From NCBI GenBank assembly GCA_963668625.2, contig CAXXKA010000001.1, positions 352,001 through 416,000 of the forward strand: a stretch of 64,000 nucleotides of DNA, written 5' to 3'. Below, in pieces: positions 1 through 64,000 of this stretch. How positions within the stretch are numbered: the stretch's first letter is position 1; every line of letters starts with the position of its first letter. Source of the DNA: an uncultured candidate division Zixibacteria bacterium (GTDB lineage Bacteria > Zixibacteria > MSB-5A5 > UBA10806 > 4484-95). A model generated the notes under the pieces. The model saw only the letters and a list, made by a program, of their open reading frames with translations. It made no database searches and was not told where the DNA came from. A program made the position numbers and the translations under genes.

Positions 1-356
1 GGAATATTATACAATGACATAGTGGCTCCGAATTTGGGATCCTTAGCGCCGAAAACCAGTTTGTCCATACGGGCCAGCACCAAAGCTCCGGCACACATCG
101 GACATGGCTCCAGTGTGCAGTAGATGGTGCAACCCTCCAGACGCCAGCTTTCCAGATGGTTGGCGGCAGCGCTGATAGCGAGTATCTCGGCGTGAGCAGT
201 GGGATCATTCAACGATTCGGTGCGGTTATGGCCTTTGCCAATAACCATCCCCTCATGGACGATGACACTGCCGACCGGCACCTCGCCCTCAACGGCGGCG
301 CGCTCGGCCTCTTTGAGCGCCAACTCCATGAAATATTTATCCTTATCGACTATCAT
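1..356 (-). CDS. tadA: tRNA-specific adenosine deaminase (3' end outside window)
   Basis: Manual reverse-strand translation MIVDKDKYFMELALKEAERAAVEGEVPVG...DPTAHAEILAI...TLEPCPMCAGAL shows the HAE and PCxxC zinc motifs; not in the ORF track because it is truncated. Confidence 0.92.
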   Translation of the reverse strand, partial: MIVDKDKYFMELALKEAERAAVEGEVPVGSVIVHEGMVIGKGHNRTESLNDPTAHAEILAISAAANHLESWRLEGCTIYCTLEPCPMCAGALVLARMDKLVFGAKDPKFGATMSLYNI

Positions 357-746
357 CTCACCCGCTGGTTTGTTTAGGAGTAATGCCCCGAAAAAGCAAA
401 CTCTTTTTTCCATTTAATGACAAATCAATCGCATATTATCATGATAAGCTGACTGAAAAGAAGCTATATTGTATGCTATTGGACTGTTATAAATAGGACA
501 AAATGTTAACCTATAATCTGTTGCAGCTCGTTATTAAACCAAAGATTTAACCGAATATATAAATAGCATCAAGAATGTCGAGAGAAGTTCCACAAGCTCG
601 CATCGGTTGTTTTTGCAGCAGTAACTTTGACAATATAGAAGTAGTATGGAGTCATGATCGAGTCAGTAAATTCAATAGAGAATGTGAGTGAAATATTTTT
701 AATATGTTACCGGTTTGGTATTCCATCGTTTTAAAGGAGTTGGGGG

Positions 747-2129
747 ATGGTACATTCAATTGTTACGTTAATAAGCAATAAATGCATTGCCGTGCTTTAT
801 CTGCTTACTATCAGTTTAATCTTTGCCGGTTGCTCTGATATTTTTGCCGATGACTACCTCATTACCGATCTGGGCACGCTAGGAGGCAACTGGAGCCGTG
901 CCTCGAGACTGAACGCTCTCGGAGAGGTCGTTGGCGTGTCTATCAATCAGGAAAGCATGCAACGGGGATTCTATTGGGATAGTTTCGAGCTTCATGATTT
1001 GGGCGTTCCTGACGGTTACATAGTCAGCGGCGCAATAGGGATTAATGATTTAAGTCAGATCGCAGGCTATGCAAATACCAATTACCAGAGTCAGGATGCT
1101 TTTGTCTGGGAGGAAGGCAACTGGATTGATATCAGTCCCGAGGTGTATCCTCACGACGGTATGGCTACTGATATCAACAATTCCTTTCAGGTGGTGGGCT
1201 ATAGCTTTATCCTTGGCCAGAATAGCCGCTTTGAAGCCTGGTTCTGGAAAGACAGCTTATCTACTAATCTCGGCTCGCTTGGTGGCAATAAAACGTATGC
1301 CTCGGCAATTAACATGCTCGAGCAGGTAGTTGGCTGGTCGCAAACCGAAGATACCGCGCAGTTCATTCGTCATGCATTCATCTGGGAGGATGATATGATA
1401 TCCGATCTGGGCGTGCTGGCAGGAGAGACAAGCAGTGTTGCCTATGATATAAATGACAATCAACAGGTTTGTGGAGAATCCTCGCATAAGCAGGATGTTT
1501 CCCCTTATCTCAACGTATCCCGGCCATGTATGTGGCAGGAGGATGAGATAATCGACCTGGGTTTATTGCCCGGATATAGCGGGGGATCGGCCACGGCTAT
1601 CAACAATCAGGGGCAGATAGTCGGTTGGCTATCAATCAATCTCTCCGGCAGCCCTGAAATTGCTTTTATTTATGATGATGGCGTGATGTACGATTTAAAC
1701 CTGCTCATACCTGAAAACTCAGGCTGGGTGTTGCAAACCGCCACGGATATCAACGATTTCGGCCAAATAACCGGCAATGGTATCGCCCCCAATGGCGAAA
1801 CTCATGCCTACTTGCTCGAATCGCAACAGGTCGGTATGACCGAGAACGGTGAGGCGGTAATCCCAACGGACTATAAGCTGATATCGAATTATCCAAATCC
1901 ATTCAATGCCGGTACGGTGATCAGCTACAAACTGACTGACCCATCCCGGGTGACGATTATCGTATACGATATCCTCGGCCGCGAGATTCAGACACTGGTA
2001 TCGGGTTATCATGAGGCGGGGCAGCATCAGGTTAGCTGGCGTGCGGATGGTATATCCTCGGGAGTGTACTTTTATCGGATGATTCCCGGCAGCAACAGCC
2101 AAACCGGGATGATGACTTTATTGAAATAG
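747..2129 (+). CDS. Secreted HAF-repeat (beta-propeller-like) protein with T9SS-type C-terminal sorting domain
   Basis: Signal/lipoprotein-like N-terminus, repeated DLGTLGG...IN..GQ(V/I)VG..HAF units, C-terminal NYPNPFN...GMMTLLK. Confidence 0.85.
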   Translation: MVHSIVTLISNKCIAVLYLLTISLIFAGCSDIFADDYLITDLGTLGGNWSRASRLNALGEVVGVSINQESMQRGFYWDSFELHDLGVPDGYIVSGAIGINDLSQIAGYANTNYQSQDAFVWEEGNWIDISPEVYPHDGMATDINNSFQVVGYSFILGQNSRFEAWFWKDSLSTNLGSLGGNKTYASAINMLEQVVGWSQTEDTAQFIRHAFIWEDDMISDLGVLAGETSSVAYDINDNQQVCGESSHKQDVSPYLNVSRPCMWQEDEIIDLGLLPGYSGGSATAINNQGQIVGWLSINLSGSPEIAFIYDDGVMYDLNLLIPENSGWVLQTATDINDFGQITGNGIAPNGETHAYLLESQQVGMTENGEAVIPTDYKLISNYPNPFNAGTVISYKLTDPSRVTIIVYDILGREIQTLVSGYHEAGQHQVSWRADGISSGVYFYRMIPGSNSQTGMMTLLK

Positions 2130-2215
2130 AGATCATAAACGCTATTATAAGGAATTTAAAGCAAAAAGTTGTATAAGCTTATTGTACATCAGTCTAGTAT
2201 GTAAGATATTACAGT

Positions 2216-2956
2216 TTAACCAAATTCCGGCAGTCTCTTGCAAGTCCCTGCCAGGCAGAATGGATCCTCGATCTTCATCGGCTCGCCGATCGCATAGCCC
2301 TGACCATATTTTACGCCAACCATTCCACCGAACGATCGCGCCATCGACTCCAGCGACCAGATATAATCTTTATCCTTGTTGGGATTGAGAAATTGCGATT
2401 TATGAGCTTTCAACGCCTCCATCCAGCGGCCGAACTGGTCGGTGATATCGACTACGAAAGTGGGCGAGACCTCAGGCGGCAGGAAATAATGATATAGCGC
2501 GCCGATCTTATACGGCTCCTCCTCGATTGCCAGTTTCTTGAATGAAGCATAATAAGCGGCGTTCATCACTATTTTGCCGGTTGCCAGATGGTCGGGGTGG
2601 CTTTGACGTTTCCCATGACCACCTTGCCAATAGGGAGCGAAAACGATTTTAGGCTTATGGCGTCGCAATAGTTGAGCGATAGCAACACGACTATCGAAAT
2701 TATCAACCACCCGGCAATCGCCGAAATCCAGCGTTGCCAGTATCTGCGCACCCAGTATATCGGCCGCGGCTTTCGCCTCCAGTTCGCGGATTTCCGGCGT
2801 ACCTCCGGTTCCCATCTCACCCCGGGTCACATAAACGATACCGGTTCGGTAGCCACGTTCTTTCATTTTGATTAATAGGCCGCCGCAACCGACCTCAACA
2901 TCATCGGGATGTGCCCCGATAGCCATCATATCCACCGTTAAATCGTTATCATCCAT
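2216..2956 (-). CDS. bshB1: PIG-L family deacetylase, BshB1-like (bacillithiol biosynthesis)
   Basis: AHPDDVE, TRGEMGTGGT, HPDH and AHKSQF motifs. Confidence 0.75.
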   Translation of the reverse strand: MDDNDLTVDMMAIGAHPDDVEVGCGGLLIKMKERGYRTGIVYVTRGEMGTGGTPEIRELEAKAAADILGAQILATLDFGDCRVVDNFDSRVAIAQLLRRHKPKIVFAPYWQGGHGKRQSHPDHLATGKIVMNAAYYASFKKLAIEEEPYKIGALYHYFLPPEVSPTFVVDITDQFGRWMEALKAHKSQFLNPNKDKDYIWSLESMARSFGGMVGVKYGQGYAIGEPMKIEDPFCLAGTCKRLPEFG

Positions 2957-3306
2957 GTCTATTAATCCTTAAATATTTTTGCGCCAGGTTCTCTAAGATA
3001 GCTCTTATTCTGATGACTTAGCTACCGCACACTATAATAGAATATAAACCGAGATATTGCAAGAATGGTTGATATAATTATTGATTATCAGATGAGCGCT
3101 CTAATATTTTAATATCTTACTTTTGGATGATAGTAGAAACATTTTACTTATTTGGAAAGTTAGTTATATTTAGTTAATACGATTTGGTCATTATCAAAAA
3201 GAACATCAGATGATATCGCCCGGATAATTGCTTGACCGAGCGCTATCGAATAGTTTTACGGCATGATGATAAGGGGAAGTGGAAATTTGATTTCCGGAGG
3301 AAAAGT

Positions 3307-4668
3307 ATGAATGGTTCCGTCAAACTTATTAGTAAATTATTGCTGGTTTTTTTCGTGTGGATTATATTTCTGAGCACGGATATCTCCGCCCAGAATTATA
3401 ACCTTCTCGACCTCGGCACGATCGGTGGAGATATGAGTACCGGTGCTGATGTGAACGAGTTGGGCCTGGCGGTAGGATCAGCCACGACATACGGGGGAGC
3501 GCTTCACGCATTCGTATGGGTACTTGGATTCTCCGTAGATATGGGCGCGCCTTTCCCGTATACCGTAAGCGAGGCCACCGGTATCAATTATCAGGGAACT
3601 GTAATAGCCTATGCCGAGGGCCAGAATCAGAGCCAGTATGCTTATCTTAATGATGACGACAACTGGACGTACCTGGGAACGTTGCCGGAGCTTGACTACA
3701 GCGTGCCTACCGGTATCAATAATTACGATCAGATATGTGGTTATTCGTTCATGCTCGGCCCTGATGGCGGTTCGATGGCCTGGTTATGGCAGTCTGATGT
3801 AATGACTCCGCTGGGTACCCTGGGCGGTTCGAGAAGCAAGGCTAACGCTATTAACCAGGCCGGTGAGATTGTCGGTTACTCCGAGATAGATTTACCCGAC
3901 AGCTCGATTAATCACGCCTGCGAGTGGTTTGGCGATAGCGTCATCGATCTGGGCGTGCTCGAGGGCGAAAGTCAAAGCTCCGCCAATGATATAAGCGATA
4001 ACGGACAGATCGCCGGCTCGTCATACCATCAGCAAACAACCTATCCGTTTTTGACAGTCGCGAAACCTTGCCTGTGGCGTGATGATCAGATTATCGAGTT
4101 GGAACTGGTGGATGGCTATATCACCGGCACGGCAAGCGGTGTGAACAATAACGGCCAGGTGGTTGGAAATATGAGCATGACACTGGCGGGGGGAGACTCG
4201 CACGCTTTTCTATGGCAAAATGATATGATGTATGATCTTAACGATAGAATTCCTAATTCTCCGGACTGGGAAATAATCAGCGCCTCGAATATTCTCAATA
4301 CCGGTATAATAGTCGGCACCGGTATCAATCCAAACGGGCAATGGCGGGGTATCCTGTTGGCGCCTTCTCAAACGGATGCTCCGGAGTATAGCGAGTTGAA
4401 ACCGTCATCATATTTGATCGCGGAAAACTACCCCAATCCGTTTAACAATCGTACTGTAATAAATTATTCAATACCGGATGATGCCAGGGTGAGTATTGAT
4501 ATTTACGATATTCTTGGCCGCAAAGTAGAATCGCTGGTCGAGGGTTACATGGCCGCCGGGGAACATGAGGTAAGCTGGAACGCTGGAAACTACAACAGCG
4601 GCGTTTATTTTTACAATATTACCGCAGGTACTAGCAGTAGCATGGGTATGATGACTTTGATGAAATAA
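3307..4668 (+). CDS. Secreted HAF-repeat protein with T9SS-type C-terminal domain (paralog of 747..2129)
   Basis: Same repeat units and NYPNPFN...GMMTLMK end; start moved to ATG 3307 behind GGAGG at 3296-3300. Confidence 0.85.
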   Translation: MNGSVKLISKLLLVFFVWIIFLSTDISAQNYNLLDLGTIGGDMSTGADVNELGLAVGSATTYGGALHAFVWVLGFSVDMGAPFPYTVSEATGINYQGTVIAYAEGQNQSQYAYLNDDDNWTYLGTLPELDYSVPTGINNYDQICGYSFMLGPDGGSMAWLWQSDVMTPLGTLGGSRSKANAINQAGEIVGYSEIDLPDSSINHACEWFGDSVIDLGVLEGESQSSANDISDNGQIAGSSYHQQTTYPFLTVAKPCLWRDDQIIELELVDGYITGTASGVNNNGQVVGNMSMTLAGGDSHAFLWQNDMMYDLNDRIPNSPDWEIISASNILNTGIIVGTGINPNGQWRGILLAPSQTDAPEYSELKPSSYLIAENYPNPFNNRTVINYSIPDDARVSIDIYDILGRKVESLVEGYMAAGEHEVSWNAGNYNSGVYFYNITAGTSSSMGMMTLMK

Positions 4669-4682
4669 GCTTCATGAGACGA

Positions 4683-6176
4683 TCAGGGCGATACATTAAC
4701 CCGGATGCTGTCGCTTTGATGATTGTCTACCTTGAATACGAGGAAGGTTTCATCCTCGAAAAGAACCCCATATTTCTGCTTTGATTCCTCTAAGAAACTC
4801 TCGTATTTGCCCTCGGGCCAGTCCTTAACGCGAGGATCAGGTAGATAGATTGCCATGTAATCGTAATCAGATTCCAGGTCTTTTAATAACCATAACCGTC
4901 CCGCAGTTTTAACGTGCCCCAGGAGATGAGGTTGGATTTTATTGGTCGAGATGACCTTGCTCGATTCGGGGAAAAGCGGTAGTACGTTATTAACGAAACT
5001 CCTGTATTCGCAACTGTCGAATCTTACGATATTACGAGTATAGGCCGCTGATACTGCGCAGAGATTGTATATGACCATTAAAACAGCAACTGTTATTATA
5101 GTCTTTCTAAGCTTATGCCTTCCGCTTTGCTCATAACTTTCAAGCTTTTTTCTTAACCTGATAAACCCATGCACCGAGGCGAAGAATAAAAAAGGTAGGG
5201 ATGGCGCGGCATAGTGAGCGTTAAACATGTATTGATGGTAATGAGACGATACCATCTGGTAGAACAACGGCGCGGCTGCAGTAAGAAGCTTAAGAGGCGC
5301 GAGAACGGGTAACAGAATAAACGAGCCTAACACCAGAAACAGGCGTACTAATTTCTCGGGAGGTGTTACGAGGTTTTTGATAACTATATCCGGCCGGGTG
5401 AGAATATTTTTTACCACATCGCCGGTTGTTTCTCCCAGGCCCTCATAGTAATTGATATGCACATAATCATTTCCCGGATCACGCGGCATCAGGTAATTGA
5501 TAATAACTAAGAATCCGGCTACTCCAATCAAAAACATGAGCACACCACTGGTGCGTTTACCTTTTCTGAATATCACCACCCAGAAACCGAAAGCGGCGAG
5601 TGTCACCGGGAAATCCTCTTTTATCGTTATGATAACCAGCGATGTAATAGCAATAATCAGCAGGCTTTTATAACTCTGAGTTTTTTCAACCAGTAGCAGT
5701 AACAGCATCAAAAGAGGCACGCCCAGCGTATCGATACGGTAGTCGGTTAAATTTATTCCCATCAAATAGTAACTGACAGTATAGATAAATGTTACCAGTA
5801 ACGCCTGTCTTTCATCTTTTAAAATCGTTCGGGCCAGAAAGAACGCTATGATGACCGAAAGATACAAGCAGATATTCTGAAAAATGAACAGCACGCTGGA
5901 ATCATCCCACAAGTAAAATAAGACGCCCGGTATAGCCAGTGCCACAGCGAAATGATCCGAGAGATGATTAATATCCATTACCTCGTTATAGAAATTACCG
6001 TGAAATACGATGTTCCTGGCTACTCCGGCTTGAATTCCAGTATCATAAGCGTTGGTTCTAAATTGGTAGTGACGGGCCAGGTCGGCCAGCGTGGCGAAAA
6101 TAAAACAAACCGTGAGTAATATAAAAAGCATCTTTTTTAATCGAGCCGTGTCGTTTAGCCAATCGAATTTGATCAA
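4683..6176 (-). CDS. DUF2079-like multi-pass membrane protein (putative GT-C glycosyltransferase)
   Basis: YDTGI..Q, HLSDHF, KED and HY motifs among many TM segments. Confidence 0.65.
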   Translation of the reverse strand: MIKFDWLNDTARLKKMLFILLTVCFIFATLADLARHYQFRTNAYDTGIQAGVARNIVFHGNFYNEVMDINHLSDHFAVALAIPGVLFYLWDDSSVLFIFQNICLYLSVIIAFFLARTILKDERQALLVTFIYTVSYYLMGINLTDYRIDTLGVPLLMLLLLLVEKTQSYKSLLIIAITSLVIITIKEDFPVTLAAFGFWVVIFRKGKRTSGVLMFLIGVAGFLVIINYLMPRDPGNDYVHINYYEGLGETTGDVVKNILTRPDIVIKNLVTPPEKLVRLFLVLGSFILLPVLAPLKLLTAAAPLFYQMVSSHYHQYMFNAHYAAPSLPFLFFASVHGFIRLRKKLESYEQSGRHKLRKTIITVAVLMVIYNLCAVSAAYTRNIVRFDSCEYRSFVNNVLPLFPESSKVISTNKIQPHLLGHVKTAGRLWLLKDLESDYDYMAIYLPDPRVKDWPEGKYESFLEESKQKYGVLFEDETFLVFKVDNHQSDSIRVNVSP

Positions 6177-6542
6177 TTATCCTCCATAAATCATTGAAGG
6201 TTCAGTTGTTCACAGTAGCGCAATACCAAACATCCGAAATAGCAGTGGCTATTATATGTAGAAAGATAACGATCTGCAAGCTCTTTTAATTAGATAGTAA
6301 ATCCCATAATACACATTAGATATGACTGAATCAGCTATCAAACGCTGGTAATATAAAGCCTGTCGAATTGATCCGATTGTGATATTATTTGCGAAATCAC
6401 TGGTGACTATAAATTGTTGTTTTTCGAGGAGTAATTCTTTGTGATGATGATCCGTATGCTTTACTCTAAAATCGTAAAACTTCAGGACTTTTTTTGATGT
6501 TTAGACCATCCTGCTAATAGCGTATATACGTTTTCATACGAG

Positions 6543-7046
6543 TCAAGACAGATTATCCGTGTTTACGATTCGGTTTTTTTTACCTGCCAGAAATCTGATT
6601 TTAAACTCCTCCAGACAACTGCTACGTACTGCTACATATAGGCGTGAGATATCCGAATCGAGCAGTTGTTTCAGGCAATAGTAATAACCATTTCCGTTTA
6701 ATTCATACGGCCCGACCTCATCCAAGAATACTACCCCTCTTTGCTCGTAATTCAGAAGCGCCCGGCAGGCGAAATCGAATCCTTTCTGCGAGAAAATATA
6801 CTTACCGACAGGGAAACTTTCGGGTATATCCCAATTAATACGGGCTAATGGCTTTGTTTTGCCTGAGGATAAATCAATTATTTCGAAACCTGTTTTATTG
6901 CCGTTGTCGAAAATTCCACGGGCGATTATACCGGTAGGGGAGATACCGTTTTGACGTTCACTCTCCACCAGCATTTCAAAAAGTGATGATTTACCGGAGT
7001 TGATTTCACCGGTGACTACTATTACCTCTAATCCGAATTCGGCCAT
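6543..7046 (-). CDS. Small P-loop NTPase (NTPase_1/DUF2478-like)
   Basis: Walker A GEINSGKS, Walker B VVFLDEVGPYEL. Confidence 0.7.
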   Translation of the reverse strand: MAEFGLEVIVVTGEINSGKSSLFEMLVESERQNGISPTGIIARGIFDNGNKTGFEIIDLSSGKTKPLARINWDIPESFPVGKYIFSQKGFDFACRALLNYEQRGVVFLDEVGPYELNGNGYYYCLKQLLDSDISRLYVAVRSSCLEEFKIRFLAGKKNRIVNTDNLS

Positions 7047-7067
7047 TTACTTATCTGGGTGAATCGA

Positions 7068-7766
7068 TTAAATGCCGTTCGAGACAGCGATAGCACATGC
7101 CAGCCAGCAGATAGCGGTGGTTGCGATCGAGCCGATATAATACAAGCTCGGCCTGGCCTCGAACAGGGCCATATTTCTATTCGCTATTTTTAATCCGAGA
7201 TACCATCCAACCGGGAACAATACCGCTGCCGCAATTGTCCAGACCAACGCCTCTTTATAGAGGTATGAGCCAAATCCCGCGGCTGAATTAAACGACAGCA
7301 GATAGTTACACGGAGCCACATGCATGCCGGCAAAATAGAATGCAATCGAGCTTACCGCCGCCGCGCCGCCGCCGATCATAATTCGGCTTTTGACACTTTT
7401 CTGCATCGAGCCCATCGCCACCGCGGCTATACCGCCCAGCGCGCCGTATTCGAGCATCACGGCCAGGCTGGAGTTGGCCATGCACATTGCGGGCAAGTGA
7501 AGCATCACCACCGCCAGGTTTTTGCTCATGATAGCTATCAGCGCGATAAATATCGCTATAACCGGTTTTCTGAATATTGCTATACCCAGGCCGATTACCG
7601 CGAATCCCAGTCCGACCAGAAGACCCGATCTAAAAGCGAAATCGGTTTGCTTTAGCAGGCCGCCTATAACGACCTCGATTAAACCGCAGATTGAACCAAG
7701 CGCAATAATAGCCAGGATTAAATTAGCTTTGCTCGTTCTGGTGACTTTTGTTTGGTTGTTGCTCAT
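7068..7766 (-). CDS. Hypothetical membrane protein (about 6 TM), likely co-transcribed with the NTPase
   Basis: Hydrophobic helices throughout; 21 bp gap to the NTPase gene. Confidence 0.6.
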   Translation of the reverse strand: MSNNQTKVTRTSKANLILAIIALGSICGLIEVVIGGLLKQTDFAFRSGLLVGLGFAVIGLGIAIFRKPVIAIFIALIAIMSKNLAVVMLHLPAMCMANSSLAVMLEYGALGGIAAVAMGSMQKSVKSRIMIGGGAAAVSSIAFYFAGMHVAPCNYLLSFNSAAGFGSYLYKEALVWTIAAAVLFPVGWYLGLKIANRNMALFEARPSLYYIGSIATTAICWLACAIAVSNGI

Positions 7767-7952
7767 ATTGTTTCTTTCTTGCTAAATACTTTCTCTAAAC
7801 GATAAATCAATACCGGATACAACTCAGCCGGCCGGAATCCATGGATTTCAACTCTAAAAATTTAATATGAAGGCTTAAATGTCAAGGGATTTTGAGTATC
7901 GAGCAGGAGAGAGACAGAGCCACGATTAAGTTAATTATTGATACAAAGCTGA

Positions 7953-8165
7953 ATTAATAAACCGCCCGGAGAGTGAGTCCGGACGGTTTGATGCAGCAAA
8001 TCTGCCGCCCACGAGTTGGTAGAGAGTGACTGCCGGATAATCTATTCTGTCATTCCCATGAAAGTGAGAACCTGCTAATCAAACCTGTGAAATCATTCCT
8101 CCTGGTTCCAAAGCGCTGCTTTAGAACCAGGCCCGCGCTGGCAGAGATGTATTATTCCGTTGCTT
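7953..8165. repeat. Direct repeat copy A (partner 9179..9346)
   Basis: attaataaaccgcccggagagtgagtccggacggtttgatgcagca...tctgccgcccacgagttggtagagagtgact...ctggttccaaagcgctgcttt...cagagatgtattattccg is shared with copy B; copy A has an extra ~50 bp near 8049-8101. Confidence 0.9.
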
Positions 8166-8213
8166 GCGGCAATGTTCATTGAACAGGAAGGAACCCTTTC
8201 CTTCCTGCTGGTT

Positions 8214-8252
8214 TCATGCAGTATGTCGCCGGGAAAGTATGAACAAAGGACT
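8214..8252. repeat. Dispersed repeat block, inverted copy at 42015..42053
   Basis: tcatgcagtatgtcgccgggaaagtatgaacaaaggact matches the reverse complement of 42015-42053 with one mismatch. Confidence 0.9.
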
Positions 8253-8347
8253 CCGTCTTCCCAGTGACTCGTGTGAACGATTTTTCCGATAATCCCCCGA
8301 AGTTTGGGAACGAGTACAAAATTGCGATAATTGCAGATCTAGATAAG

Positions 8348-8677
8348 TCATCTTACTGACTTGATTTCATGCGCTTTTCTCGTTCGAACGAATTTGATGT
8401 CGACATATCGATTCAGAGCCGATGCGATCCTTTGAATCATTGATAGAGAGTGACCTGAGTAATCTGCATTCTCAAGCCTTGAAATTACAGATGATGTTGT
8501 ACCGACAATCTTCGCTAATTCTCTTTGAGTCATACCACTTTTCTTGCGAAGATTATACAAATCGCGTGCGATGCGCGCGTTTATCCGTTCATGTTCGAGT
8601 GATTCTATACGATCAGGTTTGTCTTTATAATATCGCTTATGTAGAATAGATATGGCATCAGTTGTTTTCTTTTTCAT
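8348..8677 (-). CDS. XRE-family HTH antitoxin (HigA-like)
   Basis: LRKKSGMTQRELAKIVGTTSSVISRLEN HTH; directly downstream of the toxin gene. Confidence 0.85.
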   Translation of the reverse strand: MKKKTTDAISILHKRYYKDKPDRIESLEHERINARIARDLYNLRKKSGMTQRELAKIVGTTSSVISRLENADYSGHSLSMIQRIASALNRYVDIKFVRTRKAHEIKSVR

Positions 8678-8681
8678 ATTA

Positions 8682-9050
8682 TTACTCCTTATATGTGTGC
8701 TGCGATGGTGATTTTATGAATTTTTTAAGTCGTTTATCCGCGGCAGATATTTCTTTTTTGGGTACCGCCGATCTCTGTTTAGTAAAACCATGTGATAAAA
8801 CCACAAGTTCGTTTCCATGAAAAAAGTACAGCACCCGATAGTTCACTGATTGATGTTTGAAACGGAGTTCATAAATTTGATTCTCGAGATAATCGGCCTC
8901 AGGCCTTTTTAGCTCATGGCCTAACTCCTTCAGCCTCTCCAATCTGACCCTGCATTTATCCTGTACTTTTTTATGAAGTTTATCAAACCATTTTAGGAAC
9001 GGCGCCTCTCCTTTTCTATTACAATAAAATACTAATTTAACTTTCGGCAT
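8682..9050 (-). CDS. Type II TA toxin, RelE/ParE superfamily (Gp49/HigB-like)
   Basis: GHELKRPEADYL..IYELR....YRVLYFF....VLSHGFTK pattern; toxin-first order. Confidence 0.85.
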   Translation of the reverse strand: MPKVKLVFYCNRKGEAPFLKWFDKLHKKVQDKCRVRLERLKELGHELKRPEADYLENQIYELRFKHQSVNYRVLYFFHGNELVVLSHGFTKQRSAVPKKEISAADKRLKKFIKSPSQHTYKE

Positions 9051-9075
9051 TATATTCCTCCGACTATAAATATAA

Positions 9076-9091
9076 TTCGCAATATTGCGAA
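9076..9091. promoter_or_regulatory. Perfect 16-bp palindrome, probable TA autoregulatory operator
   Basis: TTCGCAATATTGCGAA lies just downstream of a minus-strand TTGACT (9095-9100) and upstream of the toxin start. Confidence 0.7.
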
Positions 9092-9178
9092 AAAAGTCAA
9101 GAGGAATTTATCTTTATTTTAATCGAATTCAATGATGTGTTTGTGAGTCTTTAATGGATGCTGGTTTAATCGCATGGC

Positions 9179-9379
9179 ATTAATAAACCGCCCGGAGAGT
9201 GAGTCCGGACGGTTTGATGCAGCATATATCTGCCGCCCACGAGTTGGTAGAGAGTGACTACCAGAGAATCTACTATTCTCTTTCTGGTTCCAAAGCGCTG
9301 CTTTGGAACCTTGCCCGCACTGTCAGAGATGTATTATTCCGCCGCTTTCAACAGCATTACGAAGCAGCGCTTCGTAATG
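9179..9379. repeat. Direct repeat copy B plus REP-like hairpin
   Basis: Matches 7953..8165; ends in the hairpin cattacgaagc-agc-gcttcgtaatg (9355-9379). Confidence 0.9.
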
Positions 9380-9487
9380 AGGGGTAATCTTTTTATCAAA
9401 CACGCGAAGCCCATCAATGAGCTCCTCGTTTTCACGGGGATGATACTGCGGGGCGAGGACATCCAGCATCTTATGTCAGATTGTTTC

Positions 9488-9826
9488 CTACAAATCCTCA
9501 ACCTTAACAGCCGTACCGTACGCCAATAGCTCGGCCGCGCCCTGCATCATGGAGGAGGTGCCGAAACGAAGCGCTACGATCGCGTTCGCCCCCAATGTCA
9601 TTGCCTCGGCGGTCATCCTGTCCAACGCCTGCTCGCGCGACTCGGCTATCATCTTGGTGTAATCGGATACCTCGCCGCCAACAATATTCCGCAAGCCGGC
9701 CAGTATATCTCGTCCCACATGACGGGCGCGGATGGTGTTACCACGCACCAGCCCGTAGACCTCGATAATCTTCTTACCGGGAATCTCATCCGAGGTCACG
9801 ATCATAAATTCAGGGGGATTATTCAA
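9488..9826 (-). CDS. YbjQ/UPF0145 family protein
   Basis: GLVRGNTIRARHVGRDILAGLRNIVGGE and GANAIVALRF...AYGTAV signature. Confidence 0.9.
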   Translation of the reverse strand: MNNPPEFMIVTSDEIPGKKIIEVYGLVRGNTIRARHVGRDILAGLRNIVGGEVSDYTKMIAESREQALDRMTAEAMTLGANAIVALRFGTSSMMQGAAELLAYGTAVKVEDL

Positions 9827-10269
9827 CGCTCCACCTCCTCGTAACGTTCATGTTTTTTAGCAAACAGCCTTTCTCTGAACACGGATACCAATAATATGAC
9901 CAGCCCGATAATACCGGCGCCGACACCAAAACGGAGAAGAATAGGCACTGCTTGGTTCATCAGAAACTCGTTAAACAGTTCCCAGGCGCCAAACCCCAGG
10001 ATTATGATCGCGCTGATCGATACGAAAATCCAGCCTAAGCCACGTTCGAGCCGATTGTAAATGTCATTCCAGTAACCGGCCCAATACCTGTCGGGTAAGT
10101 CGGTGAAACGCATATCGGCGGTTACCTCCTTTAGTTTGGAAAGCTCCTCGAATTCCTTGCGGCATAACTCGCAGGTTTCGAGATGCTTTTCCAACTCCAG
10201 CTCCTGCTCCGGGGTAAGCTCGCCGTCCAGCCTGCCGGAAATCAGTATGATTGACTCCTGGCATTTCAT
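9823..10269 (-). CDS. Zinc-finger (zf-HC2) membrane anti-sigma factor
   Basis: MKCQ...LDGEL...HLETCELC (HxxxCxxC) plus two TM helices; overlaps the sigma gene by 4 nt. Confidence 0.85.
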   Translation of the reverse strand: MKCQESIILISGRLDGELTPEQELELEKHLETCELCRKEFEELSKLKEVTADMRFTDLPDRYWAGYWNDIYNRLERGLGWIFVSISAIIILGFGAWELFNEFLMNQAVPILLRFGVGAGIIGLVILLVSVFRERLFAKKHERYEEVER

Positions 10270-10844
10270 TCTAACACCCCCACAAGCGCGTTTTTAAGTT
10301 TCAATCTAGCATAATGAAGACGAGACATCACCGAGCCCAGCGGTATATCCAGCACCTGGGCGATCTCCTTATAAGACATATCCTGGAAATGCTTCAAAAT
10401 GATAATCTCCCTGGCCTCGTCATCGAGTTTTGCCAGGCCATCCCAGATTGCCTCTTTCATCTGCTTGTCCGCCAATGCTTTCTCCGGATTGGTATCCTCG
10501 GAGGCACGGGCTGTTGCCAGCGCTTCCTCGGGGGCTAAGTATTTTTTACGGACTCCGGCGGAGCGCAGGGCGTTTTTACAGAGATTCGACAGAATCGCGA
10601 AAAGCCAGCTTTTAAACTGGAACTTGTCATCGAACCTCTTCAGCGATTTATACGCCTTAACGAACGCTTCCTGCGATAAATCGTAAGCATCCTCGGAGTT
10701 ACCGACCATGCCCAGGGCATAGAAATACATCGGCTTTTTGTACTTTTCCACTAAAAGCTGGAATTTCCGCAGATCGCCGCCTTTGCATTCGGCCACCAGT
10801 ATGTTGTCTTCAGTCTCCATCATAGTTATCACCATCTCATACAC
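10266..10844 (-). CDS. ECF-family RNA polymerase sigma factor
   Basis: DAYDLSQEAFVKAY, FKSWLFAI (region 2) and MSYKEIAQVLDIPLGSVMSRLHYAR (region 4). Confidence 0.92.
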   Translation of the reverse strand: MYEMVITMMETEDNILVAECKGGDLRKFQLLVEKYKKPMYFYALGMVGNSEDAYDLSQEAFVKAYKSLKRFDDKFQFKSWLFAILSNLCKNALRSAGVRKKYLAPEEALATARASEDTNPEKALADKQMKEAIWDGLAKLDDEAREIIILKHFQDMSYKEIAQVLDIPLGSVMSRLHYARLKLKNALVGVLE

Positions 10845-11047
10845 AGATACACGCGGCTATATGATTTTATTCAAAATAATCGTAAGAGGGCAAGGGGAAA
10901 GTGGGGAAATCAGGAGGAATGGACTGACGGGGATGTCTGCCGACGCCAAAGTGGCTATTGAATATGCGTTTTAAGAGATCGAATTAATCAATCTTTTTAT
11001 ACTTCCAGATCAACCTTGAAAATACTCGCTTACATAGATTAGTATTT

Positions 11048-11261
11048 TCTCCTGGTTCCCAAGCGCTGCTTGGAAACCTTCTTGAGTCGTGTAGAATGTG
11101 CGTATTACCAGAAGGCAAACCGCGTTGCGAAGCGGCGCTTCGCAACGCGAAAAATTTACAAAATTAGGGAAACTTTCACTTATTATTCTGCTGCTAATAA
11201 AGATAAAATCGAAACGGAGTTTCTCCAATACTTGCATTACCAAACGGAGTTTGGTAACGAG
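11048..11261. repeat. Cluster of REP-like palindromes
   Basis: ggttcccaag-cgctg-cttggaaacc, perfect stem cgcgttgcgaagc-ggc-gcttcgcaacgcg (11121-11149), ttaccaaac-gga-gtttggtaa; similar to ~8103, ~9284 and the inverted copy at ~42110-42197. Confidence 0.8.
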
Positions 11262-11288
11262 GATAAGATTTGCTATTCTAACAGTTCT

Positions 11289-12929
11289 CTACTTCAACAA
11301 CGTAACCCGCTTAACCACCGACTCCCCCGATATATCCAGCCGATAGAAATACACACCCGCCGCTATATTCGAGCCATCCCAGATTACGCCGTAATTGCCA
11401 GCCGGCTGATACTGATCGACGAGGTTTTCCACGAGCTGGCCATTTAAGTTGTAAATCGCCAGCTTTACCTGCTCTGGTTTGTCTAAGCTGAAACTGATTC
11501 TGGCTGTGGCGTTGAATGGGTTGGGATAGCATACCAGGTCGTAGTCATCCGGCAGGGGAGAGGACTGCGTTTTATCCTCTATGCCTACATGCTGGGCGTA
11601 CTTGAACGTGGTGTAATCGTAGCCTGTGCCATCACCAATGCTTTTGCCGGTGAAATAGATATTGTTCTGATTATCAATAGCCAGCGAGACATTCATCTCA
11701 TTGCCGTCCCCCGGGCCGTTATACTGATTAGCCCATACCGAATCGCCGTCAGCGTTAAACTCTATGAGGATGAAATCGTAAGTGTACGCCGCTACCGAGG
11801 TATAACCGCCGACGAAAACATTACCGGCATCATCAACAACGATATCCTGCCCGTAATCGCCGTCATTGCCAACGCCGTTAAAACTACTTACCCAGAGACG
11901 ATTGCCATCGGGGTCGCACTTGATCGCTACTAAATCACCGTTGTTTCCGGTACCATAGCTATAGCCGCAGGTATACGCGTAGTTATCATCATCTAAAAAC
12001 ATGCTGTAACCGCAATCGCCCTCGCTGACCGGGCCGTTGTATTGTGATACCCATTGCTGTACTCCGTCCGGGTCGTATTTTGTCGTTACGATATCATAGG
12101 AATGGCCCGAACCTCCCCAGCAATAGCCGGCCACGTAGCAGTTGCCGTCGGCATCGACCTTGATATCATTGGCGACATCCCCGCCATTGCCAGGACCATT
12201 ATAGCGGGTTGCCCATTGTATGATGCCATCGTTGCTATATTTAATAGTCAGATAATCGTTACTGGCGGCGCCGACACCCTCGCTCTTACCGGTTACGAAC
12301 ACGTTATACTCGTTATCAAGAGCGATACCGAATGGGAAATCTCCTCCGGTTGGTCCCGGGCCGTGGTAGACTGCGGTCCAGAGCGTGTCGCCATCGGAGT
12401 TGTATTTGATAGTAATATAGTCATAGTCGGTATCACCGCTGATATGAATATAACCGGCTACATAAACGTTACCGTAATCATCAACAACCAGCTTTTGGCC
12501 GCTATCTATGCCGTTGTCGGGGCCATTGTGACGGGCTACCCATTGTTGAACACCATCGGAATCGTATTTAACCGTCGTACAATCGAAATTGCTTCCCGAG
12601 CCTTTGCTCTGGCCGGTTACATAGACATTACCGTTATCATCAACAGCCAGGCAATGTGCCTGATCACTATTGCTGCCGGGGCCGCTGTACCGGGCAGTCC
12701 AGACTGTGTCACCATCGGGATCGTATTTAACAGTAGCATAGTCCTCGTAACCATCACTGCCGTAACTGGTACCTGTAACATAAATGAATCCTTCACCATC
12801 AACGGTAATATCAGATGGCGAATCCGAGCTGTTGCCTGTGCCGTTATAGCGGGCAACCCAGGCCTCATCCATCTGGCTGAAAGCGAGGCAGCTTGATAAT
12901 AAAATGAAAATAATTATACAAAATCTCAT
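11289..12929 (-). CDS. SBBP-repeat beta-propeller secreted protein with T9SS-type C-terminal domain
   Basis: About 7 repeats of W.ARYNG.GN..D...VD..GN.YVTG.S...DY.T.KY; signal peptide; YPNPFN...KRVTLLK end. Confidence 0.85.
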   Translation of the reverse strand: MRFCIIIFILLSSCLAFSQMDEAWVARYNGTGNSSDSPSDITVDGEGFIYVTGTSYGSDGYEDYATVKYDPDGDTVWTARYSGPGSNSDQAHCLAVDDNGNVYVTGQSKGSGSNFDCTTVKYDSDGVQQWVARHNGPDNGIDSGQKLVVDDYGNVYVAGYIHISGDTDYDYITIKYNSDGDTLWTAVYHGPGPTGGDFPFGIALDNEYNVFVTGKSEGVGAASNDYLTIKYSNDGIIQWATRYNGPGNGGDVANDIKVDADGNCYVAGYCWGGSGHSYDIVTTKYDPDGVQQWVSQYNGPVSEGDCGYSMFLDDDNYAYTCGYSYGTGNNGDLVAIKCDPDGNRLWVSSFNGVGNDGDYGQDIVVDDAGNVFVGGYTSVAAYTYDFILIEFNADGDSVWANQYNGPGDGNEMNVSLAIDNQNNIYFTGKSIGDGTGYDYTTFKYAQHVGIEDKTQSSPLPDDYDLVCYPNPFNATARISFSLDKPEQVKLAIYNLNGQLVENLVDQYQPAGNYGVIWDGSNIAAGVYFYRLDISGESVVKRVTLLK

Positions 12930-13162
12930 CTAACACCTCTTTTGAATGATTGTTTTGATGTCAATAATTTAATACCTGATGCAATTGAAATATAATTATT
13001 AGTATGCAAATGTCAATAGGAATGTACATGCGATACATGGGAAAGAACATAGAGAAAGAATATTTCTTTTAAATTCTCTTAATATCTAACCCAAAGAGGA
13101 ATTCTAGACTGCTTTGTCTGTGATTGTAGATATTCGGTTGGATTTAATCGCACCATAAAAAC

Positions 13163-13191
13163 TTGCCTATAATCTCCGTTCGTGATATATT
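13163..13191 (+). promoter_or_regulatory. Putative sigma70 promoter of the 13.2-26.5 kb operon
   Basis: TTGCCT-17 bp-TATATT with TG upstream of the -10. Confidence 0.45.
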
Positions 13192-13236
13192 GACTCGAAT
13201 ATAGTAGGCTTAAAACCTTTAAAATAAGTAATTTCA

Positions 13237-14961
13237 ATGACACAGTTTAAACCAATTGATAACTTGACCATCCCCCAACTGATAGATCAGTCGATACAGC
13301 GATATAGTTCTAATGTAGCGATGCGCTATTACGATGGCCAAAGATTTCAGGCAATCACCTATACCGGTTTCCAGAAAATGATTTTCCAAGCCTCCTCAAT
13401 GATTCAAAAGGTAGGCGTTCAACCAGGCGATAAGGTAGCAATACTCTCGGAAAGTCGTCCCGCCTGGGGGGCGTCGTATTTTGCCTCGCTTTATATCGAG
13501 GGCGTGAATGTGCCCCTGGATGCCCTGCTGAAAATCTCGGAATGGAGCTATATCCTGCGCAATTCCGGCGCCAAAGTACTGATCACCTCCTCCAAGTTCT
13601 ATCATGAATTAGAGCCGCTTGTCGATAAAATCGATACCCTGGAAACAATTCTCTGTATGGATAAAGTGCACGATACATGTTACCTATTCGGGGATGACAA
13701 TCCACCGTCGTATTCGCCACCTGATGTTAGCCTGGATAATGTGGCAGCGATATTATACACATCCGGTACCACGGGTCTGGCTAAAGGGGTGATGCTATCT
13801 CATGGCAATATCACCAGCGATGTACACGGTACTCTTGAGCTTATTGATATGTACCCCAGCGATAATTTCTTGTCCATATTGCCTCTTCACCATACTTTTG
13901 AATGTACCGCCGGTTTTATGACACCGCTCAGCAGCGGAGCCTCGATAACCTACGCCCGAGGACTGGCCTCCAAGCTAATCATCGAGGATATAAAAGAGAA
14001 TAAATGTACCATCCTCCTGGCAGTGCCTTTACTATATGAGAAAATGTACGCCGGGATAACGCGGAAAATAGCCCAGAATCCGCCGTTCAAACGGGCGCTG
14101 TTCAGAACAATTTACGGCGTCTCCAGATTTCTCAAAAAAACCGCTAATATCGAGGCGGGCAAGAAACTATTCAATGGCCTTCGGGAAAAATCAGGAATGG
14201 GCACGATACGCCTGTTCGTATCGGGTGGGGCGCCGCTTCTGTCTGAAATTACTGAGGCGTTCAACACCATGGGATTCACACTGATACAGGGATACGGCTT
14301 GACCGAATCCTCGCCGGTTCTGACATTAAACCCGCTCGATAAAATCAAGCCCGGTGCGATTGGAGTGGCTTTACGCAACTGTGAGCTGAAAATCGATAGA
14401 CCCAACAGCGAGGGGATCGGCGAGTTAATCGCCCGTGGCCCGATGATCATGAAGGGCTATTATAAAAACGAAAAAGCCACTGCTGAGACAATCAATGATG
14501 GCTGGTTGTATACCGGCGATCTGGCTCGTGTGGATAGCGACGGTTACTATTTTATCACCGGCCGCGCCAAGAACCTTATCGTGACGCCGGGCGGCAAGAA
14601 TGTTTATCCCGAGGAGATTGAGGCGGCGATCAACAATTCTCCCTATATTCTCGAAACATTGGTGCTCGGGCGGCCGTTACCCAGCAGGGGCGAGGAGATC
14701 GAGGCGATTATCGTGCCCGATATGGATTATTTTGGCCTGCGCGCGGAGGAAAAAGGTATTGCCTTGACCGAAACGCATATCGAACAGACCATAAAACTAG
14801 AAGTTGCCAAACAAAGTGAACTTCTGGCCGACTATAAGCGTGTAAAGTACGTGAAAGTAAGAGGCGAGGATTTCGAGAAGACATCAACGAAAAAAATAAA
14901 ACGCTATCTTTATAAGCATAAGCAAATGACGATTAACGGTGGTAAAAACAAGGGTAAGTGA
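13237..14961 (+). CDS. Long-chain fatty acid--CoA ligase (AMP-binding)
   Basis: YTSGTTGLAKG, QGYGLTE, GWLYTGD, GRAKNLIV motifs. Confidence 0.88.
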   Translation: MTQFKPIDNLTIPQLIDQSIQRYSSNVAMRYYDGQRFQAITYTGFQKMIFQASSMIQKVGVQPGDKVAILSESRPAWGASYFASLYIEGVNVPLDALLKISEWSYILRNSGAKVLITSSKFYHELEPLVDKIDTLETILCMDKVHDTCYLFGDDNPPSYSPPDVSLDNVAAILYTSGTTGLAKGVMLSHGNITSDVHGTLELIDMYPSDNFLSILPLHHTFECTAGFMTPLSSGASITYARGLASKLIIEDIKENKCTILLAVPLLYEKMYAGITRKIAQNPPFKRALFRTIYGVSRFLKKTANIEAGKKLFNGLREKSGMGTIRLFVSGGAPLLSEITEAFNTMGFTLIQGYGLTESSPVLTLNPLDKIKPGAIGVALRNCELKIDRPNSEGIGELIARGPMIMKGYYKNEKATAETINDGWLYTGDLARVDSDGYYFITGRAKNLIVTPGGKNVYPEEIEAAINNSPYILETLVLGRPLPSRGEEIEAIIVPDMDYFGLRAEEKGIALTETHIEQTIKLEVAKQSELLADYKRVKYVKVRGEDFEKTSTKKIKRYLYKHKQMTINGGKNKGK

Positions 14962-16043
14962 AAATGAACTACGGCGTTATATTAGCCGGCGGTAGAGGCG
15001 AAAGATTCTGGCCGCTTTCAACCAGAAAATATCCCAAACAACTGTTGAAACTGACCTCCGATAAAGTGATGCTCGAGGAGACTGTCGATCGGGTCAAAGA
15101 GCTCGTACCTAATGATAGAATCCTGATAGTAGCCGGTGCCGACCTGGAGCAAAAAATACTCGAAAACACTGAAACTTTAACTAAAGATAATATGCTTCTC
15201 GAACCGATGGGCAAAAACACCTGTCTGGCATTAGCCCTGGCCGCCGTGCATATCCAGAAGGATGACCCCGAGGGAGTGATGATAGTCCTTTCCTCGGATC
15301 ACCTGATCGAACCCAAGGAGCAACTTGTTCGTATCCTGGATGCCGCCTCGAATTTGGCCTCGCGCGAGGAAAAGCTGATCACCATCGGAATAATTCCCAA
15401 CCGTCCCGAAACGGGCTACGGCTATATCGAGATGGGCCCCAAGATCACCGAGATTAACGGTATCAAGATATATGATGTTAACCAGTTCAAAGAGAAACCG
15501 GAGCGTCCCAAAGCCCAGGAGTATTATCTCGACAGAAAACATCTCTGGAACTCCGGGATGTTTGTCTGGAGTGTGAAAACATTTCTGGCGGCTGTTAAAA
15601 AACATATGCCGGAGATGTATAACTGCCTCGAAACATACCGTGACACCATGGATGCCGACAGTGATGAACCGCTAAAATGCTTATACCAGGATTGTGAGTC
15701 GATCTCGGTTGATTTCGCGATACTGGAGAAAGCCGAAAATGTCGTATGTGTGAAAGGTGATATGAGATGGGATGATGTCGGCTCGTGGCTGGCGCTCGAA
15801 CGGATTCATTCCAACAAAAAAGACGGTAATGTTGCTATTGGTGAGGTGTTGCTCGATTCTAGCTACGAAAACACGATTGTCAATCGCGGCCACGAGGAGA
15901 TCATCGTTGCATACGGCGTAACCGATCTTGTCATAGTTAAATCAGATAAAGTTATAATGGTTGCTCATAAAACCAAGATAAACGAGATAAAGGATTTATT
16001 AGCCAAGTTGGAGCAAGATGAGAAGTATTCTAAATATCTATAA
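14958..16043 (+). CDS. manC: Mannose-1-phosphate guanylyltransferase
   Basis: ILAGGRGERFWPLS...PKQLL, EPMGKNT, PETGYGYI, FKEKP, WNSGMF, WDDVGSW. Confidence 0.9.
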   Translation: MKMNYGVILAGGRGERFWPLSTRKYPKQLLKLTSDKVMLEETVDRVKELVPNDRILIVAGADLEQKILENTETLTKDNMLLEPMGKNTCLALALAAVHIQKDDPEGVMIVLSSDHLIEPKEQLVRILDAASNLASREEKLITIGIIPNRPETGYGYIEMGPKITEINGIKIYDVNQFKEKPERPKAQEYYLDRKHLWNSGMFVWSVKTFLAAVKKHMPEMYNCLETYRDTMDADSDEPLKCLYQDCESISVDFAILEKAENVVCVKGDMRWDDVGSWLALERIHSNKKDGNVAIGEVLLDSSYENTIVNRGHEEIIVAYGVTDLVIVKSDKVIMVAHKTKINEIKDLLAKLEQDEKYSKYL

Positions 16044-16533
16044 AATCGCATTAGTGATTTTAATACTGTCTATCGCCTGTGGTCCCGCTATGCAGCGATC
16101 CTCCGTAGATAGAGATGAGCGCACTAAAGCCGAACATCGTTTTGACCCTTTGGATTTTCCCGGTGATAACGCCGTTATCACGGGCAAAAGCCATCAATCA
16201 CAACCGTCATCCCTGCCAGATAATGTCTCCGGCGGCGAGGTTCAAGTAGATGAACCTGTTGAAGTTGAGGAAAACAATGGAAGTGTTGATACAACGCAAC
16301 AGATGGTGGTTTTTCGGGTTCAGGTATTCGCCTCCAAGGCTTTTGATGAGGCCCAGCAGTTCGCCAGCGATATCGAGGGCATGTTCCCCGAGGGTGTGTT
16401 CGTAGAATATCAGATGCCATACTACAAGGTGAGAGTCGGCGAATTTTTCTCGCCCGAGGAGGGTGAGGTATTCCTGGATGAGGTTAAGCAGATCGGATTT
16501 AAAAACGCCTGGCTGGTTAGAGTATTACAGTAA
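16018..16533 (+). CDS. SPOR-domain lipoprotein
   Basis: Lipobox SIAC; C-terminal FRVQVFA...PYYKVRVGEF...GFKNAWLV. Confidence 0.8.
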   Translation: MRSILNIYKIALVILILSIACGPAMQRSSVDRDERTKAEHRFDPLDFPGDNAVITGKSHQSQPSSLPDNVSGGEVQVDEPVEVEENNGSVDTTQQMVVFRVQVFASKAFDEAQQFASDIEGMFPEGVFVEYQMPYYKVRVGEFFSPEEGEVFLDEVKQIGFKNAWLVRVLQ

Positions 16534-17144
16534 TGGATGAAATCGCAAAAATAAGAATCGAAAAAGCAGCCGAGACGCTCAAACAGGGCGGGATTGTACT
16601 TGCGCCGACGGATACTGTCTGGGGGTTGATGTGCGACTATGCCAACGAGCAGGCCGTGGCCTCGATATACAGTATGAAAAATAGCCCACCTAAGCCGATT
16701 GCGGTGTTGATCGATTCTATCGAGCGAGCAGGCGAGATAAAAATAAAAATGACAGACCAGGTTAAAGCCTTAGCCGAGAGATACTGGCCGGGCTCGCTGA
16801 CATTGATTTTCCAATCAGAGGATGAGAAGATTAAGCATATAGCCGGCGAAAATAATACGGTCGGAATCAGAATACCCGACTCAGTAGCATTGCGTGAACT
16901 GATCGGGAAATTCGGAAACGCCGTTGCCGCTACCAGCGCCAATATCTCCGGTGGAAAGCAACCGCGTGTTTTCGATGATGTCCCTGATGAGATCACGATG
17001 AGCGCCGACTATATCTGCCATTTCGATACCGAAACATCCGGTGTTGCCTCGACTGTTGTCGATTGCACCGGTGATGTTTTGAAAATATTACGCGAAGGAA
17101 ATATAACCCTGGAACAATTAGAAGAGGCTGTGATAAATAGATGA
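16533..17144 (+). CDS. tsaC: Threonylcarbamoyl-AMP synthase (Sua5/YrdC)
   Basis: PTDTVWGL, YWPGSLT, VGIRIP, TSANISG, STVVD. Confidence 0.88.
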   Translation: MDEIAKIRIEKAAETLKQGGIVLAPTDTVWGLMCDYANEQAVASIYSMKNSPPKPIAVLIDSIERAGEIKIKMTDQVKALAERYWPGSLTLIFQSEDEKIKHIAGENNTVGIRIPDSVALRELIGKFGNAVAATSANISGGKQPRVFDDVPDEITMSADYICHFDTETSGVASTVVDCTGDVLKILREGNITLEQLEEAVINR

Positions 17145-17635
17145 CATCGACTAAAAAATTCAAAGTGATGCTGGTTTGTACCGGTAATACCTGCCGTTCG
17201 GCGATGGCCGAGGGGATAGCCAGAAAAGTTGCCGAGGAGATGAATATCAGTAATATCGTATTTTCATCCTCGGGTGTTGGCGCTATGGATGGCGTACCGG
17301 CCACCGATTACGCTATTGAGGCCGCCGCCCATTGGGATATCGATATCCGCAGTCATCGCTCCCGCTTGATAAACAAGAGCCTGATTGATGATGCCCAGCT
17401 TATACTGGCAATGGCTCCGGAGCATGTCCAACAAATAATCTCGATAGATCGGGGCTCCGTATCCAAGGTATTTTTATACAAGAGCTTCCCCGAACCTTTC
17501 AGCCCTACTCAGGAGAGGGTGGAGGATCCTATTGGAGGCACACTGGAGCAGTATAATCAGACATTTCTAGAACTCGATGAAGTTATGAGACGAATATTCC
17601 CTAAAATAGTCGAGCTTGCCAAAACACATGATTAA
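17141..17635 (+). CDS. Low-molecular-weight protein phosphatase, YwlE-like (probably arginine phosphatase)
   Basis: VCTGNTCRSAMAE P-loop and DPIGG; next to tsaC. Confidence 0.8.
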   Translation: MTSTKKFKVMLVCTGNTCRSAMAEGIARKVAEEMNISNIVFSSSGVGAMDGVPATDYAIEAAAHWDIDIRSHRSRLINKSLIDDAQLILAMAPEHVQQIISIDRGSVSKVFLYKSFPEPFSPTQERVEDPIGGTLEQYNQTFLELDEVMRRIFPKIVELAKTHD

Positions 17636-18530
17636 TTCCAGAGCTGTAATAGTACTATCCATATTAATGATATCCTGGGTTGCTTTTAGTTTTGCCGATA
17701 GTGAAATCAACGGCGACTCATTAAAGCCGGTGGCTGATACTCAGGTATCCGTGCCACCGCCTCCCGATTCGGCATATATAGCCAGAGCCTCGAGCTCCGA
17801 CTGGTGGAAGCGAAAGATCGAGAATCGCGCCTTTAATGTTGGCGAGTACATGAAATTCAGGGTACGCTACGGTCACATTCCTGCGGGTATCGCCGAAATG
17901 GAGGTTGTCGAGACGCTTAATTATGAGGGGTTCAAATCGTTTAAGCTCAGATCGGTAGCCCACTCCAATGCCTTTGTTTCGACTTTTTATAAGGTGCGAG
18001 ATACCATTGTCAGTATTATCGATTATGATGGGATATATGCTCATTATTTTTACAAAAAACTTCGAGAAGGCAAATATAAGAAAGAACAGGTCACTTATTT
18101 CGATCAGAGAAAACATATGGCGATAACCGGCGAGGACACGGTAAAAACCTATGCTTTCGTTCAGGATGCATTCTCGGCATTGTATTACGCCCGGGTACTC
18201 GATATCGAGCCGGGTGCGAATATCCAGATAGACAATCACACCGACAGGAAAAACTATCCGTTGGAGGTAATAGTCCATGGACTGGACTCGGTGGAGGTGC
18301 CGGCCGGTAAATTCGATTGTATAGTAGTCGAGCCGGTTATGCGTGCCGAGGGAATATTCCAGGCCAAGGGCAAGATCAAAATATGGCTTACCAATGATCG
18401 CTATAAGATGCCGGTCAAAATGCAGACCGAGGTATTCTTTTTAGGCGCGATTCACGCCGACTTGATCGAGTATAGGCAGGGAGTATTTCCCGATGAGACA
18501 GAGCAGGTTAATGATGAACAAAAAAAATAG
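17628..18530 (+). CDS. DUF3108-like secreted protein
   Basis: Signal peptide; AFNVGE, VQDAFSALYYAR, VPAGKFDC, IWLTND..KMPVK pattern. Confidence 0.65.
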   Translation: MINSRAVIVLSILMISWVAFSFADSEINGDSLKPVADTQVSVPPPPDSAYIARASSSDWWKRKIENRAFNVGEYMKFRVRYGHIPAGIAEMEVVETLNYEGFKSFKLRSVAHSNAFVSTFYKVRDTIVSIIDYDGIYAHYFYKKLREGKYKKEQVTYFDQRKHMAITGEDTVKTYAFVQDAFSALYYARVLDIEPGANIQIDNHTDRKNYPLEVIVHGLDSVEVPAGKFDCIVVEPVMRAEGIFQAKGKIKIWLTNDRYKMPVKMQTEVFFLGAIHADLIEYRQGVFPDETEQVNDEQKK

Positions 18531-19446
18531 AGCTGATCTCACTAAAGTTGAAAGATACTCGGTAAACGACAGGCCAACCAAAGCCAACGCCGGGGGATTT
18601 GCCACCGTACCGCCCTCGATACGGGCGTTTTTCGACAGCCTGCCGGATTTCTTGAAAGCGGCCGATCTGAAAAATCTGGTTACCGATATGATAAAAGCCC
18701 GAGAAAACGGCCGGGGTATTATCTGGATGATGGGCGCGCATTCTATCAAGGTGGGCTTATCGCCTTTGATAATCGATCTTATCGAAAGTAAATACATTAC
18801 TCATCTGGTGCTAAATGGCGCCTGTATTATTCACGATCTGGAGATCGCATTCTGGGGATGTACCTCGGAGGAAGTGGCCGAGACTTTAAACGATGGCTCG
18901 TTCGGGATGGTGAAGGAAACGCCGCAATACCTGGCCGAGGCGCTGAATCGGGCCGATTCGGATACGGGAATCGGTGAGGCGGTTGGCGCCTATATGAACG
19001 AAAAATCACCGGAGTATGTGGATTTCTCGATTGTCGCGGCTGCTCAGAGGGCCGGCATCCCGATCAATGTGCAAATCGCTATCGGCACAGAGACTATCAG
19101 CCAGCATCCGGAATATGATGCGGCAATATGGGGCAAGAAAAGTCATCTGGATTTTAAATCCTTGAGTTCGGGCGTAAAAAGCTTGCATGATGGCGGCGTT
19201 GTTATAAATTTCGGGTCGGCGGTAATTTTACCGGAGGTGTTTCTGAAAGCCCTGACTGTTGGTCGAAACCTGTACGGCGAGATAAAAGATTTCTCGGCGG
19301 CCAATTTCGATATGATACAGCATTACCGTCCCAATGTTAATGTGGTAAACAGGCCGACTATCATGGGCGGCAAGAGATACAGTTTTACTGGACATCACGA
19401 AATTATGATGCCGCTTCTATGCGCGGCTTTGAAATCTTTAAAATAG
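18511..19446 (+). CDS. Deoxyhypusine-synthase-fold-like conserved protein
   Basis: MGAHSIKVGLSP, NGACIIHDLE, GSAVILPEVFLKAL, GHHEIM motifs; function unknown. Confidence 0.55.
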   Translation: MMNKKNRADLTKVERYSVNDRPTKANAGGFATVPPSIRAFFDSLPDFLKAADLKNLVTDMIKARENGRGIIWMMGAHSIKVGLSPLIIDLIESKYITHLVLNGACIIHDLEIAFWGCTSEEVAETLNDGSFGMVKETPQYLAEALNRADSDTGIGEAVGAYMNEKSPEYVDFSIVAAAQRAGIPINVQIAIGTETISQHPEYDAAIWGKKSHLDFKSLSSGVKSLHDGGVVINFGSAVILPEVFLKALTVGRNLYGEIKDFSAANFDMIQHYRPNVNVVNRPTIMGGKRYSFTGHHEIMMPLLCAALKSLK

Positions 19447-19459
19447 TAAGAGGATTGAA

Positions 19460-20986
19460 ATGGCTAGAATAGTCGAATGTGTACCGAATTTTTCCGAGGG
19501 CCGTCGCCCCGAGGTTATAGGTGAGATAGTAAGAACTATAGAGGCTGTAGAGGGCACCACGATGCTTGGTGCGGAGATGGATAAAGATCATAACCGCGCG
19601 GTGGTAACTTTCGTGGGCGAGCCGGAGGTGGTCGAGGAGGCCGCTTTCCAGGCTATACAGAAAGCTTCCGAATTGATAGATTTGGAGAAACATTCAGGCG
19701 AGCATCCGAGAATGGGCGCTACCGATGTTTGCCCGTTTATTCCGGTTTCCGGCGTGACTATGAAGACCTGTATCGGTATCGCTAAAAGACTTGGCGAACG
19801 TGTCGGTAAAGAACTGGAAATTCCGGTTTATCTATACGAGGAAGCCGCCACCCGTCCCGATCGCCAGAATTTGGCTGTAGTTCGTAAAGGTGAGTATGAG
19901 GCTATCCGAGATGAGATAGCTACCAATCCTGTGCGTAAACCCGATTTCGGCCCGCTGAAAACTCATCCTCGGGCCGGGGCAATGGCTATCGGCGCCAGGC
20001 CGTTTTTAATAGCGTTTAATGTCTATCTCAATACGGAAAATGTCGATATCGCCAAGAAAATCGCCAATGCCGTAAGGTTCCAGACAGGCGGGTTCCGCTA
20101 TGTTAAAGCGATGGGATTCGCGATCACCGAACGCCATCAGACGCAGATTTCGATGAATCTGGTCAACTATCAGGGGACGCCCATTCACCGGGTATACGAG
20201 GCGATCAAATCGGAGGCCGCCCGCTATGGGCTGATGCCTGCCAGCTCGGAGATAGTCGGGCTTACGCCGATGGAGGCGATAATGCAGGTGGCTGACCACT
20301 ACCTCGGATTCGAGAATTTCACCATGGATCAGGTTCTCGAGTCCAAGTTGAAATCGCCGGCGCTGGCGGCTAAAACGCTCATGAAAGAGTTTATCGAGCA
20401 GGTGCAATCCAAAGAGCCGACTCCCGGTGGCGGTTCGGTATCCGCATTAGGAGGCGCAATGGGCGCTGCGTTGGGTGAGATGGTATGCCGGTTGACGATT
20501 ATCAAAAAGAAATATGCCTCCGTAAAGCCGGAATTCCAGGACATTCGCGCGAAACTTGACCTGCTTAGAAACGAGTTAACATACTTAATCGAGAAGGATG
20601 CCCAGAGTTTCGATGGCGTGATGAACGCCATGAAAATGCCGAAAGGTACCGATACGGAAAAGAGTAATCGCAACGAGGCCATACAGGAGGCCACGAAAAT
20701 AGCGACTAATGTACCGCTTGAGGTAATGGCAAAAACGCTCGAGGTGATGGAACTTTTACCGCCCGTAGCAGAAAAAGGTAATGTAAACTCTGTTTCCGAT
20801 GCCGGAGTTGCCAACCTTATGGCTAAAGCCGCGATAGAGGGAGCCGCTTTAAACGTGCGGATTAACCTGCCGGGTATCGAGGATAAGGATTACGCGGGCA
20901 AACTCAAATCCAGTATGGAGGATATATTGAAACGCGGCACCGAGCTTTATGAAAAGACTAAAGCTATAGTGGATGGAAAGCTTTAA
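19460..20986 (+). CDS. ftcd: Bifunctional glutamate formiminotransferase / formiminotetrahydrofolate cyclodeaminase
   Basis: ECVPNFSEGR, HPRMGATDVCPF (FT domain) and EPTPGGGSVSA, GNVNSVSDA (cyclodeaminase). Confidence 0.9.
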   Translation: MARIVECVPNFSEGRRPEVIGEIVRTIEAVEGTTMLGAEMDKDHNRAVVTFVGEPEVVEEAAFQAIQKASELIDLEKHSGEHPRMGATDVCPFIPVSGVTMKTCIGIAKRLGERVGKELEIPVYLYEEAATRPDRQNLAVVRKGEYEAIRDEIATNPVRKPDFGPLKTHPRAGAMAIGARPFLIAFNVYLNTENVDIAKKIANAVRFQTGGFRYVKAMGFAITERHQTQISMNLVNYQGTPIHRVYEAIKSEAARYGLMPASSEIVGLTPMEAIMQVADHYLGFENFTMDQVLESKLKSPALAAKTLMKEFIEQVQSKEPTPGGGSVSALGGAMGAALGEMVCRLTIIKKKYASVKPEFQDIRAKLDLLRNELTYLIEKDAQSFDGVMNAMKMPKGTDTEKSNRNEAIQEATKIATNVPLEVMAKTLEVMELLPPVAEKGNVNSVSDAGVANLMAKAAIEGAALNVRINLPGIEDKDYAGKLKSSMEDILKRGTELYEKTKAIVDGKL

Positions 20987-21810
20987 TGCCCAGAAACTAT
21001 ATAGATTTACATATACACACGAACGCCTCGGATGGTCTTCTAACGCCATTCGAGGTTGTTGATATAGCGGTTGAGAAAGAACTTAGAGCGATAGCTATAA
21101 CAGATCACGATACTACCGATGGTTTGGTGAAAGTCCTCGATTACGCCCTTGATAAAGGCCTTACCCTGATTCCCGGTGTGGAATTATCCTGCATTTACAT
21201 GGATAGCGATGTGCATATACTGGGGTATTTTATTAACTATGAGGATGAATCGTTCGTAAAAATAATAAAGAAGTTCCGAACGGAGAGATACAAACGTGGC
21301 GAAGCTATAGTGGCTAAATTGAATGAACTGGGTATAAATCTCAGCATGGAGACAGTCAGGGATATTGCCGGTAAGGCATCGGTAGGTCGTCCTCATGTAG
21401 CCGAGGCCCTGCTGAAAGAGGAGTACGTACGTACATTCGATGAGGCTTTCGCTCGCTTTTTAGGTTATCATGCCTCTGCTTATGTACCTAAAAGTCATTT
21501 CGATGTCGATCACGCCATCGATTTACTGCATCGCGTGGGCGGGCTGGCCGTACTGGCTCATCCCGGCACGCTAAAACATGATGAATACATACCGGATTTT
21601 GTCGAGATGGGATTGGATGGAGTCGAAGCGCATCATCAGAAACATAACCGCAACGCAGTCGCTCACTATAAAAATATTGCAAAAAAGTACGATTTATTTT
21701 ATAGCGGCGGCTCGGACTGTCACGGGCCGAGAAAAGGCAAAATATTAATAGGAACGGTAAAAGTACCGTATCTGTGTTATGAAAGAATGAAAGAGGCGGT
21801 AGAGAGATGA
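20986..21810 (+). CDS. PHP-domain metallophosphoesterase (TrpH/YciV-like)
   Basis: DLHIHTNASDG, ITDHD, GVELS, GRPH, AHP, GGSDCHG. Confidence 0.88.
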   Translation: MPRNYIDLHIHTNASDGLLTPFEVVDIAVEKELRAIAITDHDTTDGLVKVLDYALDKGLTLIPGVELSCIYMDSDVHILGYFINYEDESFVKIIKKFRTERYKRGEAIVAKLNELGINLSMETVRDIAGKASVGRPHVAEALLKEEYVRTFDEAFARFLGYHASAYVPKSHFDVDHAIDLLHRVGGLAVLAHPGTLKHDEYIPDFVEMGLDGVEAHHQKHNRNAVAHYKNIAKKYDLFYSGGSDCHGPRKGKILIGTVKVPYLCYERMKEAVER

Positions 21811-23981
21811 TAAAATTCAAGCCATTTATCTTATTCTCATTATTGTTGATAATCGTATTATCAAATAGTGTTTATGGTGAAAGTTTCTCAGAAACCGAGA
21901 AACAACTGGCGGTCAACGTGCTTTCGGCTATCAAAGGGCTCGATTATGACCAGGCCCTGATAAGCAGCCAATTGGGCGACAGACCCGGCAAAAGCGCAAC
22001 CCGGTATGTCTGGGCGCTTCTCGATATGAAAGATGAGATCGACCCGACGTTGTATAAGGAGATACTTGCCCGTCCCGATATGCAGAAATTCTACGACACC
22101 GAGCATTTTCGTATTCATTATGATACCAGTGGCGCATTGGCGGTTTCGCCCATTGATGATATACTCGTAGAGGGATTGCCCGATTATGTCGATAGTGTCG
22201 CCCTGATATTCGAGCGAGTCTGGGCTTATGAGATAGATACGCTTGGTTATTCAGATATATTGGATGGTGGCGAACCAACCTCGGATGGCGGTAGCGGCGG
22301 TAATAGCAAATATGATATTTATATAACGAATGTCGGTGAGCTTTATTATTATGGAATAACTTATTTCGATGGCATAAACGGTCAGCAATCCAATCCGAGC
22401 TATATAGAAATTGATAATAATTATACCGATGCCGTCTTCCAGGCGCTCGGTTACGGTGATCATCCCCTGGATGCGTTGAAGGTTACCGCGGCTCACGAAT
22501 TTTTCCATGCCCTGCATTATTCGTTAGATAGCTATGAAACCGATCAAGGCAGAGCCTGGTGGCAGGAGGTCTCGGCGGTATGGATGGAGGATAAGGTGTT
22601 CGATGAGGTAAATGACTACCTTACCTTTATTCACTATTATTACGATTTCCCGTATATAAGTTTAATGGAATATGCCATAAGCGGCCCCAACGAACGAGTA
22701 ATGCATCCTTACGCGGCGTGCGTATGGGCTAAATTTATCGATGAGCGATATGGCGAGGACATCGTAAAAGATATCTGGAGTGTATGCGCCGAAACATTCG
22801 GTTACAATACAATGGCAGCTCATGAAGCGGTATTTCAGTATCCCGCTTACGGAACGACATTCGAGGAAGCCTGGCAGGAATTCTTGGTCTGGAATTACTA
22901 CACCGGCCCGCGAGCCGATTCTACGGTCTCGTTCTCCGAGGCCCACCTCTGGTCTGATACCCTCCGGCCCATACTGGTCGATTCCAGTTTCTGGGGATTT
23001 ACCGATTCTATCTCATATGATTTAAACGGTAACAACGCTCTTCCCGAACCGCTTGGCGCGAATTATATCTATATCGACAAAAGCTTCAGTTTCGCCCGAG
23101 GTGGAGTGGAAGTCACGTTCCAGGGGGAAGCTCCTGATGATCCGCGTAATCAGTGGCGAGGCCAGATTTTAGGTTATGATAGTATAAACGATAGGGTGGA
23201 GCCGCTACCGATCAGCCAGAGTACGCATTACGGCGAGACCATTTTCCGTTCCTGGGATCAGTACGCATATCTTATCCTTATTCCGAACATTTACGGCCTT
23301 GAATACGGCGAGGAGGGCAAAAGCTATTCCTTCACCGCAAGATACAGCCCCTCATATAACGACAGCGTGCCGGTATTCAATTCTATCGAAACCGATGGAT
23401 ACGTGCAGGCCGGCGACTGCCTGGAGTTTTATTTATCGGGATACGATCCTTTCGGTCAGCCGTTGACATTCAGATCCAGCCCGCCTGCCGACAGTGTCGA
23501 TGGCTTGACAATCGAGGCGGTTGATGATACCTCGGCGATGGTGACATATTGCCCCAGTTATTCTCTGGTCGATAGCGTTGTTTCGGTATTTTTCTATGTT
23601 GATGATCCAGACTCCAATTACGCCGTAACCTATATCGATTTCAACGTAACGTTTTTTAGTGCTACGGAGGATGATCCGCCCGTATCGATAGTCGGCTATC
23701 CGAATCCTTTCTTCTACGGCGCCGATGACCGAGTCAATTTCAGGGTGCTGATTCCGGATTCGATGTCTGCCTCGAATACTAAATTGTACGTATTTACGGT
23801 TGCCGGTGATCTGGTGTTGGAGAAAACCCCCGATACCGCCGACTGGAGCGAGATCGGCGAGAACACTATATTCTGGGATGGTAAAAACACCAACGGCCAC
23901 GAACTGGCTGCCGGGATATATTTAGTTAAGCTACGTGTCGGTGATGAGTCGGCTGATACTAAAATCGCGATTATAAGATAA
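21807..23981 (+). CDS. Secreted zinc metalloprotease (MXAN_6640-like) with FlgD-Ig/T9SS-type C-terminal domain
   Basis: AAHEFFHAL (HExxH), WWQE..AVWMED; C-terminal YPNPF...WDGKN..G..LAAGIY...KIAIIR. Confidence 0.75.
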   Translation: MIKFKPFILFSLLLIIVLSNSVYGESFSETEKQLAVNVLSAIKGLDYDQALISSQLGDRPGKSATRYVWALLDMKDEIDPTLYKEILARPDMQKFYDTEHFRIHYDTSGALAVSPIDDILVEGLPDYVDSVALIFERVWAYEIDTLGYSDILDGGEPTSDGGSGGNSKYDIYITNVGELYYYGITYFDGINGQQSNPSYIEIDNNYTDAVFQALGYGDHPLDALKVTAAHEFFHALHYSLDSYETDQGRAWWQEVSAVWMEDKVFDEVNDYLTFIHYYYDFPYISLMEYAISGPNERVMHPYAACVWAKFIDERYGEDIVKDIWSVCAETFGYNTMAAHEAVFQYPAYGTTFEEAWQEFLVWNYYTGPRADSTVSFSEAHLWSDTLRPILVDSSFWGFTDSISYDLNGNNALPEPLGANYIYIDKSFSFARGGVEVTFQGEAPDDPRNQWRGQILGYDSINDRVEPLPISQSTHYGETIFRSWDQYAYLILIPNIYGLEYGEEGKSYSFTARYSPSYNDSVPVFNSIETDGYVQAGDCLEFYLSGYDPFGQPLTFRSSPPADSVDGLTIEAVDDTSAMVTYCPSYSLVDSVVSVFFYVDDPDSNYAVTYIDFNVTFFSATEDDPPVSIVGYPNPFFYGADDRVNFRVLIPDSMSASNTKLYVFTVAGDLVLEKTPDTADWSEIGENTIFWDGKNTNGHELAAGIYLVKLRVGDESADTKIAIIR

Positions 23982-23982
23982 A

Positions 23983-24522
23983 TTGGATATACGTCTGAAA
24001 AAAACGGCGGCGGCAGGATTATTCGCCGCACTGGCTTTAGCTTTGAATTATCCGCTTTTAGGCGTTCCTAATATCGAGCTAATCAGTTTGATATTGTTCA
24101 TAGCCGGTATGTTTTTAGGTTATAGGGGCGGAACCATTACGGCTATAGTCACCGGTTTGATATTCATATTTTTCAATCCTAACGGCCCACCCTCGATTTT
24201 ATTACTGGTTTTAGCGCAGATGACGGGTTTTATCGCTATGGGATTGGCCGGAGCTATTTTCGGCAAAAGCATATTGAAAAATAAAAATCGCGTAGTTGGT
24301 ATGACATTCTGCGCGGCGATCGGTATCGTATTCACATTCGTTTACGATGGATTAACTAACATGGCGATTGCCTCGGGATTCGGACCTTTCTGGCCGACAA
24401 TGATAAGCGGTATCGCGTTTTCTCTGTGGCATATCGTGGCGAACGGAATAATATTCGGATTCGCCGAACCGATGATAGTGAAATTATGGCAAATTGTTGG
24501 ACCGCGATTAAATCAAGCATAA
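23983..24522 (+). CDS. ECF transporter S-component-like membrane protein
   Basis: ~180 aa, 5-6 TM, AxxxA-like first helix, PNIE loop, conserved His (WHIVAN). Confidence 0.65.
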   Translation: MDIRLKKTAAAGLFAALALALNYPLLGVPNIELISLILFIAGMFLGYRGGTITAIVTGLIFIFFNPNGPPSILLLVLAQMTGFIAMGLAGAIFGKSILKNKNRVVGMTFCAAIGIVFTFVYDGLTNMAIASGFGPFWPTMISGIAFSLWHIVANGIIFGFAEPMIVKLWQIVGPRLNQA

Positions 24523-26507
24523 TACTAATGATTCTCCTGGTCGGTTTGATCCGGGGAGACGTAGTGTACGAAACCGAAGATGAACCGGTAGACAGTGTCG
24601 GCACGGACTCGCTTCTGGTTATCGATGATATCGATACTGAAAACGACATAGATGAGGTAAAAAGTATCCCGACAAATACAGGTGTCGATAGCTCGTTTAT
24701 CGGCCCGCTCGATCCCTCGCTATTCAAACCGATTATCAATCTTCCGCCACCAAAACCATTCGATCCATATTACAAAACTTATCTTACCCAGAAAGGGCTG
24801 GGCGATATTCTCAGATACAAAACCGGGGTGTTCGCACTCCAGCATGGTGCGGTGGGGCAACCGGAGATGCTAACGAAATCACTGATGTTGCCGGGCGCAC
24901 AGGCGATTTACAACGGTGTGCCGGTATTTCATCAAGGTATATATTTCCCATTTAGAAGCGGCGCGGACCTGAACGCCTTGATGTCCGATAATGTCTCCGA
25001 AATTGAGATTGCACCGCTATCGTATCTCGACCTGTTCTCCGAGGGACAGGTGATTTCGCTCAATTCCACTGTCTGGCCGTCTGATAATAATCCCTCTAGC
25101 CTGACTCATGCCCGGGGATCATACGATTACGAACGCACTACCTGGCGATTCAGTCGCAAACAGGGGCAGAGTTTCGGAATCTCTTTCACTGCCGCGTTCA
25201 AACAATACATCGGCTACTATCAATCGGGTGGGGACTATGATGATTTTCGTATCTCCGGTACGGCAGTTTGGCGGCCATCAAGCAATATAGAGTTACGCTA
25301 TGGATTCTATCAATATAAAGCTAAAATGGGTTTGATCCAGTTCGACAGGTTGCTAACGCCTACGAGAAGAACGCATAACGATCTTACTCATCACACCATC
25401 ACGGCATTATACCAGTACTCGAACTCGCTGTTTCTGATCTGGGATAGTTATTATCAACATAATTACAACCGTGTTTTCGATAAGACATACGATGTATCTT
25501 ATCGTGTTCGCGATGGTATAATCGGAACAATGGTCGGCGCGGAATTAACCGGAGAACGCAACAAATTGAGTGTTAAAGCCGGCCTGCAAAGCCAGAAGTT
25601 GAAAGATATTTCCTCATACGAGCCTACCTCGGCCTCGTTCGGGTTCCTGGTAAACGATTCTCTTGCCATAACCGAAAAGCAGAGTTTCATTGCCTCCGGT
25701 CGTATAAAAAATAACAATAAGTCTGATCTCGATTTTTCGGGAACGGCCCGTTACCGGATTTATAATATCACGCTATCGGGAGGGTTTCACGGTTCCCAGC
25801 CCGATCTTTACGCCATGTACTATGCTCCGCCCGCTCTCGAATTTACCAACGAGACATATATCAACTCCTACACGTATTATCCCGATCCCGATATCGAAGC
25901 TAAACGAACTACTTTCGGCGCCGCTTCGATCGATTTGAAAATACTTTCGGATTTAAGCGCGAATCTCGGCGTATCTTATGAAAATGTCAGTAACGATTTA
26001 ACGCCGGTAACTTATGCGGTCGATTCGGTTTATTTCTACTCGACTCAGAGAAATATCGATTATGACCGGCTCACCCTGACTGCCGATCTTAGTTATGGTC
26101 TAACGAGATTTTTCACCGGTTCTACAGGGGTAACCTATTTTAGCTATGATCCCACCGAGATATTTCCCGGGTTGGAATTTTCTCCCTCGTTGTTGGCTTA
26201 TTCCCGGGGCCAGTTATTGATTCCTGAGGTACTTCGCGATATCGATATATCGGGCGCGTTCCAGGTAAGATACTATTCAGAGCGTAATTACTCTGGCTTT
26301 ATAGATGATGTATTCGGGTTGATATCGTATGGAGACGCTATCGTAGTCGATGGTTCATTAGCGCTGCGATTCAGCTCGTTCGAGTTCAGGATATCAGAGG
26401 ATAATATAGCCGATTTCTTCGTTGATAATAAGTACAACCTGTGGGGCGAATACTCGATGCCGCCGGCGGTTGTCTGGTGGCAGATTATCTGGAATTTTGA
26501 CAACTAA
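24486..26507 (+). CDS. Outer-membrane beta-barrel, TonB-dependent-receptor-like
   Basis: Plug-like N-terminal part (DILRY.TGV, IYNGVPV, IEI), amphipathic strands, C-terminal WQIIWNFDN; start codon uncertain. Confidence 0.55.
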   Translation: MANCWTAIKSSIILMILLVGLIRGDVVYETEDEPVDSVGTDSLLVIDDIDTENDIDEVKSIPTNTGVDSSFIGPLDPSLFKPIINLPPPKPFDPYYKTYLTQKGLGDILRYKTGVFALQHGAVGQPEMLTKSLMLPGAQAIYNGVPVFHQGIYFPFRSGADLNALMSDNVSEIEIAPLSYLDLFSEGQVISLNSTVWPSDNNPSSLTHARGSYDYERTTWRFSRKQGQSFGISFTAAFKQYIGYYQSGGDYDDFRISGTAVWRPSSNIELRYGFYQYKAKMGLIQFDRLLTPTRRTHNDLTHHTITALYQYSNSLFLIWDSYYQHNYNRVFDKTYDVSYRVRDGIIGTMVGAELTGERNKLSVKAGLQSQKLKDISSYEPTSASFGFLVNDSLAITEKQSFIASGRIKNNNKSDLDFSGTARYRIYNITLSGGFHGSQPDLYAMYYAPPALEFTNETYINSYTYYPDPDIEAKRTTFGAASIDLKILSDLSANLGVSYENVSNDLTPVTYAVDSVYFYSTQRNIDYDRLTLTADLSYGLTRFFTGSTGVTYFSYDPTEIFPGLEFSPSLLAYSRGQLLIPEVLRDIDISGAFQVRYYSERNYSGFIDDVFGLISYGDAIVVDGSLALRFSSFEFRISEDNIADFFVDNKYNLWGEYSMPPAVVWWQIIWNFDN

Positions 26508-26923
26508 TCCCAATTGATAACCAGGTTTTTACCTTTCTGATAAACAACCTCGAATTTATCCAGCGCTCCTCTACGGCCCAGTGTCGGTGGTACATTGTCG
26601 GAGTTCGAGATCGCAAAATCGGTACGAAATTTCTTATTGCCCAATTTCACGCTGAGTTTGTGTATATACATATGGTCGATACTGTCCGGGGTCAGGCCGC
26701 TTACCTTATAGCGAAGGCCGTTTTTGAAATCTCCTATAAGCAACAAACCCAGGCTTTTAGGCAGAACCGAGATATCTGCTCCGGTATCGGCAAGAATATT
26801 CTCGATTTTCACCCAACATCTCATCTGTTTGGAGTAAAACGATAAATCGAGTTTCGGCCGCCTGACAGTTTTAAACACCGTCGATTCCTCATCCACATAA
26901 GGGATAACTACGCTATTTGACAA
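26504..26923 (-). CDS. Retropepsin-like (clan AA) aspartyl protease
   Basis: LADTGADISVLP and PTLGR motifs; 139 aa single lobe. Confidence 0.75.
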   Translation of the reverse strand: MSNSVVIPYVDEESTVFKTVRRPKLDLSFYSKQMRCWVKIENILADTGADISVLPKSLGLLLIGDFKNGLRYKVSGLTPDSIDHMYIHKLSVKLGNKKFRTDFAISNSDNVPPTLGRRGALDKFEVVYQKGKNLVINWD

Positions 26924-27101
26924 ACTCGGGCTCCTTTAGTTCTTTCCAGATGATCGATAATTCGCGGTTCTTATATGATTGCTGCAGCTCAGGAAATACC
27001 TCGTGAACGTTTTCGCCTTCCCACAGCACCTCATCCTTGATTTTAACCGAGTATACTATTTTTCCCTGATTTTTTAAAATCAGAGTTCTCTTAGAAGTCA
27101 T
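26913..27101 (-). CDS. Small protein (DUF5678-like) overlapping the aspartyl protease gene
   Basis: 62 aa, 11-nt overlap with the protease start, G-rich SD-like sequence upstream. Confidence 0.55.
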   Translation of the reverse strand: MTSKRTLILKNQGKIVYSVKIKDEVLWEGENVHEVFPELQQSYKNRELSIIWKELKEPEFVK

Positions 27102-27264
27102 ATGCGCCCCCGCTTCATGTTATTTGTTTCGAATATCGGAAATTGTACTAACTATAATCATAAATATTATTATGATGTTGCAGTAGTTTGTTGCTTATTG
27201 TCCTCGCTGAATATATATAATGTCTCAGGAGCGAGGCTTAAATAGTCTAACTTGGCTATTAATT

Positions 27265-27308
27265 GTCCGGGATTGGCGGAAACCGAAAGCCGTTCTACCG
27301 GACTTTTT
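27265..27308 (+). terminator. Hairpin plus T5 in the leader of the MFS gene (possible attenuator)
   Basis: gtccgg...ccggac closing stem with inner ggc/gcc pairing, followed by ttttt, 44 nt before ATG 27353. Confidence 0.4.
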
Positions 27309-27352
27309 GCCTGTTGGATAACGATTGGTAACCAGAGAAAAAGCGAATAATC

Positions 27353-28591
27353 ATGCCGATTTCCGTGAATAAAAAATCATTCAGTTGGGCGCTTTACGAT
27401 TTCGCCAATACTATGTTCTCGATGAATATCGTCTCGCGTTATTTCCCGGTGATGGTGGTGACAATGCTCGGCGGAAGCGATCTCGCTATCGGTGTTTCAA
27501 GGTCGGCGGCGATGGTGTTGGTGGCCCTGACAGTGCCTTTGTTGGGGGCGATTGCCGACCAGCGCAAAAAACGGCGCCTGTTCTTGATCATATTTACGAT
27601 TCTCTGCTGTGTTTTAACCGCCTTGCTCAATTTAAGCGGTAATTTGGTTATCGAACTGATACTATTCGGGCTGGCCATTTACTGTTTCCAATCGGCGCTT
27701 ACGTTTTATAACGCCCTTCTAACCTCGGTTACCACCCACGATAAGCTGGGATTCATATCCGGATTCGGTGTTTCGCTGGGCTATATCGGCAGTGTCACCG
27801 GGCTGTTTGCGGTTTCGATTCTGGCCGGAAAAGTTCTTACTCCATATCTCTGGACCGCGATATTATTTTTCTTGTTCTCGCTGCCGATGTTTTTCTGGGT
27901 CAAAGATATAGGGGAGAAGCCTGAAACAAAGATCGAACAACCGGCTATATATAATAAGGGCTTACTGGTTTCCCTCAAAAGAGCCTCGAAAATCCCCGGA
28001 CTTCTGAGATTTCTGATCGGCCGGTTTTGTATCGTAGAGGCGATGGAGACAGTGATACTGTTCATGTCGGTTTATCTGGTAAAAGCCGCCGGCTTTCAGG
28101 ACAATTCTACCACTACCGGTGGCCTGGATGAGGTTACCCTGTATTTAATCACGATCACGTTTTTCACTGTCATAGGCTCGTATGTCTGGGGTATGATGAC
28201 GAACAGGTTCGGCCCCAGGAATATGCTTCTATGGGCAATCGTACTCTGGCTGATTGCCTTGACCGGAATCGTTTTTTCTGATGATCGAATGCTGTTTTAT
28301 CTCTGGGGAGGTTTAGCCGGTGTTGGATTGGGGGGAGTCTGGACGGCGGATAGGCCGCTACTGATAAACCTTCTCAATGATGATTCCCGTCTGGGTGAAT
28401 TTTTCGGCCTGTATGCCCTTTCGGGAAGGCTGGCGGCGGTAATAGGGCCGCTGATATGGGGAACGATTATTTATTTTACCGGGTCGATGGGGAATATCAG
28501 CTATAAGTTCGCCATCGAGTCATTATTTATCATGATGGTAGTTGGTATGATAATTTTATGGAGGGTGCCGGATGCCAGGCACGTATCATGA
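27353..28591 (+). CDS. MFS transporter, UMF1/Atg22-like
   Basis: SWALYDFANT, PLLGAIAD, FYNALL, GEFFGLY; about 12 TM. Confidence 0.85.
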   Translation: MPISVNKKSFSWALYDFANTMFSMNIVSRYFPVMVVTMLGGSDLAIGVSRSAAMVLVALTVPLLGAIADQRKKRRLFLIIFTILCCVLTALLNLSGNLVIELILFGLAIYCFQSALTFYNALLTSVTTHDKLGFISGFGVSLGYIGSVTGLFAVSILAGKVLTPYLWTAILFFLFSLPMFFWVKDIGEKPETKIEQPAIYNKGLLVSLKRASKIPGLLRFLIGRFCIVEAMETVILFMSVYLVKAAGFQDNSTTTGGLDEVTLYLITITFFTVIGSYVWGMMTNRFGPRNMLLWAIVLWLIALTGIVFSDDRMLFYLWGGLAGVGLGGVWTADRPLLINLLNDDSRLGEFFGLYALSGRLAAVIGPLIWGTIIYFTGSMGNISYKFAIESLFIMMVVGMIILWRVPDARHVS

Positions 28592-29627
28592 GCTTATAGG
28601 CGCTATTCATATTCACAGCAAATACTCAGATGGCACGCTGGCAATCCCCGAGATTGCCGCGATCGCCAATGAGGTCGGCCTCGATTTCATCATGGTTTCC
28701 GACCATATGACTCTTGAACCCCTTCACCAGGGGCTTGAGGGTTTTTACGGCAAAACCGCGGTTTTAATCGGCTATGAGATAAACGACAGTAATGACAAAA
28801 ACCATTACCTGGCTTTCGATATAGATAAAACATTCGAACCCGGGTTATCGGCGCGGGAATATGTAAGCAAGGTAAAAGAGCACGATGGCCTGGGTATAAT
28901 TGCTCATCCCGATGAGGTGCGAACCGAGCTCGCCAGGTACCCCGGTTATCCCTGGACGGACTGGAGTGTGGAGGGGTATGACGGGATAGAGATATGGAAT
29001 CATATGTCCCAATGGATGGAGACGCTCTCGCACTGGAACGCCTTGAAACATCTGTTTAGCCCCCGCCGGGCTTTGAAAGGCCCTACCGATAGGATACTTC
29101 GGAGGTGGGATGAGGTAAATATGCGCCGTAGAGTTGTCGGCGTAGGTTCCATTGATGTTCATGCCTATCCTTATAGAATGGGGCCGTTGCGTATAACTAT
29201 ATTTCCATATAAGGTACAGTTTAAGTCGATCAGGACTCATATACTGATTCCCGAACCGGCGCCGGATGATTTCGGTGAATTGAAAAAAAACATATACCGG
29301 GCTTTGCGTGATTGCCGCGTTTTTATCTCGAATTACCGGTGGGGGGATGCCTCTGGCTTTAGGTTTACAGCCTCAAATAAAAACGAAAATACCTCGATAG
29401 GGGGCGAGCTGACTCTGGAGGATAGTACCGAGGTAAATATTGCTTTACCCTCCGAGGCGAGAGTTAAGCTAATATGTAATAATCAGCAGATTTTCGATGA
29501 GTTCGGTAGGGCTTTCGATATCAATATTTCAAAGGCCGGTCTTTATCGGGTAGAGGTATATGTAAATGAAAGAGGTTGGATTTATTCTAATCATATAAGA
29601 ATCAAACAAAAAGAGGGTGAAACGTAG
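28572..29627 (+). CDS. PHP-family (CehA/McbA-like) metallohydrolase
   Basis: HIHSKYSDG, SDH, AHP, GIEIWN, DVH. Confidence 0.75.
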   Translation: MPGTYHELIGAIHIHSKYSDGTLAIPEIAAIANEVGLDFIMVSDHMTLEPLHQGLEGFYGKTAVLIGYEINDSNDKNHYLAFDIDKTFEPGLSAREYVSKVKEHDGLGIIAHPDEVRTELARYPGYPWTDWSVEGYDGIEIWNHMSQWMETLSHWNALKHLFSPRRALKGPTDRILRRWDEVNMRRRVVGVGSIDVHAYPYRMGPLRITIFPYKVQFKSIRTHILIPEPAPDDFGELKKNIYRALRDCRVFISNYRWGDASGFRFTASNKNENTSIGGELTLEDSTEVNIALPSEARVKLICNNQQIFDEFGRAFDINISKAGLYRVEVYVNERGWIYSNHIRIKQKEGET

Positions 29628-29679
29628 CTTAGGTAGAGGGGGGCTGGAACTACCTAAGCGAGGTGGTTTCACCCTGCAA
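29603..29679 (-). ncRNA. Candidate ~75-nt small RNA (long hairpin with C-rich loop)
   Basis: Two nested perfect 10-bp stems (29614-23 with 29666-75; 29627-36 with 29650-59), loop UUCCAGCCCCCCU, U-rich tail, near-consensus promoter immediately upstream. Confidence 0.55.
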
Positions 29680-29684
29680 TACTA

Positions 29685-29713
29685 ATAATAAAAATCAGCC
29701 AAAAATTTGTCAA
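29685..29713 (-). promoter_or_regulatory. Sigma70 promoter for the candidate sRNA
   Basis: Minus strand TTGACA-17 bp-TATTAT. Confidence 0.6.
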
Positions 29714-29956
29714 GATAAATATTTATTAAATTGACATTAATTTTTTTAACTATATCGGATTTAAAAAGCTTAAATTTAGCTAACTTTACGATAAAAGTTG
29801 AGATAACCTTACCATTATTGATCAATAAGTTTACTAAGGCTTTAGACGACCGAGGTGTCCGTAATATAACTATTACTGAAATATATAGTTGTAGAATAAT
29901 TAACCTTAATGAAAATTATATATTGGTGTATACGTTACCTGTATTTCAGATTGAAA

Positions 29957-30160
29957 TCACGCGACGATATCTATTATAGATTTCTGCATGTCGTTGGCGG
30001 TTTTTACTGCAGCGATATTCGCGCTGAGTGAGTTTTCAGCTATTATCATACCGACTTGAGATTTCACGATATCAGCTTTGGGGCCTTTAGCGGCCTCCTG
30101 AGCAGCATTCTCCATCAAGCTAATGCTATTTCTTATTCCGGATATTGAACTGGCAAACAT
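29957..30160 (-). CDS. Small flagellar basal-body rod/hook terminal-domain-like protein
   Basis: SSISGI...A N-terminal helix and D...QVGMIIAENSLSANIAAVKTANDMQKSIIDIVA resembling the FlgC/E/G C-terminal signature; GGGAG SD. Confidence 0.65.
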   Translation of the reverse strand: MFASSISGIRNSISLMENAAQEAAKGPKADIVKSQVGMIIAENSLSANIAAVKTANDMQKSIIDIVA

Positions 30161-30192
30161 ACGATTCTCCCTATTTTAAGATATCATTACTA

Positions 30193-30220
30193 TTATCGGA
30201 ATCGCATGCAGCAGAATTTA
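30193..30220 (-). promoter_or_regulatory. Putative sigma28 (FliA/SigD) promoter
   Basis: Minus strand TAAA-N16-TCCGATAA, about 30 nt upstream of the rod-like gene. Confidence 0.55.
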
Positions 30221-30343
30221 AATCAAGAGTAAAATAGTTTTAAAAAACAGCCGTTAATTGTTGAAAGTCAACCCACAAAGAGATATATAAGTCATAATCA
30301 ATCAATCAGATATAATAGAATTGTTGGATTAAATAAAAATCTC

Positions 30344-30376
30344 TTGACTTTATTTTACTAATTGGCTAAATAGCCA
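30344..30376 (+). promoter_or_regulatory. Promoter with ArsR-type inverted-repeat operator
   Basis: TTGACT-17 bp-TAAATA overlapped by TGGCTA-AA-TAGCCA. Confidence 0.6.
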
Positions 30377-30394
30377 TATAGGAAAGAGGTTGTA

Positions 30395-30715
30395 ATGAAT
30401 AATGATAAAATGATTGAACTTAAAGCCGAGGTGTTAAAAGCGCTGGGCCATCCCACCAGGCTGACTATCGTTGAGATGCTGGCCGAGGGTGAGAAATGTG
30501 TCTGCGAGATAAACGAGCATATCGGCGCCGACAGCTCGACGATATCCAAGCATCTCTCACTTTTGAAAAAAGCAGGTATACTATCCGACCGCAAGCAGGG
30601 GCTTAATGTGTACTACAAACTGGAGGTACCTTGCGTGATGAAATTCATCGGCTGTATCGCCTCGGTTATCGAGGCCAGGGTTAGAAAAGAAGTGGAGGCC
30701 CTGAAAACGGCATGA
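30395..30715 (+). CDS. arsR: ArsR/SmtB family metalloregulator
   Basis: LKALGHPTRL, EKCVCEI, STISKHLSLLK. Confidence 0.88.
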   Translation: MNNDKMIELKAEVLKALGHPTRLTIVEMLAEGEKCVCEINEHIGADSSTISKHLSLLKKAGILSDRKQGLNVYYKLEVPCVMKFIGCIASVIEARVRKEVEALKTA

Positions 30716-31890
30716 GAGGCCAGATAGCCAAATTCATATTAATACTCGCGGTTTTCCTTATCGCATATTTTATTCCGATCGGGGATTATCCAGACAGCAG
30801 CAGGATAATTAATGGCTTATACGAATCGTTGGCGATGTTACAGGAGTATGCCCGGGCACATGTACTTTTATGTCTGGTGCCGGCGTTTTTCATAGCCGGC
30901 GGAATATCCGTATTTATCCGCAAGGAATCCGTGATCCGTTATTTCGGCTCCTCGGCCTCGAACTGGTTATCATACTCGGTAGCCTCGATCTCGGGAAGCG
31001 TACTGGCGGTTTGCTCGTGTACGGTACTACCGCTTTTTGCCGGGCTGTATTCGCGCGGCGCCGGGATCGGGCCGACTACGACATTTCTTTATTCCGGCCC
31101 GGCTATTAATATTATGGCGATAATACTCACCGCCCAGGTGCTGGGGATGGAACTCGGAATAGCCAGAGCCATTGGCGCGGTCGCGTTCGGGGTAATTATC
31201 GGGCTTTTGATGAGCCTGATATTCGGGAAATCCGATCCCGAGGTAAAGGATGATACCGATGATTCTCTTGAATCATCAAAAACAAGGCCGTTGTGGCAAG
31301 AGCTGGTGTATTTCGGCTCGATGGTGGCTTTTCTGGTGTTCGCCAACTGGGCCAAGCCCGCCGGTGATTCCTCTGTCATGAAAATCATTTACGAAATCAA
31401 ATGGTATCTGGCCGGTATTTCATTTATCCTGCTGGCACTATCGATTATTCTCTGGTTCGGAAAAGACGAGCTTAGGGAGTGGTTTTCCTCAACCTGGATG
31501 TATGTCTGGATGATAATACCTCTTCTGTTTTTCGGCGTACTGGCTGCGGGATTTCTACTGGGTAGACCGGGTTTCCCGGCGCTGATCCCCACGGACTGGA
31601 TCGCCGGACTGGTTGGCGGTAATTCGATCTGGGCCAACCTGTTTGCCTCGGTAGCGGGGGCATTCATGTATTTCGCCACCTTAACCGAGGTACCGATACT
31701 CCAGGGTCTCCTGGGCGCTGGGATGGGTAAAGGCCCGGCCCTGGCGCTGCTTCTTTCCGGTCCGGCCCTGAGCCTGCCGAATATGCTTGTTATAAGGCAG
31801 GTACTGGGAACTAAAAGAGCTTTAACATTCGTATTTTTAGTGATATTAATTTCAACCTCAGCCGGAATAATTTACGGCAATTGGTTTTAA
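30712..31890 (+). CDS. ArsP/DUF318 family permease
   Basis: AVCSCTVLPLF, FLYSGPAIN, YFATLTEVP, GPALSLP. Confidence 0.85.
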   Translation: MRGQIAKFILILAVFLIAYFIPIGDYPDSSRIINGLYESLAMLQEYARAHVLLCLVPAFFIAGGISVFIRKESVIRYFGSSASNWLSYSVASISGSVLAVCSCTVLPLFAGLYSRGAGIGPTTTFLYSGPAINIMAIILTAQVLGMELGIARAIGAVAFGVIIGLLMSLIFGKSDPEVKDDTDDSLESSKTRPLWQELVYFGSMVAFLVFANWAKPAGDSSVMKIIYEIKWYLAGISFILLALSIILWFGKDELREWFSSTWMYVWMIIPLLFFGVLAAGFLLGRPGFPALIPTDWIAGLVGGNSIWANLFASVAGAFMYFATLTEVPILQGLLGAGMGKGPALALLLSGPALSLPNMLVIRQVLGTKRALTFVFLVILISTSAGIIYGNWF

Positions 31891-31905
31891 AACGATGGAG
31901 GATGT

Positions 31906-32169
31906 ATGAAAATTCAGATATTCGGCGCAGGCTGCGCTAAATGCAGCCGAGCCGGGCAAATAATGAAAGAGACCGCCGTTCAACTGGGACTTGTAGAGGG
32001 TAAAGATTTCGAGTTCGAGAAAGTTACCGATATCAAGGAGATGCAGAAATACCGCATACTGTTTACTCCGGGTATTGTCATTGACGGTGAATTGGTGGCG
32101 ACCGGCAAGGTGCCATCCCAGGGAGAGGCCATGCAGATGATCAACAACGCCCGAGCCGGTGAGGTATAA
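31906..32169 (+). CDS. Small redox-active disulfide (thioredoxin-like) protein
   Basis: MKIQIFGAGCAKC, TPGIVIDG. Confidence 0.85.
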   Translation: MKIQIFGAGCAKCSRAGQIMKETAVQLGLVEGKDFEFEKVTDIKEMQKYRILFTPGIVIDGELVATGKVPSQGEAMQMINNARAGEV

Positions 32170-32171
32170 TT

Positions 32172-32582
32172 ATGCGCCCGAATTTTCTGCTATCATCTTT
32201 GATACTCAGTTCGATACTTTTGTTCGCCTGTTCGCAATCCTCGGAGGGAGAAGGTCGGACCGGTGAATCTGTCGAGCAAGCAGACGAGCTTGCGAAGACG
32301 GAATCGCTGCCCAAGCTGCTTGATTTAGGTAGCACCACCTGCATCCCATGCAAGAAGATGGCTCCGATACTCGACAGCCTTGAAATATTATACGAGGGGA
32401 AAGCCGAGATCGAATTTATCGATATAAAGGAAAATAAAAGTGCCGCCCGCGACTACGGTATTACCTTGATTCCGACGCAGATATTTTTTGACGCCAAAGG
32501 CGATGAGGTATACCGTCACATAGGTTTCTTCCCGGCGGACTCGATAACGGCTCATTTAAACGAAATCGGCGCGGTCCTTTAA
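32172..32582 (+). CDS. Thioredoxin-family lipoprotein
   Basis: Lipobox LFAC, CIPC, IPTQIFFD. Confidence 0.85.
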   Translation: MRPNFLLSSLILSSILLFACSQSSEGEGRTGESVEQADELAKTESLPKLLDLGSTTCIPCKKMAPILDSLEILYEGKAEIEFIDIKENKSAARDYGITLIPTQIFFDAKGDEVYRHIGFFPADSITAHLNEIGAVL

Positions 32583-33259
32583 TGGAAACGATCGCGGCCT
32601 ATATTCAAGCCAATCCCTCGCTGGCGATATTCGCTGTGTTTCTGGGAGGGATCATATCCTCGGCCTCACCTTGTGTGTTGGCACTGGTTCCATTAGTGAT
32701 AGGTTACGTGGGCGGTTATTCTCGGGGCAATAAAAAGAAAGCCGCGGTCTATTCGGTAACTTTCGCTTTAGGCTTATCTATCACATTCACCCTGATGGGC
32801 GCGGCCGCCGGCCTCGTTGGCTCGATGATAAGCTCCCTGGGTTTGGTGTTTTATGTCATAATAGCGCTAATTGCGATAGCCATGGGATTGTCTCTCCTGG
32901 GGCTGTACGATATACCCAATCCGTTGCAGGGAAAAGTTCAACCGAAAACCGGCGGGCTCGTTGGCGCGTTTTTGATGGGTTCGCTTTTCGGGTTCATGTC
33001 TACACCCTGTGCCACACCGGTGCTGGTTGTCATACTGGCGTTCGTGGCGGTTAAAGGACAGGTGCTCTATGGAGTATTTTTGCTGTTCGTGTATTCGGTG
33101 GCTCATTGCACGCTGATAATTTTCGCCGGTATCGCCACCGGTTTCGTCGAATCGTTCGCTCGATCTAAAGGCGCGCACGATTTCTCCACCTGGATGAAAA
33201 GGCTTTCCGGCGCGCTGATAATTTTAGCCGGGTTTTATATCTTATATATAAATATCTAA
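32582..33259 (+). CDS. CcdA/DsbD-type membrane disulfide interchange protein
   Basis: SPCVL and TPCATP cysteine motifs, about 6 TM. Confidence 0.85.
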   Translation: METIAAYIQANPSLAIFAVFLGGIISSASPCVLALVPLVIGYVGGYSRGNKKKAAVYSVTFALGLSITFTLMGAAAGLVGSMISSLGLVFYVIIALIAIAMGLSLLGLYDIPNPLQGKVQPKTGGLVGAFLMGSLFGFMSTPCATPVLVVILAFVAVKGQVLYGVFLLFVYSVAHCTLIIFAGIATGFVESFARSKGAHDFSTWMKRLSGALIILAGFYILYINI

Positions 33260-33264
33260 ACGAG

Positions 33265-34365
33265 GTGACAAAATTGAAAACTACCGATATATTCCTGACC
33301 GTATTATCGCTGCTAATTTTAGCGGCCGCCGGTATTTTGTCGTATGCTACCGGTAATGCCGTTTACACCGCGACGATAATCGGTTTCACTTTCGGTTTCG
33401 CCATGCAAAAAGGTAAATTCTGCGGCGCAGATATTTTAAGCTCTATCGTGCTCTACAGAGATTTGAAAGGCGCTATAGCGGTGCTGGCCGTTATCGGGGT
33501 GAGTATGATAGGCTTTGGCGTAATGAATTCATTCGGCTGGGTTGTGCTCAGTCCGAAAGCAGTTAACCTTCTGCCGATGGTAGTAGGCGGTTTCGTTTTC
33601 GGAATCGGTACCGTACTCGGCGGGGGATGTATATCCGGTTCGCTTTATAAAGCGGGCGAGGGTAGATTGAACTCCATGCTGGCCTTGCTCGGCATAGGGC
33701 TTGGCGCTCTGATGGTCAAAGCCGGTGCGCTGAAAGGGTTCGGTCAAACGCTTAAAGCCTCGACTGCGAAGGTACGATTGCCTAAAAGCTTAGATCTTCT
33801 TACCGGTATTGACTATATTTACTGGGCGATTCTCGTATTCATAATCATGCTGATTGTCATAATCATATCACGCAAAAAAGCAACCGATGATAGCGAGAGC
33901 TTGTTTCATCGCATATTTCGGGGTAAATGGTCGGTCGTGACCTCCGGAATGGTGATAGGTGTCATCGCCTGGTTCGCCTATTTGTCCTCCGCCGCCTCGG
34001 GACGTAACTACCCGTTGGGTGTAACCGGCGGTGTGGCGGAGAACGCTGCGTTTTTAACCGGCGCACAAATGACTATCGGCGGGTGGCTGTTTATCGAGGT
34101 GCTGGCGATTATTTTCGGCTCGTTAGTTTCAGCCGGACTTTCCGGCGACCTGAAACTTCGCTCGGCCGATCCCTCGACACTGATTGTCGCCTTCATCGGT
34201 GGCGTATTGATGGGCATAGGCGCTGTTTTGGCGCATGGGTGTTTTATCGGCAATATCGTTAGCGGTTGGGCGCTTCTCAGCCTGGGATCGCTTCTCGCGG
34301 GGGTGTTCATGGTTTTAGGCAACTGGTTGGCGACCGTATTTTATCTCAGGGGGATACGCAATTAA
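33265..34365 (+). CDS. YeeE/YedE family sulfur-compound transporter
   Basis: KFC, GGGCISG, HGCFIG cysteine loops in a Gly-rich TM protein. Confidence 0.8.
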   Translation: MTKLKTTDIFLTVLSLLILAAAGILSYATGNAVYTATIIGFTFGFAMQKGKFCGADILSSIVLYRDLKGAIAVLAVIGVSMIGFGVMNSFGWVVLSPKAVNLLPMVVGGFVFGIGTVLGGGCISGSLYKAGEGRLNSMLALLGIGLGALMVKAGALKGFGQTLKASTAKVRLPKSLDLLTGIDYIYWAILVFIIMLIVIIISRKKATDDSESLFHRIFRGKWSVVTSGMVIGVIAWFAYLSSAASGRNYPLGVTGGVAENAAFLTGAQMTIGGWLFIEVLAIIFGSLVSAGLSGDLKLRSADPSTLIVAFIGGVLMGIGAVLAHGCFIGNIVSGWALLSLGSLLAGVFMVLGNWLATVFYLRGIRN

Positions 34366-34384
34366 AATTACCTGAAGAGGGGAT

Positions 34385-35443
34385 ATGGATAACAACGCAA
34401 AATGTGAAACTCGAAAGACCGGGCTTTCGGTTCTGGATAGATTTCTCACGCTCTGGATATTCTCGGCGATGGCTCTGGGAGTATTCCTGGGAGCTTACGC
34501 GCCCTCGATTACCGGCGCGATTACTCGTCTCTCTATCGGCGCTACCTCGATACCTATCGCCATGGGCCTAATACTCATGATGTACCCGCCGCTGGCGAAA
34601 GTACGCTATGAGGAACTCGGGGATGTATTCCGTAACTGGAAAATTTTAGGCTTGTCGCTAATCCAGAACTGGCTGATCGGCCCGGTGCTGATGTTTTTCC
34701 TGGCGCTGTTGTTCCTGCGCGACCAGCCCGATTATATGGTTGGTTTGATATTGATCGGCTTAGCTCGATGTATCGCTATGGTGATTGTCTGGAACGAACT
34801 GGCCCGGGGAGATAACGAATACGCCGCCGGGCTGGTGGCTTTCAACAGTATCTTTCAGGTGTTATTCTACAGTGTGTACGCCTGGATATTCATCACCAAG
34901 CTGCCGCCTCTGTTCGGCCTGGAGGGCGTTGTTGTCGATATAACTATCGGGCAGATAGCCGAGAGCGTATTTATCTACCTGGGGATTCCATTTATCGCCG
35001 GTTTCTTAACCCGTTTTATTCTGATAAAAGTAAAAAATAAAAACTGGTATCATGACAGGTTCATTCCCAAAATAAGCCCGATAACGCTGATTGCCTTGTT
35101 GTTTACGATCGTTATCATGTTTTCACTCAAAGGCGATACGATTCTAAAACTGCCTCTGGATGTAGTCAGGATCGCCATACCGCTTTTGATTTATTTCGTG
35201 CTGATGTTCATCATTACATTTTACATGGGCAAGAAAGCGGGGGCGGACTACTCGAAATCGGCGACACTGTCGTTCACGGCCGCCTCGAATAATTTCGAAC
35301 TGGCGATTGCCGTGGCCGTAGCGGTGTTCGGAATCGAGTCGGGCCAGGCGTTTGCCGCCGTAATTGGCCCGCTGGTAGAGGTACCGGTATTAATCGGTTT
35401 GGTAAATGTCGCATTCTGGATTCAGCGCAGGTATTATAAGTGA
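34385..35443 (+). CDS. acr3: ACR3 family arsenite efflux transporter
   Basis: [45 protein letters not shown]. Confidence 0.95.
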
Positions 35444-35585
35444 TATTAAGCCGGCAGATGTTCTCGTTTCATGCCTGGATGCAGGCATACGTGGTGGATT
35501 ATAGGAGCATATTCCAACCATAATATTCTAAATTAGATTTAACATGTTCCGATAGCATTCCGGTAATTTCCAAATTTAATACATC

Positions 35586-35615
35586 TTGACATAGTTTCAT
35601 TCAGGGTATTATCAT
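35586..35615 (+). promoter_or_regulatory. Sigma70 promoter, probably leaderless transcript
   Basis: TTGACA-18 bp-TATCAT, 6 nt before ATG 35622, no SD. Confidence 0.45.
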
Positions 35616-35621
35616 CCTGTA

Positions 35622-37640
35622 ATGAAAAAACGTTTCAAAATGCTATCGGGATTAAAACTTCGCTATCTGATGGCCTCGTTCGTATTTCTGACCGTTATCC
35701 TGATCGCCGCGGGTTATTATTCCATCCGGGCCGGCCAGGAGGCGACACTCGATAGCCTGGTGGAACAGGGCAAAGCGCTTACCACCGTAATGATTTCCTC
35801 CGCCTCTAATATTATAGAAACGGATCGCCAGTTGAAAGATATCTCCGTTGATAAAATGCTGGCCGAGATCGAGAATTTCAATATCTCGCACGACCGGGAA
35901 GTCGATTTACGCTATTTGAGAATACTCTCGGGCAGGATGCGTCTGACACGCGCGTATCTTCTGGATGACAGCCTCGACGTGATTTATGAAAATCTTACCG
36001 AGGAACGCGGCCTGACCGAGGAATTGGACAGCCTCTACCTGAGCTTTTTGCGGGGTATCGAGATAGACAGTACCTTCGATGTCATATTCGATTTTTACCC
36101 GGCTGGCGAACGATGGTTCATGTTCGCATTAATGCCATTCGATGATAACCGTTACCTGGTCACTGTCAGCCCCTGGTATGTCGGGCAGTATGGTAACCAG
36201 AGTTTATCGCTGGCATACCTGTTGAATCAGCTTTCGCAAGAGGCCGGTATCGAATATATAATGCTTCAGAACCTCGAGGGGATAGTGTTCGCCTCCAAGC
36301 TTATCTCGCAAACAACGCGTATCGAGGATGATGATTTTTTGGAAAGCGCGTTGGAGGCGGATACCGCATTGTCGAGAGTGATAGATTTCCAGGACAGGGA
36401 GATTCTGGAGATGGTGCAGAAATTCAACTCGGGCGAACAATTCTATGGGCTTTTCCGGGTCGGCTTATCGCTGTATGCTCATCGCCAGCTCACCTCGAAT
36501 TTGCAGAAGCAAATCTGGTTATTCATAGTGCTGCTGTTTATAATCAGCTTAATCGGTGTGGTGATCGTGGTCGGCTATCAGAACCTGAGTATCACCGAAG
36601 CCGCATTGACCAGAGCGACCGCCATCACGCAGTCGCTGCAGGATTCGATAGCGGGTATAGTGCTTTCCACCGATGAGAATCTTAAAATCGTCACCGCCAA
36701 TATCACCGCCCGCCATCACTTTGGACTACCCGACAGCGATATACCCGGCCGACTTTACGAGGAATATTTTCCCGATGACCCGTTCCGGGTAAAAAGCGTG
36801 TTAAAAGATAAACGCCCGCTGAATTTCGAAACCCAGATAAAAGGTAGCTCAGGCATCATGCAGCTTCTGGTTTCAACCAGTACTTTATATAGCGGCAATG
36901 AGCAAACCGGCGGCGTAATCGTCGTTGCCCAGGATATCTCGGAAAAACGCGCGCTGGAGAAGCAAGCCCAGCAATCGCATCGATTGTCCGAATTAGGTTC
37001 GGTAGCGGCAGGATTGGCGCATGATATCAGGAATCCCTTGAATGCTATCGGTATGGTGATGCAACGAATGGGGAGCGAGATCGAGGTAACCGGTGACAGG
37101 TCGGAGTTCGACAGTTTCCTGGACACATTGAAAAACGAACATACCAAGCTGAACGCCATAGTCGAGAAAATCCTGCAGGTCGCTCGTTCCAGCCGTCTGG
37201 AGCTTAAACCGGTGATGATTGCTCCTGTTATCGAGGAAGCTATAGCATTATATCAATATGAAGCCGACGAAAAAGATATAAGAATATTACCCGAATTACA
37301 AAATGGCGAGATAAACCTGAATGAAGTATCCTTTAAAAGTATTATCTCGAACCTGGTTAAAAATGCAATCGAGGCTATCGAGAAAAACGGCACGATCCGG
37401 ATAAAATCAATCTTCGCGGATGGTAAACTTCGGGTACAGGTTATTGATGACGGCCCGGGGATTGCCGAGGATAAACTGGGCAATTTATTCAAGCCGTTTT
37501 ATACGTTAAAGCAGGGTGGAACTGGTTTGGGGCTGGCCACCGCCTACAAAGCCGCCGCCGATCATGGCGGTGATTTGAAAGTCGAATCCAAACCGGGCGG
37601 CCCGACTATATTTACCGTTATAATTCCGACCAAGAGGTAA
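35622..37640 (+). CDS. Membrane sensor histidine kinase with PAS-like domain
   Basis: 2 TM, H-box LAHDIRNPL, N-box NLVKNAIEA, DDGPGI, GGTGLGL. Confidence 0.92.
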   Translation: MKKRFKMLSGLKLRYLMASFVFLTVILIAAGYYSIRAGQEATLDSLVEQGKALTTVMISSASNIIETDRQLKDISVDKMLAEIENFNISHDREVDLRYLRILSGRMRLTRAYLLDDSLDVIYENLTEERGLTEELDSLYLSFLRGIEIDSTFDVIFDFYPAGERWFMFALMPFDDNRYLVTVSPWYVGQYGNQSLSLAYLLNQLSQEAGIEYIMLQNLEGIVFASKLISQTTRIEDDDFLESALEADTALSRVIDFQDREILEMVQKFNSGEQFYGLFRVGLSLYAHRQLTSNLQKQIWLFIVLLFIISLIGVVIVVGYQNLSITEAALTRATAITQSLQDSIAGIVLSTDENLKIVTANITARHHFGLPDSDIPGRLYEEYFPDDPFRVKSVLKDKRPLNFETQIKGSSGIMQLLVSTSTLYSGNEQTGGVIVVAQDISEKRALEKQAQQSHRLSELGSVAAGLAHDIRNPLNAIGMVMQRMGSEIEVTGDRSEFDSFLDTLKNEHTKLNAIVEKILQVARSSRLELKPVMIAPVIEEAIALYQYEADEKDIRILPELQNGEINLNEVSFKSIISNLVKNAIEAIEKNGTIRIKSIFADGKLRVQVIDDGPGIAEDKLGNLFKPFYTLKQGGTGLGLATAYKAAADHGGDLKVESKPGGPTIFTVIIPTKR

Positions 37641-37642
37641 CA

Positions 37643-38980
37643 ATGCGAATAATGGTTATAGATGATGAGAAGAACCAGCGTGAATTGCTGGGCGGCTATT
37701 TGAAAAAACAGGGACATAAAATAAGGCTGGCCGAATCAGGGCCGATCGCCCTGAACCTTCTAAGCGACAGGGGAGCCGAGGTGGCTATTACCGATATGCG
37801 TATGCCTGATATGGATGGCTTAACGCTATTGAAGGAGATAAAGAAATTTTTCCCCGACACCCAGGTAATCGTAATAACGGCTTTCGCCACGGTCGAAACC
37901 GCGGTCGAGGCGATGAAAGCCGGGGCCTCAGACTACCTGATAAAACCGATAAATCTCGAGCAACTAAAACTGGTCCTGGAAAAACTGGAGAAGAATCAAT
38001 ATCTTCTGGCGGAAAATTCGTATCTCAGACGAAAGCTGGAGGTTATCGAGGGATTCCCTGATCTGATCGGCGAATCGGAGGTTTTCAAGAAAGTACTGGC
38101 GGATATCGCGATGATTGCCAAGGCCGATTCGACCGTACTGATTCGAGGTGAGTCGGGTACTGGCAAAGAGTTGGTTGCCCGGGCTATACACGATAGCTCA
38201 GACAGATCGAAAGGACCGTTTCTGGCGGTTAACTGCTCGGCATTACCGGAGAACCTATTGGAATCGGAGCTTTTCGGTTATGAAAAAGGCGCATTCACCG
38301 GGGCCAGCAAGAGGCGGATAGGTCGATTCGAGTTAGCCGATAAGGGCACGTTGTTTATCGATGAGATAGGCGATCTATCCCCGCAGATGCAGGTGAAGCT
38401 TCTAAGAGTGTTGGAAACCCACACGTTCGAACGTCTGGGAGGCAATCAGCATATAAATGCCGATATCCGAGTGCTCACGGCCACCAATCGCGATCTGGAG
38501 AAAAGTGTGGAAAGCGGCGAATTCCGGGAGGACCTGTTTTATCGGTTGAATGTTATCCCGATACATTTACCGCCGCTGCGCGAGAGGCAGGGTGATATCC
38601 TGTTGTTGGTAGAACATTTTATCGATAAATTTGCGGCTCAGTCGGGCAAAACTATCGAGGGGATTACCCCTGAAGCTAAAGATATATTATTATCGCATCC
38701 CTGGCCTGGAAATGTTCGCGAACTCGAGAATACTATCGAGCGAGCGGTTGTTCTTTCTCGATCCTCGGTTTTGGATAAAGATAACCTGATCGGATTTTCC
38801 ACTCCCAATCAGGAGATTGTAGCCGATACCCTGAATTTGGGCGAGTTGGAGAAACGAGCGATAGTCAAAGCTTTGCAGCGTACCGATGGTAAAATGGCCG
38901 AGGCTGCCGATATACTGGGGATACATCGCAACACGATACGCGCTAAAATCAAGCAGTACCAAATCAGGATTAAGGAATAA
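37643..38980 (+). CDS. Sigma54-dependent response regulator (NtrC/AtoC/ZraR family)
   Basis: REC domain, GESGTGKE, GAFTGA, FREDLFYRLNV, WPGNVREL, Fis-type HTH. Confidence 0.95.
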   Translation: MRIMVIDDEKNQRELLGGYLKKQGHKIRLAESGPIALNLLSDRGAEVAITDMRMPDMDGLTLLKEIKKFFPDTQVIVITAFATVETAVEAMKAGASDYLIKPINLEQLKLVLEKLEKNQYLLAENSYLRRKLEVIEGFPDLIGESEVFKKVLADIAMIAKADSTVLIRGESGTGKELVARAIHDSSDRSKGPFLAVNCSALPENLLESELFGYEKGAFTGASKRRIGRFELADKGTLFIDEIGDLSPQMQVKLLRVLETHTFERLGGNQHINADIRVLTATNRDLEKSVESGEFREDLFYRLNVIPIHLPPLRERQGDILLLVEHFIDKFAAQSGKTIEGITPEAKDILLSHPWPGNVRELENTIERAVVLSRSSVLDKDNLIGFSTPNQEIVADTLNLGELEKRAIVKALQRTDGKMAEAADILGIHRNTIRAKIKQYQIRIKE

Positions 38981-39094
38981 AATAAATGCACGCTTCCTGA
39001 TCGGGGTGAACAAATTCTGTGCACGATTGCCTGAACACCTGAAATAGGTATTCGTAATCCGTTGAAATATAATAAGATATACTTAACTGCCGTT

Positions 39095-39110
39095 TGGCAT
39101 GGATATTGTA
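39095..39110 (+). promoter_or_regulatory. Sigma54 (-24/-12) promoter
   Basis: TGGCATGGATATTGTA (GG-N10-GT variant); imperfect palindrome gtgaacaaattctgtgcac at 39006-39024 as a possible enhancer. Confidence 0.6.
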
Positions 39111-39141
39111 TTAATATATCGTAGGAAAAACGGAGGATATT

Positions 39142-39999
39142 ATGAAAAGACTGATAATAACAACGATCCTACTTGCAATGTTAATCCTTTTAGTTAACTG
39201 TGATGAGAAAACCGTATATGTAACCGAACCTATTACACCGGTCACGCCTACGGGTTTAACCTCTATAACAGGTGATGGCTTAATCCAATTGATGTGGTAC
39301 CCGGTCGATATGGATAATATCGATGAGTATGCTATTTACTGGGCATCCGGGGAATCCGATCCGACCGATTCTGATAACTATCAGTATATGGCCTCTGTCG
39401 ATGCCGCTTATTCCAGCTATTCCGACTACGATGTTGAAAACGGCTCAACTTATTATTACGCTATTGCGGCTTTCAACACCGATGGTGATGGCTCTTATTT
39501 ATCCAACTACGTAATGGATACACCCCGTCCTGAGGGACATAATGTAAGACTTTACGATATCAACCAGAGCGAGACTATCGATTCATCCGGGTATGATATT
39601 TACTATCAGGAATACCTGCCTTATGATAGCTCATACTGTGATATCTATCCTGTTTATAGTACTACTTATGGTTGTTTCTTTTTGACCGTCCGACACAACG
39701 ACTATTTCATACAGGATTATGGTTATGCCGCTGATTTCGATGATGTTGGCTACGCGCCCCCCGATGGTTGGTCGGCTTTCTCTGATGTCGAAGTGATCGA
39801 GGGGCATATGTATATGCTGAAACTAAATCATTTCGATGAGGATCACTATGCCAAGGTCTGGGTAACCGATGTGAATGAGACATCGGGTAACCGTTATATA
39901 ACTTTTAGCTGGGCTTATCAAATAGCCGCCGATAACCGTGAACTGAAAATCGGCGATAGGCCGATAAAGCTTAAAAGCGAGAGTGTCGAGTTAAATTAA
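39142..39999 (+). CDS. Lipoprotein with fibronectin type III domain
   Basis: LVNC lipobox-like, PTGL..ITGDG..QLMW, VENGSTYYYAIAAF. Confidence 0.75.
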   Translation: MKRLIITTILLAMLILLVNCDEKTVYVTEPITPVTPTGLTSITGDGLIQLMWYPVDMDNIDEYAIYWASGESDPTDSDNYQYMASVDAAYSSYSDYDVENGSTYYYAIAAFNTDGDGSYLSNYVMDTPRPEGHNVRLYDINQSETIDSSGYDIYYQEYLPYDSSYCDIYPVYSTTYGCFFLTVRHNDYFIQDYGYAADFDDVGYAPPDGWSAFSDVEVIEGHMYMLKLNHFDEDHYAKVWVTDVNETSGNRYITFSWAYQIAADNRELKIGDRPIKLKSESVELN

Positions 40000-40049
40000 A
40001 TTTAAACGAGGAATATAAGATTAATACGATAGAGATGAGAGGTGCCAAG

Positions 40050-41522
40050 ATGTTTAAAACGATGAAAGCTATACTTTTTATCATAATCATGGTCAATATC
40101 GGCAACCTGGCTTATGCCGGTGAGAAACACGGCGTAGCCCCTGTCGATGATCTCCAGATCGATGTCTGGGTTAACAAAAGCGAGGGCGCCACATATTACT
40201 ATGGCGAGGACCTGGCGATATATTTACGCGCCAATAACGATTGCTATGTCGTGCTTTACGATATCGATCCCGAGGGAAATGTCAGCCTGTTGTATCCTGC
40301 CGACTACGAGAGCAGTTGCTTTGTTAGTGGCGGCGAGGTAGTACGTATCCCGGATGTTTACGATGATTACCATCTGGAGATTTCCGGCCCCAACGGGCAG
40401 GAGCATATCTATGCCGTGGCCACCTACAACCGTATCGAGGCGCCTGATTTCATCCGTTACGAGTATTTCGAATACGGTAACTGGGACTCTTACTATGATG
40501 ATTTCATCCACTCGGTAAACGGAGAGCGCGAGAAATTCGCTACCGAGCTTAACCGGCGTATCGCAAAATCCGAGTACACTTCTGCCCACACCATGTTTTT
40601 CATAGATGACGGTTACCGTCACCACAAATGGTATCGTCACTGGTCGTATGATCCTTACTATGTCGGCTCGATCTGGGTCGGCTCCGGCTATCCTGGCTGT
40701 GAGGTCTGGATTGACGGCGTGTACTGGGGAATAGCCCCCATCCTGATTCCCGAAATTTACATAGGCCGTCACTGGGTATGGGTATACTACAACGGTTATC
40801 CGTGCTGGCAGGATTATGTCTATATCAACCGTGGCCAGCGCTACTATGTGGATGCCAAAATCGGCAGGCGTTTTCTAGACTACGAGTACGGCCGGGCCAG
40901 TATGAGAGACTGGAGATTCAAATACGAGGTCGAAAAGAACGAGCCGGGATTTGCCAAGAAAGCGGAGAAGGTAAGAGAGAAACACACCCGTCCGAGACAA
41001 TCCGCGCCGGCGAAAGTAGTAGAAAAATATTCGAAAGTCCAGGCCAGTAAACCTTCGCGAACCGAGCCGCAGGTAAAAACCGATCGCTCCTCCATAAAAA
41101 GCACACCGGCGGTGAATAGCAAGGTATCATCAAAGTCCGATTCCCCGAAAAAGTCCAGTAGTAAGCCGACTAACAGGTTCAAATCGTACACTCCACAAAG
41201 CGATAACCGGACCGGAAAGTCATCAACGAAAAACAACACCAGTTACGATTCCGGTTCCAGCAAGAAGAAATCCTTGAATACAAAATCCGGTTCAGCTATA
41301 ATAAAGGATAGATCGGTTGAGGATAATGACGATAATTCGAAGGGGAAGTCCAGTGTCAAAAGCAAAACCCCCTCGGTTAAAAGCAGTGGAAATAGCAGCC
41401 AGAAATCAAAACCGGCCTCGATTTCCCAGCCCAAGTCCTCACCGCGAAGCTCTGGCGCGAGCAAAAAATCATCAGGTTCGAATTCTAAAGACAAGTCGAA
41501 AGGGAAGAGGAGCCACAGATGA
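40050..41522 (+). CDS. Secreted DUF4384-like + PEGA-like domain protein with long Lys/Ser-rich tail
   Basis: Y..GEDL.IY.RAN.DCYVVLYDIDPEG.VSLLYP; GSIWVGS..PGCEVWIDG..WG..P...G.H; low-complexity C-terminus. Confidence 0.65.
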   Translation: MFKTMKAILFIIIMVNIGNLAYAGEKHGVAPVDDLQIDVWVNKSEGATYYYGEDLAIYLRANNDCYVVLYDIDPEGNVSLLYPADYESSCFVSGGEVVRIPDVYDDYHLEISGPNGQEHIYAVATYNRIEAPDFIRYEYFEYGNWDSYYDDFIHSVNGEREKFATELNRRIAKSEYTSAHTMFFIDDGYRHHKWYRHWSYDPYYVGSIWVGSGYPGCEVWIDGVYWGIAPILIPEIYIGRHWVWVYYNGYPCWQDYVYINRGQRYYVDAKIGRRFLDYEYGRASMRDWRFKYEVEKNEPGFAKKAEKVREKHTRPRQSAPAKVVEKYSKVQASKPSRTEPQVKTDRSSIKSTPAVNSKVSSKSDSPKKSSSKPTNRFKSYTPQSDNRTGKSSTKNNTSYDSGSSKKKSLNTKSGSAIIKDRSVEDNDDNSKGKSSVKSKTPSVKSSGNSSQKSKPASISQPKSSPRSSGASKKSSGSNSKDKSKGKRSHR

Positions 41523-41938
41523 TTAAGAGAATCGTAATATTAGCTCTGATATTTTGTGTTTTGGCGGTTAACGCCGAGGCGCAAGCCATAAAACGTGTGC
41601 AGAAGAAAAAATCCGATAGCACAAAAGTCGATAAAAAAACTGCGGATATTAAAGAAGCCGAGCGTAAGGCTGCGATCCAGAAACAACAACAACAACAACA
41701 GCAGCAGCAGGCTAAAAAAGCTATACAACGTCAGGATGAGTTTATCGACCGGGATGGTGACGGCATTAACGACAAAGTGATACAGGCTAAACCCCCGGCG
41801 ATCAAGAAGCAGCAGCAGCCTAAAGTAAATACGCCAAAAGCCCCGCCGGTAAAAACTCAGACGCCGGCAAAACAGAAAAAAGCTTCAACCAACACCAGCA
41901 CCAAGAAAGAGGATAAGAGCAAGAAATCCAAGCGCTGA
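41519..41938 (+). CDS. Small secreted Lys/Gln-rich protein with DxDGDG Ca-binding-like loop
   Basis: Signal peptide (AEA), poly-Q9, FIDRDGDGIND. Confidence 0.65.
   Translation: MIKRIVILALIFCVLAVNAEAQAIKRVQKKKSDSTKVDKKTADIKEAERKAAIQKQQQQQQQQQAKKAIQRQDEFIDRDGDGINDKVIQAKPPAIKKQQQPKVNTPKAPPVKTQTPAKQKKASTNTSTKKEDKSKKSKR
41684..41710 (+). repeat. (CAA)5(CAG)4 trinucleotide tract encoding poly-Gln
   Basis: Read directly from the sequence. Confidence 0.9.
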
Positions 41939-42004
41939 GGTTGATTGGTATTTTGTAATTTTTTTTCACTACTGCCCGGCCATCTCTTCTCGTAGCGAGG
42001 CGCT

Positions 42005-42197
42005 GGGTTGACGAAGTCCTTTGTTCATACTTTCTCGGCGACATACTGCATGATAACCGGTGTCAGGAAAGGATTCCTGCCACCTCAGCGATGTTTTTCA
42101 ACAATCCCGCTGCTTCGCAACGTGGCTTACCTGCCTGCAGAATGCGCATTCTACCTGACTGAAGAAGGTTTCAAAGCAGCGCTTGGAAACCAGGGGA
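42005..42197. repeat. Inverted composite copy of the REP-like repeat family
   Basis: Reverse complement aligns with 11048-11135 (ctggtttccaagcgctgctttgaaaccttctt...gttgcgaagc) and with 8190-8265. Confidence 0.85.
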
Positions 42198-42587
42198 ACT
42201 AAACTTTGGATCGGCAGGATATGTCAGGATGGAAGCGGAGCGACATCTTGATACGCTGACTATAAATTATATCGAACAATAGCTTTCGCTAACAATTCCC
42301 GGGAGAAATTGAACAATTAATCGATCAACACCGGATACTAGTGAATTTTCATATTATTTCATTAATACGATAGTTGATTATATTTATGCGTTTTGAGGAT
42401 AGGTACATCCTGGCGGCTCAACAGGTATGCTTGCCAATGAAAACTGGTTGACGAGGATGTTCGCCAACCTTTAATATAGCATATACGGGGGTAGTCATAA
42501 GTCACCCCATCACCAGATATAATATTCTATTTCATCCATCTCTCGAAGACCAAGAATTCAACCACCCCTTTGACCTTGTTATTGCAA

Positions 42588-42616
42588 TTGACAGGCTCAA
42601 ATATCTTAACTAAAAT
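42588..42616 (+). promoter_or_regulatory. Sigma70 promoter, near-leaderless
   Basis: TTGACA-17 bp-TAAAAT, 8 nt before ATG 42625. Confidence 0.55.
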
Positions 42617-42624
42617 TATAGATT

Positions 42625-43524
42625 ATGCCGAAAAACGAAGTCAAAGTCATTGAGGTGCACGCCAATGCTGTCTTAAAAGATGGCAAAATCGATAAATCAG
42701 TGGCCGCCGCAATGTTCGAGGCTGGGCTGGATGCCTTAAGTGATACAGGTATCGGCGATGATCTGGTGGCCTCGTTATTTCCCCGTGGCGGTAAAATCGG
42801 TATCAAGGTAAACTCGCTGGCCGGCCTTAAGATGTCATCCTCACCCGCTCTCGTTTACGCGCTGGCCGAGACATTAAACAAACTCGGTATCATTAAAGAT
42901 GATATAATTATCTGGGATCGTAAAGAGCGCGAATTGCAAAAAGCCGGTTACGATATTCGTACGAGGGGTTCGGGTTACCGATGTTTCGCTACCGACACGA
43001 CCGGCGCGGGATATTCGAGAAAGCTATACAGTCACGATTCGATTGGCTCCCTGATATCGAATATCCAGGAGAATATGACCGATGCGGTTATCAATTTCCC
43101 GGTGTTGAAAGACCATTCGCTGGCAGGTCTTTCGGGATGCCTGAAAAATTATTACGGCGCGATCCACAACCCTAATAAATATCACGAAAACAACTGCGAT
43201 CCGTATCAGGCCGATCTTTATGCCCTGGATGTTATCGGGAAAAAGGAGAGACTTGCCGTATTTGATGCGATTAATGTTCAGTACAACGGCGGGCCGGGTT
43301 ATGTAAGCCGTTGGACAGAGCAGTATAAGTCAATATTACTTTGCACCGACGGAGTCGCCCTGGATACGGTCGGTATCGAAATTATTGACAGGCTGAGAAC
43401 AAAAAACGGTATGAGGCGGTTAAAGGAAAGTGACAGGCCGCCAGTCGGAATCCTGACTGCGGGTAAAGCAGGTCTGGGATGTGCCGAAATTGACAATATA
43501 GAATGGATAGTTATCGAGGTTTAA
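42625..43524 (+). CDS. DUF362 family protein
   Basis: IGIKVN, INFPVLKDH, SGCLKNYYG, DGVALD. Confidence 0.75.
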   Translation: MPKNEVKVIEVHANAVLKDGKIDKSVAAAMFEAGLDALSDTGIGDDLVASLFPRGGKIGIKVNSLAGLKMSSSPALVYALAETLNKLGIIKDDIIIWDRKERELQKAGYDIRTRGSGYRCFATDTTGAGYSRKLYSHDSIGSLISNIQENMTDAVINFPVLKDHSLAGLSGCLKNYYGAIHNPNKYHENNCDPYQADLYALDVIGKKERLAVFDAINVQYNGGPGYVSRWTEQYKSILLCTDGVALDTVGIEIIDRLRTKNGMRRLKESDRPPVGILTAGKAGLGCAEIDNIEWIVIEV

Positions 43525-43529
43525 TTCAA

Positions 43530-45245
43530 ATGAGGAGAGTTACAGTTAATAAATTATTATTGATGCTGATAGGCGTAATGATGATATCCGCCCTGGCCCT
43601 TAACTGTGGGGGAGAGGCCAAAAAAGATATCACCCGGGATACCGCCGAGGAGATATTGGAGCGAAGGGCAAGCATGTCGAAACAGAGGGCGTTCGATCAT
43701 TTTTCGAAAGGTGATTTGTACGAACGTTCCGGCAATCTCGAAAAAGCCGCCGATGAGTATCGGCTGGCGCTGTTTTATGATACTCAATCGGATGAGCTTA
43801 AAAGATCACTGGCAGGCGTACTTTACGACCTGAGTCGTTTCGATGAGTCCCTCGAGATTATCGAGAGAATAGATCAACCGGATGTCGACGACCAACTACT
43901 GATGGCCGCCTGCTATAATAAAATCGGTCTCCTGCCTAAAACTATCGAGGTTTACGAAAAGCTGGCCAAGACCGACTCGGTTCCGCAATTCGTAGTGGAA
44001 AACCTGGCGAAGTATTACACATTAAAAAAGGATAAATCAAAGCTCGAGCAGTATTACGATTGGCTTATCGAAAATGCCGAAAATGCCAAACTCTGGCAAT
44101 CGGAAAAAGCGAGCGCCCTGGTGGAGATCGGCAAGCCTGAAGATGCGGAAAAAATATACGAGAATATGATGGAAGCCGATTCGCTCGATTATGGAGCCTG
44201 GCTGGATATGGCAGCTTTGCAAATGTATCTGGAAAATTCCGAGGAAGCCTCGAAATACTACCGCTATGTGGTAGATCATAACTGGGACAACGGCCAGATG
44301 CTATCCATGATTTTGCCGGCCTTATTCGATCTGGATGATATGGACCTGGCCTCCAGCGTAGCTCGTCGCATTACCGCGCTTTTCCCCGAGGACTACATGT
44401 CGCAACGTCGTTATGCCATATTGCTGTTTACCACAGGCGACTACGATAGAGCGGATTCTGTCCTGACCCATATTTTATCCGAGGTTAACGATGATCCGGT
44501 GGCATATTACTATCTTGGCCGAATTGCCCAGCAAAATCAGGATTTCCCGGCAGCCGAGGAGTTTTATTCGAACGCTATAGCCTATGATGACACGATGGGC
44601 GAGGCCTGGATGAATCTGGCATTCGTTCGCGGCCTGAAAGGCGATCATGAGGCGGCGATGGCGACTTTCGATTCGACACTGGCCAAAATTCCTGCAGATT
44701 CCACCCGGATTCTGTTTTTTACGGGATCGTACCTGAGTTCCAGACAGAAATTCGAGGAAGCGATCGAATATTACGAGCGTGTGCTCAATGCTACGCCGGA
44801 TAATTTCGATGTCAGGTTTAACCTTGCCGCAGCCTATGAGAGAACCGATCGTAACGCCGATGCCGAGATGTTGTTTTTGGAGCTACTCGATGAGGATAAG
44901 GATAACCCGGTTGTCTTGAACTATCTCGGATATATGTACGCCGATCTGGGTATTAAACTCGATAAAGCCGAGGAATATGTGAAAAAAGCGCTGGAAATAG
45001 ATCCGAATAATAACGCATATCTTGACAGCTATGCCTGGGTGATGTATAAAAAAGGCAAATACGATGAGGCTCTCAAGTACCAGATGATGGCTTTAGAGTC
45101 GAATGTGAACGATGCCGTGCTATACGAGCATATGGGCGATATTTATTACGCCCTCGATCGTATACGAATGGCCCATGATAGCTGGGAAAAAGCGTTGGAG
45201 CTTGACCCGGAAAACATCGAGATAAGAGAGAAGTTAGATCGGTAG
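43530..45245 (+). CDS. Tetratricopeptide-repeat lipoprotein
   Basis: ALNC lipobox-like, many TPRs, VLNYLGYMYAD...AYLDSYAWV...HMGDIY. Confidence 0.85.
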   Translation: MRRVTVNKLLLMLIGVMMISALALNCGGEAKKDITRDTAEEILERRASMSKQRAFDHFSKGDLYERSGNLEKAADEYRLALFYDTQSDELKRSLAGVLYDLSRFDESLEIIERIDQPDVDDQLLMAACYNKIGLLPKTIEVYEKLAKTDSVPQFVVENLAKYYTLKKDKSKLEQYYDWLIENAENAKLWQSEKASALVEIGKPEDAEKIYENMMEADSLDYGAWLDMAALQMYLENSEEASKYYRYVVDHNWDNGQMLSMILPALFDLDDMDLASSVARRITALFPEDYMSQRRYAILLFTTGDYDRADSVLTHILSEVNDDPVAYYYLGRIAQQNQDFPAAEEFYSNAIAYDDTMGEAWMNLAFVRGLKGDHEAAMATFDSTLAKIPADSTRILFFTGSYLSSRQKFEEAIEYYERVLNATPDNFDVRFNLAAAYERTDRNADAEMLFLELLDEDKDNPVVLNYLGYMYADLGIKLDKAEEYVKKALEIDPNNNAYLDSYAWVMYKKGKYDEALKYQMMALESNVNDAVLYEHMGDIYYALDRIRMAHDSWEKALELDPENIEIREKLDR

Positions 45246-45248
45246 TTC

Positions 45249-46961
45249 GTGAAATACTCGCAGTTTGGATTTAAAGCTTTTATATTTATCCTTTTTACAG
45301 CCTCTATGGTATTATATTCGTGTGCTGATATAGGGGCTCCACCCGGCGGACCCGAGGATAAAACTCCTCCCGAGGTTTTCTATGTTAAACCGGATCAGGG
45401 TTCGGTTAACGTGCCGATCGATACTGAATTCGAGATTCGTTTCTCGAAAAACATGGATGAAACCAGCACCGAACAGGCGATCTTTATATCACCTTTATTC
45501 TTCAATTACGCCAAATTCGAATGGTCGGGTAAGAAACTGAAAGTTATTCCCCCGGAAAACCTTCGCGAAAACACGACCTATGTTCTGACAATTGGCGCGC
45601 AAGCCAAGGATTCCCGCAGCAATCAGTTGGGCAAGTCCAAATCGTATCCTTTTTCCACGGGCGATAAAATATACGAATGCTCTATATTCGGCGAGGTGCT
45701 GGGTAAGAATATGCAGAAACTTAATGTCTGGGCGTACAAACTGGAATCTAATAACCCGGATACATTCTGGATGAAACTTCCTGATTACGTGACCCAGCCC
45801 GATAGCCTGGGCAATTACCGTTTCGAATATCTAAGTTACGGAGATTACCTGGTGGTGGCGGTAGAGGATAAGAACAGCGATCAGTTCTGGGCGCCCCCGG
45901 GTGAACGTCTTGCTCTGCCCGATAAGATGGTACATTTAAGCGAGACCATGCAGGAATTCGGGCCATTGGTTATGATGACAGCCGCTCGTGATACGATCGC
46001 GCCGTATATATCCGGCGTTAGCTCACCCGATATCAATTCAGTCATAGTCAATTTCAGCCAGGCTGTTGATACCGCGACCTCACTGGTTGATTCCAACTAC
46101 TCGATATACCCGCCCGATAGCTCCGGTATGCAGGCGGTGATAAAGAACATCGTGCCGTTATCTAAAGATTTCAACTCGTTTTACATGACTATGGATAAAC
46201 TTCTGCCGGAAACCAAATACAAGGTTATTTGCCGTAACATCGAGTCTGCATACGGCATACCAGCCGATACGGTTTCCAGGTTCTTTCAATCGGGACCGGT
46301 CGATACGCTCAGGCCTGAGATGATAGAGATTATACCGCAGCCCTCGCGTACTCCCAGGCCCTCGGGATTCGATATCGAGATTACGTTTTCCGAGCCAATG
46401 GATACCTCCGGGATAAAAAACAAAATATTATTTATAGATAGTCTGGAAAACCCGGTTGATTTTCAATATACCTGGAGATATTCGAATAATCTTCTTATAA
46501 CCCCCGCTTTTAACGAGGGGGAGCGTTTCGAGTTTAGCTTTGATGAGAGGTTGATAACCGATCTGGCAGGTAACGCTCTGGGAGATTCATTGATAAAATA
46601 TGATTATGCCACGGCAACACCCGATAGTTTCGGACAGATTGTAGGCAAGGTGATTAACGCGCCCGGTGATAATATCATAATTGTTTTGGAATCGAAAAAG
46701 GATGGCAAGGAAATCGATCAAAAAAGTGACGAGTTCGGAGCATTTTATATTGACAGACTATTTGCGGGAGCGTATAAAATACGCGCGTTTCATGATAATA
46801 ACAATAATGGCAAGTTCGACGGTGGTTCGATTCGACCCTTTAGTTTTTCGGAAGCTGTTGCTTTATATGCTGATACGGTAAGTGTTCGGGCAAGATGGGA
46901 GACAGATATCGGTTTTCTCGATTTTAAACCGCAAAGAATTGATGTTGACACGTTAGAGTAA
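45249..46961 (+). CDS. Ig-like (Big_5) domain lipoprotein
   Basis: LYSCA..GAPPGGPEDKTPP N-terminus, FSKNMD/FSEPMD, DLAGN, DNNNNGKFD. Confidence 0.8.
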   Translation: MKYSQFGFKAFIFILFTASMVLYSCADIGAPPGGPEDKTPPEVFYVKPDQGSVNVPIDTEFEIRFSKNMDETSTEQAIFISPLFFNYAKFEWSGKKLKVIPPENLRENTTYVLTIGAQAKDSRSNQLGKSKSYPFSTGDKIYECSIFGEVLGKNMQKLNVWAYKLESNNPDTFWMKLPDYVTQPDSLGNYRFEYLSYGDYLVVAVEDKNSDQFWAPPGERLALPDKMVHLSETMQEFGPLVMMTAARDTIAPYISGVSSPDINSVIVNFSQAVDTATSLVDSNYSIYPPDSSGMQAVIKNIVPLSKDFNSFYMTMDKLLPETKYKVICRNIESAYGIPADTVSRFFQSGPVDTLRPEMIEIIPQPSRTPRPSGFDIEITFSEPMDTSGIKNKILFIDSLENPVDFQYTWRYSNNLLITPAFNEGERFEFSFDERLITDLAGNALGDSLIKYDYATATPDSFGQIVGKVINAPGDNIIIVLESKKDGKEIDQKSDEFGAFYIDRLFAGAYKIRAFHDNNNNGKFDGGSIRPFSFSEAVALYADTVSVRARWETDIGFLDFKPQRIDVDTLE

Positions 46962-47005
46962 TATTGTATTATATATCAATTACAAATACGATATTAGAGG
47001 ATTAA

Positions 47006-50000
47006 ATGCAGTCGTTGTCCCTTAAAGCTATATTAATCATCAGCCTGATTGCCGTACTGACGGTTCCGGCGGTAGCTGATATTTATTATTCTGAAATCGT
47101 TTTTAGTGATGATATAGACAATCAAATCGAATTCAGGATTACACCATCAGACTATCAGGCAATCTCTGCCGAGATAAATGGCCGGATGTGGCCGGTCAGC
47201 CAGTTCAGCGATAATGAGTACTCCGTAACCGGTTTTGGTAAATTAAATTCCGGGCAGCCGATTAAAGTATTGTATGAGGGGTATGATGTTAACTCGCTCG
47301 ACAAGGTCAGCCTGGAGTTAATCGGGACGAATGGCGATATCAGCTATAATCGTTTTCCCGGCCTGGCTCTTGATTTGATACCTCTTCAAAGCGTAACCGA
47401 CACCTTGAGATCCGGGATCGCCGGCGATAGCGACGCACATAAAATCGGATTCGATATCTCTACGAATCAGATAATGGAAAAGGGCGAAATATGGATCACG
47501 TTCGAGGCCGGTTTTGATGCGGGCGGGCTGGTTTCTCTGGATTCGATTTCCTATTCGGATGATGACCCGGCTAATAATGGCTCGGAACCGACCATTACCT
47601 CAGTCAGTGTCATCACGAGAACCGTAATCCTTAAACTTGACAGCGGTACACCGGCATCCCCTAATTCCAGGGTAAATGTCGAAATTAAGCCGGTTAATAA
47701 TAGTATCATTGCCGGTGATTACTCCGTCACGGTTCAAACACTCGATTCATTGGGGGCGCTGGTGCATATTCCCACCTCCTCCAACGCATTCATATTGGAT
47801 CCTGATGTTTTAAATAGTGTGGCGGTTACGCCCGGCGGCGATATGAATATCCCCTCGGATTCGATAGTGGTCTTCTCGGCGGCCGGACACGATCAGTATG
47901 GAAATGCCATAGATGGTTTGACATATACCTGGGCAATTACGGTGGATTCGTGCGGCACTATCAATAACGGAACTTTTCAGGCGAAAAAGCTTGGCGATTG
48001 CTATATAACGGCCACGACCGGCGGTTTCGCTGATTCCTCGGGTGTGTTGACGGTTGAAGCAAGCGACCTGGATCGATTCGCAATGACAGGTTATCCTGCC
48101 TCGGTGCAGGCCGGGCAGGTGTTCCCCATACCGATTGCATTAACTGCATATGATGTTAACGACAATATAATTTATGATTTAGCCGATTCGATTTACTTTT
48201 TCTCCAGTGATGATTCGGCAGCTTTTACTTATGATAGCGATAACTGGCTCGATATCGATACCGGGCAGGTTAGTATTCCCGGAAACAATTTCACCCTAAA
48301 ACTGGCAGGTTCTCAAACTATCACTGTCACTAACGGCACACAATCGACTACTTCATCCTCGATTACGGTCTCATCAACTCTTATAGATGATTTCTCGTTC
48401 AGCGCTGTCGGCGATCAGACTGCCGGTGTCTCGTTTAACCTTTCGGTTACCGGGGCTGTTGACCAGTACGGTAATCCTGCCAGTGGCAACGTTATTGTTG
48501 ATGATGTTGTCGGCGGTAACTCCCCCGATGGCGATCCACCGGTGCTTAACAATATTACCGTTACCAACGGCTCGGGTCAGGCCGGTCAGCTTCTGACTAA
48601 TGCTGTTGCCAGTACTCTCGAGGGGGTGGGCGGCAGCGCTACCGTGCAAACGAATTCGTTTACGGTCAACCCCGGCGTCGTAGGCCGTCTGATATTAACG
48701 GGCTATCCTGATGAGGCGACTGCCGGTGAGCAATTCACCTCGGACCCCTTAGTTACGGTGAAAGATATTTTCGGCAATTTAAAAACAAACTATACCGGCA
48801 CGATTCATTTTAAGGGGCCGGAAACAGTGCCCTCTCCATATACTTTCGTAACTCCGCATGCCGGCTCGCATACTTTTCCCGATAACCAGTTCGCATTTCA
48901 AACTGCAGGTTTAAAAAGATTATACGTGTTCAATGCGGATAGTTCACTGGCCGATACATCCTCGGCGATTGATGTATCCGCAAATATTATCTCAAGTTTC
49001 TCGTTCACAGCGCTGGGGTCAGTGACCGCCGGTTCTCCTTTCTCGATAAGCGTATCCAATGCTCTTGATCAATATGGAAATTCCGCATCCGGCACTATTA
49101 CGGTTACCGATAGCTCCGGGGCAGGCAATTCTCCCGATGGTTCATCGCCCTCGTTAAATGATATTATCGTAAACAACGGTTCGGGTAGCGCCAACCAGAT
49201 ACTGGTTGATGTGGGCGCAGCGATTATTAGAGGTATCTCCGAAGCATCAACCGTACAAGCGGTCAATATCACTGTCAACCCGGCGGCCGGGGCGCAATTG
49301 GTGTTAACCGATACTCCGGACACTATAACGGCCGGCCTGGATTTTTCGACGCAATCGATCGATCCGACTGTTACGGTTTTAGATTCGTACGGCAATATCG
49401 CTACCGGTTATGGGGGCACGGTATCGTTTAATAATATAGAAAATCGAGATGGGCCTCATACGTTTATTCCCGCCGATCTAGGCGTTTACCGGTTTGATGG
49501 TGGAAATTTCAGTTTCGAGGCGGCGGGCGCAAGAAAAATAATCGCCACTGACGGCGTGCTGGCGGATACCTCCTCAATTGTCGAGGTTTATCCAGCCGCC
49601 ATAACCTCATACGATCTTAACGCTCCACCATCGGTTGTAGCGGGTACGGCGTTTACGCTTTCGGTCGCTAACGCGGTCGATCAATTCAGTAATGACGCAT
49701 CCGGTACGGTTGTAATAACCGATAGCCTGGGGGCCGGCGGTTCGCCTGATGGTTCGATGCCATCGCTAAATAATATAGAGGTCTCCGGGGGAGTCGGCTC
49801 GGCCCAGCAGGTGCTCGTTGATTCTGTCGCTGCGGCTCGCCTGAAAGGCGCAGTTAACGGCGTAGTCCGGGGGACGAGCGATATCACGGTCGCGCCGGCC
49901 AATGCCAACGAACTGGTATTGAGCAACTATCCCGATACGATAACGGCAGGCCAGGCTTTTCCATCACCGGCTAACGATCCCCTAGTGACATTGAAAGATG

Positions 50001-53000
50001 CCTACGGCAACCTTGCCACTACATACGATGGTACGGTTACATTATCAAATGCCGACAGCCCCGATCTCGACCATGATTTCGTAGCCGGCCACGATGGAAC
50101 TTTCGCATTCGATGGTGATCTGATCGTTTTCAACACCGGTGGTTGGCGTACTTTAATAGTTTCCGATGATACTTTCGGTTTGGCCGATACATCCTCGCCA
50201 ATACAGGTGCTGGGAACTTCATCCATAAGCTCGTTCGATATAACTGCTCCGTCGGACGCCGATGCCGGGGCAGCGTTCAGCGTTAATATCAGCAATGCTC
50301 GTGACCAGTTTAACAACCTGACCTCGGGTACGGTTACGATACAGGCGGTAAGCGGCGCCGGCAATGCTCCTGACGGCTCGAGTCCATCCTTCCACGATGT
50401 TTCGATAACCAATGGTGTTGGCTCGGCGAGCCAGGTGCTGGTTCTGACAGGTACGGCACGCTTGAGAGGTGTAGCGGGCAGTTTTGCCGATACTACCGGC
50501 AATATTACGGTATCGCCGGGTACTCCGGATAAGATAGAGATTACCGATTGTCCTGAAAGTGTAACTGCCGGCAATGGTTTTTCGACCGATCCGATTGTTA
50601 CTATCTACGATTCTTATGAAAATATCGCAACTGACTATACAGGCGAAGTAACTTTTAGCGGCATAGCCACCACACACGCACCATACACATTTATAGGCGG
50701 TGATGCCGGGCAACATACATTCCCTGGAAGCTCTTTCATACCGGAAGAATCCGGGATCAAGCGGGTGATCGTAACCGAGGATCAAGCCTCGCTGGTCGAC
50801 ACCTCCGAGCAATTCACGGTTTATCCCAATGTTATAGCCGGATTCGATTTTGGCGCCGTTGGTGGCGCCACCGCGGGCGTACCCTTCAGCTTAAGTGTAT
50901 CCAACGCGGTAGATCAGTTTGATAATGCCGCCTCGGGTACTATTACCGTTGTAGGTTATACCGGCGCAGGCAACGCTCCCGATGGCTCGGTGCCCTCGTT
51001 TAACAATATCGCTATAACCAATGGGTCGGGGTCAGGTGATCAGGTGCTTGTGCTTACCGGTAACGCTCGTATAAGAGGTTTTTCTGGTTCAGCGGCGGAT
51101 ACCACTAGCACGTTTACCGTTGCTCCCGGAGCTTTTGGCGAGTTACGCATAACCAATACACCTGATACCGTAACCGCAGGCTCGAATTTCTCGACTGACC
51201 CGGTTGTTACCTCATATGATTTATTCGGAAATCTCGCAACCAATTACACCGGCACTATCACATTCGACGGAATTAACCAGGTGCCTTCGGATTATCCATT
51301 CGTAGGCGGGGATAATGGTCAACATTCGTTTTTAGGTTCCGGGTTCAGCCCGCATACAGCCGGTTTCAGACGTCTGATAGTAAGAGACGATGCCGCCTCG
51401 ATCTCGGATACCTCCAACCCGATACAGGTTTATCCTGATACGATTAATTCATTCAGTTTCGCCGCAATCGGTAGCCAAACTGCGGGTGTTCCTTTCGTGC
51501 TGACAGTATCCAACGCTATTGATGCGTATGGCAACAACACCTCGGGTGTTATCGATATCGATACGGTCGGATCATTGAACTCGCCCAACGGCGATTCTCC
51601 CATTATCAACGATATCAACGTGACCGACGGCTCGGGCAGCGCGCAGCAGACATTGGTATTGACCGGCGGATCCGTGCAGCTTAGAGGATCATATAGTACA
51701 TTAGAGGTAACCACCAATACGTTTGCCGTAAATCCCGGCGTGTTGGGTGAGCTTGATGTTGCTGTTAGCTCGCCACAGATATCGGGTGTACCGTTTACCG
51801 CACCCTCGACGATTACTGCAATCGATGTTTTTGGCAACGATAAAACGAATTTCTCGGCTGCCGGTAATAATATCACGATAACCGCCTCCAACGGCGGCGA
51901 TATGGCGGATAATATATTGGATGAGGATTCGGATTTTACAAACGAATTAGCTGATTTGAACGCGCTCGGTGTCACCTATAGCGGCGCCGGCGGCCAGGTA
52001 ACTTTCACCGCTGCCGCGCAATCCGGAATAACCGGTGAGTCCAATGTAGTGCAGATAGGCTCCATACGCGCCGATGATATCTCGCTCGACCTGCGACAGG
52101 TTGTCAGTGGCGATACGGCCAGGGGGACGGTAAGAGTTACTAACCTTGGCAATGTGGCTGCGACTATCACGGATATTATCATTAAAACGGATCCGGAAAT
52201 GTTTAGCCCCTCGTATACGCCGCCTTTAGGCAGCGTTCCGGGCGGCACTGACCAGACCTATGATTTCAAATTCGTGGTGAACACGTTATCCTCGGGCAGC
52301 TATCCGCTCACGATGATTGTCAATGCCAACTATTCCTCGATTATCACCTCCGATACCTTAATCGGCAGAGATACCCTGATTATAGTTACTGAGTCTAACC
52401 TGACTGATATATCCGGCAGTTTGACTCCCGATACGATTTCCAGCGGCTCGGATTACAGCCTGGCGTTCGAGGTTATAAACAATGGTGAAGCGGCTCTTAA
52501 CATTGCAGACTCATCTTATATAACCTTTACCGATGGCAGCGAAACATACATGGCTGAGCTCGCCCAGAACAGTTACGTGGGCGCCGGTGATCAGACTTAT
52601 CTGTATTTCAATTCGGCATCCGTGAATGCTGCTTTTATACCTAATTCCTATAGTGTCAGTTTCCAAATTTATGGCTATGATATACATAGAGTTATTGATG
52701 ATCTTATAACGATAACAGATGATATAATGGTGCAATCACCCAGCAATATAACATATTTGGCGAACCTTACGCCGTTAACTCTTCTAACAGGCGCTGAGGT
52801 ACGTTTCTCGGCCAGGGTTAGCAATTCCGCCCAGGCCGATTTGATTATCAATCCCGATCAGACGAAAATAACATTCAGCGATGTAAATGAAAATCAATAC
52901 ATAGCCTATATCGATACTGCCGCCGCATACCACGTGGAGGTTATTGAGGGTGGAGGCGATACCACTCTGACATTCGTGCGTGAACTGCTGTTACCCGGTT

Positions 53001-55303
53001 TCACGGCCGGCAACTACACCCCGACCATTACCATAGCCGGGACGCAGAATCAGCGCTCCTATTCGGCTAATGTGCCAACCGAATCTATCCTCATATTACA
53101 ACCGGGTGAGGTCAGGATGGATTCGCTTTATACGGTCGCGCCGAACTCGCCCAAGGTAAACGCCAATCAGGAATTTACCATTCACGGCTTTATCAGTAAC
53201 CTGGGTAACGAGATAGTGGATTCGGTTCATATAGTGATGTCCACGGATGGCGGCTCGACATTTAATGACACTGTCGATGTCGGTACGATTAACAGTCTTG
53301 ATGGCGCGGCGTTCGATTATACCGTAACGGCGGCATCATCGCCGAATTTGTTAGAGGCATTTTACGTTGAGATAGAGAAAGCGGTAAACAGGCTATCACA
53401 CGATGATTCGCCTATAGCCACGCCTTTAGATAACGGCACGGTAGCTATTATTGAAAATGACGCGATATTCGAACTGGATACATTATATCTCACGGATGAT
53501 TCACTTTCCACCGGGCAGGCATTCACCGTTTACACACGAGTAGTGCACACCGGCAGTGAAAGCTACGATGGCACGAACCAGTTGATTATTGATCTCGGCG
53601 GTGATAGTGAATATTTAGTAGCCGATTCGCTGCCCCGCGATTTCTCGATCGGCCAGCTCGTATCATGGAACGTGACCGCACCCGAAACAGAGCGAAACGC
53701 CACGACAGTCACGGTATCGTTTAACGGCGAGATTGTCGATTTAAACGACAGCACAACCGCGCTGGGGCCGGATTCGGTGTTGAATTCGACGATTCAGGTC
53801 ACTTCAGAGGCCGCTATTGCGCACAGGCCGATGCTTGTCTCGCCCTCGGGGGCTACCGATAGCGTGCTCTCGACAGGCCAATCACTGGTAGTATCCGATT
53901 CGTTATTCCCGACCGGCAACGTGGCCACGAGCTACGGCCGTTTAACCTTGCCGGAGGGATTCTCCAGTTCCGATCCGCTAACTCAGGAATTATCAGGAAA
54001 CGCGGTAAACTGGTCGATACTCGCCAGCGAGCAGGAAAAAATAGATTCGCTGGGATTCGAGTGCTGGACTATCGATTCCAATACCGGCGATATCGCCTAT
54101 AGCGATACTACCTGGATACGAATAGAGGTGGAGAGCAAAGCCACGCTGTCGCTAAACAGCACCGTGACCTCGCCGCCTTCGGCTATGGATAGGATTATCT
54201 CACCCGGAACCGAATTTACGCTTGAAGCTACCGCCTCGAATATCGGCAATGCTGATGTTGGCACGGGCGAGCTTACATTGAGCATTGACACCGATAGGTT
54301 TACTGTCACCGAGGATCTGACCCGGACATTCTCGGCCGGTACGCCGGTTGTCTGGACTATATTCTCGCCCGAGGAACAAATTTTGGATGGTGTGGTGGTT
54401 TCCGTGTTGATGCCAACAGTGGCTAACGATTTGAACACGGGGCTTCCCTCGGTAGTATTGAACGATTCCTCCGGCATGGAGATCATTATAAAACGCGAGC
54501 TGCCCGATCTGGTGCTTCAAAATCCTACGCCGCTTGGCGGAGCCGCCGTAGCGGGTATGCCGTTGGATATTTACCGTCTGACATTCCATAACTCTATAGA
54601 TATCACCAACGATCAGATCGGTATGTACACCTTCGGATTCAGGCTCAAATCGGATGGTGTCAGGATCAGTCCCTCGGATGTTGTATCAGCCTCGGTGCTA
54701 ACTATTAATGATGAGCAGTATGCCGGCGTGTTAAACGATTCGGTTGTGACTTTCAGTATCGATCCGATTTACATAATCGAGCCGGATTCCTCGGTGCTTT
54801 TAACTATCAATGTGACTCCGGTTGCGAACCCCACGTATAGATCGTTTAGTGTAAACTTCCAATCCTCCGATATTTTCGCGAGGGTGATTATCGGTGGTTC
54901 GGCCGAGCAGCAGATTGAGGTCGTATTGCCGGATGGCGAGGATTTCCTTTTGGATGGCGAGACGCTGGCAACCTTAGAGGGCAGTTTCCTGACTTCGACC
55001 AAGGTCAATCAAAATCCGTATATAGCTGCGAACGGGAACTTGAGTATCGGTTATATACTCGAAAATGACGCCACGCTAGATATTACTATTTACAATGTCA
55101 CCGGGGATGTTGTCTGGGAGTATACCGCTAATTCGACCAACGGTTACGGTACTGCCGGGCCTCACTATGATGATGACGTCGCTATTCCCTGGGATGGTAG
55201 AAACTCCAGGGGTGATAAAGTGCTCAGCGGCGTGTATTACATTTTCGTTACAAATAACGCTACCGGGCAAACAACCAATTTGAAGGTGGCTGTAGTATGG
55301 TAA
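47006..55303 (+). CDS. Giant (2765 aa) Ig-like repeat surface protein/adhesin with FlgD-Ig/T9SS-type C-terminal domain
   Basis: Signal peptide; alternating ~100-aa repeats; C-terminal NQNPY...IYNVTGDVV...WDGRNSRG..VLSGVY...KVAVVW. Confidence 0.85.
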   Translation: MQSLSLKAILIISLIAVLTVPAVADIYYSEIVFSDDIDNQIEFRITPSDYQAISAEINGRMWPVSQFSDNEYSVTGFGKLNSGQPIKVLYEGYDVNSLDKVSLELIGTNGDISYNRFPGLALDLIPLQSVTDTLRSGIAGDSDAHKIGFDISTNQIMEKGEIWITFEAGFDAGGLVSLDSISYSDDDPANNGSEPTITSVSVITRTVILKLDSGTPASPNSRVNVEIKPVNNSIIAGDYSVTVQTLDSLGALVHIPTSSNAFILDPDVLNSVAVTPGGDMNIPSDSIVVFSAAGHDQYGNAIDGLTYTWAITVDSCGTINNGTFQAKKLGDCYITATTGGFADSSGVLTVEASDLDRFAMTGYPASVQAGQVFPIPIALTAYDVNDNIIYDLADSIYFFSSDDSAAFTYDSDNWLDIDTGQVSIPGNNFTLKLAGSQTITVTNGTQSTTSSSITVSSTLIDDFSFSAVGDQTAGVSFNLSVTGAVDQYGNPASGNVIVDDVVGGNSPDGDPPVLNNITVTNGSGQAGQLLTNAVASTLEGVGGSATVQTNSFTVNPGVVGRLILTGYPDEATAGEQFTSDPLVTVKDIFGNLKTNYTGTIHFKGPETVPSPYTFVTPHAGSHTFPDNQFAFQTAGLKRLYVFNADSSLADTSSAIDVSANIISSFSFTALGSVTAGSPFSISVSNALDQYGNSASGTITVTDSSGAGNSPDGSSPSLNDIIVNNGSGSANQILVDVGAAIIRGISEASTVQAVNITVNPAAGAQLVLTDTPDTITAGLDFSTQSIDPTVTVLDSYGNIATGYGGTVSFNNIENRDGPHTFIPADLGVYRFDGGNFSFEAAGARKIIATDGVLADTSSIVEVYPAAITSYDLNAPPSVVAGTAFTLSVANAVDQFSNDASGTVVITDSLGAGGSPDGSMPSLNNIEVSGGVGSAQQVLVDSVAAARLKGAVNGVVRGTSDITVAPANANELVLSNYPDTITAGQAFPSPANDPLVTLKDAYGNLATTYDGTVTLSNADSPDLDHDFVAGHDGTFAFDGDLIVFNTGGWRTLIVSDDTFGLADTSSPIQVLGTSSISSFDITAPSDADAGAAFSVNISNARDQFNNLTSGTVTIQAVSGAGNAPDGSSPSFHDVSITNGVGSASQVLVLTGTARLRGVAGSFADTTGNITVSPGTPDKIEITDCPESVTAGNGFSTDPIVTIYDSYENIATDYTGEVTFSGIATTHAPYTFIGGDAGQHTFPGSSFIPEESGIKRVIVTEDQASLVDTSEQFTVYPNVIAGFDFGAVGGATAGVPFSLSVSNAVDQFDNAASGTITVVGYTGAGNAPDGSVPSFNNIAITNGSGSGDQVLVLTGNARIRGFSGSAADTTSTFTVAPGAFGELRITNTPDTVTAGSNFSTDPVVTSYDLFGNLATNYTGTITFDGINQVPSDYPFVGGDNGQHSFLGSGFSPHTAGFRRLIVRDDAASISDTSNPIQVYPDTINSFSFAAIGSQTAGVPFVLTVSNAIDAYGNNTSGVIDIDTVGSLNSPNGDSPIINDINVTDGSGSAQQTLVLTGGSVQLRGSYSTLEVTTNTFAVNPGVLGELDVAVSSPQISGVPFTAPSTITAIDVFGNDKTNFSAAGNNITITASNGGDMADNILDEDSDFTNELADLNALGVTYSGAGGQVTFTAAAQSGITGESNVVQIGSIRADDISLDLRQVVSGDTARGTVRVTNLGNVAATITDIIIKTDPEMFSPSYTPPLGSVPGGTDQTYDFKFVVNTLSSGSYPLTMIVNANYSSIITSDTLIGRDTLIIVTESNLTDISGSLTPDTISSGSDYSLAFEVINNGEAALNIADSSYITFTDGSETYMAELAQNSYVGAGDQTYLYFNSASVNAAFIPNSYSVSFQIYGYDIHRVIDDLITITDDIMVQSPSNITYLANLTPLTLLTGAEVRFSARVSNSAQADLIINPDQTKITFSDVNENQYIAYIDTAAAYHVEVIEGGGDTTLTFVRELLLPGFTAGNYTPTITIAGTQNQRSYSANVPTESILILQPGEVRMDSLYTVAPNSPKVNANQEFTIHGFISNLGNEIVDSVHIVMSTDGGSTFNDTVDVGTINSLDGAAFDYTVTAASSPNLLEAFYVEIEKAVNRLSHDDSPIATPLDNGTVAIIENDAIFELDTLYLTDDSLSTGQAFTVYTRVVHTGSESYDGTNQLIIDLGGDSEYLVADSLPRDFSIGQLVSWNVTAPETERNATTVTVSFNGEIVDLNDSTTALGPDSVLNSTIQVTSEAAIAHRPMLVSPSGATDSVLSTGQSLVVSDSLFPTGNVATSYGRLTLPEGFSSSDPLTQELSGNAVNWSILASEQEKIDSLGFECWTIDSNTGDIAYSDTTWIRIEVESKATLSLNSTVTSPPSAMDRIISPGTEFTLEATASNIGNADVGTGELTLSIDTDRFTVTEDLTRTFSAGTPVVWTIFSPEEQILDGVVVSVLMPTVANDLNTGLPSVVLNDSSGMEIIIKRELPDLVLQNPTPLGGAAVAGMPLDIYRLTFHNSIDITNDQIGMYTFGFRLKSDGVRISPSDVVSASVLTINDEQYAGVLNDSVVTFSIDPIYIIEPDSSVLLTINVTPVANPTYRSFSVNFQSSDIFARVIIGGSAEQQIEVVLPDGEDFLLDGETLATLEGSFLTSTKVNQNPYIAANGNLSIGYILENDATLDITIYNVTGDVVWEYTANSTNGYGTAGPHYDDDVAIPWDGRNSRGDKVLSGVYYIFVTNNATGQTTNLKVAVVW

Positions 55304-57111
55304 GAAAATATATTATAATACTCATACTGCTTTTCACCTCGTTATCGTTCGCCGGTAACGGTGGGTATCGTTCGCCGTTTGCGGTAGGATTCGGCGCTCG
55401 TCAATTGGGAATGGGCGGCGCGACCGTAGCAAATATTAAATCCTCGAGCTCGATATTCTGGAACCCGGCCGGATTGGCTAATGTCGATAGATCCGAGATA
55501 CAGCTTTTTCACATGTCACTGTTCATGGATACCCGCTATGATTTCTTCGCCTTAGCTTACCCGACAACCTCGCTGGGCGCGTTCGGTATCGGTGTCGGCG
55601 ATCTGTCCTCGGGCGAGTTTGACAGGATAGAGGACTATGTCACGATCGGGACTTTCTCCAGCCGCCAGGATATTTTCATGTTCGGTTACGGCTCCGAACT
55701 GTTCCGGGGCTTATATACCGGTATGACTATCAAAGGTGTGCATTACGATATCGCAGGCTATAAAGATTCAGGATTCGGTTTCGATGTCGGTATGATGTAT
55801 AATTTCGGTTTCATGAAAGGCTTGTCTGTCGGTTTCAAGGGGACCGATCTGGGGGGGCCGAATATCAGGCTCAACTCCACCGATCAGGGTTACCCGACTG
55901 CCTACCGGGGCGGGCTGGCTTACGAGACTCATCCCGGTGACAAACATAGCGTTTTAGTTAATTTCGATTATGAGAACACCGAAAAGCTCGGTTCTGATAT
56001 CTACGTCGGGGGAGAGTTCGGGTTTAATGATATGTTGTTCTTACGGGCCGGTTATATGGCTGATAAGCTGACGTTCGGAAGCGGTCTGTCATATCATGGG
56101 TTCAATATAGACTACGCATTAGCCTCCATGTCCGACCTGGAAACTTCGCATCGTATCTCGGTGAGCTACGCTTTCGGTGGCTCGGTTCGGGCCAAGCGTG
56201 ATTCACGAGAGAGCAGGATCGCCGAAAGACGTTTGAACGATTACAAAGATGAGCAAGAGTCCGAGCGCAAGAGTAAGCTCGATAAAGAGCTGGAAAAAGC
56301 AGAATCGCTGGAGGACGAGGGTAAAACCTACGAGGCCATCGAATCATACTATCGTGTTCTGGCTCTGGATGTGCAAAACGAGAAAGCCTCGAATAAAGTA
56401 ACAGTATTGTTCGAACGAATCCGTCAGGATATAGCCAATGATGCCGGTAAGGGCTATACGGATCAACTTATGCAAAGCCAGATAGAACTGGGTGATAGCT
56501 ATTTTGAACGGAAACAATACAAGGACGCCGAGGAACAGTACAACCTGGCTTTAATTCTTAATCCTGAAAATCAATATGCAAAAGACCGTTTGGCCGAGAT
56601 CGAACAGATCAGCCTGGATGAAATAGATGCATTGAATAATTCGGCCAACAGCCAGATAACCAACGGCAACTACGACGCGGCTCTGGAGTCGGTCAGCAAA
56701 GCGCTGGCAATCGATCCGAATAACAGGGTCACGCTGGCAGGACGAGATAGGATCATCAATTTAGTCGAGTCCTCTAAGTATTTGAATGAAGCCCTGAAAT
56801 ATTTCGATCAGGCCGATTATACCAGGTCGGCAGCTCTAGTCGATTCCGCCCTGGCGAGCAACCCTAATTCCGAAGGCGCAAAAAGCTTAAAACGTCAACT
56901 GGCTAAATATACCGCTGATGTTACCACGCTCGAGGATATCAAGAAAAACAATGACCACTGGAGCACATATCTCCAGGGCATGGAAAAATACCAGGCGGGT
57001 GAATATAAAGAGGCGATTAAGCTCTGGCAATCGTTGCTCGAATCATATCCCAATAATCCAAACCTGAAACGGAATATCGAACAGGCTGCCGAAAGAGCGG
57101 CTAATGAGTAA
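55297..57111 (+). CDS. PorV/PorQ-like (UPF0164) outer-membrane barrel fused to TPR domain
   Basis: GFGARQLGMGGA..A, IFWNPAGLA, HRISVSYAF barrel end, then coiled-coil and TPRs; overlaps the adhesin stop. Confidence 0.8.
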   Translation: MVRKYIIILILLFTSLSFAGNGGYRSPFAVGFGARQLGMGGATVANIKSSSSIFWNPAGLANVDRSEIQLFHMSLFMDTRYDFFALAYPTTSLGAFGIGVGDLSSGEFDRIEDYVTIGTFSSRQDIFMFGYGSELFRGLYTGMTIKGVHYDIAGYKDSGFGFDVGMMYNFGFMKGLSVGFKGTDLGGPNIRLNSTDQGYPTAYRGGLAYETHPGDKHSVLVNFDYENTEKLGSDIYVGGEFGFNDMLFLRAGYMADKLTFGSGLSYHGFNIDYALASMSDLETSHRISVSYAFGGSVRAKRDSRESRIAERRLNDYKDEQESERKSKLDKELEKAESLEDEGKTYEAIESYYRVLALDVQNEKASNKVTVLFERIRQDIANDAGKGYTDQLMQSQIELGDSYFERKQYKDAEEQYNLALILNPENQYAKDRLAEIEQISLDEIDALNNSANSQITNGNYDAALESVSKALAIDPNNRVTLAGRDRIINLVESSKYLNEALKYFDQADYTRSAALVDSALASNPNSEGAKSLKRQLAKYTADVTTLEDIKKNNDHWSTYLQGMEKYQAGEYKEAIKLWQSLLESYPNNPNLKRNIEQAAERAANE

Positions 57112-57143
57112 TTAGAGATTCCACATCGGAGAAAATTTAAAGC

Positions 57144-57175
57144 GGGGGTGTTCGATCGAACGCCTCTTTTTTTTT
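57144..57175 (+). terminator. Intrinsic terminator
   Basis: gggggtgttcgatcgaacgcctc hairpin followed by T9. Confidence 0.75.
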
Positions 57176-57468
57176 AGGTGTCATTCAGCACCAAAGAGGA
57201 TATACAAATCTAACCGCAGGCTTATCAACAAAGACGTTTTTTCATTCGGATGCCGGCTACTTTAAGAGCCCGGGGATTCCTGTCGGGAGTATTTTATTGG
57301 TGTTAAAACCGCAGGTATTTAACCTGCTCATCACTACCATCCCAATTGCCGGCAAGATCGAATATAAACAAAACTGATTTCCTGCCGAAAATCTGTAAAG
57401 CATGCGATTCATCTTTACTTTGTGGCTTTTTTCAACTATACTGTAAGTTTATAAGAGAGGGACGGATA

Positions 57469-60400
57469 GTGTTTAAGAAACCGACTGAAATATTCATGAG
57501 TTTCAACGCCGAGGAGAGTATGCTCCCGGATATCAGGAGCTCGATCGACGACACTATCAAAGATCTCGGCCTTAGTTCCAAGGATAAAAACGGTATACTC
57601 CTGGCTATCGAGGAGGCTTGCACTAACGTTATTCGTCACGCTTACCTTTATGGCCCGGGTACGATCCGCCTTAAAATCAGGATGCAGCCAACGCGGGTGA
57701 CATTTTCTATTTATGATAAAGGTCGGCGTTTCGATTTCGATCACACCGATACGCCCGATCTGGATCGTTATATTAAAACCGGCAGGAAAGGCGGCCTCGG
57801 CTTATATCTAATCCGCAAAATGATGGATTCCGTCGATTACTATTCGCGCGGAGATGAGAACGAACTGCGGATGATCAAAGAGGTCAAGCCGCGCAAGCAG
57901 GCCGTGTTGAAAACGCGGGGCATGACGATCCGCCTGAAATTTGCTATCTGGGCATCGCTGGTGGTATTCGGTATGGTAGCTGCGATCTCCCTGTACTATA
58001 ATCATCGAAATTCAGTCGCTGTTGAAGAACGTTTTTTCGAGGAAGCCCGTAATGTCGCTCAGACAACGGCCTTGAACGCCGCCGATAAAATCGCGGTCGA
58101 TAACGAACTGGAATTGGCCGGGCTGGCTAACTCGCTAATGAACGGTAATCCAAATTTAGCATATGTTACCATAGTCGATGAAAATAATCTGGTCTGGGCG
58201 GATGTTCTCGATCCCTCTAAATTCTACTCGCAATACGCTTACCCGGCAGGCGTGGATTCCTCTCTCGAGGGAGTATTCCAGAAATATGTCAATAGCGATG
58301 GCGAAGCTATTTACCACTTGATAAAAAAAATATCTCATAACGAGCATACTCTCGGGTATGTAAACCTGGGATTCTCCGAAACGGCATTAGGCGATCTGCT
58401 AAAATCCTCACAACACTCGATCCTTCTGTTTGCCTTAATGGGATTGGTTATAGGTTTGACGGCGGTGTACTTGTTGTCGGCTTACTTTGTCAAACCGATA
58501 CAGAAACTCACCGAAGGCGTCTTGAAAATCGGACAGGGCAATCTTGAAGAGGCGCTGCCGGTAGAGGGCGAGGACGAGTTCTCCGAGATAGCGCGGGCAT
58601 TTAACGAGATCACCACCAAGTTCAAGAAAGCCCAGGTCAATGTTGTCGAACAGGAACGTATGCAGAAGGAGATGCAGGTTGCCCAGGAGATTCAGCATGC
58701 GCTACTGCCTAACAGGTTCCCCGAGATCGAGGGTTATGAGTTGGCGGCGGTTTATCGGGCGGCCAAGGATGTCGGCGGTGACTATTTCGATTTCGTCTGG
58801 ATAGACGAAGATACGCTGGGGATAGCGGTGGCGGATGTCTCCGGTAAAGGAGTGCCGGGCTCGCTGGTCATGACAATGATTCGTACGGCTATCAGGCTCG
58901 AATCGCGCGGTAACCAGAACCCCAGTGAGATTCTGGCGAAAGTTAACGATTTCGTGGCGGAGGATGTCAAGAAGGGTATGTTCATCACGATATTCTTCAT
59001 TATTCTCGACTCTAAAAGTCGCCAGATATCGTTTGCCTCGGCCGGCCATAATCCTATGATATTGTATCGAAAAGATTCCGATAAATGCTATTTTCTGAAT
59101 CCCAAGGGCATGCCGTTGGGATTAACCCTGCCGGATAATATATCATTCGGCGGTGATCTCCAGACCGACAGGCTGAAGCTGAAAAAGGATGATATGCTGG
59201 TGATTTACACCGATGGTATCACCGAGGCGATGAACACCCGCTCCGAGCAGTACGGTAACGATCGGCTGATCGATTTTATACGCGATAACGCTCATTTAAC
59301 CCCCGATGACTTCGCCAAGATGCTCGATAAGGACCTGGCTCATTTTACCGGCAACGCTCCTCAAAATGATGATATCACTCTGGTTGTGGTTAAAGAGAAA
59401 ATCATGGCCGATGAGATCATTCTGGAAAAACGCAAGCAACTGCTTATGATGGTCGAAAACGAGGGTGTTCCGATAGCCGATGCTTGCAAGGAGATGGGCG
59501 TTTCGGTTTCGACATTCTATAAATACCGTCGCCGCTGGAAACGCGAGGGCGCGGCCGGCTTGCTGAATAAACGTCTCAGGGCGGATGAGGGAATCAAACA
59601 GTTGCCGTATCAGGCGCGCAAGGTTCTGCTGGATGTCGTCCGTGAAAATCCGGAATGGGGCGCCTCGAGACTTCAGCAAAGAATGGCCGAAATAGGCGAA
59701 AGCTTCACTGTCAAGAATGTTTATGATGAACTGGTTAATATGAGGCTCAATACCAAGAAACTCCGCCTGGCTTATGTTGAAAGGGTTGGCCATTTAAAAC
59801 CCGAACAGAAGGAGATGCTCGAAAAAGAGATATTGCGCGACGCCCAGAAAGAGGTAGATCGCTCCGAGTATGTCGATGGCCTTGAGAAAAATATCGAGAA
59901 ACGAGAGGTTGAAAAGATAACCCAGGAAACAGGCCGGGTAATTTCTCAGTTGAAAAAGTTAAAACCGGCACTGGAAAACGATAAAGTATATTCGGAGATT
60001 TCGAAAGAACTTGAAAAACTAGAAGGCGGCGAAGAGATTGCCGGATTGTTCAAGACGATCATGCGGAAAGTGGATGATACTATTCCCACCGCTGCTGAAC
60101 CGCAAACGCCGGTTTCATCACCCGAACCAGAGGCTGAAACAGAACCATCGAAGCCAGAGGCGGTGCCTGTACCCGAGCCTGAACCAGTACCTGAACCGGA
60201 GGCCATAAATGTATCGGCCACCCCGGAGGCTAAATTCGAGGAAGAGGTATCCGAGCCCTTAGAGATCAGACCCGATGAAAAAGTGTCCGAACCTGGGGAA
60301 ATGCCGACAGTAAAAAGAGTGGAGGTCGCTCCTCAAAGTGATGAGAAGATTGAGATAAATTTGAAAGCGAAATCCGCGGATAAAGATGATAAAAAGGAAA

Positions 60401-60471
60401 AAGAACAAAAATCAGTTTTCGATGATATGGATGAATACGAAAGAAAGCTCTTAAAGAAATTCAAGAAATAA
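57469..60471 (+). CDS. Membrane partner-switching regulator: RsbW-like kinase + sensor + HAMP + SpoIIE/PP2C phosphatase + transposase-like HTH
   Basis: EEACTNVIRHAY, DKG, GGLGL (HATPase); 2 TM; KPIQKL..DEFSEIARAFN (HAMP); VGGDYFD, ADVSGKG, SAGH, YTDG, DDIT (PP2C); ACKEMGVSVSTFYKY HTH; start GTG 57469 behind GAGGG. Confidence 0.85.
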   Translation: MFKKPTEIFMSFNAEESMLPDIRSSIDDTIKDLGLSSKDKNGILLAIEEACTNVIRHAYLYGPGTIRLKIRMQPTRVTFSIYDKGRRFDFDHTDTPDLDRYIKTGRKGGLGLYLIRKMMDSVDYYSRGDENELRMIKEVKPRKQAVLKTRGMTIRLKFAIWASLVVFGMVAAISLYYNHRNSVAVEERFFEEARNVAQTTALNAADKIAVDNELELAGLANSLMNGNPNLAYVTIVDENNLVWADVLDPSKFYSQYAYPAGVDSSLEGVFQKYVNSDGEAIYHLIKKISHNEHTLGYVNLGFSETALGDLLKSSQHSILLFALMGLVIGLTAVYLLSAYFVKPIQKLTEGVLKIGQGNLEEALPVEGEDEFSEIARAFNEITTKFKKAQVNVVEQERMQKEMQVAQEIQHALLPNRFPEIEGYELAAVYRAAKDVGGDYFDFVWIDEDTLGIAVADVSGKGVPGSLVMTMIRTAIRLESRGNQNPSEILAKVNDFVAEDVKKGMFITIFFIILDSKSRQISFASAGHNPMILYRKDSDKCYFLNPKGMPLGLTLPDNISFGGDLQTDRLKLKKDDMLVIYTDGITEAMNTRSEQYGNDRLIDFIRDNAHLTPDDFAKMLDKDLAHFTGNAPQNDDITLVVVKEKIMADEIILEKRKQLLMMVENEGVPIADACKEMGVSVSTFYKYRRRWKREGAAGLLNKRLRADEGIKQLPYQARKVLLDVVRENPEWGASRLQQRMAEIGESFTVKNVYDELVNMRLNTKKLRLAYVERVGHLKPEQKEMLEKEILRDAQKEVDRSEYVDGLEKNIEKREVEKITQETGRVISQLKKLKPALENDKVYSEISKELEKLEGGEEIAGLFKTIMRKVDDTIPTAAEPQTPVSSPEPEAETEPSKPEAVPVPEPEPVPEPEAINVSATPEAKFEEEVSEPLEIRPDEKVSEPGEMPTVKRVEVAPQSDEKIEINLKAKSADKDDKKEKEQKSVFDDMDEYERKLLKKFKK

Positions 60472-61214
60472 TGCATAAAGTTGCTGTAATAGCCTCTAAA
60501 GGGGGCACGGGTAAAACCACAACCGCTATAAATCTGGCCCATGCTGTTAGTTTGATGGACAAGAAAGTACTGCTTATCGACTGCGATTCCCAGGGCTCGG
60601 CCTCGCTGGCATTCGAGTTAAACGGTGTGCAAGGCCTTTCAGACCTTCTTTTAACCAACAATGTCGATATATATAATGTTAGACCTAACCTGTATCTTGT
60701 TGGCTCGGGCAGGTCTGATATCTATATGGTAGAGCGTTACTTAGCCCAGCAGGGTGAGGCTGATTATCCTCTGGCAAAAGCGTTAAATCGATTTACCGGC
60801 GTAGATTTGATAATTTTAGATTGCTCCCCGTCGATAAATATAATAAATTCAAACATTCTTAATTATGCGGATCATGTCCTGATTCCTGTTTCGATGGACT
60901 ATTTCGCACTGGAGGGAGCAGCTTTAACGCTGAAAGTGATTAAGGAAATTAGTTCGATCAATAAAAAGCAAATCAATGTTTTAGGATATTTATCAACTTT
61001 TTATGATGTCAGGACTAAAATATCAAAACAGATTTTTGCCGAGCTGAACGAAAAATACCAAAATAAAGTATTCGAGACGCCGATAAGAATTAATACACAG
61101 ATTAAGGAGGCGCAAATGCATCGCAAGACAATATTCGAGTTTGCGCCGTACTCTCACGGGGCTTACGATTATTATCGTTTCGTGAAAGAGGCTTTAGCAA
61201 GGTTAGACGGGTAA
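60471..61214 (+). CDS. ParA/Soj family ATPase (orphan)
   Basis: KGGTGKTT, LLIDCDSQ, ILDCSP, YDVRT; TAATG-coupled to the upstream gene; no parB adjacent. Confidence 0.88.
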   Translation: MHKVAVIASKGGTGKTTTAINLAHAVSLMDKKVLLIDCDSQGSASLAFELNGVQGLSDLLLTNNVDIYNVRPNLYLVGSGRSDIYMVERYLAQQGEADYPLAKALNRFTGVDLIILDCSPSINIINSNILNYADHVLIPVSMDYFALEGAALTLKVIKEISSINKKQINVLGYLSTFYDVRTKISKQIFAELNEKYQNKVFETPIRINTQIKEAQMHRKTIFEFAPYSHGAYDYYRFVKEALARLDG

Positions 61215-61218
61215 TTTT

Positions 61219-62013
61219 ATGAGTGATATCAAGATTTCAGTTGACAGTACTACCGCGCCGGGCAGCGATAAAGAGGTTACCGTAATCCGGGTTGACGGTG
61301 TAATCGATACCATGACCGCCACGGAGCTCGAGAAGGTAGCCAACTCTCTTTTATCCCAGAAGAAGTACAATATTATCGTTGATCTGGGCGGTGTGGATTA
61401 TATATCATCGGCAGGCTGGGGTATATTTATTTCCAATATTCGGGAAATTCGCCTCAATGACGGCGATATAAAGCTGGCCCGGATGATACCCAACGTATAC
61501 GAGATTTTCGAACTACTGGAGTTTGACAGTATCCTCAAAGCATTCGATAATCTTGAAAAGGCCAAAGCGGATTTTGCCGGGGCGGTGCCGGCCGAGCAGA
61601 CGAGGGTCGAGATACTCGAGCCAAAACCTGTCACCGTAGGCAAGCAGAGCTCTGATGGATTGGATGCCCAGCTTGAAAGCGGCCGCCAATCGGATGCAAA
61701 TCTCGGTAGCGCTCCCTCGACGGAGTTCGGGGAGAATGCCGGCAATCCTGATTCACCGCGGATAAAAAACGAAAATACCACCGCCGAGCCGGGTGTGGAA
61801 CAGGCTCCGGCAAGCGTTCGGAAATTCGAGGACGCTATAATGGAAATTATCGGTAAAGACCCTTTTCTCAGTGTCGGCGAAATTAAAAATGCCGTGCTGA
61901 AAGAGTTCCCCAGAACAGGTTTTTTGAAGACCTGGTGGACATTGCGTAAATTGGGTTTAAGTTCGAAAAAGAAACGGTTTTATTTTGCCAGAACCCGCAG
62001 GTTTACTAAGTAG
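61219..62013 (+). CDS. STAS anti-anti-sigma protein with C-terminal HTH-like extension
   Basis: G.IDT, DLGGVDYISSAGWG phosphoserine loop; acidic linker; basic C-terminal domain. Confidence 0.85.
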   Translation: MSDIKISVDSTTAPGSDKEVTVIRVDGVIDTMTATELEKVANSLLSQKKYNIIVDLGGVDYISSAGWGIFISNIREIRLNDGDIKLARMIPNVYEIFELLEFDSILKAFDNLEKAKADFAGAVPAEQTRVEILEPKPVTVGKQSSDGLDAQLESGRQSDANLGSAPSTEFGENAGNPDSPRIKNENTTAEPGVEQAPASVRKFEDAIMEIIGKDPFLSVGEIKNAVLKEFPRTGFLKTWWTLRKLGLSSKKKRFYFARTRRFTK

Positions 62014-62038
62014 TACCGTTAATATTATTTAGAAGTGA

Positions 62039-63853
62039 ATGTTGATTTTTTGGATAATACCACTCAGTATAGTTATTGTACTGGCAGTTATAGCAATTGC
62101 CGTTTTACTTGTCAGGTTATATAAAACCACTAAAAAAACCCGCAAGGTAATAAGCGAACTATACGATCTAAAAACGGACTATAGTTTCAGGGATAAGGTT
62201 TTTCAGCTTAATAAGGCGTTTTTCGGTTTCAGGCATGGCAATCAAAGAAAAAGCCAGTTATTGAAAATCGCCGAGGATCTCAAGGCCGGACTTCACCTGG
62301 GTAAATTCATTATTTACTGTTCACAGAGAAACATGATGCAACCCTCGATGGGGATCGGCTACAAGCTCAGAAGTTTAAATCCGTTCAGGATTGATTTCAT
62401 CGATAAGATAATTCCCACGGAGAGCGGCGGCAAGAAATCGAATCGCAGGAGCTTCACGTTCGATCTCGAGCAAATCAAGCAAATTGCGAACACGGGCGAG
62501 TTGGAAATAGCCCCTGTTGGTATGTTCGGTTTCCTATATAAAGCCGGTAATAATCTCACCCTGTTCATCGGAGAGGACCCACGGGGAGAACTGGCGAAGT
62601 ATTGTACCATCGATGAATTCAATTCCGCGATCTGGCCGCTTCTTAACAGTTTCTGCCAGAATTATAGCCAGATCAAGAAGAATCAGGACAAGGCAAAAAC
62701 ATTGCAATCGCAATTGAAAAACGCACAGACCGAGCTAAGCGGACTTTCACGTAAGCTGAAATATAAATCTATCGATCTGCGTTCGTTTTATAAAATTTCC
62801 AATGAGCTTTTTTCGAATTTCGATGAAGCTCAATTGTTTGATTCGCTGATAAATTCTATAGACAGTGTCTTAAAACCCGCCAATATCGCTATAGTCGTTC
62901 CCGATCCCGATAACAGGGAGTTTTTCCGAATCGCAGCGGCCAAAGGCAAATTGAATCCTGATATGAAAAAGCTGAAATTCCCGGTTGATGATCATATCAG
63001 GAAGCTTCTAAAAACGCGCAAACAGGCAATATTACTGCCAATATTAAGCTCCGGCTTACCTGATGATAATCCGTTTATAGAGATGACTTTAACTCATGGT
63101 TACCTGGTTATGGAGAGATTGGAAGCCGATTCGGAGATAAAAGGTTTGGTGTTAATCGGCGAAAAATCGGATGGTCGTAATTACGAGGATTCGGAACTGG
63201 ATATTTTCTCGACGATTTCCAATATGGCCTCCTTAGCCATGAACAATTTAAAACAGTACCACGTAATAGAGAAAATGTCGTACACTGATTTTCTGACGGA
63301 GGTTTACAACTACCGGTATTTCTACAAACGTCTTCGTGAGGAGATATTTCGCGCTAAAAGATTTGACAGGATGCTGGCATTAGTGATATTTGATATCGAT
63401 AATTTCAAATCGTTTAACGATACCTACGGTCATCAAGCCGGTGATGAGGTTTTGCGAAATCTGGCACGGCTGGTCACCGATAGTGTACGAGCGATCGATA
63501 TCGTAAGCCGATATGGTGGTGAGGAGTTCTGTATTATCATGCCTGATACGGGCTTTGCCAACTGTTTGATATTAGTCGAACGATTGAGAAAAATGATTGA
63601 GGAATATAAATTTAGGAGCGACCTTGTCGATGAAGGTTATAGTATCACAGTGTCGATCGGAGGAGCGATTTACCCTGTAGATGCTCAAACACCTGATCGA
63701 TTCATATACTGTGCCGATATGGCTTTGCTCAAGGCAAAACAGGATGGCAGAAACCGATCGATGATGTTTAATAGTTTAATGCTTGAGGATGAGGCTTTAG
63801 TCAAAGGCTCTCAACAACAATTAACGGATATGAGGATTTATGAGGATTTATAA
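62039..63853 (+). CDS. Membrane-anchored GAF-GGDEF diguanylate cyclase
   Basis: N-terminal TM, coiled coil, GAF, TDFLTEVYN, DIDNFK..NDTYGH, RAID I-site, RYGGEEF. Confidence 0.92.
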   Translation: MLIFWIIPLSIVIVLAVIAIAVLLVRLYKTTKKTRKVISELYDLKTDYSFRDKVFQLNKAFFGFRHGNQRKSQLLKIAEDLKAGLHLGKFIIYCSQRNMMQPSMGIGYKLRSLNPFRIDFIDKIIPTESGGKKSNRRSFTFDLEQIKQIANTGELEIAPVGMFGFLYKAGNNLTLFIGEDPRGELAKYCTIDEFNSAIWPLLNSFCQNYSQIKKNQDKAKTLQSQLKNAQTELSGLSRKLKYKSIDLRSFYKISNELFSNFDEAQLFDSLINSIDSVLKPANIAIVVPDPDNREFFRIAAAKGKLNPDMKKLKFPVDDHIRKLLKTRKQAILLPILSSGLPDDNPFIEMTLTHGYLVMERLEADSEIKGLVLIGEKSDGRNYEDSELDIFSTISNMASLAMNNLKQYHVIEKMSYTDFLTEVYNYRYFYKRLREEIFRAKRFDRMLALVIFDIDNFKSFNDTYGHQAGDEVLRNLARLVTDSVRAIDIVSRYGGEEFCIIMPDTGFANCLILVERLRKMIEEYKFRSDLVDEGYSITVSIGGAIYPVDAQTPDRFIYCADMALLKAKQDGRNRSMMFNSLMLEDEALVKGSQQQLTDMRIYEDL

Positions 63854-64000
63854 GTTAATAATAGCCATATTCGCGGTCTTGACCGTTACTGTATCGGCCC
63901 AGGATGACCAGGCATACAATATCGGCATCGATGATGTCTTGAGCATTACGTTCTGGCAGGAGCCCGATCTTAATTCCGATGTCAGGGTGAGAAACGATGG
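63840..64000 (+). CDS. Polysaccharide biosynthesis/export (Wza/SLBB-type) protein, 5' part only
   Basis: Manual translation MRIYKLIIAIFAVLTVTVSAQDDQAYNIGIDDVLSITFWQEPDLNSDVRVRNDG fits the Poly_export Y.IG..D.L.I..W..PDL...V.V..DG pattern. Confidence 0.8.
   Translation, partial: MRIYKLIIAIFAVLTVTVSAQDDQAYNIGIDDVLSITFWQEPDLNSDVRVRND

Follow-up and report, generated by a model that had tools for sequence, protein, structure and literature searches.

What does a partner switch control when no sigma factor is encoded beside it? The question is raised by the 3′ end of a 64,000-nucleotide stretch of DNA (hereafter the window; positions are counted from its first letter, and all features described lie on the plus strand) from an uncultured candidate division Zixibacteria bacterium (GCA_963668625.2 CAXXKA010000001.1:352001-416000). 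Gene calls and Pfam searches of the window place four tightly packed co-oriented genes, g1 to g4, at 57469-63853, followed by a wza gene, g5. The answer that we favour, at a probability of roughly 0.55, is that the locus encodes a sigma-factor-less inner-membrane partner-switching module, in which the STAS protein g3 gates a diguanylate cyclase and a ParA ATPase docks on the tail of the sensor.

A compact and conserved gene cluster

Genes g1 and g2 overlap by 1 nt, g2 and g3 are 4 nt apart, g3 and g4 are 25 nt apart, and g4 and g5 overlap by 14 nt. The original prediction had described five packed co-oriented genes; all are present and the spacing agrees. It had also proposed gene order in relatives as a check. 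Of 17 loci fetched from relatives, 15 retain the order g1-ParA-STAS-GGDEF-Wza, so the arrangement is not a chance one and the prediction survives on this count.

A terminator-like hairpin (57144..57176; a 10-pair stem at 57144-57167, then a T-run) ends the upstream unit, and a sigma-70-type promoter-like element (57414..57442; TTTACT-17-TATACT) lies 5′ of g1. Most of 16 relatives inspected have the pattern CTTTAC-N17-TAnAAT 5′ of g1 as well. The hairpin and the conserved promoter-like element indicate that g1 and the gene before it (uT, below) are separate transcription units. No sigma-70 family domain was found in the genes scanned from window position 35622 to L002 position 2305 downstream, as had been anticipated. 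Sigma-54 response regulators are present on both flanks of the region.

Kinase and phosphatase in one membrane sensor

The first gene, g1 (57469..60471), encodes a 1000-residue protein that runs from an RsbW-type kinase through two transmembrane segments, HAMP, PP2C and a transposase-type HTH to an acidic tail. Its GTG start is backed by orthologue alignment. The kinase domain (residues 13-137, 57505..57879) matches Pfam HATPase_c_2 with E 1.3e-25 and the RsbW model NF003144 with E 1.3e-17, the latter under the equivalog cut-off. Hydrophobicity defines TM1 (158-176) and TM2 (318-336), with Kyte-Doolittle window peaks of 2.09 and 2.61, on either side of an extracytoplasmic loop of about 140 residues (57940..58476 in all) that has no family match in Pfam or other profile searches. 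The HAMP (336-380, E 1.5e-10) and PP2C/SpoIIE (447-642, E 1.8e-50) domains follow at 58474..59394, the SpoIIE match covering profile positions 2-190 of 192. No Response_reg (REC) domain was matched in g1 by Pfam.

Beyond the phosphatase lies a bipartite transposase-type HTH module (residues 654 to ~772, 59428..59784). Residues 654-751 match HTH_23, HTH_29, HTH_28 and HTH_32 in Pfam (E 4e-10 to 1.3e-7), and the module also matches IS630 and IS481 N-terminal models. Its second sub-domain aligns weakly with the C-terminal domain of g3 (hhalign probability 32-43%). In 20 of 30 related genomes a single match spans g1 from kinase through HTH.

A STAS protein with an invariant serine

The partner encoded by g3 (61219..62013) consists of a STAS domain, a disordered linker, a small HTH-like C-terminal domain and a basic tail. 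The STAS domain (residues 18-115) is matched by Pfam with E 4.3e-16 and by TIGR00377 at 57.5 against a cut-off of 53.45. Ser64 (codon 61408..61410), the predicted phospho-acceptor, aligns with the first serine of the SpoIIAA D-S-S-G motif, a position occupied by alanine in chain 1tid_B; the SpoIIAA phospho-serine is named Ser58 in a figure legend of the CapS paper (PMC13373217). Ser64 is invariant in 15/15 orthologues. Of 285 Zixibacteria genomes, 231 have a g3 orthologue, in single copy; among the 198 of high quality the number is 173.

Longer homologues of g3 connect it to g1. Nine out of ten, at about 1400 residues, are g1-type fusions that hold kinase, HAMP, PP2C, HTH and STAS in one chain, and four of five fused homologues examined have the domain order K-P-H-STASx3; there was no STAS-GGDEF fusion among the ten. 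Moreover, g1 and g3 genes are neighbours in all lineages sampled. Sequence conservation and fusions thus support a link from g1 to g3, and the partner switch with a STAS substrate that had been predicted is borne out to this extent. The module contains a GHKL kinase of the RsbW/SpoIIAB type, a PP2C/SpoIIE phosphatase and a STAS protein with its serine, the hallmarks of partner switching, and no sigma factor lies among the scanned genes.

The STAS-HTH assignment of the original prediction holds in part: a small HTH-like domain is there, but no Pfam HTH match to g3 exceeds threshold. The domain is a predicted four-helix fold (residues 203-262, 61825..62004), modelled with pLDDT >90 within g3 and 84.6 when folded alone, and is separated from STAS by about 75 residues that are disordered in the predicted structure. 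Sub-threshold HTH_Tnp_Tc3_2 matches occur in 8 of 15 orthologues, with E 2.8e-4 in related locus L079. Foldseek gave no match at E<=0.001, and its top weak rows are wHTH DNA-binding domains. Every STAS orthologue examined has the C-terminal domain and basic tail, which are also kept where no ParA or GGDEF gene is adjacent (RBG-1-type Zixibacteria and Calditrichia- and KSB1-labelled loci). Among distant relatives of the domain are HTH modules that form fusions with membrane GT2 glycosyltransferases.

A ParA ATPase and its predicted docking site

Between g1 and g3 lies g2 (60471..61214), a Soj-like ParA ATPase of a distinct subfamily (AAA_31/CbiA, E 2.3e-33). Its nearest solved relative is T. 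thermophilus Soj, aligned over its full length (residues 3-245, E 7.1e-37). The deviant Walker A motif (K-G-G-x-G-K-T) is present, and the K10-T18 block is invariant across 15 orthologues. Identity with BcsQ was rejected, TIGR03371 scoring 84 bits, below its cut-off of 157.85. No ParB partner gene lies beside g2; the sole ParB_N match in the genome, at C8:463190, adjoins a second Soj-like gene (C8:462366-463121). About a fifth of the Zixibacteria genomes (56/285) have a g2 orthologue, and its distribution follows family: 55 of 58 genomes in six families, and 0 of 226 in the other 14.

The evidence connects this ParA to the C-terminal tail of the sensor, not to g3. The last 45 residues of g1 (60334..60468) carry an I-D/E-I element and a Y-x-x-K-L motif, and form a predicted ParA-docking tail. 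The broader motif W/F/M-x-x-Y-x-x-K/R/Q-L/M/I co-occurs with ParA: it is found in 39 of 44 ParA-positive and 0 of 22 ParA-negative loci of a Zixibacteria-centred set (14 of 80 loci not assessable), and in 18/18 and 0/14, respectively, of a set centred on Krumholzibacteriia and Latescibacterota (11 of 43 not assessable), counts that come from related genomes and represent few independent gain or loss events. Five ParA-positive loci have a divergent tail.

Complex prediction places the tail on g2 with a score of 0.63, against 0.02 for the best of three controls; the score is the model's own confidence, obtained with our own alignments and with ATP carried, though the calibration was without ATP. 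Of 80 solved complexes 58 attain the calibrated mark, as do 2 of 110 mismatched pairs. Across runs at least 86% of contacts agree, with partner pLDDT of at least 69. The predicted contacts join the invariant tail residues Y35, K38 and L39 to ParA residues 226-235, a C-terminal helix patch of one ParA monomer and not the site of the N-terminal stimulating peptide. The patch, G-A-Y/F-D-Y-Y, is kept in ParAs from Krumholzibacteriia and Latescibacterota and is missing from the chromosomal Soj of this genome. On the strength of the co-occurrence and the structure model, we conclude that a dedicated ParA probably docks on the g1 tail. ParA and its motif are a new element of the module, and their co-occurrence is reported here for the first time.

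Cyclase, polysaccharide genes and an upstream surface-protein pair

Downstream of the switch, g4 (62039..63853) encodes a GAF-GGDEF diguanylate cyclase anchored by one transmembrane segment (GGDEF at 415-573, E 1.1e-43). Its translation confirms the predicted intact motifs: GGEEF, and RxxD (R-A-I-D) five residues upstream. The GAF domain is weak in Pfam (E 0.0058), and g4 aligns to positions 12-336 of 340 of the GAF-GGDEF protein DgcA. The wza start, g5 (63840..64000, Poly_export), runs past the window. Sequence beyond the window, which the original prediction had pointed to for the rest of the locus, completes the gene as Poly_export plus SLBB and shows it to head an EPS locus of XrtA/PEP-CTERM flavour.

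A GGDEF gene lies 3′ of the STAS gene in 64 of 80 loci and is absent from 11 with enough downstream sequence (5/80 were not assessable); in L079 it follows the STAS gene though no EPS genes come next. No adjacent GGDEF match was found in related loci labelled Calditrichia, KSB1, Bacteroidota, Krumholzibacteriia or Latescibacterota, and no EPS gene match beside the module in records labelled Calditrichia, KSB1, Krumholzibacteriia or Latescibacterota. Even in lineages without EPS genes, ParA remains encoded between g1 and the STAS gene. The related modules without an adjacent GGDEF suggest that the cyclase is a lineage-specific output and that the ancestral output was something else. Control of surface polysaccharide, as originally proposed, therefore fits the local Zixibacteria context but not the related modules elsewhere, which lack EPS matches.

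The tightest neighbour of the module is instead a PorV-like gene beside a giant protein. This gene, uT (55297..57111), encodes a PorV/PorQ-family outer-membrane protein fused to TPR repeats (NF033709 PorV_fam, 120.2 bits against a cut-off of 90, with TPR matches too) and is the gene immediately 5′ of g1 in 59 of the 60 loci that could be assessed; wza follows the module, co-oriented with it, in 50 of 67 assessable loci. Before uT lies a conserved 2765-residue ORF (47006..55303), a probable T9SS-type surface protein whose C-terminal part is also seen upstream of g1 in related loci. The giant adhesin of the original prediction is thus present as an ORF, but support for the word adhesin is limited to weak Ig-like and T9SS C-terminal-domain matches (the C-terminus resembles that of PorZ, 3.1e-6, and CHU_C, 0.0086). 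This pair is also found ahead of the module in loci labelled Krumholzibacteriia, Latescibacterota, Bacteroidota or KSB1.

Proposed mechanism and alternatives

We propose that the kinase and PP2C domains found in g1 most likely respond to an extracytoplasmic signal, which would tilt the balance of their activities. Both enzymes would act on Ser64 of g3, which, in its unphosphorylated or phosphorylated form, would change partners. In Zixibacteria the most likely partner would be g4, by analogy with HsbA-HsbD, BgrV-BgrR and SiaC-SiaD. If so, the switch would set local c-di-GMP for the flanking surface-matrix genes, namely those for the giant T9SS-type protein and PorV-like protein on the 5′ side and the PEP-CTERM-type Wza/Wzc EPS genes on the 3′ side. 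The HTH-like domain and basic tail of g3 may provide a second output, through DNA binding as in CapS or through docking. In ParA-positive Zixibacteria and in the Krumholzibacteriia- and Latescibacterota-labelled relatives the sensor carries an additional acidic tail, with the motif at its end; ParA docked there would probably tie the sensor complex to the nucleoid, or position it. We infer the output of the module, which may be the cyclase, DNA or positioning.

Several observations weigh against gating of the cyclase: no GGDEF match adjoins the module in loci with the other lineage labels, none of the ten longer g3 homologues fuses STAS to GGDEF, and the EPS link is looser than that to the PorV-like gene. 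One alternative, which we regard as a serious but lesser possibility, is that g3 is itself the output, a phosphorylation-controlled DNA-binding regulator that represses or activates the flanking surface operons; the HTH of g1 would assist at the sites that g3 binds, and the cyclase, rather than being targeted directly, would be a neighbour under shared regulation. The confident helical fold of the g3 C-terminal domain, its presence with the basic tail in all orthologues examined, even where ParA and GGDEF are not neighbours, the wHTH character of its top weak fold matches and the sub-threshold HTH_Tnp_Tc3_2 hits all argue in this direction, as does the precedent of CapS, a STAS-wHTH repressor released by phosphorylation (PMC13373217). 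However, the HTH match to the g3 C-terminus is not significant, the long disordered linker differs from the compact CapS, and the eight solved chains matching the g3 profile (E<=0.01) are all classical anti-sigma antagonists, CapS not being among them. Moreover, we found no conserved operator (a palindrome over the -35 occurs only in this genome and in related locus L013), and a DNA-binding role is not obvious for the relatives of the domain on membrane GT2 glycosyltransferases.

It is rather doubtful that the real client is the upstream pair, with switch and ParA controlling or positioning the secretion or display of the giant T9SS-type protein, and the EPS genes and cyclase being later, Zixibacteria-specific additions. 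Such a role would account for the near-constant position of uT, whose PorV_fam score exceeds the cut-off, and for the same pair lying 5′ of the module in four other lineage labels without GGDEF or Wza. Yet the hairpin and promoter-like element split uT from g1, detection of a T9SS signal in the giant protein is weak, and there is no mechanism by which a STAS switch in the cytoplasm would act on a shuttle in the outer membrane. Very improbable, in our judgement, is a ParA unrelated to the g1 tail that, like BcsQ or FleN, serves the EPS machinery or its sigma-54 regulators as an assembly factor or anti-activator. The full-length TIGR03371 match, a CBP_BcsQ match of 2.7e-5 and the flanking sigma-54 response regulators would suit it, but g2 is far nearer Soj (7e-37) than MinD or BcsQ models, stays between g1 and g3 where EPS genes are absent, tracks the g1 tail motif and is predicted to bind that tail. 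Our preferred reading remains the switch that gates the cyclase, with ParA on the sensor tail; as a whole, the original interpretation is partly supported.

Comparison with known systems

The closest parallels are partner switches that act on cyclases, SypE/SypA and, for a STAS-wHTH protein, CapK/CapS. In HsbR, as in g1, kinase and PP2C belong to one chain. The logic of a partner switch that controls a cyclase is already known from HsbA-HsbD, BgrV-BgrR and SiaC-SiaD: in the passages of PMC8457831 used here, STAS phosphorylation controls a GGDEF cyclase in HptB-HsbR-HsbA-HsbD (Pseudomonas aeruginosa) and BgrSTUWV-BgrR (Sinorhizobium meliloti), an RsbW-type kinase and a PP2C setting the STAS state and hence biofilm polysaccharide. 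Unlike Hsb, g1 has no REC domain or phosphorelay input. Unlike both, it splits the enzyme pair around a two-TM sensor with HAMP and adds a transposase-type HTH and a predicted ParA-docking tail, while g3 has an extra HTH-like domain and its contact with the cyclase is suggested by analogy. In SiaABCD (Pseudomonas aeruginosa), the membrane-bound HAMP-PP2C enzyme SiaA and the kinase SiaB set the state of a small switch protein that activates the cyclase SiaD by direct binding (same passages of PMC8457831); that protein is DUF1987, whereas here there is a true STAS, with kinase and phosphatase fused. We rejected SiaABCD equivalogs: g1 residues 319-640 are SiaA-like at 91.7 bits against a cut-off of 700, g4 scores 155.2 for SiaD against an equivalog cut-off of 290, and g3 has no DUF1987.

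SypE, of the Vibrio fischeri syp locus, has an RsbW-like kinase at its N-terminus and a PP2C at its C-terminus, and acts on the STAS protein SypA in a polysaccharide locus for which the portions cited of PMC3610818 and PMC4517449 give no sigma factor. The likeness to our locus lies in kinase and PP2C in one protein, the STAS target, the polysaccharide locus and the lack of a sigma factor; SypE differs in being soluble with a central REC, whereas our locus has a transmembrane HAMP sensor and also encodes HTH domains, a ParA and a cyclase.

Novelty had been suggested for HTH domains on both partners together with an orphan ParA. The ParA is new; the HTH pair has a precedent in CapK/CapS (Chambers et al., EMBO J 2026, PMC13373217), where an RsbW-like HTH kinase is paired with a STAS-wHTH substrate, phosphorylated on a conserved serine, that is a DNA-binding repressor. 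The Cap system guards immune operons and senses ssDNA, and as described in the extracts of that paper it has no phosphatase, membrane sensor, ParA or cyclase. The wHTH of CapS is MarR/ArsR-like and abuts STAS directly, whereas the g3 domain lies beyond its linker. Membership of this system was rejected on the architecture of the g1 kinase (against HTH-STAS-GHKL), the weak g3 fold matches, the linker and the lack of a CapS sequence match.

ParA/MinD ATPases position protein cargo in ParC/PpfA with chemoreceptor arrays and in McdA-McdB with carboxysomes (PMC11407121, in part). Our locus shares with these a Soj-like ATPase without a ParB neighbour and a partner with a short ATPase-binding region. 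It differs in that the predicted contact peptide sits at the C-terminus of a polytopic membrane kinase/phosphatase, a type of cargo that we did not find among those in the consulted part of PMC11407121.

In Krumholzibacteriia- and Latescibacterota-labelled relatives, kinase, PP2C and STAS are fused in one chain. These fused relatives presumably resemble the all-in-one partner-switch proteins of the Rv1364c type. The STAS protein of the window is separate, whereas the fused relatives are membrane proteins with three STAS domains and the predicted ParA-docking motif.

Operon architecture

Five co-oriented genes lie on the + strand at window positions 57469-64000. They are as tightly packed as the original prediction described, with overlaps of 1 and 14 nt and gaps of 4 and 25 nt. 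The first gene (g1) encodes a 1000-residue protein in which an N-terminal RsbW-type kinase is followed by two hydrophobic segments (residues 158-176 and 318-336), a HAMP domain, a SpoIIE/PP2C phosphatase and a transposase-type HTH module. The loop of about 140 residues between the hydrophobic segments had no family match in profile searches. The HTH module matches HTH_23, HTH_29, HTH_28 and HTH_32 as well as IS630 and IS481 N-terminal models, and a long acidic Pro/Glu-rich tail ends the protein. The second gene (g2) encodes a 247-residue ParA whose full length matches T. thermophilus Soj (E 7e-37). In the third product (g3), some 75 disordered residues link a STAS domain to a C-terminal domain of four helices, which is modelled with confidence and ends in a basic tail. 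The fourth (g4) combines one transmembrane segment, a GAF-like region and a GGDEF domain, and its translation confirms that the GGEEF and RxxD motifs are intact. Only the start of the fifth gene, wza, falls within the window.

The g1 unit appears to be a separate transcription unit, because a terminator-like hairpin lies 3' of the preceding gene and a promoter-like element lies 27 nt before the g1 start. The element, CTTTAC-N17-TAnAAT, is also found 5' of g1 in relatives. An imperfect palindrome (GTAAAG-N12-CTTTAC, 57389-57416) overlaps its -35 element. Our search upstream of g1 for a conserved operator returned this palindrome alone; it is common to a locus of the same genus (L013) and missing from more distant relatives. 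We rejected a sigma-54 promoter 5' of g1: the GG-N10-GC type pattern is not conserved across 17 upstream regions and has no match in the window. Moreover, no sigma factor gene is present among the genes scanned around the switch, which bears out the predicted absence of a cognate sigma factor from the cluster. Partner switches that work without a sigma factor are increasingly recognised in the control of biofilms, and few of their outputs have been identified.

Conservation and distribution

The cluster is real and strongly conserved. The order g1-ParA-STAS-GGDEF-Wza is retained in 15 of the 17 loci fetched from relatives. The exceptions are L026, which has g1 only, and L027, which has no ParA and a g1 without the HTH module. 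With g1 as query against 30 related genomes, a single match spans the kinase through the HTH region in 20; in six others the match is split over contig ends, in two (G025, G030) it ends after PP2C and in two (G024, G029) it is at PP2C level only.

The labels of homologues put this genome in Zixibacteria. Of 285 genomes of that phylum, 231 have a g3 orthologue (E<=1e-25) in single copy, as do 173 of the 198 high-quality ones. The ParA orthologue (E<=1e-55) occurs in only 56 of the 285. ParA-bearing genomes are confined to six families (55/58 genomes), and the other fourteen families have none (0/226).

We counted neighbours in 80 loci located by alignment to g3. The GGDEF gene follows the STAS gene in 64 of these; it is absent from 11, and 5 were not assessable. 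The wza gene lies 3' on the same strand in 50 of 67 loci, is inverted in 4 and absent from 13. Of the 60 loci that could be judged for it, 59 have a PorV-like gene immediately upstream of g1, and across phyla no neighbour accompanies the module more constantly than the PorV/PorQ-TPR gene. Calditrichia- and KSB1-labelled relatives keep the sensor and the STAS gene, followed by unrelated genes.

A kinase/phosphatase pair and its probable STAS substrate

The kinase/phosphatase-STAS core is well supported. In an alignment of g3 with SpoIIAA, the predicted phospho-acceptor Ser64 pairs with the leading Ser of the D-S-S-G motif. The mutant chain 1tid_B has Ala there, and the CapS paper names the SpoIIAA residue Ser58 (PMC13373217). 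All 15 g3 orthologues compared keep Ser63, Ser64 and the block around them unchanged.

Protein fusions point the same way. Nine of the ten longer g3 homologues are 1403-1477 residues long and also carry HATPase_c_2, HAMP, SpoIIE and HTH domains, and four of the five fused homologues examined have the domain order kinase-(sensor)-PP2C-HTH-STASx3. These one-protein switches of about 1400-1500 residues (P0260, P0262, P0266, P0268; loci L111-L136) come from Krumholzibacteriia- and Latescibacterota-labelled genomes. Each unites kinase, transmembrane sensor, HAMP, PP2C, HTH and three STAS copies, and ends in the same C-terminal motif as g1. On their 3' side are ParA, a TPR gene and two more STAS domains; on their 5' side are giant-protein and PorV-like genes. 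Such fusions are strong comparative evidence that g1 and g3 work together.

The original prediction read the cluster as a candidate partner-switching/c-di-GMP system controlling surface polysaccharide, and that reading is partly right. Fusions and conservation uphold its kinase/phosphatase-STAS core; the cyclase and EPS context proved lineage-specific, and by analogy the cyclase and EPS genes are a plausible output of the switch within that lineage. None of the ten longer g3 homologues is a STAS-GGDEF fusion, which is weak evidence.

HTH-type domains

HTH domains had been proposed on both switch partners. The g1 module stands; the g3 C-terminal domain is HTH-like, with sub-threshold matches only. 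HTH_Tnp_Tc3_2 is matched below threshold in 8 of 15 orthologues (best E 0.0023), and a g3-type protein at L079 reaches 2.8e-4. A Foldseek search with this domain gave no match at E<=0.001, and the best of its weak matches are DNA-binding domains of the wHTH type, Fur/PerR among them (TM 0.55-0.61). Profile-profile comparison lends modest support, aligning the domain in register with the second sub-domain of the g1 HTH module (probability 32%, E 4.7e-4; 43%, E 2.6e-4 with a richer profile). The domain is present even where ParA is missing and g1 lacks its HTH, so the two add-ons are not a matched pair.

The g3 domain belongs to a small family, with 141 representatives among 1.84 billion at E<=0.001, most of them STAS fusions or products of about 90 residues. 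Of ten matches scanned, five weaker ones (P0211, P0215, P0236, P0221, P0231) are tandem transposase-type HTH modules N-terminal to family-2 (GT2, processive-type) glycosyltransferases; the rest are one LysM fusion, two HTH-only proteins and two short proteins without a Pfam match. On domain content, the HTH-GT2 fusions are a second link between such a module and polysaccharide synthesis.

In ParA-less Zixibacteria an A10 run directly follows the STAS domain in the STAS gene, with at least 8 A in 12 of 18 loci checked (L027, at 5400-5600; L086; L089-L093; L095; L103-L105; L108). At L027 the frame shifts at the run, placing an HTH-like domain in another frame. The g3 gene of the window lacks a comparable run, having just A6 at 61764.

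The surrounding surface locus

Upstream of g1 lie a 2765-residue giant ORF and, at 55297-57111, a beta-barrel of the PorV/PorQ family that carries fused TPR repeats (120 bits, cut-off 90). The giant gene predicted there exists; its designation as an adhesin draws on weak Ig-like and T9SS C-terminal-domain similarity only.

The rest of the EPS locus, anticipated beyond the window, was found. The genes 3' of the cyclase are wza, a Wzz/GNVR chain-length protein, a TPR protein, a BY-kinase and a priming sugar transferase. PEGA/DUF5683 and fn3 proteins come next. The locus ends with a PrsK-like histidine kinase and the PEP-CTERM-box response regulator PrsR (L001 18885 to L002 2305 in the adjoining 3' stretches, genome C1:426884-430305), PrsR scoring 544.8 bits against a cut-off of 502.6. 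Its gene content gives the EPS locus an XrtA/PEP-CTERM flavour. Another pair of a kinase and a sigma-54 regulator occupies window 35622-38980.

The module is near-universal in Zixibacteria, and Krumholzibacteriia-, Latescibacterota-, Calditrichia-, KSB1- and Bacteroidota-labelled genomes have related forms, nearly always next to a giant surface protein and a PorV-like gene. Given this near-universality and these constant neighbours, the module is probably among the main regulators of surface properties in uncultured bacteria that abound in sediments and soils.

An orphan ParA and its predicted docking peptide

The only ParB_N match in this genome is on another contig, beside a second Soj-like gene, the chromosomal Soj (C8:462366-463121). 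The operon's ParA is therefore an extra one, and its predicted orphan status holds. A BcsQ-like or FleN-like identity was rejected by scores and gene context.

Aligned g1 orthologues end in a variable acidic linker and then a conserved peptide. We scored the motif W/F/M-x-x-Y-x-x-K/R/Q-L/M/I within the last 45 residues. Among the 80 loci found through g3, it is present in 39 of 44 ParA-positive and 0 of 22 ParA-negative loci (14 not assessable), and the five ParA-positive loci without it have variant tails. A set of 43 loci, found independently with a fused Krumholzibacteriota protein as query, gave 18 of 18 and 0 of 14 (11 not assessable). In this set the motif ends the fused kinase-PP2C-HTH-STASx3 proteins, and the ParA gene is directly 3'. 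Because the genomes are related to one another, few independent events lie behind the pairing; even so, it survives phylum-level divergence.

Complex prediction supports binding of the g1 tail to ParA. With two ParA copies, ATP, the last 45 residues of g1 and custom alignments as input, the predicted complex scored 0.63, against 0.02 for the best control. In a calibration run without ligand or custom alignments, 58 of the 80 solved complexes reached that mark, as did 2 of the 110 mismatched pairs. The runs share at least 86% of contacts, with partner pLDDT of at least 69. The invariant tail residues Y35, K38 and L39 are predicted to contact ParA residues 226-235, and an upstream I-D/E-I element residues 28-34, 48-50, 63-70 and 103-111. 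The 226-235 patch (G-A-Y/F-D-Y-Y) is kept in Krumholzibacteriia and Latescibacterota ParAs and replaced in the chromosomal Soj of this genome. This predicted docking is the most specific new claim on the operon, and a concrete, cheaply testable protein-protein interaction. If the pairing holds, one operon joins serine-phosphorylation signalling, c-di-GMP and ParA-type spatial organisation.

Comparison with known systems

Control of cyclases by partner switches is established for HsbA-HsbD, BgrV-BgrR and SiaC-SiaD (PMC8457831). Likewise, other papers describe STAS phosphorylation governing polysaccharide synthesis in SypE/SypA (PMC3610818, PMC4517449) and HenR/All4160 (PMC13555669), and CapK/CapS as a STAS-wHTH repressor with an HTH-bearing kinase (PMC13373217). 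Unlike our module, none of these six has a ParA or a transposase-type HTH, and only g1 has a two-TM/HAMP sensor between kinase and phosphatase. The original prediction knew of no switch with a ParA and HTH domains on both partners. CapK/CapS is a precedent for the HTH domains; the ParA link is the part without one. Full-text searches of main articles turned up no literature linking a ParA-type ATPase to STAS-based partner switching, nor any that treats STAS systems of Zixibacteria. Signalling partner switches are not among the cargoes given in the accessible text of a ParA/MinD review (PMC11407121).

A bolder reading, with a probability of roughly one in five, is that the Soj-like ParA and the membrane sensor are a new kind of ParA/adaptor pair. 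The kinase/phosphatase would be ParB-like, with its HTH and docking peptide. The nucleoid-bound ATPase would position or license a surface hub in which the giant T9SS-type protein and its PorV-like partner combine with the EPS export genes and a local source of c-di-GMP, and the phosphorylation state of the STAS-HTH protein would be the switch. If so, a signalling and secretion complex would join the known ParA/MinD cargo classes, across several FCB-group phyla.

Two more ParA-like genes occur in this genome (C6:381845-382585 and C10:204740-205477; 29% and 25% identity to g2). In a distant unclassified MAG, a further ParA-like ATPase is fused to a CBM48/glycogen-binding module (L079 16981-18048), a few genes 3' of the switch.

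Follow-up and report, generated by a model that had tools for sequence, protein, structure and literature searches.

Why should a membrane-bound kinase/phosphatase sensor carry, directly behind its phosphatase domain, a DNA-binding head of the kind known from transposases? The question is raised by a 64,000-nt stretch of DNA, here called the window, from an uncultured Zixibacteria bacterium (GCA_963668625.2, contig CAXXKA010000001.1, positions 352,001–416,000 of the forward strand; GTDB lineage Bacteria; Zixibacteria; MSB-5A5; UBA10806; 4484-95). A sequence-only reading had interpreted one segment of the sensor as the DNA-binding region of an IS481-type transposase that was exapted as an output or localisation domain. 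Coordinates are window positions, and all features lie on the + strand.

The sensor gene, named KP for its kinase and phosphatase domains (57346–60471), is a single ORF of 1041 aa if counted from TTG 57346, although GTG 57469 or ATG 57496 is more likely to be the true start. A promoter-like site (57414–57442) and a terminator-like site (57144–57167) are located upstream. The protein starts with a Ser/Thr kinase domain of the RsbW/SpoIIAB type (HATPase_c_2; 57505–57879, residues 54–178, Pfam E 1.4e-25) that matches the NCBIfam RsbW model with an E-value of 2.1e-17, under the cut-off of that model. The following stretch (57928–58608), assigned by Pfam and by eye from the translation, contains two hydrophobic segments (residues ∼195–217 and ∼356–381, read by eye) on either side of a sensor region with a weak Pfam match to sCache_3_2, as well as a HAMP domain (residues 377–421, Pfam E 1.6e-10). 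A PP2C phosphatase domain of the SpoIIE/RsbU type comes next (58807–59394, residues 488–683, Pfam SpoIIE E 2e-50), and behind it lie the two HTH parts: HTH1 of the HTH_23/28/29 type (59407–59565, residues 688–740) and HTH2 of the HTH_32 type, with three helices, a fourth and the next helix (59608–59847, residues 755–834). The remainder (59848–60315) divides by conservation and charge into a helical, moderately conserved stretch (residues 835–908, conservation ∼0.4) and a Pro/Glu-rich stretch (residues 909–990) with a conservation of 0.06–0.11, gaps and a net charge of −17; beyond it the C-terminal end is conserved again.

Residues 690–830 of KP are a two-part helix-turn-helix. The DNA at 59413–59830 translates in frame within the KP ORF into the 139 residues quoted in the sequence-only reading, and its descriptive part was borne out by the translation: the segment follows the PP2C domain in frame and the ORF runs on into a Glu/Pro-rich tail. 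The Pfam families that had been expected were all found above their cut-offs with the segment alone, namely HTH_29 (E 4.5e-11, 43.1 bits, cut-off 28.1), HTH_28 (E 2.5e-10, 40.7 bits, cut-off 25) and HTH_32 (E 1.1e-8, 36.0 bits, cut-off 33.7), together with HTH_23 (E 2.6e-11, 43.4 bits, cut-off 24.6); gathering cut-offs were thus exceeded for both halves. An AlphaFold2 model of residues 686–835, built from a 29-sequence alignment, has a mean pLDDT of 87.6 and consists of two helical HTH bundles with a linker of low confidence between them (model residues 59–64, pLDDT below 50). In model numbering the helices of HTH1 span 3–19, 25–32, 36–49 and 51–55, those of HTH2 70–82, 88–97, 104–113 and 119–129, and the following helix 134–149. 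S35, Y40, Y42, R45, G50, G53 and L54 of HTH1 are invariant (alignment A2), and the third helix of each bundle, which is the usual recognition position, holds invariant Arg, Ser, Thr and Tyr residues. The region is basic: the copy in the window has a net charge of +7 and a pI of 9.57, and the median charge is +5 (n = 84 sequences). HTH2 aligns with DNA-binding winged-helix and HTH domains at VIA-align Z-scores of 5.3–6.6, a range that the tool calls common for helical models, and the structural matches (Foldseek/VIA-align), all of them weak, include the two-part heads of TnsB, Tc3 and MuA. From these features we infer that the module may bind DNA. A PDB sequence-profile search reached E 0.054 at best. 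Assignment to one specific structural family was dropped: Foldseek gave no PDB match for the HTH model at E ≤ 0.001 and the wide VIA-align search a Z of at most 6.6.

Is this head derived from a transposase? The segment matches positions 1–111 of 284 of the IS481 transposase model NF033577 (E 1.6e-16) with 60.6 bits, and the whole ORF with 56.1 bits; the full-family cut-off of 224 is not reached. A comparable match covers positions 1–131 of 299 of the NCBIfam IS630 transposase model (E 3.3e-13), and LZ_Tnp_IS481 is hit weakly (E 1.6e-3, 19.1 bits, cut-off 22.2). The statement that neither a DDE/rve domain nor inverted repeats nor a frameshift follow the head proved correct: Pfam found no rve or DDE family across the whole 1041-aa ORF at E ≤ 1, no inverted repeats of at least 14 nt occur in 58900–60700, and no frameshift was found at the segment. 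Its GC content (0.53 and 0.43 in 300-nt bins) lies inside the range of the gene (0.41–0.54). The IS481 copy in the same genome (L004) does carry rve and rve_3, and its transposase shares only 26% identity with the KP head (E 2.4e-3). Beyond such weak transposase-type matches no paralogues of the HTH were found in the same genome. Among the 149 nearest relatives in a library of 1.84 billion proteins, all are non-transposases, being either PP2C-HTH sensors or HTH-glycosyltransferase fusions, and none showed an rve or DDE domain (the scan at E ≤ 1e-18 is too strict alone, and two further scans back it), so that descent from a transposase, IS481 in particular, is not established. The two-HTH profile of the sequence-only reading therefore stands and its label ‘IS481-type’ holds at the profile level only; the transposase ancestry, as it was written, is not supported by these comparisons. 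The KP module is of the ‘paired-like’ kind seen at the N-terminus of IS481, IS630 and IS3 transposases, it is old and it is selectively maintained. In relatives we also found the same HTH head ahead of large glycosyltransferases. Other relatives (P0101, P0117 and others) have three STAS domains fused straight after the HTH, which then sits between PP2C and STAS.

Age and maintenance are evident from its distribution. Of 151 genomes sampled from the phylum, 32 have the HTH; they span six families and contain one strong copy each, always within the KP orthologue, syntenic and in frame. A single copy at a constant locus indicates that it is not mobile. All 60 homologue clusters found combine SpoIIE with HTH_23 (46–79% identity over the region), and identity to the reference is 0.60–0.72 over KP residues 690–830 versus 0.27–0.45 over the poorly conserved sensor region. 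A dN/dS of 0.013–0.102, obtained for those 11 close pairs out of 15 whose dS was finite, demonstrates purifying selection. Outside the Zixibacteria type, 31 further loci have a TPR gene followed by KP with the HTH (32–41% identity); they come from records labelled Gemmatimonadota, KSB1, Krumholzibacteriia, Bacteroidota or ‘bacterium’. The possibility that orthologues lack the segment had been raised against its domestication: the closer ones keep it (38–80% identity), whereas some more distant orthologues in the phylum are indeed devoid of it. Of 17 orthologues that were first classed as HTH-less, 13 turned out to be wholly without it. As regards gain versus loss of the HTH, the FastTree tree was built without an outgroup and is weak at its deep forks. 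A recent IS scar is ruled out by retention in the closer orthologues together with purifying selection.

What does the sensor act on? In the window, as in the Zixibacteria-type loci, the gene order is KP, ParA, STAS, GGDEF. Upstream, the gene of a TPR-containing protein (55297–57111, Pfam TPR) adjoins KP in nearly all related loci, and a giant adhesin-like ORF is a further neighbour. The last gene of the series (62039–63853, 604 aa) codes for a diguanylate cyclase with a GGDEF domain bearing a GGEEF motif (Pfam GGDEF E 1.1e-43, NCBIfam GGDEF E 2.6e-52) and is syntenic in related loci. With an RsbW-type kinase, a SpoIIE/RsbU-type PP2C and a STAS antagonist, the parts of a partner-switching module are present; no sigma factor gene was found among the ORFs at 55000–64000. 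The STAS gene (61219–62013, 264 aa, anti-sigma antagonist type, Pfam E 4.3e-16) scores 57.5 bits against TIGR00377, above the cut-off of 53.45. According to AlphaFold2 the protein consists of a STAS domain (1–121), a disordered linker (123–197) and a C-terminal helical domain. S63 and S64 do not vary among 27 sequences, and we take them to hold the conserved phosphorylatable serine of this family.

The C-terminal domain of the STAS protein (61816–62004, residues 200–262) proved to be related to the sensor, which the sequence-only reading had not anticipated. With broader alignments, hhalign shows it to be homologous to KP HTH2 (probability 97.2%, E 4.4e-11, 64 columns); the match is weak with narrow alignments (31.6%, E 5e-4), and a BLASTP comparison of the segment with the STAS protein gave nothing (E 11). 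Its model has four helices (pLDDT about 90) whose pattern matches that of the HTH2 model, and the domain is strongly basic (median net charge +8, pI 10.7). No paralogues of it were found in the same genome. The two HTH2-type domains are not strictly interdependent, because 6 of the 13 HTH-less KP orthologues are still next to a long STAS protein.

The remaining gene of the operon encodes a Soj/ParA-type ATPase of 247 aa (60471–61214, Pfam AAA_31 E 2.3e-33), and its start overlaps the KP stop codon. Its closest solved relative is Soj of T. thermophilus (1wcv, E 3.7e-50, residues 2–247, full length), and the residues of the deviant Walker A motif KGGxGK[ST] (K10, G11, G12, T13, G14, K15 and T16) are invariant in 40 sequences. 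Its neighbours are KP and STAS, and no ParB family was among the Pfam matches of the six proteins scanned. In the loci examined, ParA is confined to those whose sensor has the Zixibacteria-type tail: it is found in 29/29 long-form and 0/17 other Zixibacteria loci, and in 48/48 Zixibacteria-type versus 0/31 non-Zixibacteria-type loci. This tail contains two conserved motifs, KIEINLKA (60346–60369, residues 1001–1008; consensus I-[DNS]-[ILV]) and MDEYERKL (60427–60450, residues 1028–1035; consensus [FWM]-x-x-Y-x-[KR]-[KR]-[LM]), in which I21 and Y50 of alignment A6, respectively, are nearly invariant. In the predicted complex the first motif contacts ParA residues 34, 67, 75 and 107–111 and the second residues 226–235; the contacts with the lowest predicted error join I21 and Y50 to the invariant P226, S228, G230, A231, D233 and Y234 of ParA. 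The model scored 0.65 (runs 0.65, 0.70 and 0.64) and the best control 0.00; the score is the model's own confidence, and the benchmark, in which 116 of 157 solved complexes and 2 of 215 mismatched pairs reached the mark, applies roughly, since custom alignments and ATP were used here. The runs share at least 82% of contacts, with a partner pLDDT of at least 65. Both motifs thus appear, by modelling, to dock ParA, and the predicted contact singles out four KP residues: I1002, I1004, Y1031 and L1035. This association of ParA with the tail favours the view that the C-terminal extension serves in localisation or at the nucleoid. As ParA is missing from the non-Zixibacteria loci whose orthologues do have the HTH, the ATPase gives no direct information on the role of the HTH.

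Taken together, we regard the KP segment as a DNA- or nucleoid-binding module inside a partner-switching, c-di-GMP-linked sensor with ParA docked on its tail, a reading to which we assign a probability of about one half. The HTH module would bind DNA or the nucleoid and thereby hold the kinase/phosphatase beside its STAS substrate, which carries, at the end of a flexible linker, a homologous and strongly basic domain of the HTH2 type. Depending on its phosphorylation, STAS may then act on the diguanylate cyclase encoded nearby, on targets bound to DNA, or on both. In the clade of Zixibacteria to which the window belongs, the acidic disordered linker ends in the two motifs that are predicted to dock the Soj-type ParA, and the docked ATPase could provide a second, ATP-dependent nucleoid link of the complex, for positioning or sequestration. 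It counts against this reading that HTH folds can also act as protein–protein modules and that two transmembrane segments require DNA to be brought to the membrane, which is unusual. ToxR and CadC are membrane proteins known to engage DNA there.

The HTH might instead read operators, in the adhesin, EPS or its own promoter, making KP a site-specific membrane-tethered transcription factor like ToxR and CadC. Two-part transposase heads are sequence-specific DNA binders, the weak structural matches include the heads of Tc3 and TnsB, conservation is high at the recognition-helix positions, and the gene adjoins the adhesin-like ORF and the conserved TPR gene. However, the upstream region 57100–57520 yielded just the terminator palindrome and one pair of 12-nt direct repeats, with no inverted or direct repeat that looks like an operator, and the surroundings of the operon contained neither a candidate operator nor a repeated motif. 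KP moreover already has an enzymatic output on STAS, plus the neighbouring cyclase, and a module that also occurs before glycosyltransferases and between PP2C and STAS fits a general tether better than one regulon. We therefore consider a dedicated transcription factor unlikely. Similar odds apply to docking between proteins without DNA, in which the HTH bundles would recruit the STAS C-terminal domain, the cyclase or another partner. The homology of HTH2 to the STAS C-terminus and the fusion of three STAS domains right behind the HTH agree with such docking, as do the f3-family genomes, in which KP has no HTH and STAS (131–140 aa) no C-terminal domain. Families f6, f9, f10 and f11, in contrast, keep a long STAS protein although their KP has no HTH, and the strongly basic nature of both domains favours a nucleic-acid ligand; docking alone is hence an improbable account as well.

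Much less credit is due to the idea that HTH1 mimics sigma-70 region 4 and serves as an intramolecular or decoy ligand of the anti-sigma-type kinase domain. The segment alone does score 28.6 bits on Sigma70_r4_2 (cut-off 25.7, E 1.1e-6) and the Foldseek matches include the sigma-4 domains 2o8x and 3hug (probability 0.89–0.94, E about 1), but HTH_23/28/29 outscore this family on the same residues, cross-matches inside the HTH clan are expected, the second bundle and the STAS-borne copy would be left unexplained, and the operon is without a sigma factor gene; we judge it very improbable. Hardly any weight is left for a functionless recent IS scar or gene-fusion artefact. Profile similarity to IS481 and IS630 heads and the phylum orthologues without the segment could be read in this way, but this is refuted by purifying selection and by the presence of one in-frame, syntenic copy per genome in six families as well as in other FCB phyla; inverted repeats, rve and a compositional break are missing, and the IS481 of the same genome is only 26% identical.

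If the module does tie the sensor to DNA or the nucleoid, what would this mean? Partner-switching modules are usually described in terms of protein–protein contacts that target a sigma factor or a cyclase. Here both the enzyme and its STAS substrate bear related HTH domains, and one clade adds an apparent docking of a Soj-type ATPase, implying that envelope sensing is connected with the nucleoid and with the control of c-di-GMP and adhesion. Such an architecture or link was not found in the literature on PP2C/STAS/HTH, on HTH_23/HTH_32/SpoIIE and on domesticated prokaryotic transposases, as far as its texts were accessible. The arrangement of KP and ParA points to an undescribed wiring of envelope sensing to the chromosome. 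The KP architecture is spread over several uncultured FCB phyla, and KP clearly exemplifies, for bacteria, a DNA-binding head of the transposase type that persists in a host protein without a catalytic domain. A bolder version is partner switching on DNA itself: the HTH2-type domain of STAS would be a phosphorylation-gated DNA-binding output without a sigma factor, the HTH of the sensor would place both enzyme activities at those same chromosomal sites, and in Zixibacteria the tail-docked ParA would couple the membrane complex to the nucleoid. We put this forward tentatively, as its chances are rather low; if true, it would be a third basic wiring of signal transduction besides two-component and classical partner-switching systems, and DNA-based partner switching would be widespread in the FCB superphylum.

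How does the locus compare with known systems? With the heads of IS481, IS630/Tc1 and IS3 transposases (NF033577, NF033545) KP shares the Pfam families and the order HTH1–linker–HTH2, but it has neither an rve/DDE core nor terminal repeats and is immobile. HsbR combines PP2C and an RsbW-type kinase in one protein and targets a STAS antagonist linked to a diguanylate cyclase; it is soluble, with receiver-domain input and the order PP2C then kinase. The KP operon encodes the same three functions as HsbR-HsbA-HsbD, i.e. a kinase plus PP2C protein, STAS and a cyclase. Unlike HsbR, KP is a membrane sensor that starts with its kinase and has a HAMP domain and the added two-part HTH, and unlike the Hsb pathway its operon has an HTH2-type domain on STAS and a ParA gene. 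The HptB-HsbR-HsbA-HsbD pathway belongs to Pseudomonas aeruginosa (PMC5085249 and PMC6482189).

The KP HAMP-PP2C part has its best NCBIfam match in SiaA (E 4.5e-26, 91.6 bits against an equivalog cut-off of 700), and the cyclase of the operon matches SiaD (E 1.9e-45, 155.2 bits against an equivalog cut-off of 290). The substrate in the Sia system is SiaC and not a STAS protein like that of KP. In P. aeruginosa, aggregation is controlled by the SiaABCD operon, which combines a HAMP-PP2C phosphatase of the membrane with a kinase, a phospho-substrate and a cyclase (PMC7647112 and PMC8457831). The KP locus also encodes a kinase, a HAMP-PP2C phosphatase, a phospho-substrate and a diguanylate cyclase together; unlike SiaABCD, its kinase is fused, the substrate is a STAS protein, and an HTH and a ParA gene are added.

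Orphan ParA/Soj ATPases position cargo via an adaptor peptide, as in PpfA-TlpT, McdA-McdB, ParC-ParP and PomZ-PomXY. Here, too, the gene of a Soj-like ATPase adjoins that of KP, the presumed cargo, whose disordered end bears a short conserved motif predicted to dock the ATPase. Unlike those cargoes, KP is a transmembrane partner-switching enzyme with its own HTH, and its docking motifs lie at the C-terminus and are not clearly basic in every lineage. A Soj-type ATPase and a partner that joins an HTH to a predicted ParA-contacting peptide also follow the functional logic of ParB in ParABS; unlike there, the partner is a signalling enzyme with a transposase-type HTH, in which no ParB-family domain was identified, and the gene order is partner then ParA. 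ToxR and CadC have an N-terminal OmpR-type winged helix and no enzymatic domains. Like them, KP is a membrane-integral sensor with a cytoplasmic domain of a DNA-binding type; unlike them, it carries a paired-like HTH at its C-terminal side, behind kinase and phosphatase domains.

The sensor is encoded by a single unbroken ORF of 1041 aa at 57346–60471 (+), with residues numbered from TTG 57346. Pfam places HATPase_c_2 at residues 54–178 (E 1.4e-25), HAMP at 377–421 (E 1.6e-10) and SpoIIE/PP2C at 488–683 (E 2e-50), directly followed by HTH_23/HTH_28/HTH_29 at about 695–743, with HTH_32 at 723–792; in the translation, two hydrophobic stretches at about 195–217 and 356–381 enclose a poorly conserved sensor region. 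A terminator-like hairpin after the upstream TPR gene (57144–57167) and a promoter-like site at 57414–57442, about 30–55 nt before GTG 57469 or ATG 57496, suggest that one of these codons is the true start, 41 or 50 codons past TTG 57346; the sensor operon is probably transcribed from a promoter of its own. In four related genomes (loci L033, L057, L069 and L094) the sensor gene lies in two separate ORFs, a split that may stem from a frameshift or an error of assembly, or mark a pseudogene.

The sequence-only reading had taken the segment after PP2C for an IS481-type transposase DNA-binding region, apparently domesticated. Positions 59413–59830 (residues 690–828) translate in frame exactly as quoted there, and the segment alone scores above the cut-offs of HTH_23, HTH_28, HTH_29 and HTH_32, the type of match that had been expected. 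The NCBIfam model for IS481 transposases aligns with it at 1–111 of 284 (E 1.6e-16) and that for IS630 at 1–131 of 299 (E 3.3e-13), both with scores far under the family cut-offs because the segment corresponds to the head only. The reported lack of a catalytic domain and of inverted repeats also held: Pfam gave no rve or DDE match in the whole ORF, and no inverted repeats of at least 14 nt occur within 58900–60700. No compositional break was found at the segment. AlphaFold2, run on residues 686–835 with 29 orthologues (mean pLDDT 87.6), predicted two helical bundles, HTH1 and HTH2, with a low-confidence linker between them and one more long helix behind. Translation, Pfam and NCBIfam matches, the absence of rve domain, repeats and compositional break, and the predicted model together confirm the two-part HTH.

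The 139-residue segment, run with phmmer against a library of 1.84 billion representatives, gave 862 matches at E ≤ 1e-3. We scanned 149 listed matches (leaving out the family member P0040) against Pfam in several sets: 59 at E ≤ 1e-18 (too strict alone), 64 at E ≤ 1e-8, 19 at E ≤ 1e-7, 26 at 1e-6 and, as a tally, 65 at 1e-5. No rve or DDE family appears in the Pfam tables of these 149 relatives; the 1e-5 tally comprises the 25 commonest families, and about 40 relatives were seen singly only at 1e-18, where a weak rve match is possible. The relatives are sensors ordered kinase, HAMP, PP2C, HTH, many of which run on into TPR repeats or a fused set of three STAS domains; proteins reaching 2949 aa in which the two-part HTH stands twice in tandem ahead of a family-2 glycosyltransferase; and short fragments with the HTH only. 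The database proteins P0101, P0117, P0109, P0113 and P0118 carry kinase, PP2C, HTH and three STAS domains in one chain, that is, enzyme and substrate together, and the NCBI name of P0117 is Krumholzibacteriota. In P0104, P0132, P0141, P0143, P0154, P0160, P0161, P0171 and others the tandem HTH precedes a cellulose-synthase-like family-2 glycosyltransferase. Of the IS481 assignment, the sharing of Pfam families with transposase heads stands, but the closest kin are, among the matches listed, host proteins; this kinship to non-transposases is one of four results that the analysis adds. It is plausible that the HTH module descends from a transposase, and more specifically from IS481.

A recent IS scar had been named as one outcome that would overturn domestication. 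Every one of the 151 genomes sampled from the phylum has an orthologue of the sensor, and only 32 of them match the HTH segment strongly (E ≤ 3.4e-28): 5 of family f1 (the window's own included), 6 of f2, 13 of f5, 5 of f8, 2 of f18 and 1 of f19, which is every sampled genome of these families, with one match each, within the orthologue. The remaining 119 genomes gave no match or a weak one (E 1e-10 to 1e-4) in transposase-looking frames of 200–440 aa. The next-best matches in the window's own genome are 23–26% identical. One of them is a real IS481-type transposase of 383 aa with HTH_28/HTH_32 and rve/rve_3 (L004, contig C8, 643–1791 (-)). The genome also holds an IS3-like pair (L002, contig C6) that adjoins a phage-type integrase; here an HTH_Tnp_1 ORF is paired with an rve ORF, and a TAG falls within the match. 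A word-indexed search with residues 685–835 yielded 60 clusters, all with SpoIIE and HTH_23, 46–79% identical over this region and with Zixibacteria SpoIIE phosphatases as source names. Compared with the window's sensor, 57 long homologues show an identity of 0.60–0.72 over residues 690–830, down to 0.33 at 770–790, and of 0.27–0.45 in the periplasmic sensor region. Of 15 close pairs, 11 had a finite dS, and their Nei–Gojobori dN/dS over 690–830 is 0.013–0.102; the remaining 4, among them both pairs that involve the window's sequence, were saturated. The finite values are comparable to the kinase domain (0.005–0.046) and no higher than the sensor region. An HTH that is single and inside the orthologue in 32 of 151 genomes, with such dN/dS, is not a recent scar, and we give almost no weight to a functionless one.

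The HTH fusion reaches across FCB phyla, a second result that the analysis adds. Scanning the HTH alignment against one genome per species gave 80 loci: 48 (L055–L101, L117) show the gene order of Zixibacteria (TPR gene, sensor, ParA, STAS, GGDEF); one (L109) is interrupted by a contig end; and the other 31 come from records labelled Gemmatimonadota, KSB1, Krumholzibacteriia, Bacteroidota or 'bacterium'. These 31 combine a TPR gene with a sensor of 846–1329 aa whose HTH is 32–41% identical, and 17 have a STAS gene. Within Zixibacteria, the initial classification counted 17 orthologues without the HTH; when these were searched with a profile, L051 proved to have the complete two-part HTH (E 3.6e-21), L035, L049 and L050 the second bundle alone (about 1e-9), and the other 13 none. 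In a midpoint-rooted FastTree phylogeny of 89 rows over sensor residues 1–640, built with no outgroup, a well-supported branch separates 12 short forms from all HTH forms detected by BLAST, and two HTH2-only forms lie on the short-form side. The tree, which has no true root, leans towards an old fusion followed by repeated loss.

The anti-sigma-antagonist type STAS protein (61219–62013, 264 aa) consists of a STAS domain (residues 1–121) with invariant S63 and S64, a disordered linker (123–197, pLDDT below 50) and a C-terminal domain (61816–62004) with four confidently predicted helices at 203–213, 219–226, 235–244 and 250–263. This domain has no family in Pfam, and BLASTP of the sensor's HTH segment against the STAS protein found nothing. 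The predicted models of the domain and of HTH2 have a helix pattern in common. Hhalign of 84 sensor HTH regions against 67 STAS C-termini gave a probability of 97.2% (E 4.4e-11) over 64 columns, covering sensor residues of about 756–820, whereas earlier, narrow alignments reached only 31.6%. By this profile–profile comparison, decisive with diverse sequences, the STAS partner bears a domain homologous to HTH2 of the sensor, a third added result; our literature search found no description of a PP2C-HTH or STAS-HTH fusion. In families f6, f9, f10 and f11 (L036, L037, L040, L042, L047, L048) the sensor is short and lacks the HTH and the long STAS protein keeps its C-terminal domain; by comparison, f3 (L041, L043, L044) has a sensor without HTH and a STAS protein of 131–140 aa without this domain.

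The ParA gene (60471–61214) begins on the sensor's stop codon, so that the two genes overlap, and encodes a 247-aa ATPase with a deviant Walker A motif. Among solved structures this ATPase is closest to Soj of T. thermophilus (E 3.7e-50 over the full length) and to further chromosomal ParA/Soj proteins; the NCBIfam BcsQ model aligns full-length with a score under its cut-off. The gene is found at 29 of 29 long-form Zixibacteria loci against none of the 17 others, and at all 48 loci of the Zixibacteria type against none of the 31 non-Zixibacteria loci; its distribution thus follows the C-terminal tail of the Zixibacteria type rather than the HTH itself. This tail consists of an unconserved Pro/Glu-rich spacer and two short motifs, I-[DNS]-[ILV] (residues 1002–1004) and [FWM]-x-x-Y-x-[KR]-[KR]-[LM] (1028–1035), in which only Ile of the first and Tyr of the second are nearly invariant (40 sequences). 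Complex predictions with two ParA copies, two ATP and the last 60 sensor residues scored 0.65, 0.70 and 0.64, and three controls 0.00 each. Among 157 solved complexes, 116 reach the score mark, as do 2 among 215 mismatched pairs; these counts apply only approximately here, with own alignments and a ligand. The runs had at least 82% of contacts in common and a partner pLDDT of at least 65. The lowest-error contacts pair tail residues 1002 and 1004 with ParA 34, 67, 75 and 107–111, and 1031–1036 with ParA 226–235, the invariant P-Y-S-x-G-A-x-D-Y. The modelling supports binding of ParA by the sensor tail, and the link between ParA and tail is the fourth result that the analysis adds.

Our preferred reading assigns DNA or nucleoid binding to the HTH module (probability about 0.5). 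Bound in this way, the module would position the sensor beside its HTH-bearing STAS substrate. With a Soj-like ATPase docked on its tail, the sensor of this clade would gain a further, ATP-dependent connection to the nucleoid that could serve positioning or sequestration. Both HTH-type domains are basic: the net charge of the sensor HTH is +7 in the window (median +5), and for the STAS C-terminus the median is +8, with a pI of 10.7. That the HTH acts as a site-specific, ToxR-like transcription factor seems unlikely to us; no operator-like repeat was found upstream of the sensor gene. Service as a protein dock only is improbable as well, and mimicry of sigma region 4 very improbable. The structural matches to the HTH included none strong enough to choose between binding to DNA or nucleoid and these rivals.

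The results agree with a partner-switching sensor in the membrane, with an output through phosphorylation of the STAS protein and the adjacent diguanylate cyclase (62039–63853). The cyclase has a GGEEF motif with R-A-I-D, an I-site-like RxxD read by eye, five residues upstream, and a weak GAF_3 match at residues 264–403. The logic proposed for the sensor operon is familiar from HsbR/HsbA/HsbD and SiaABCD in Pseudomonas.
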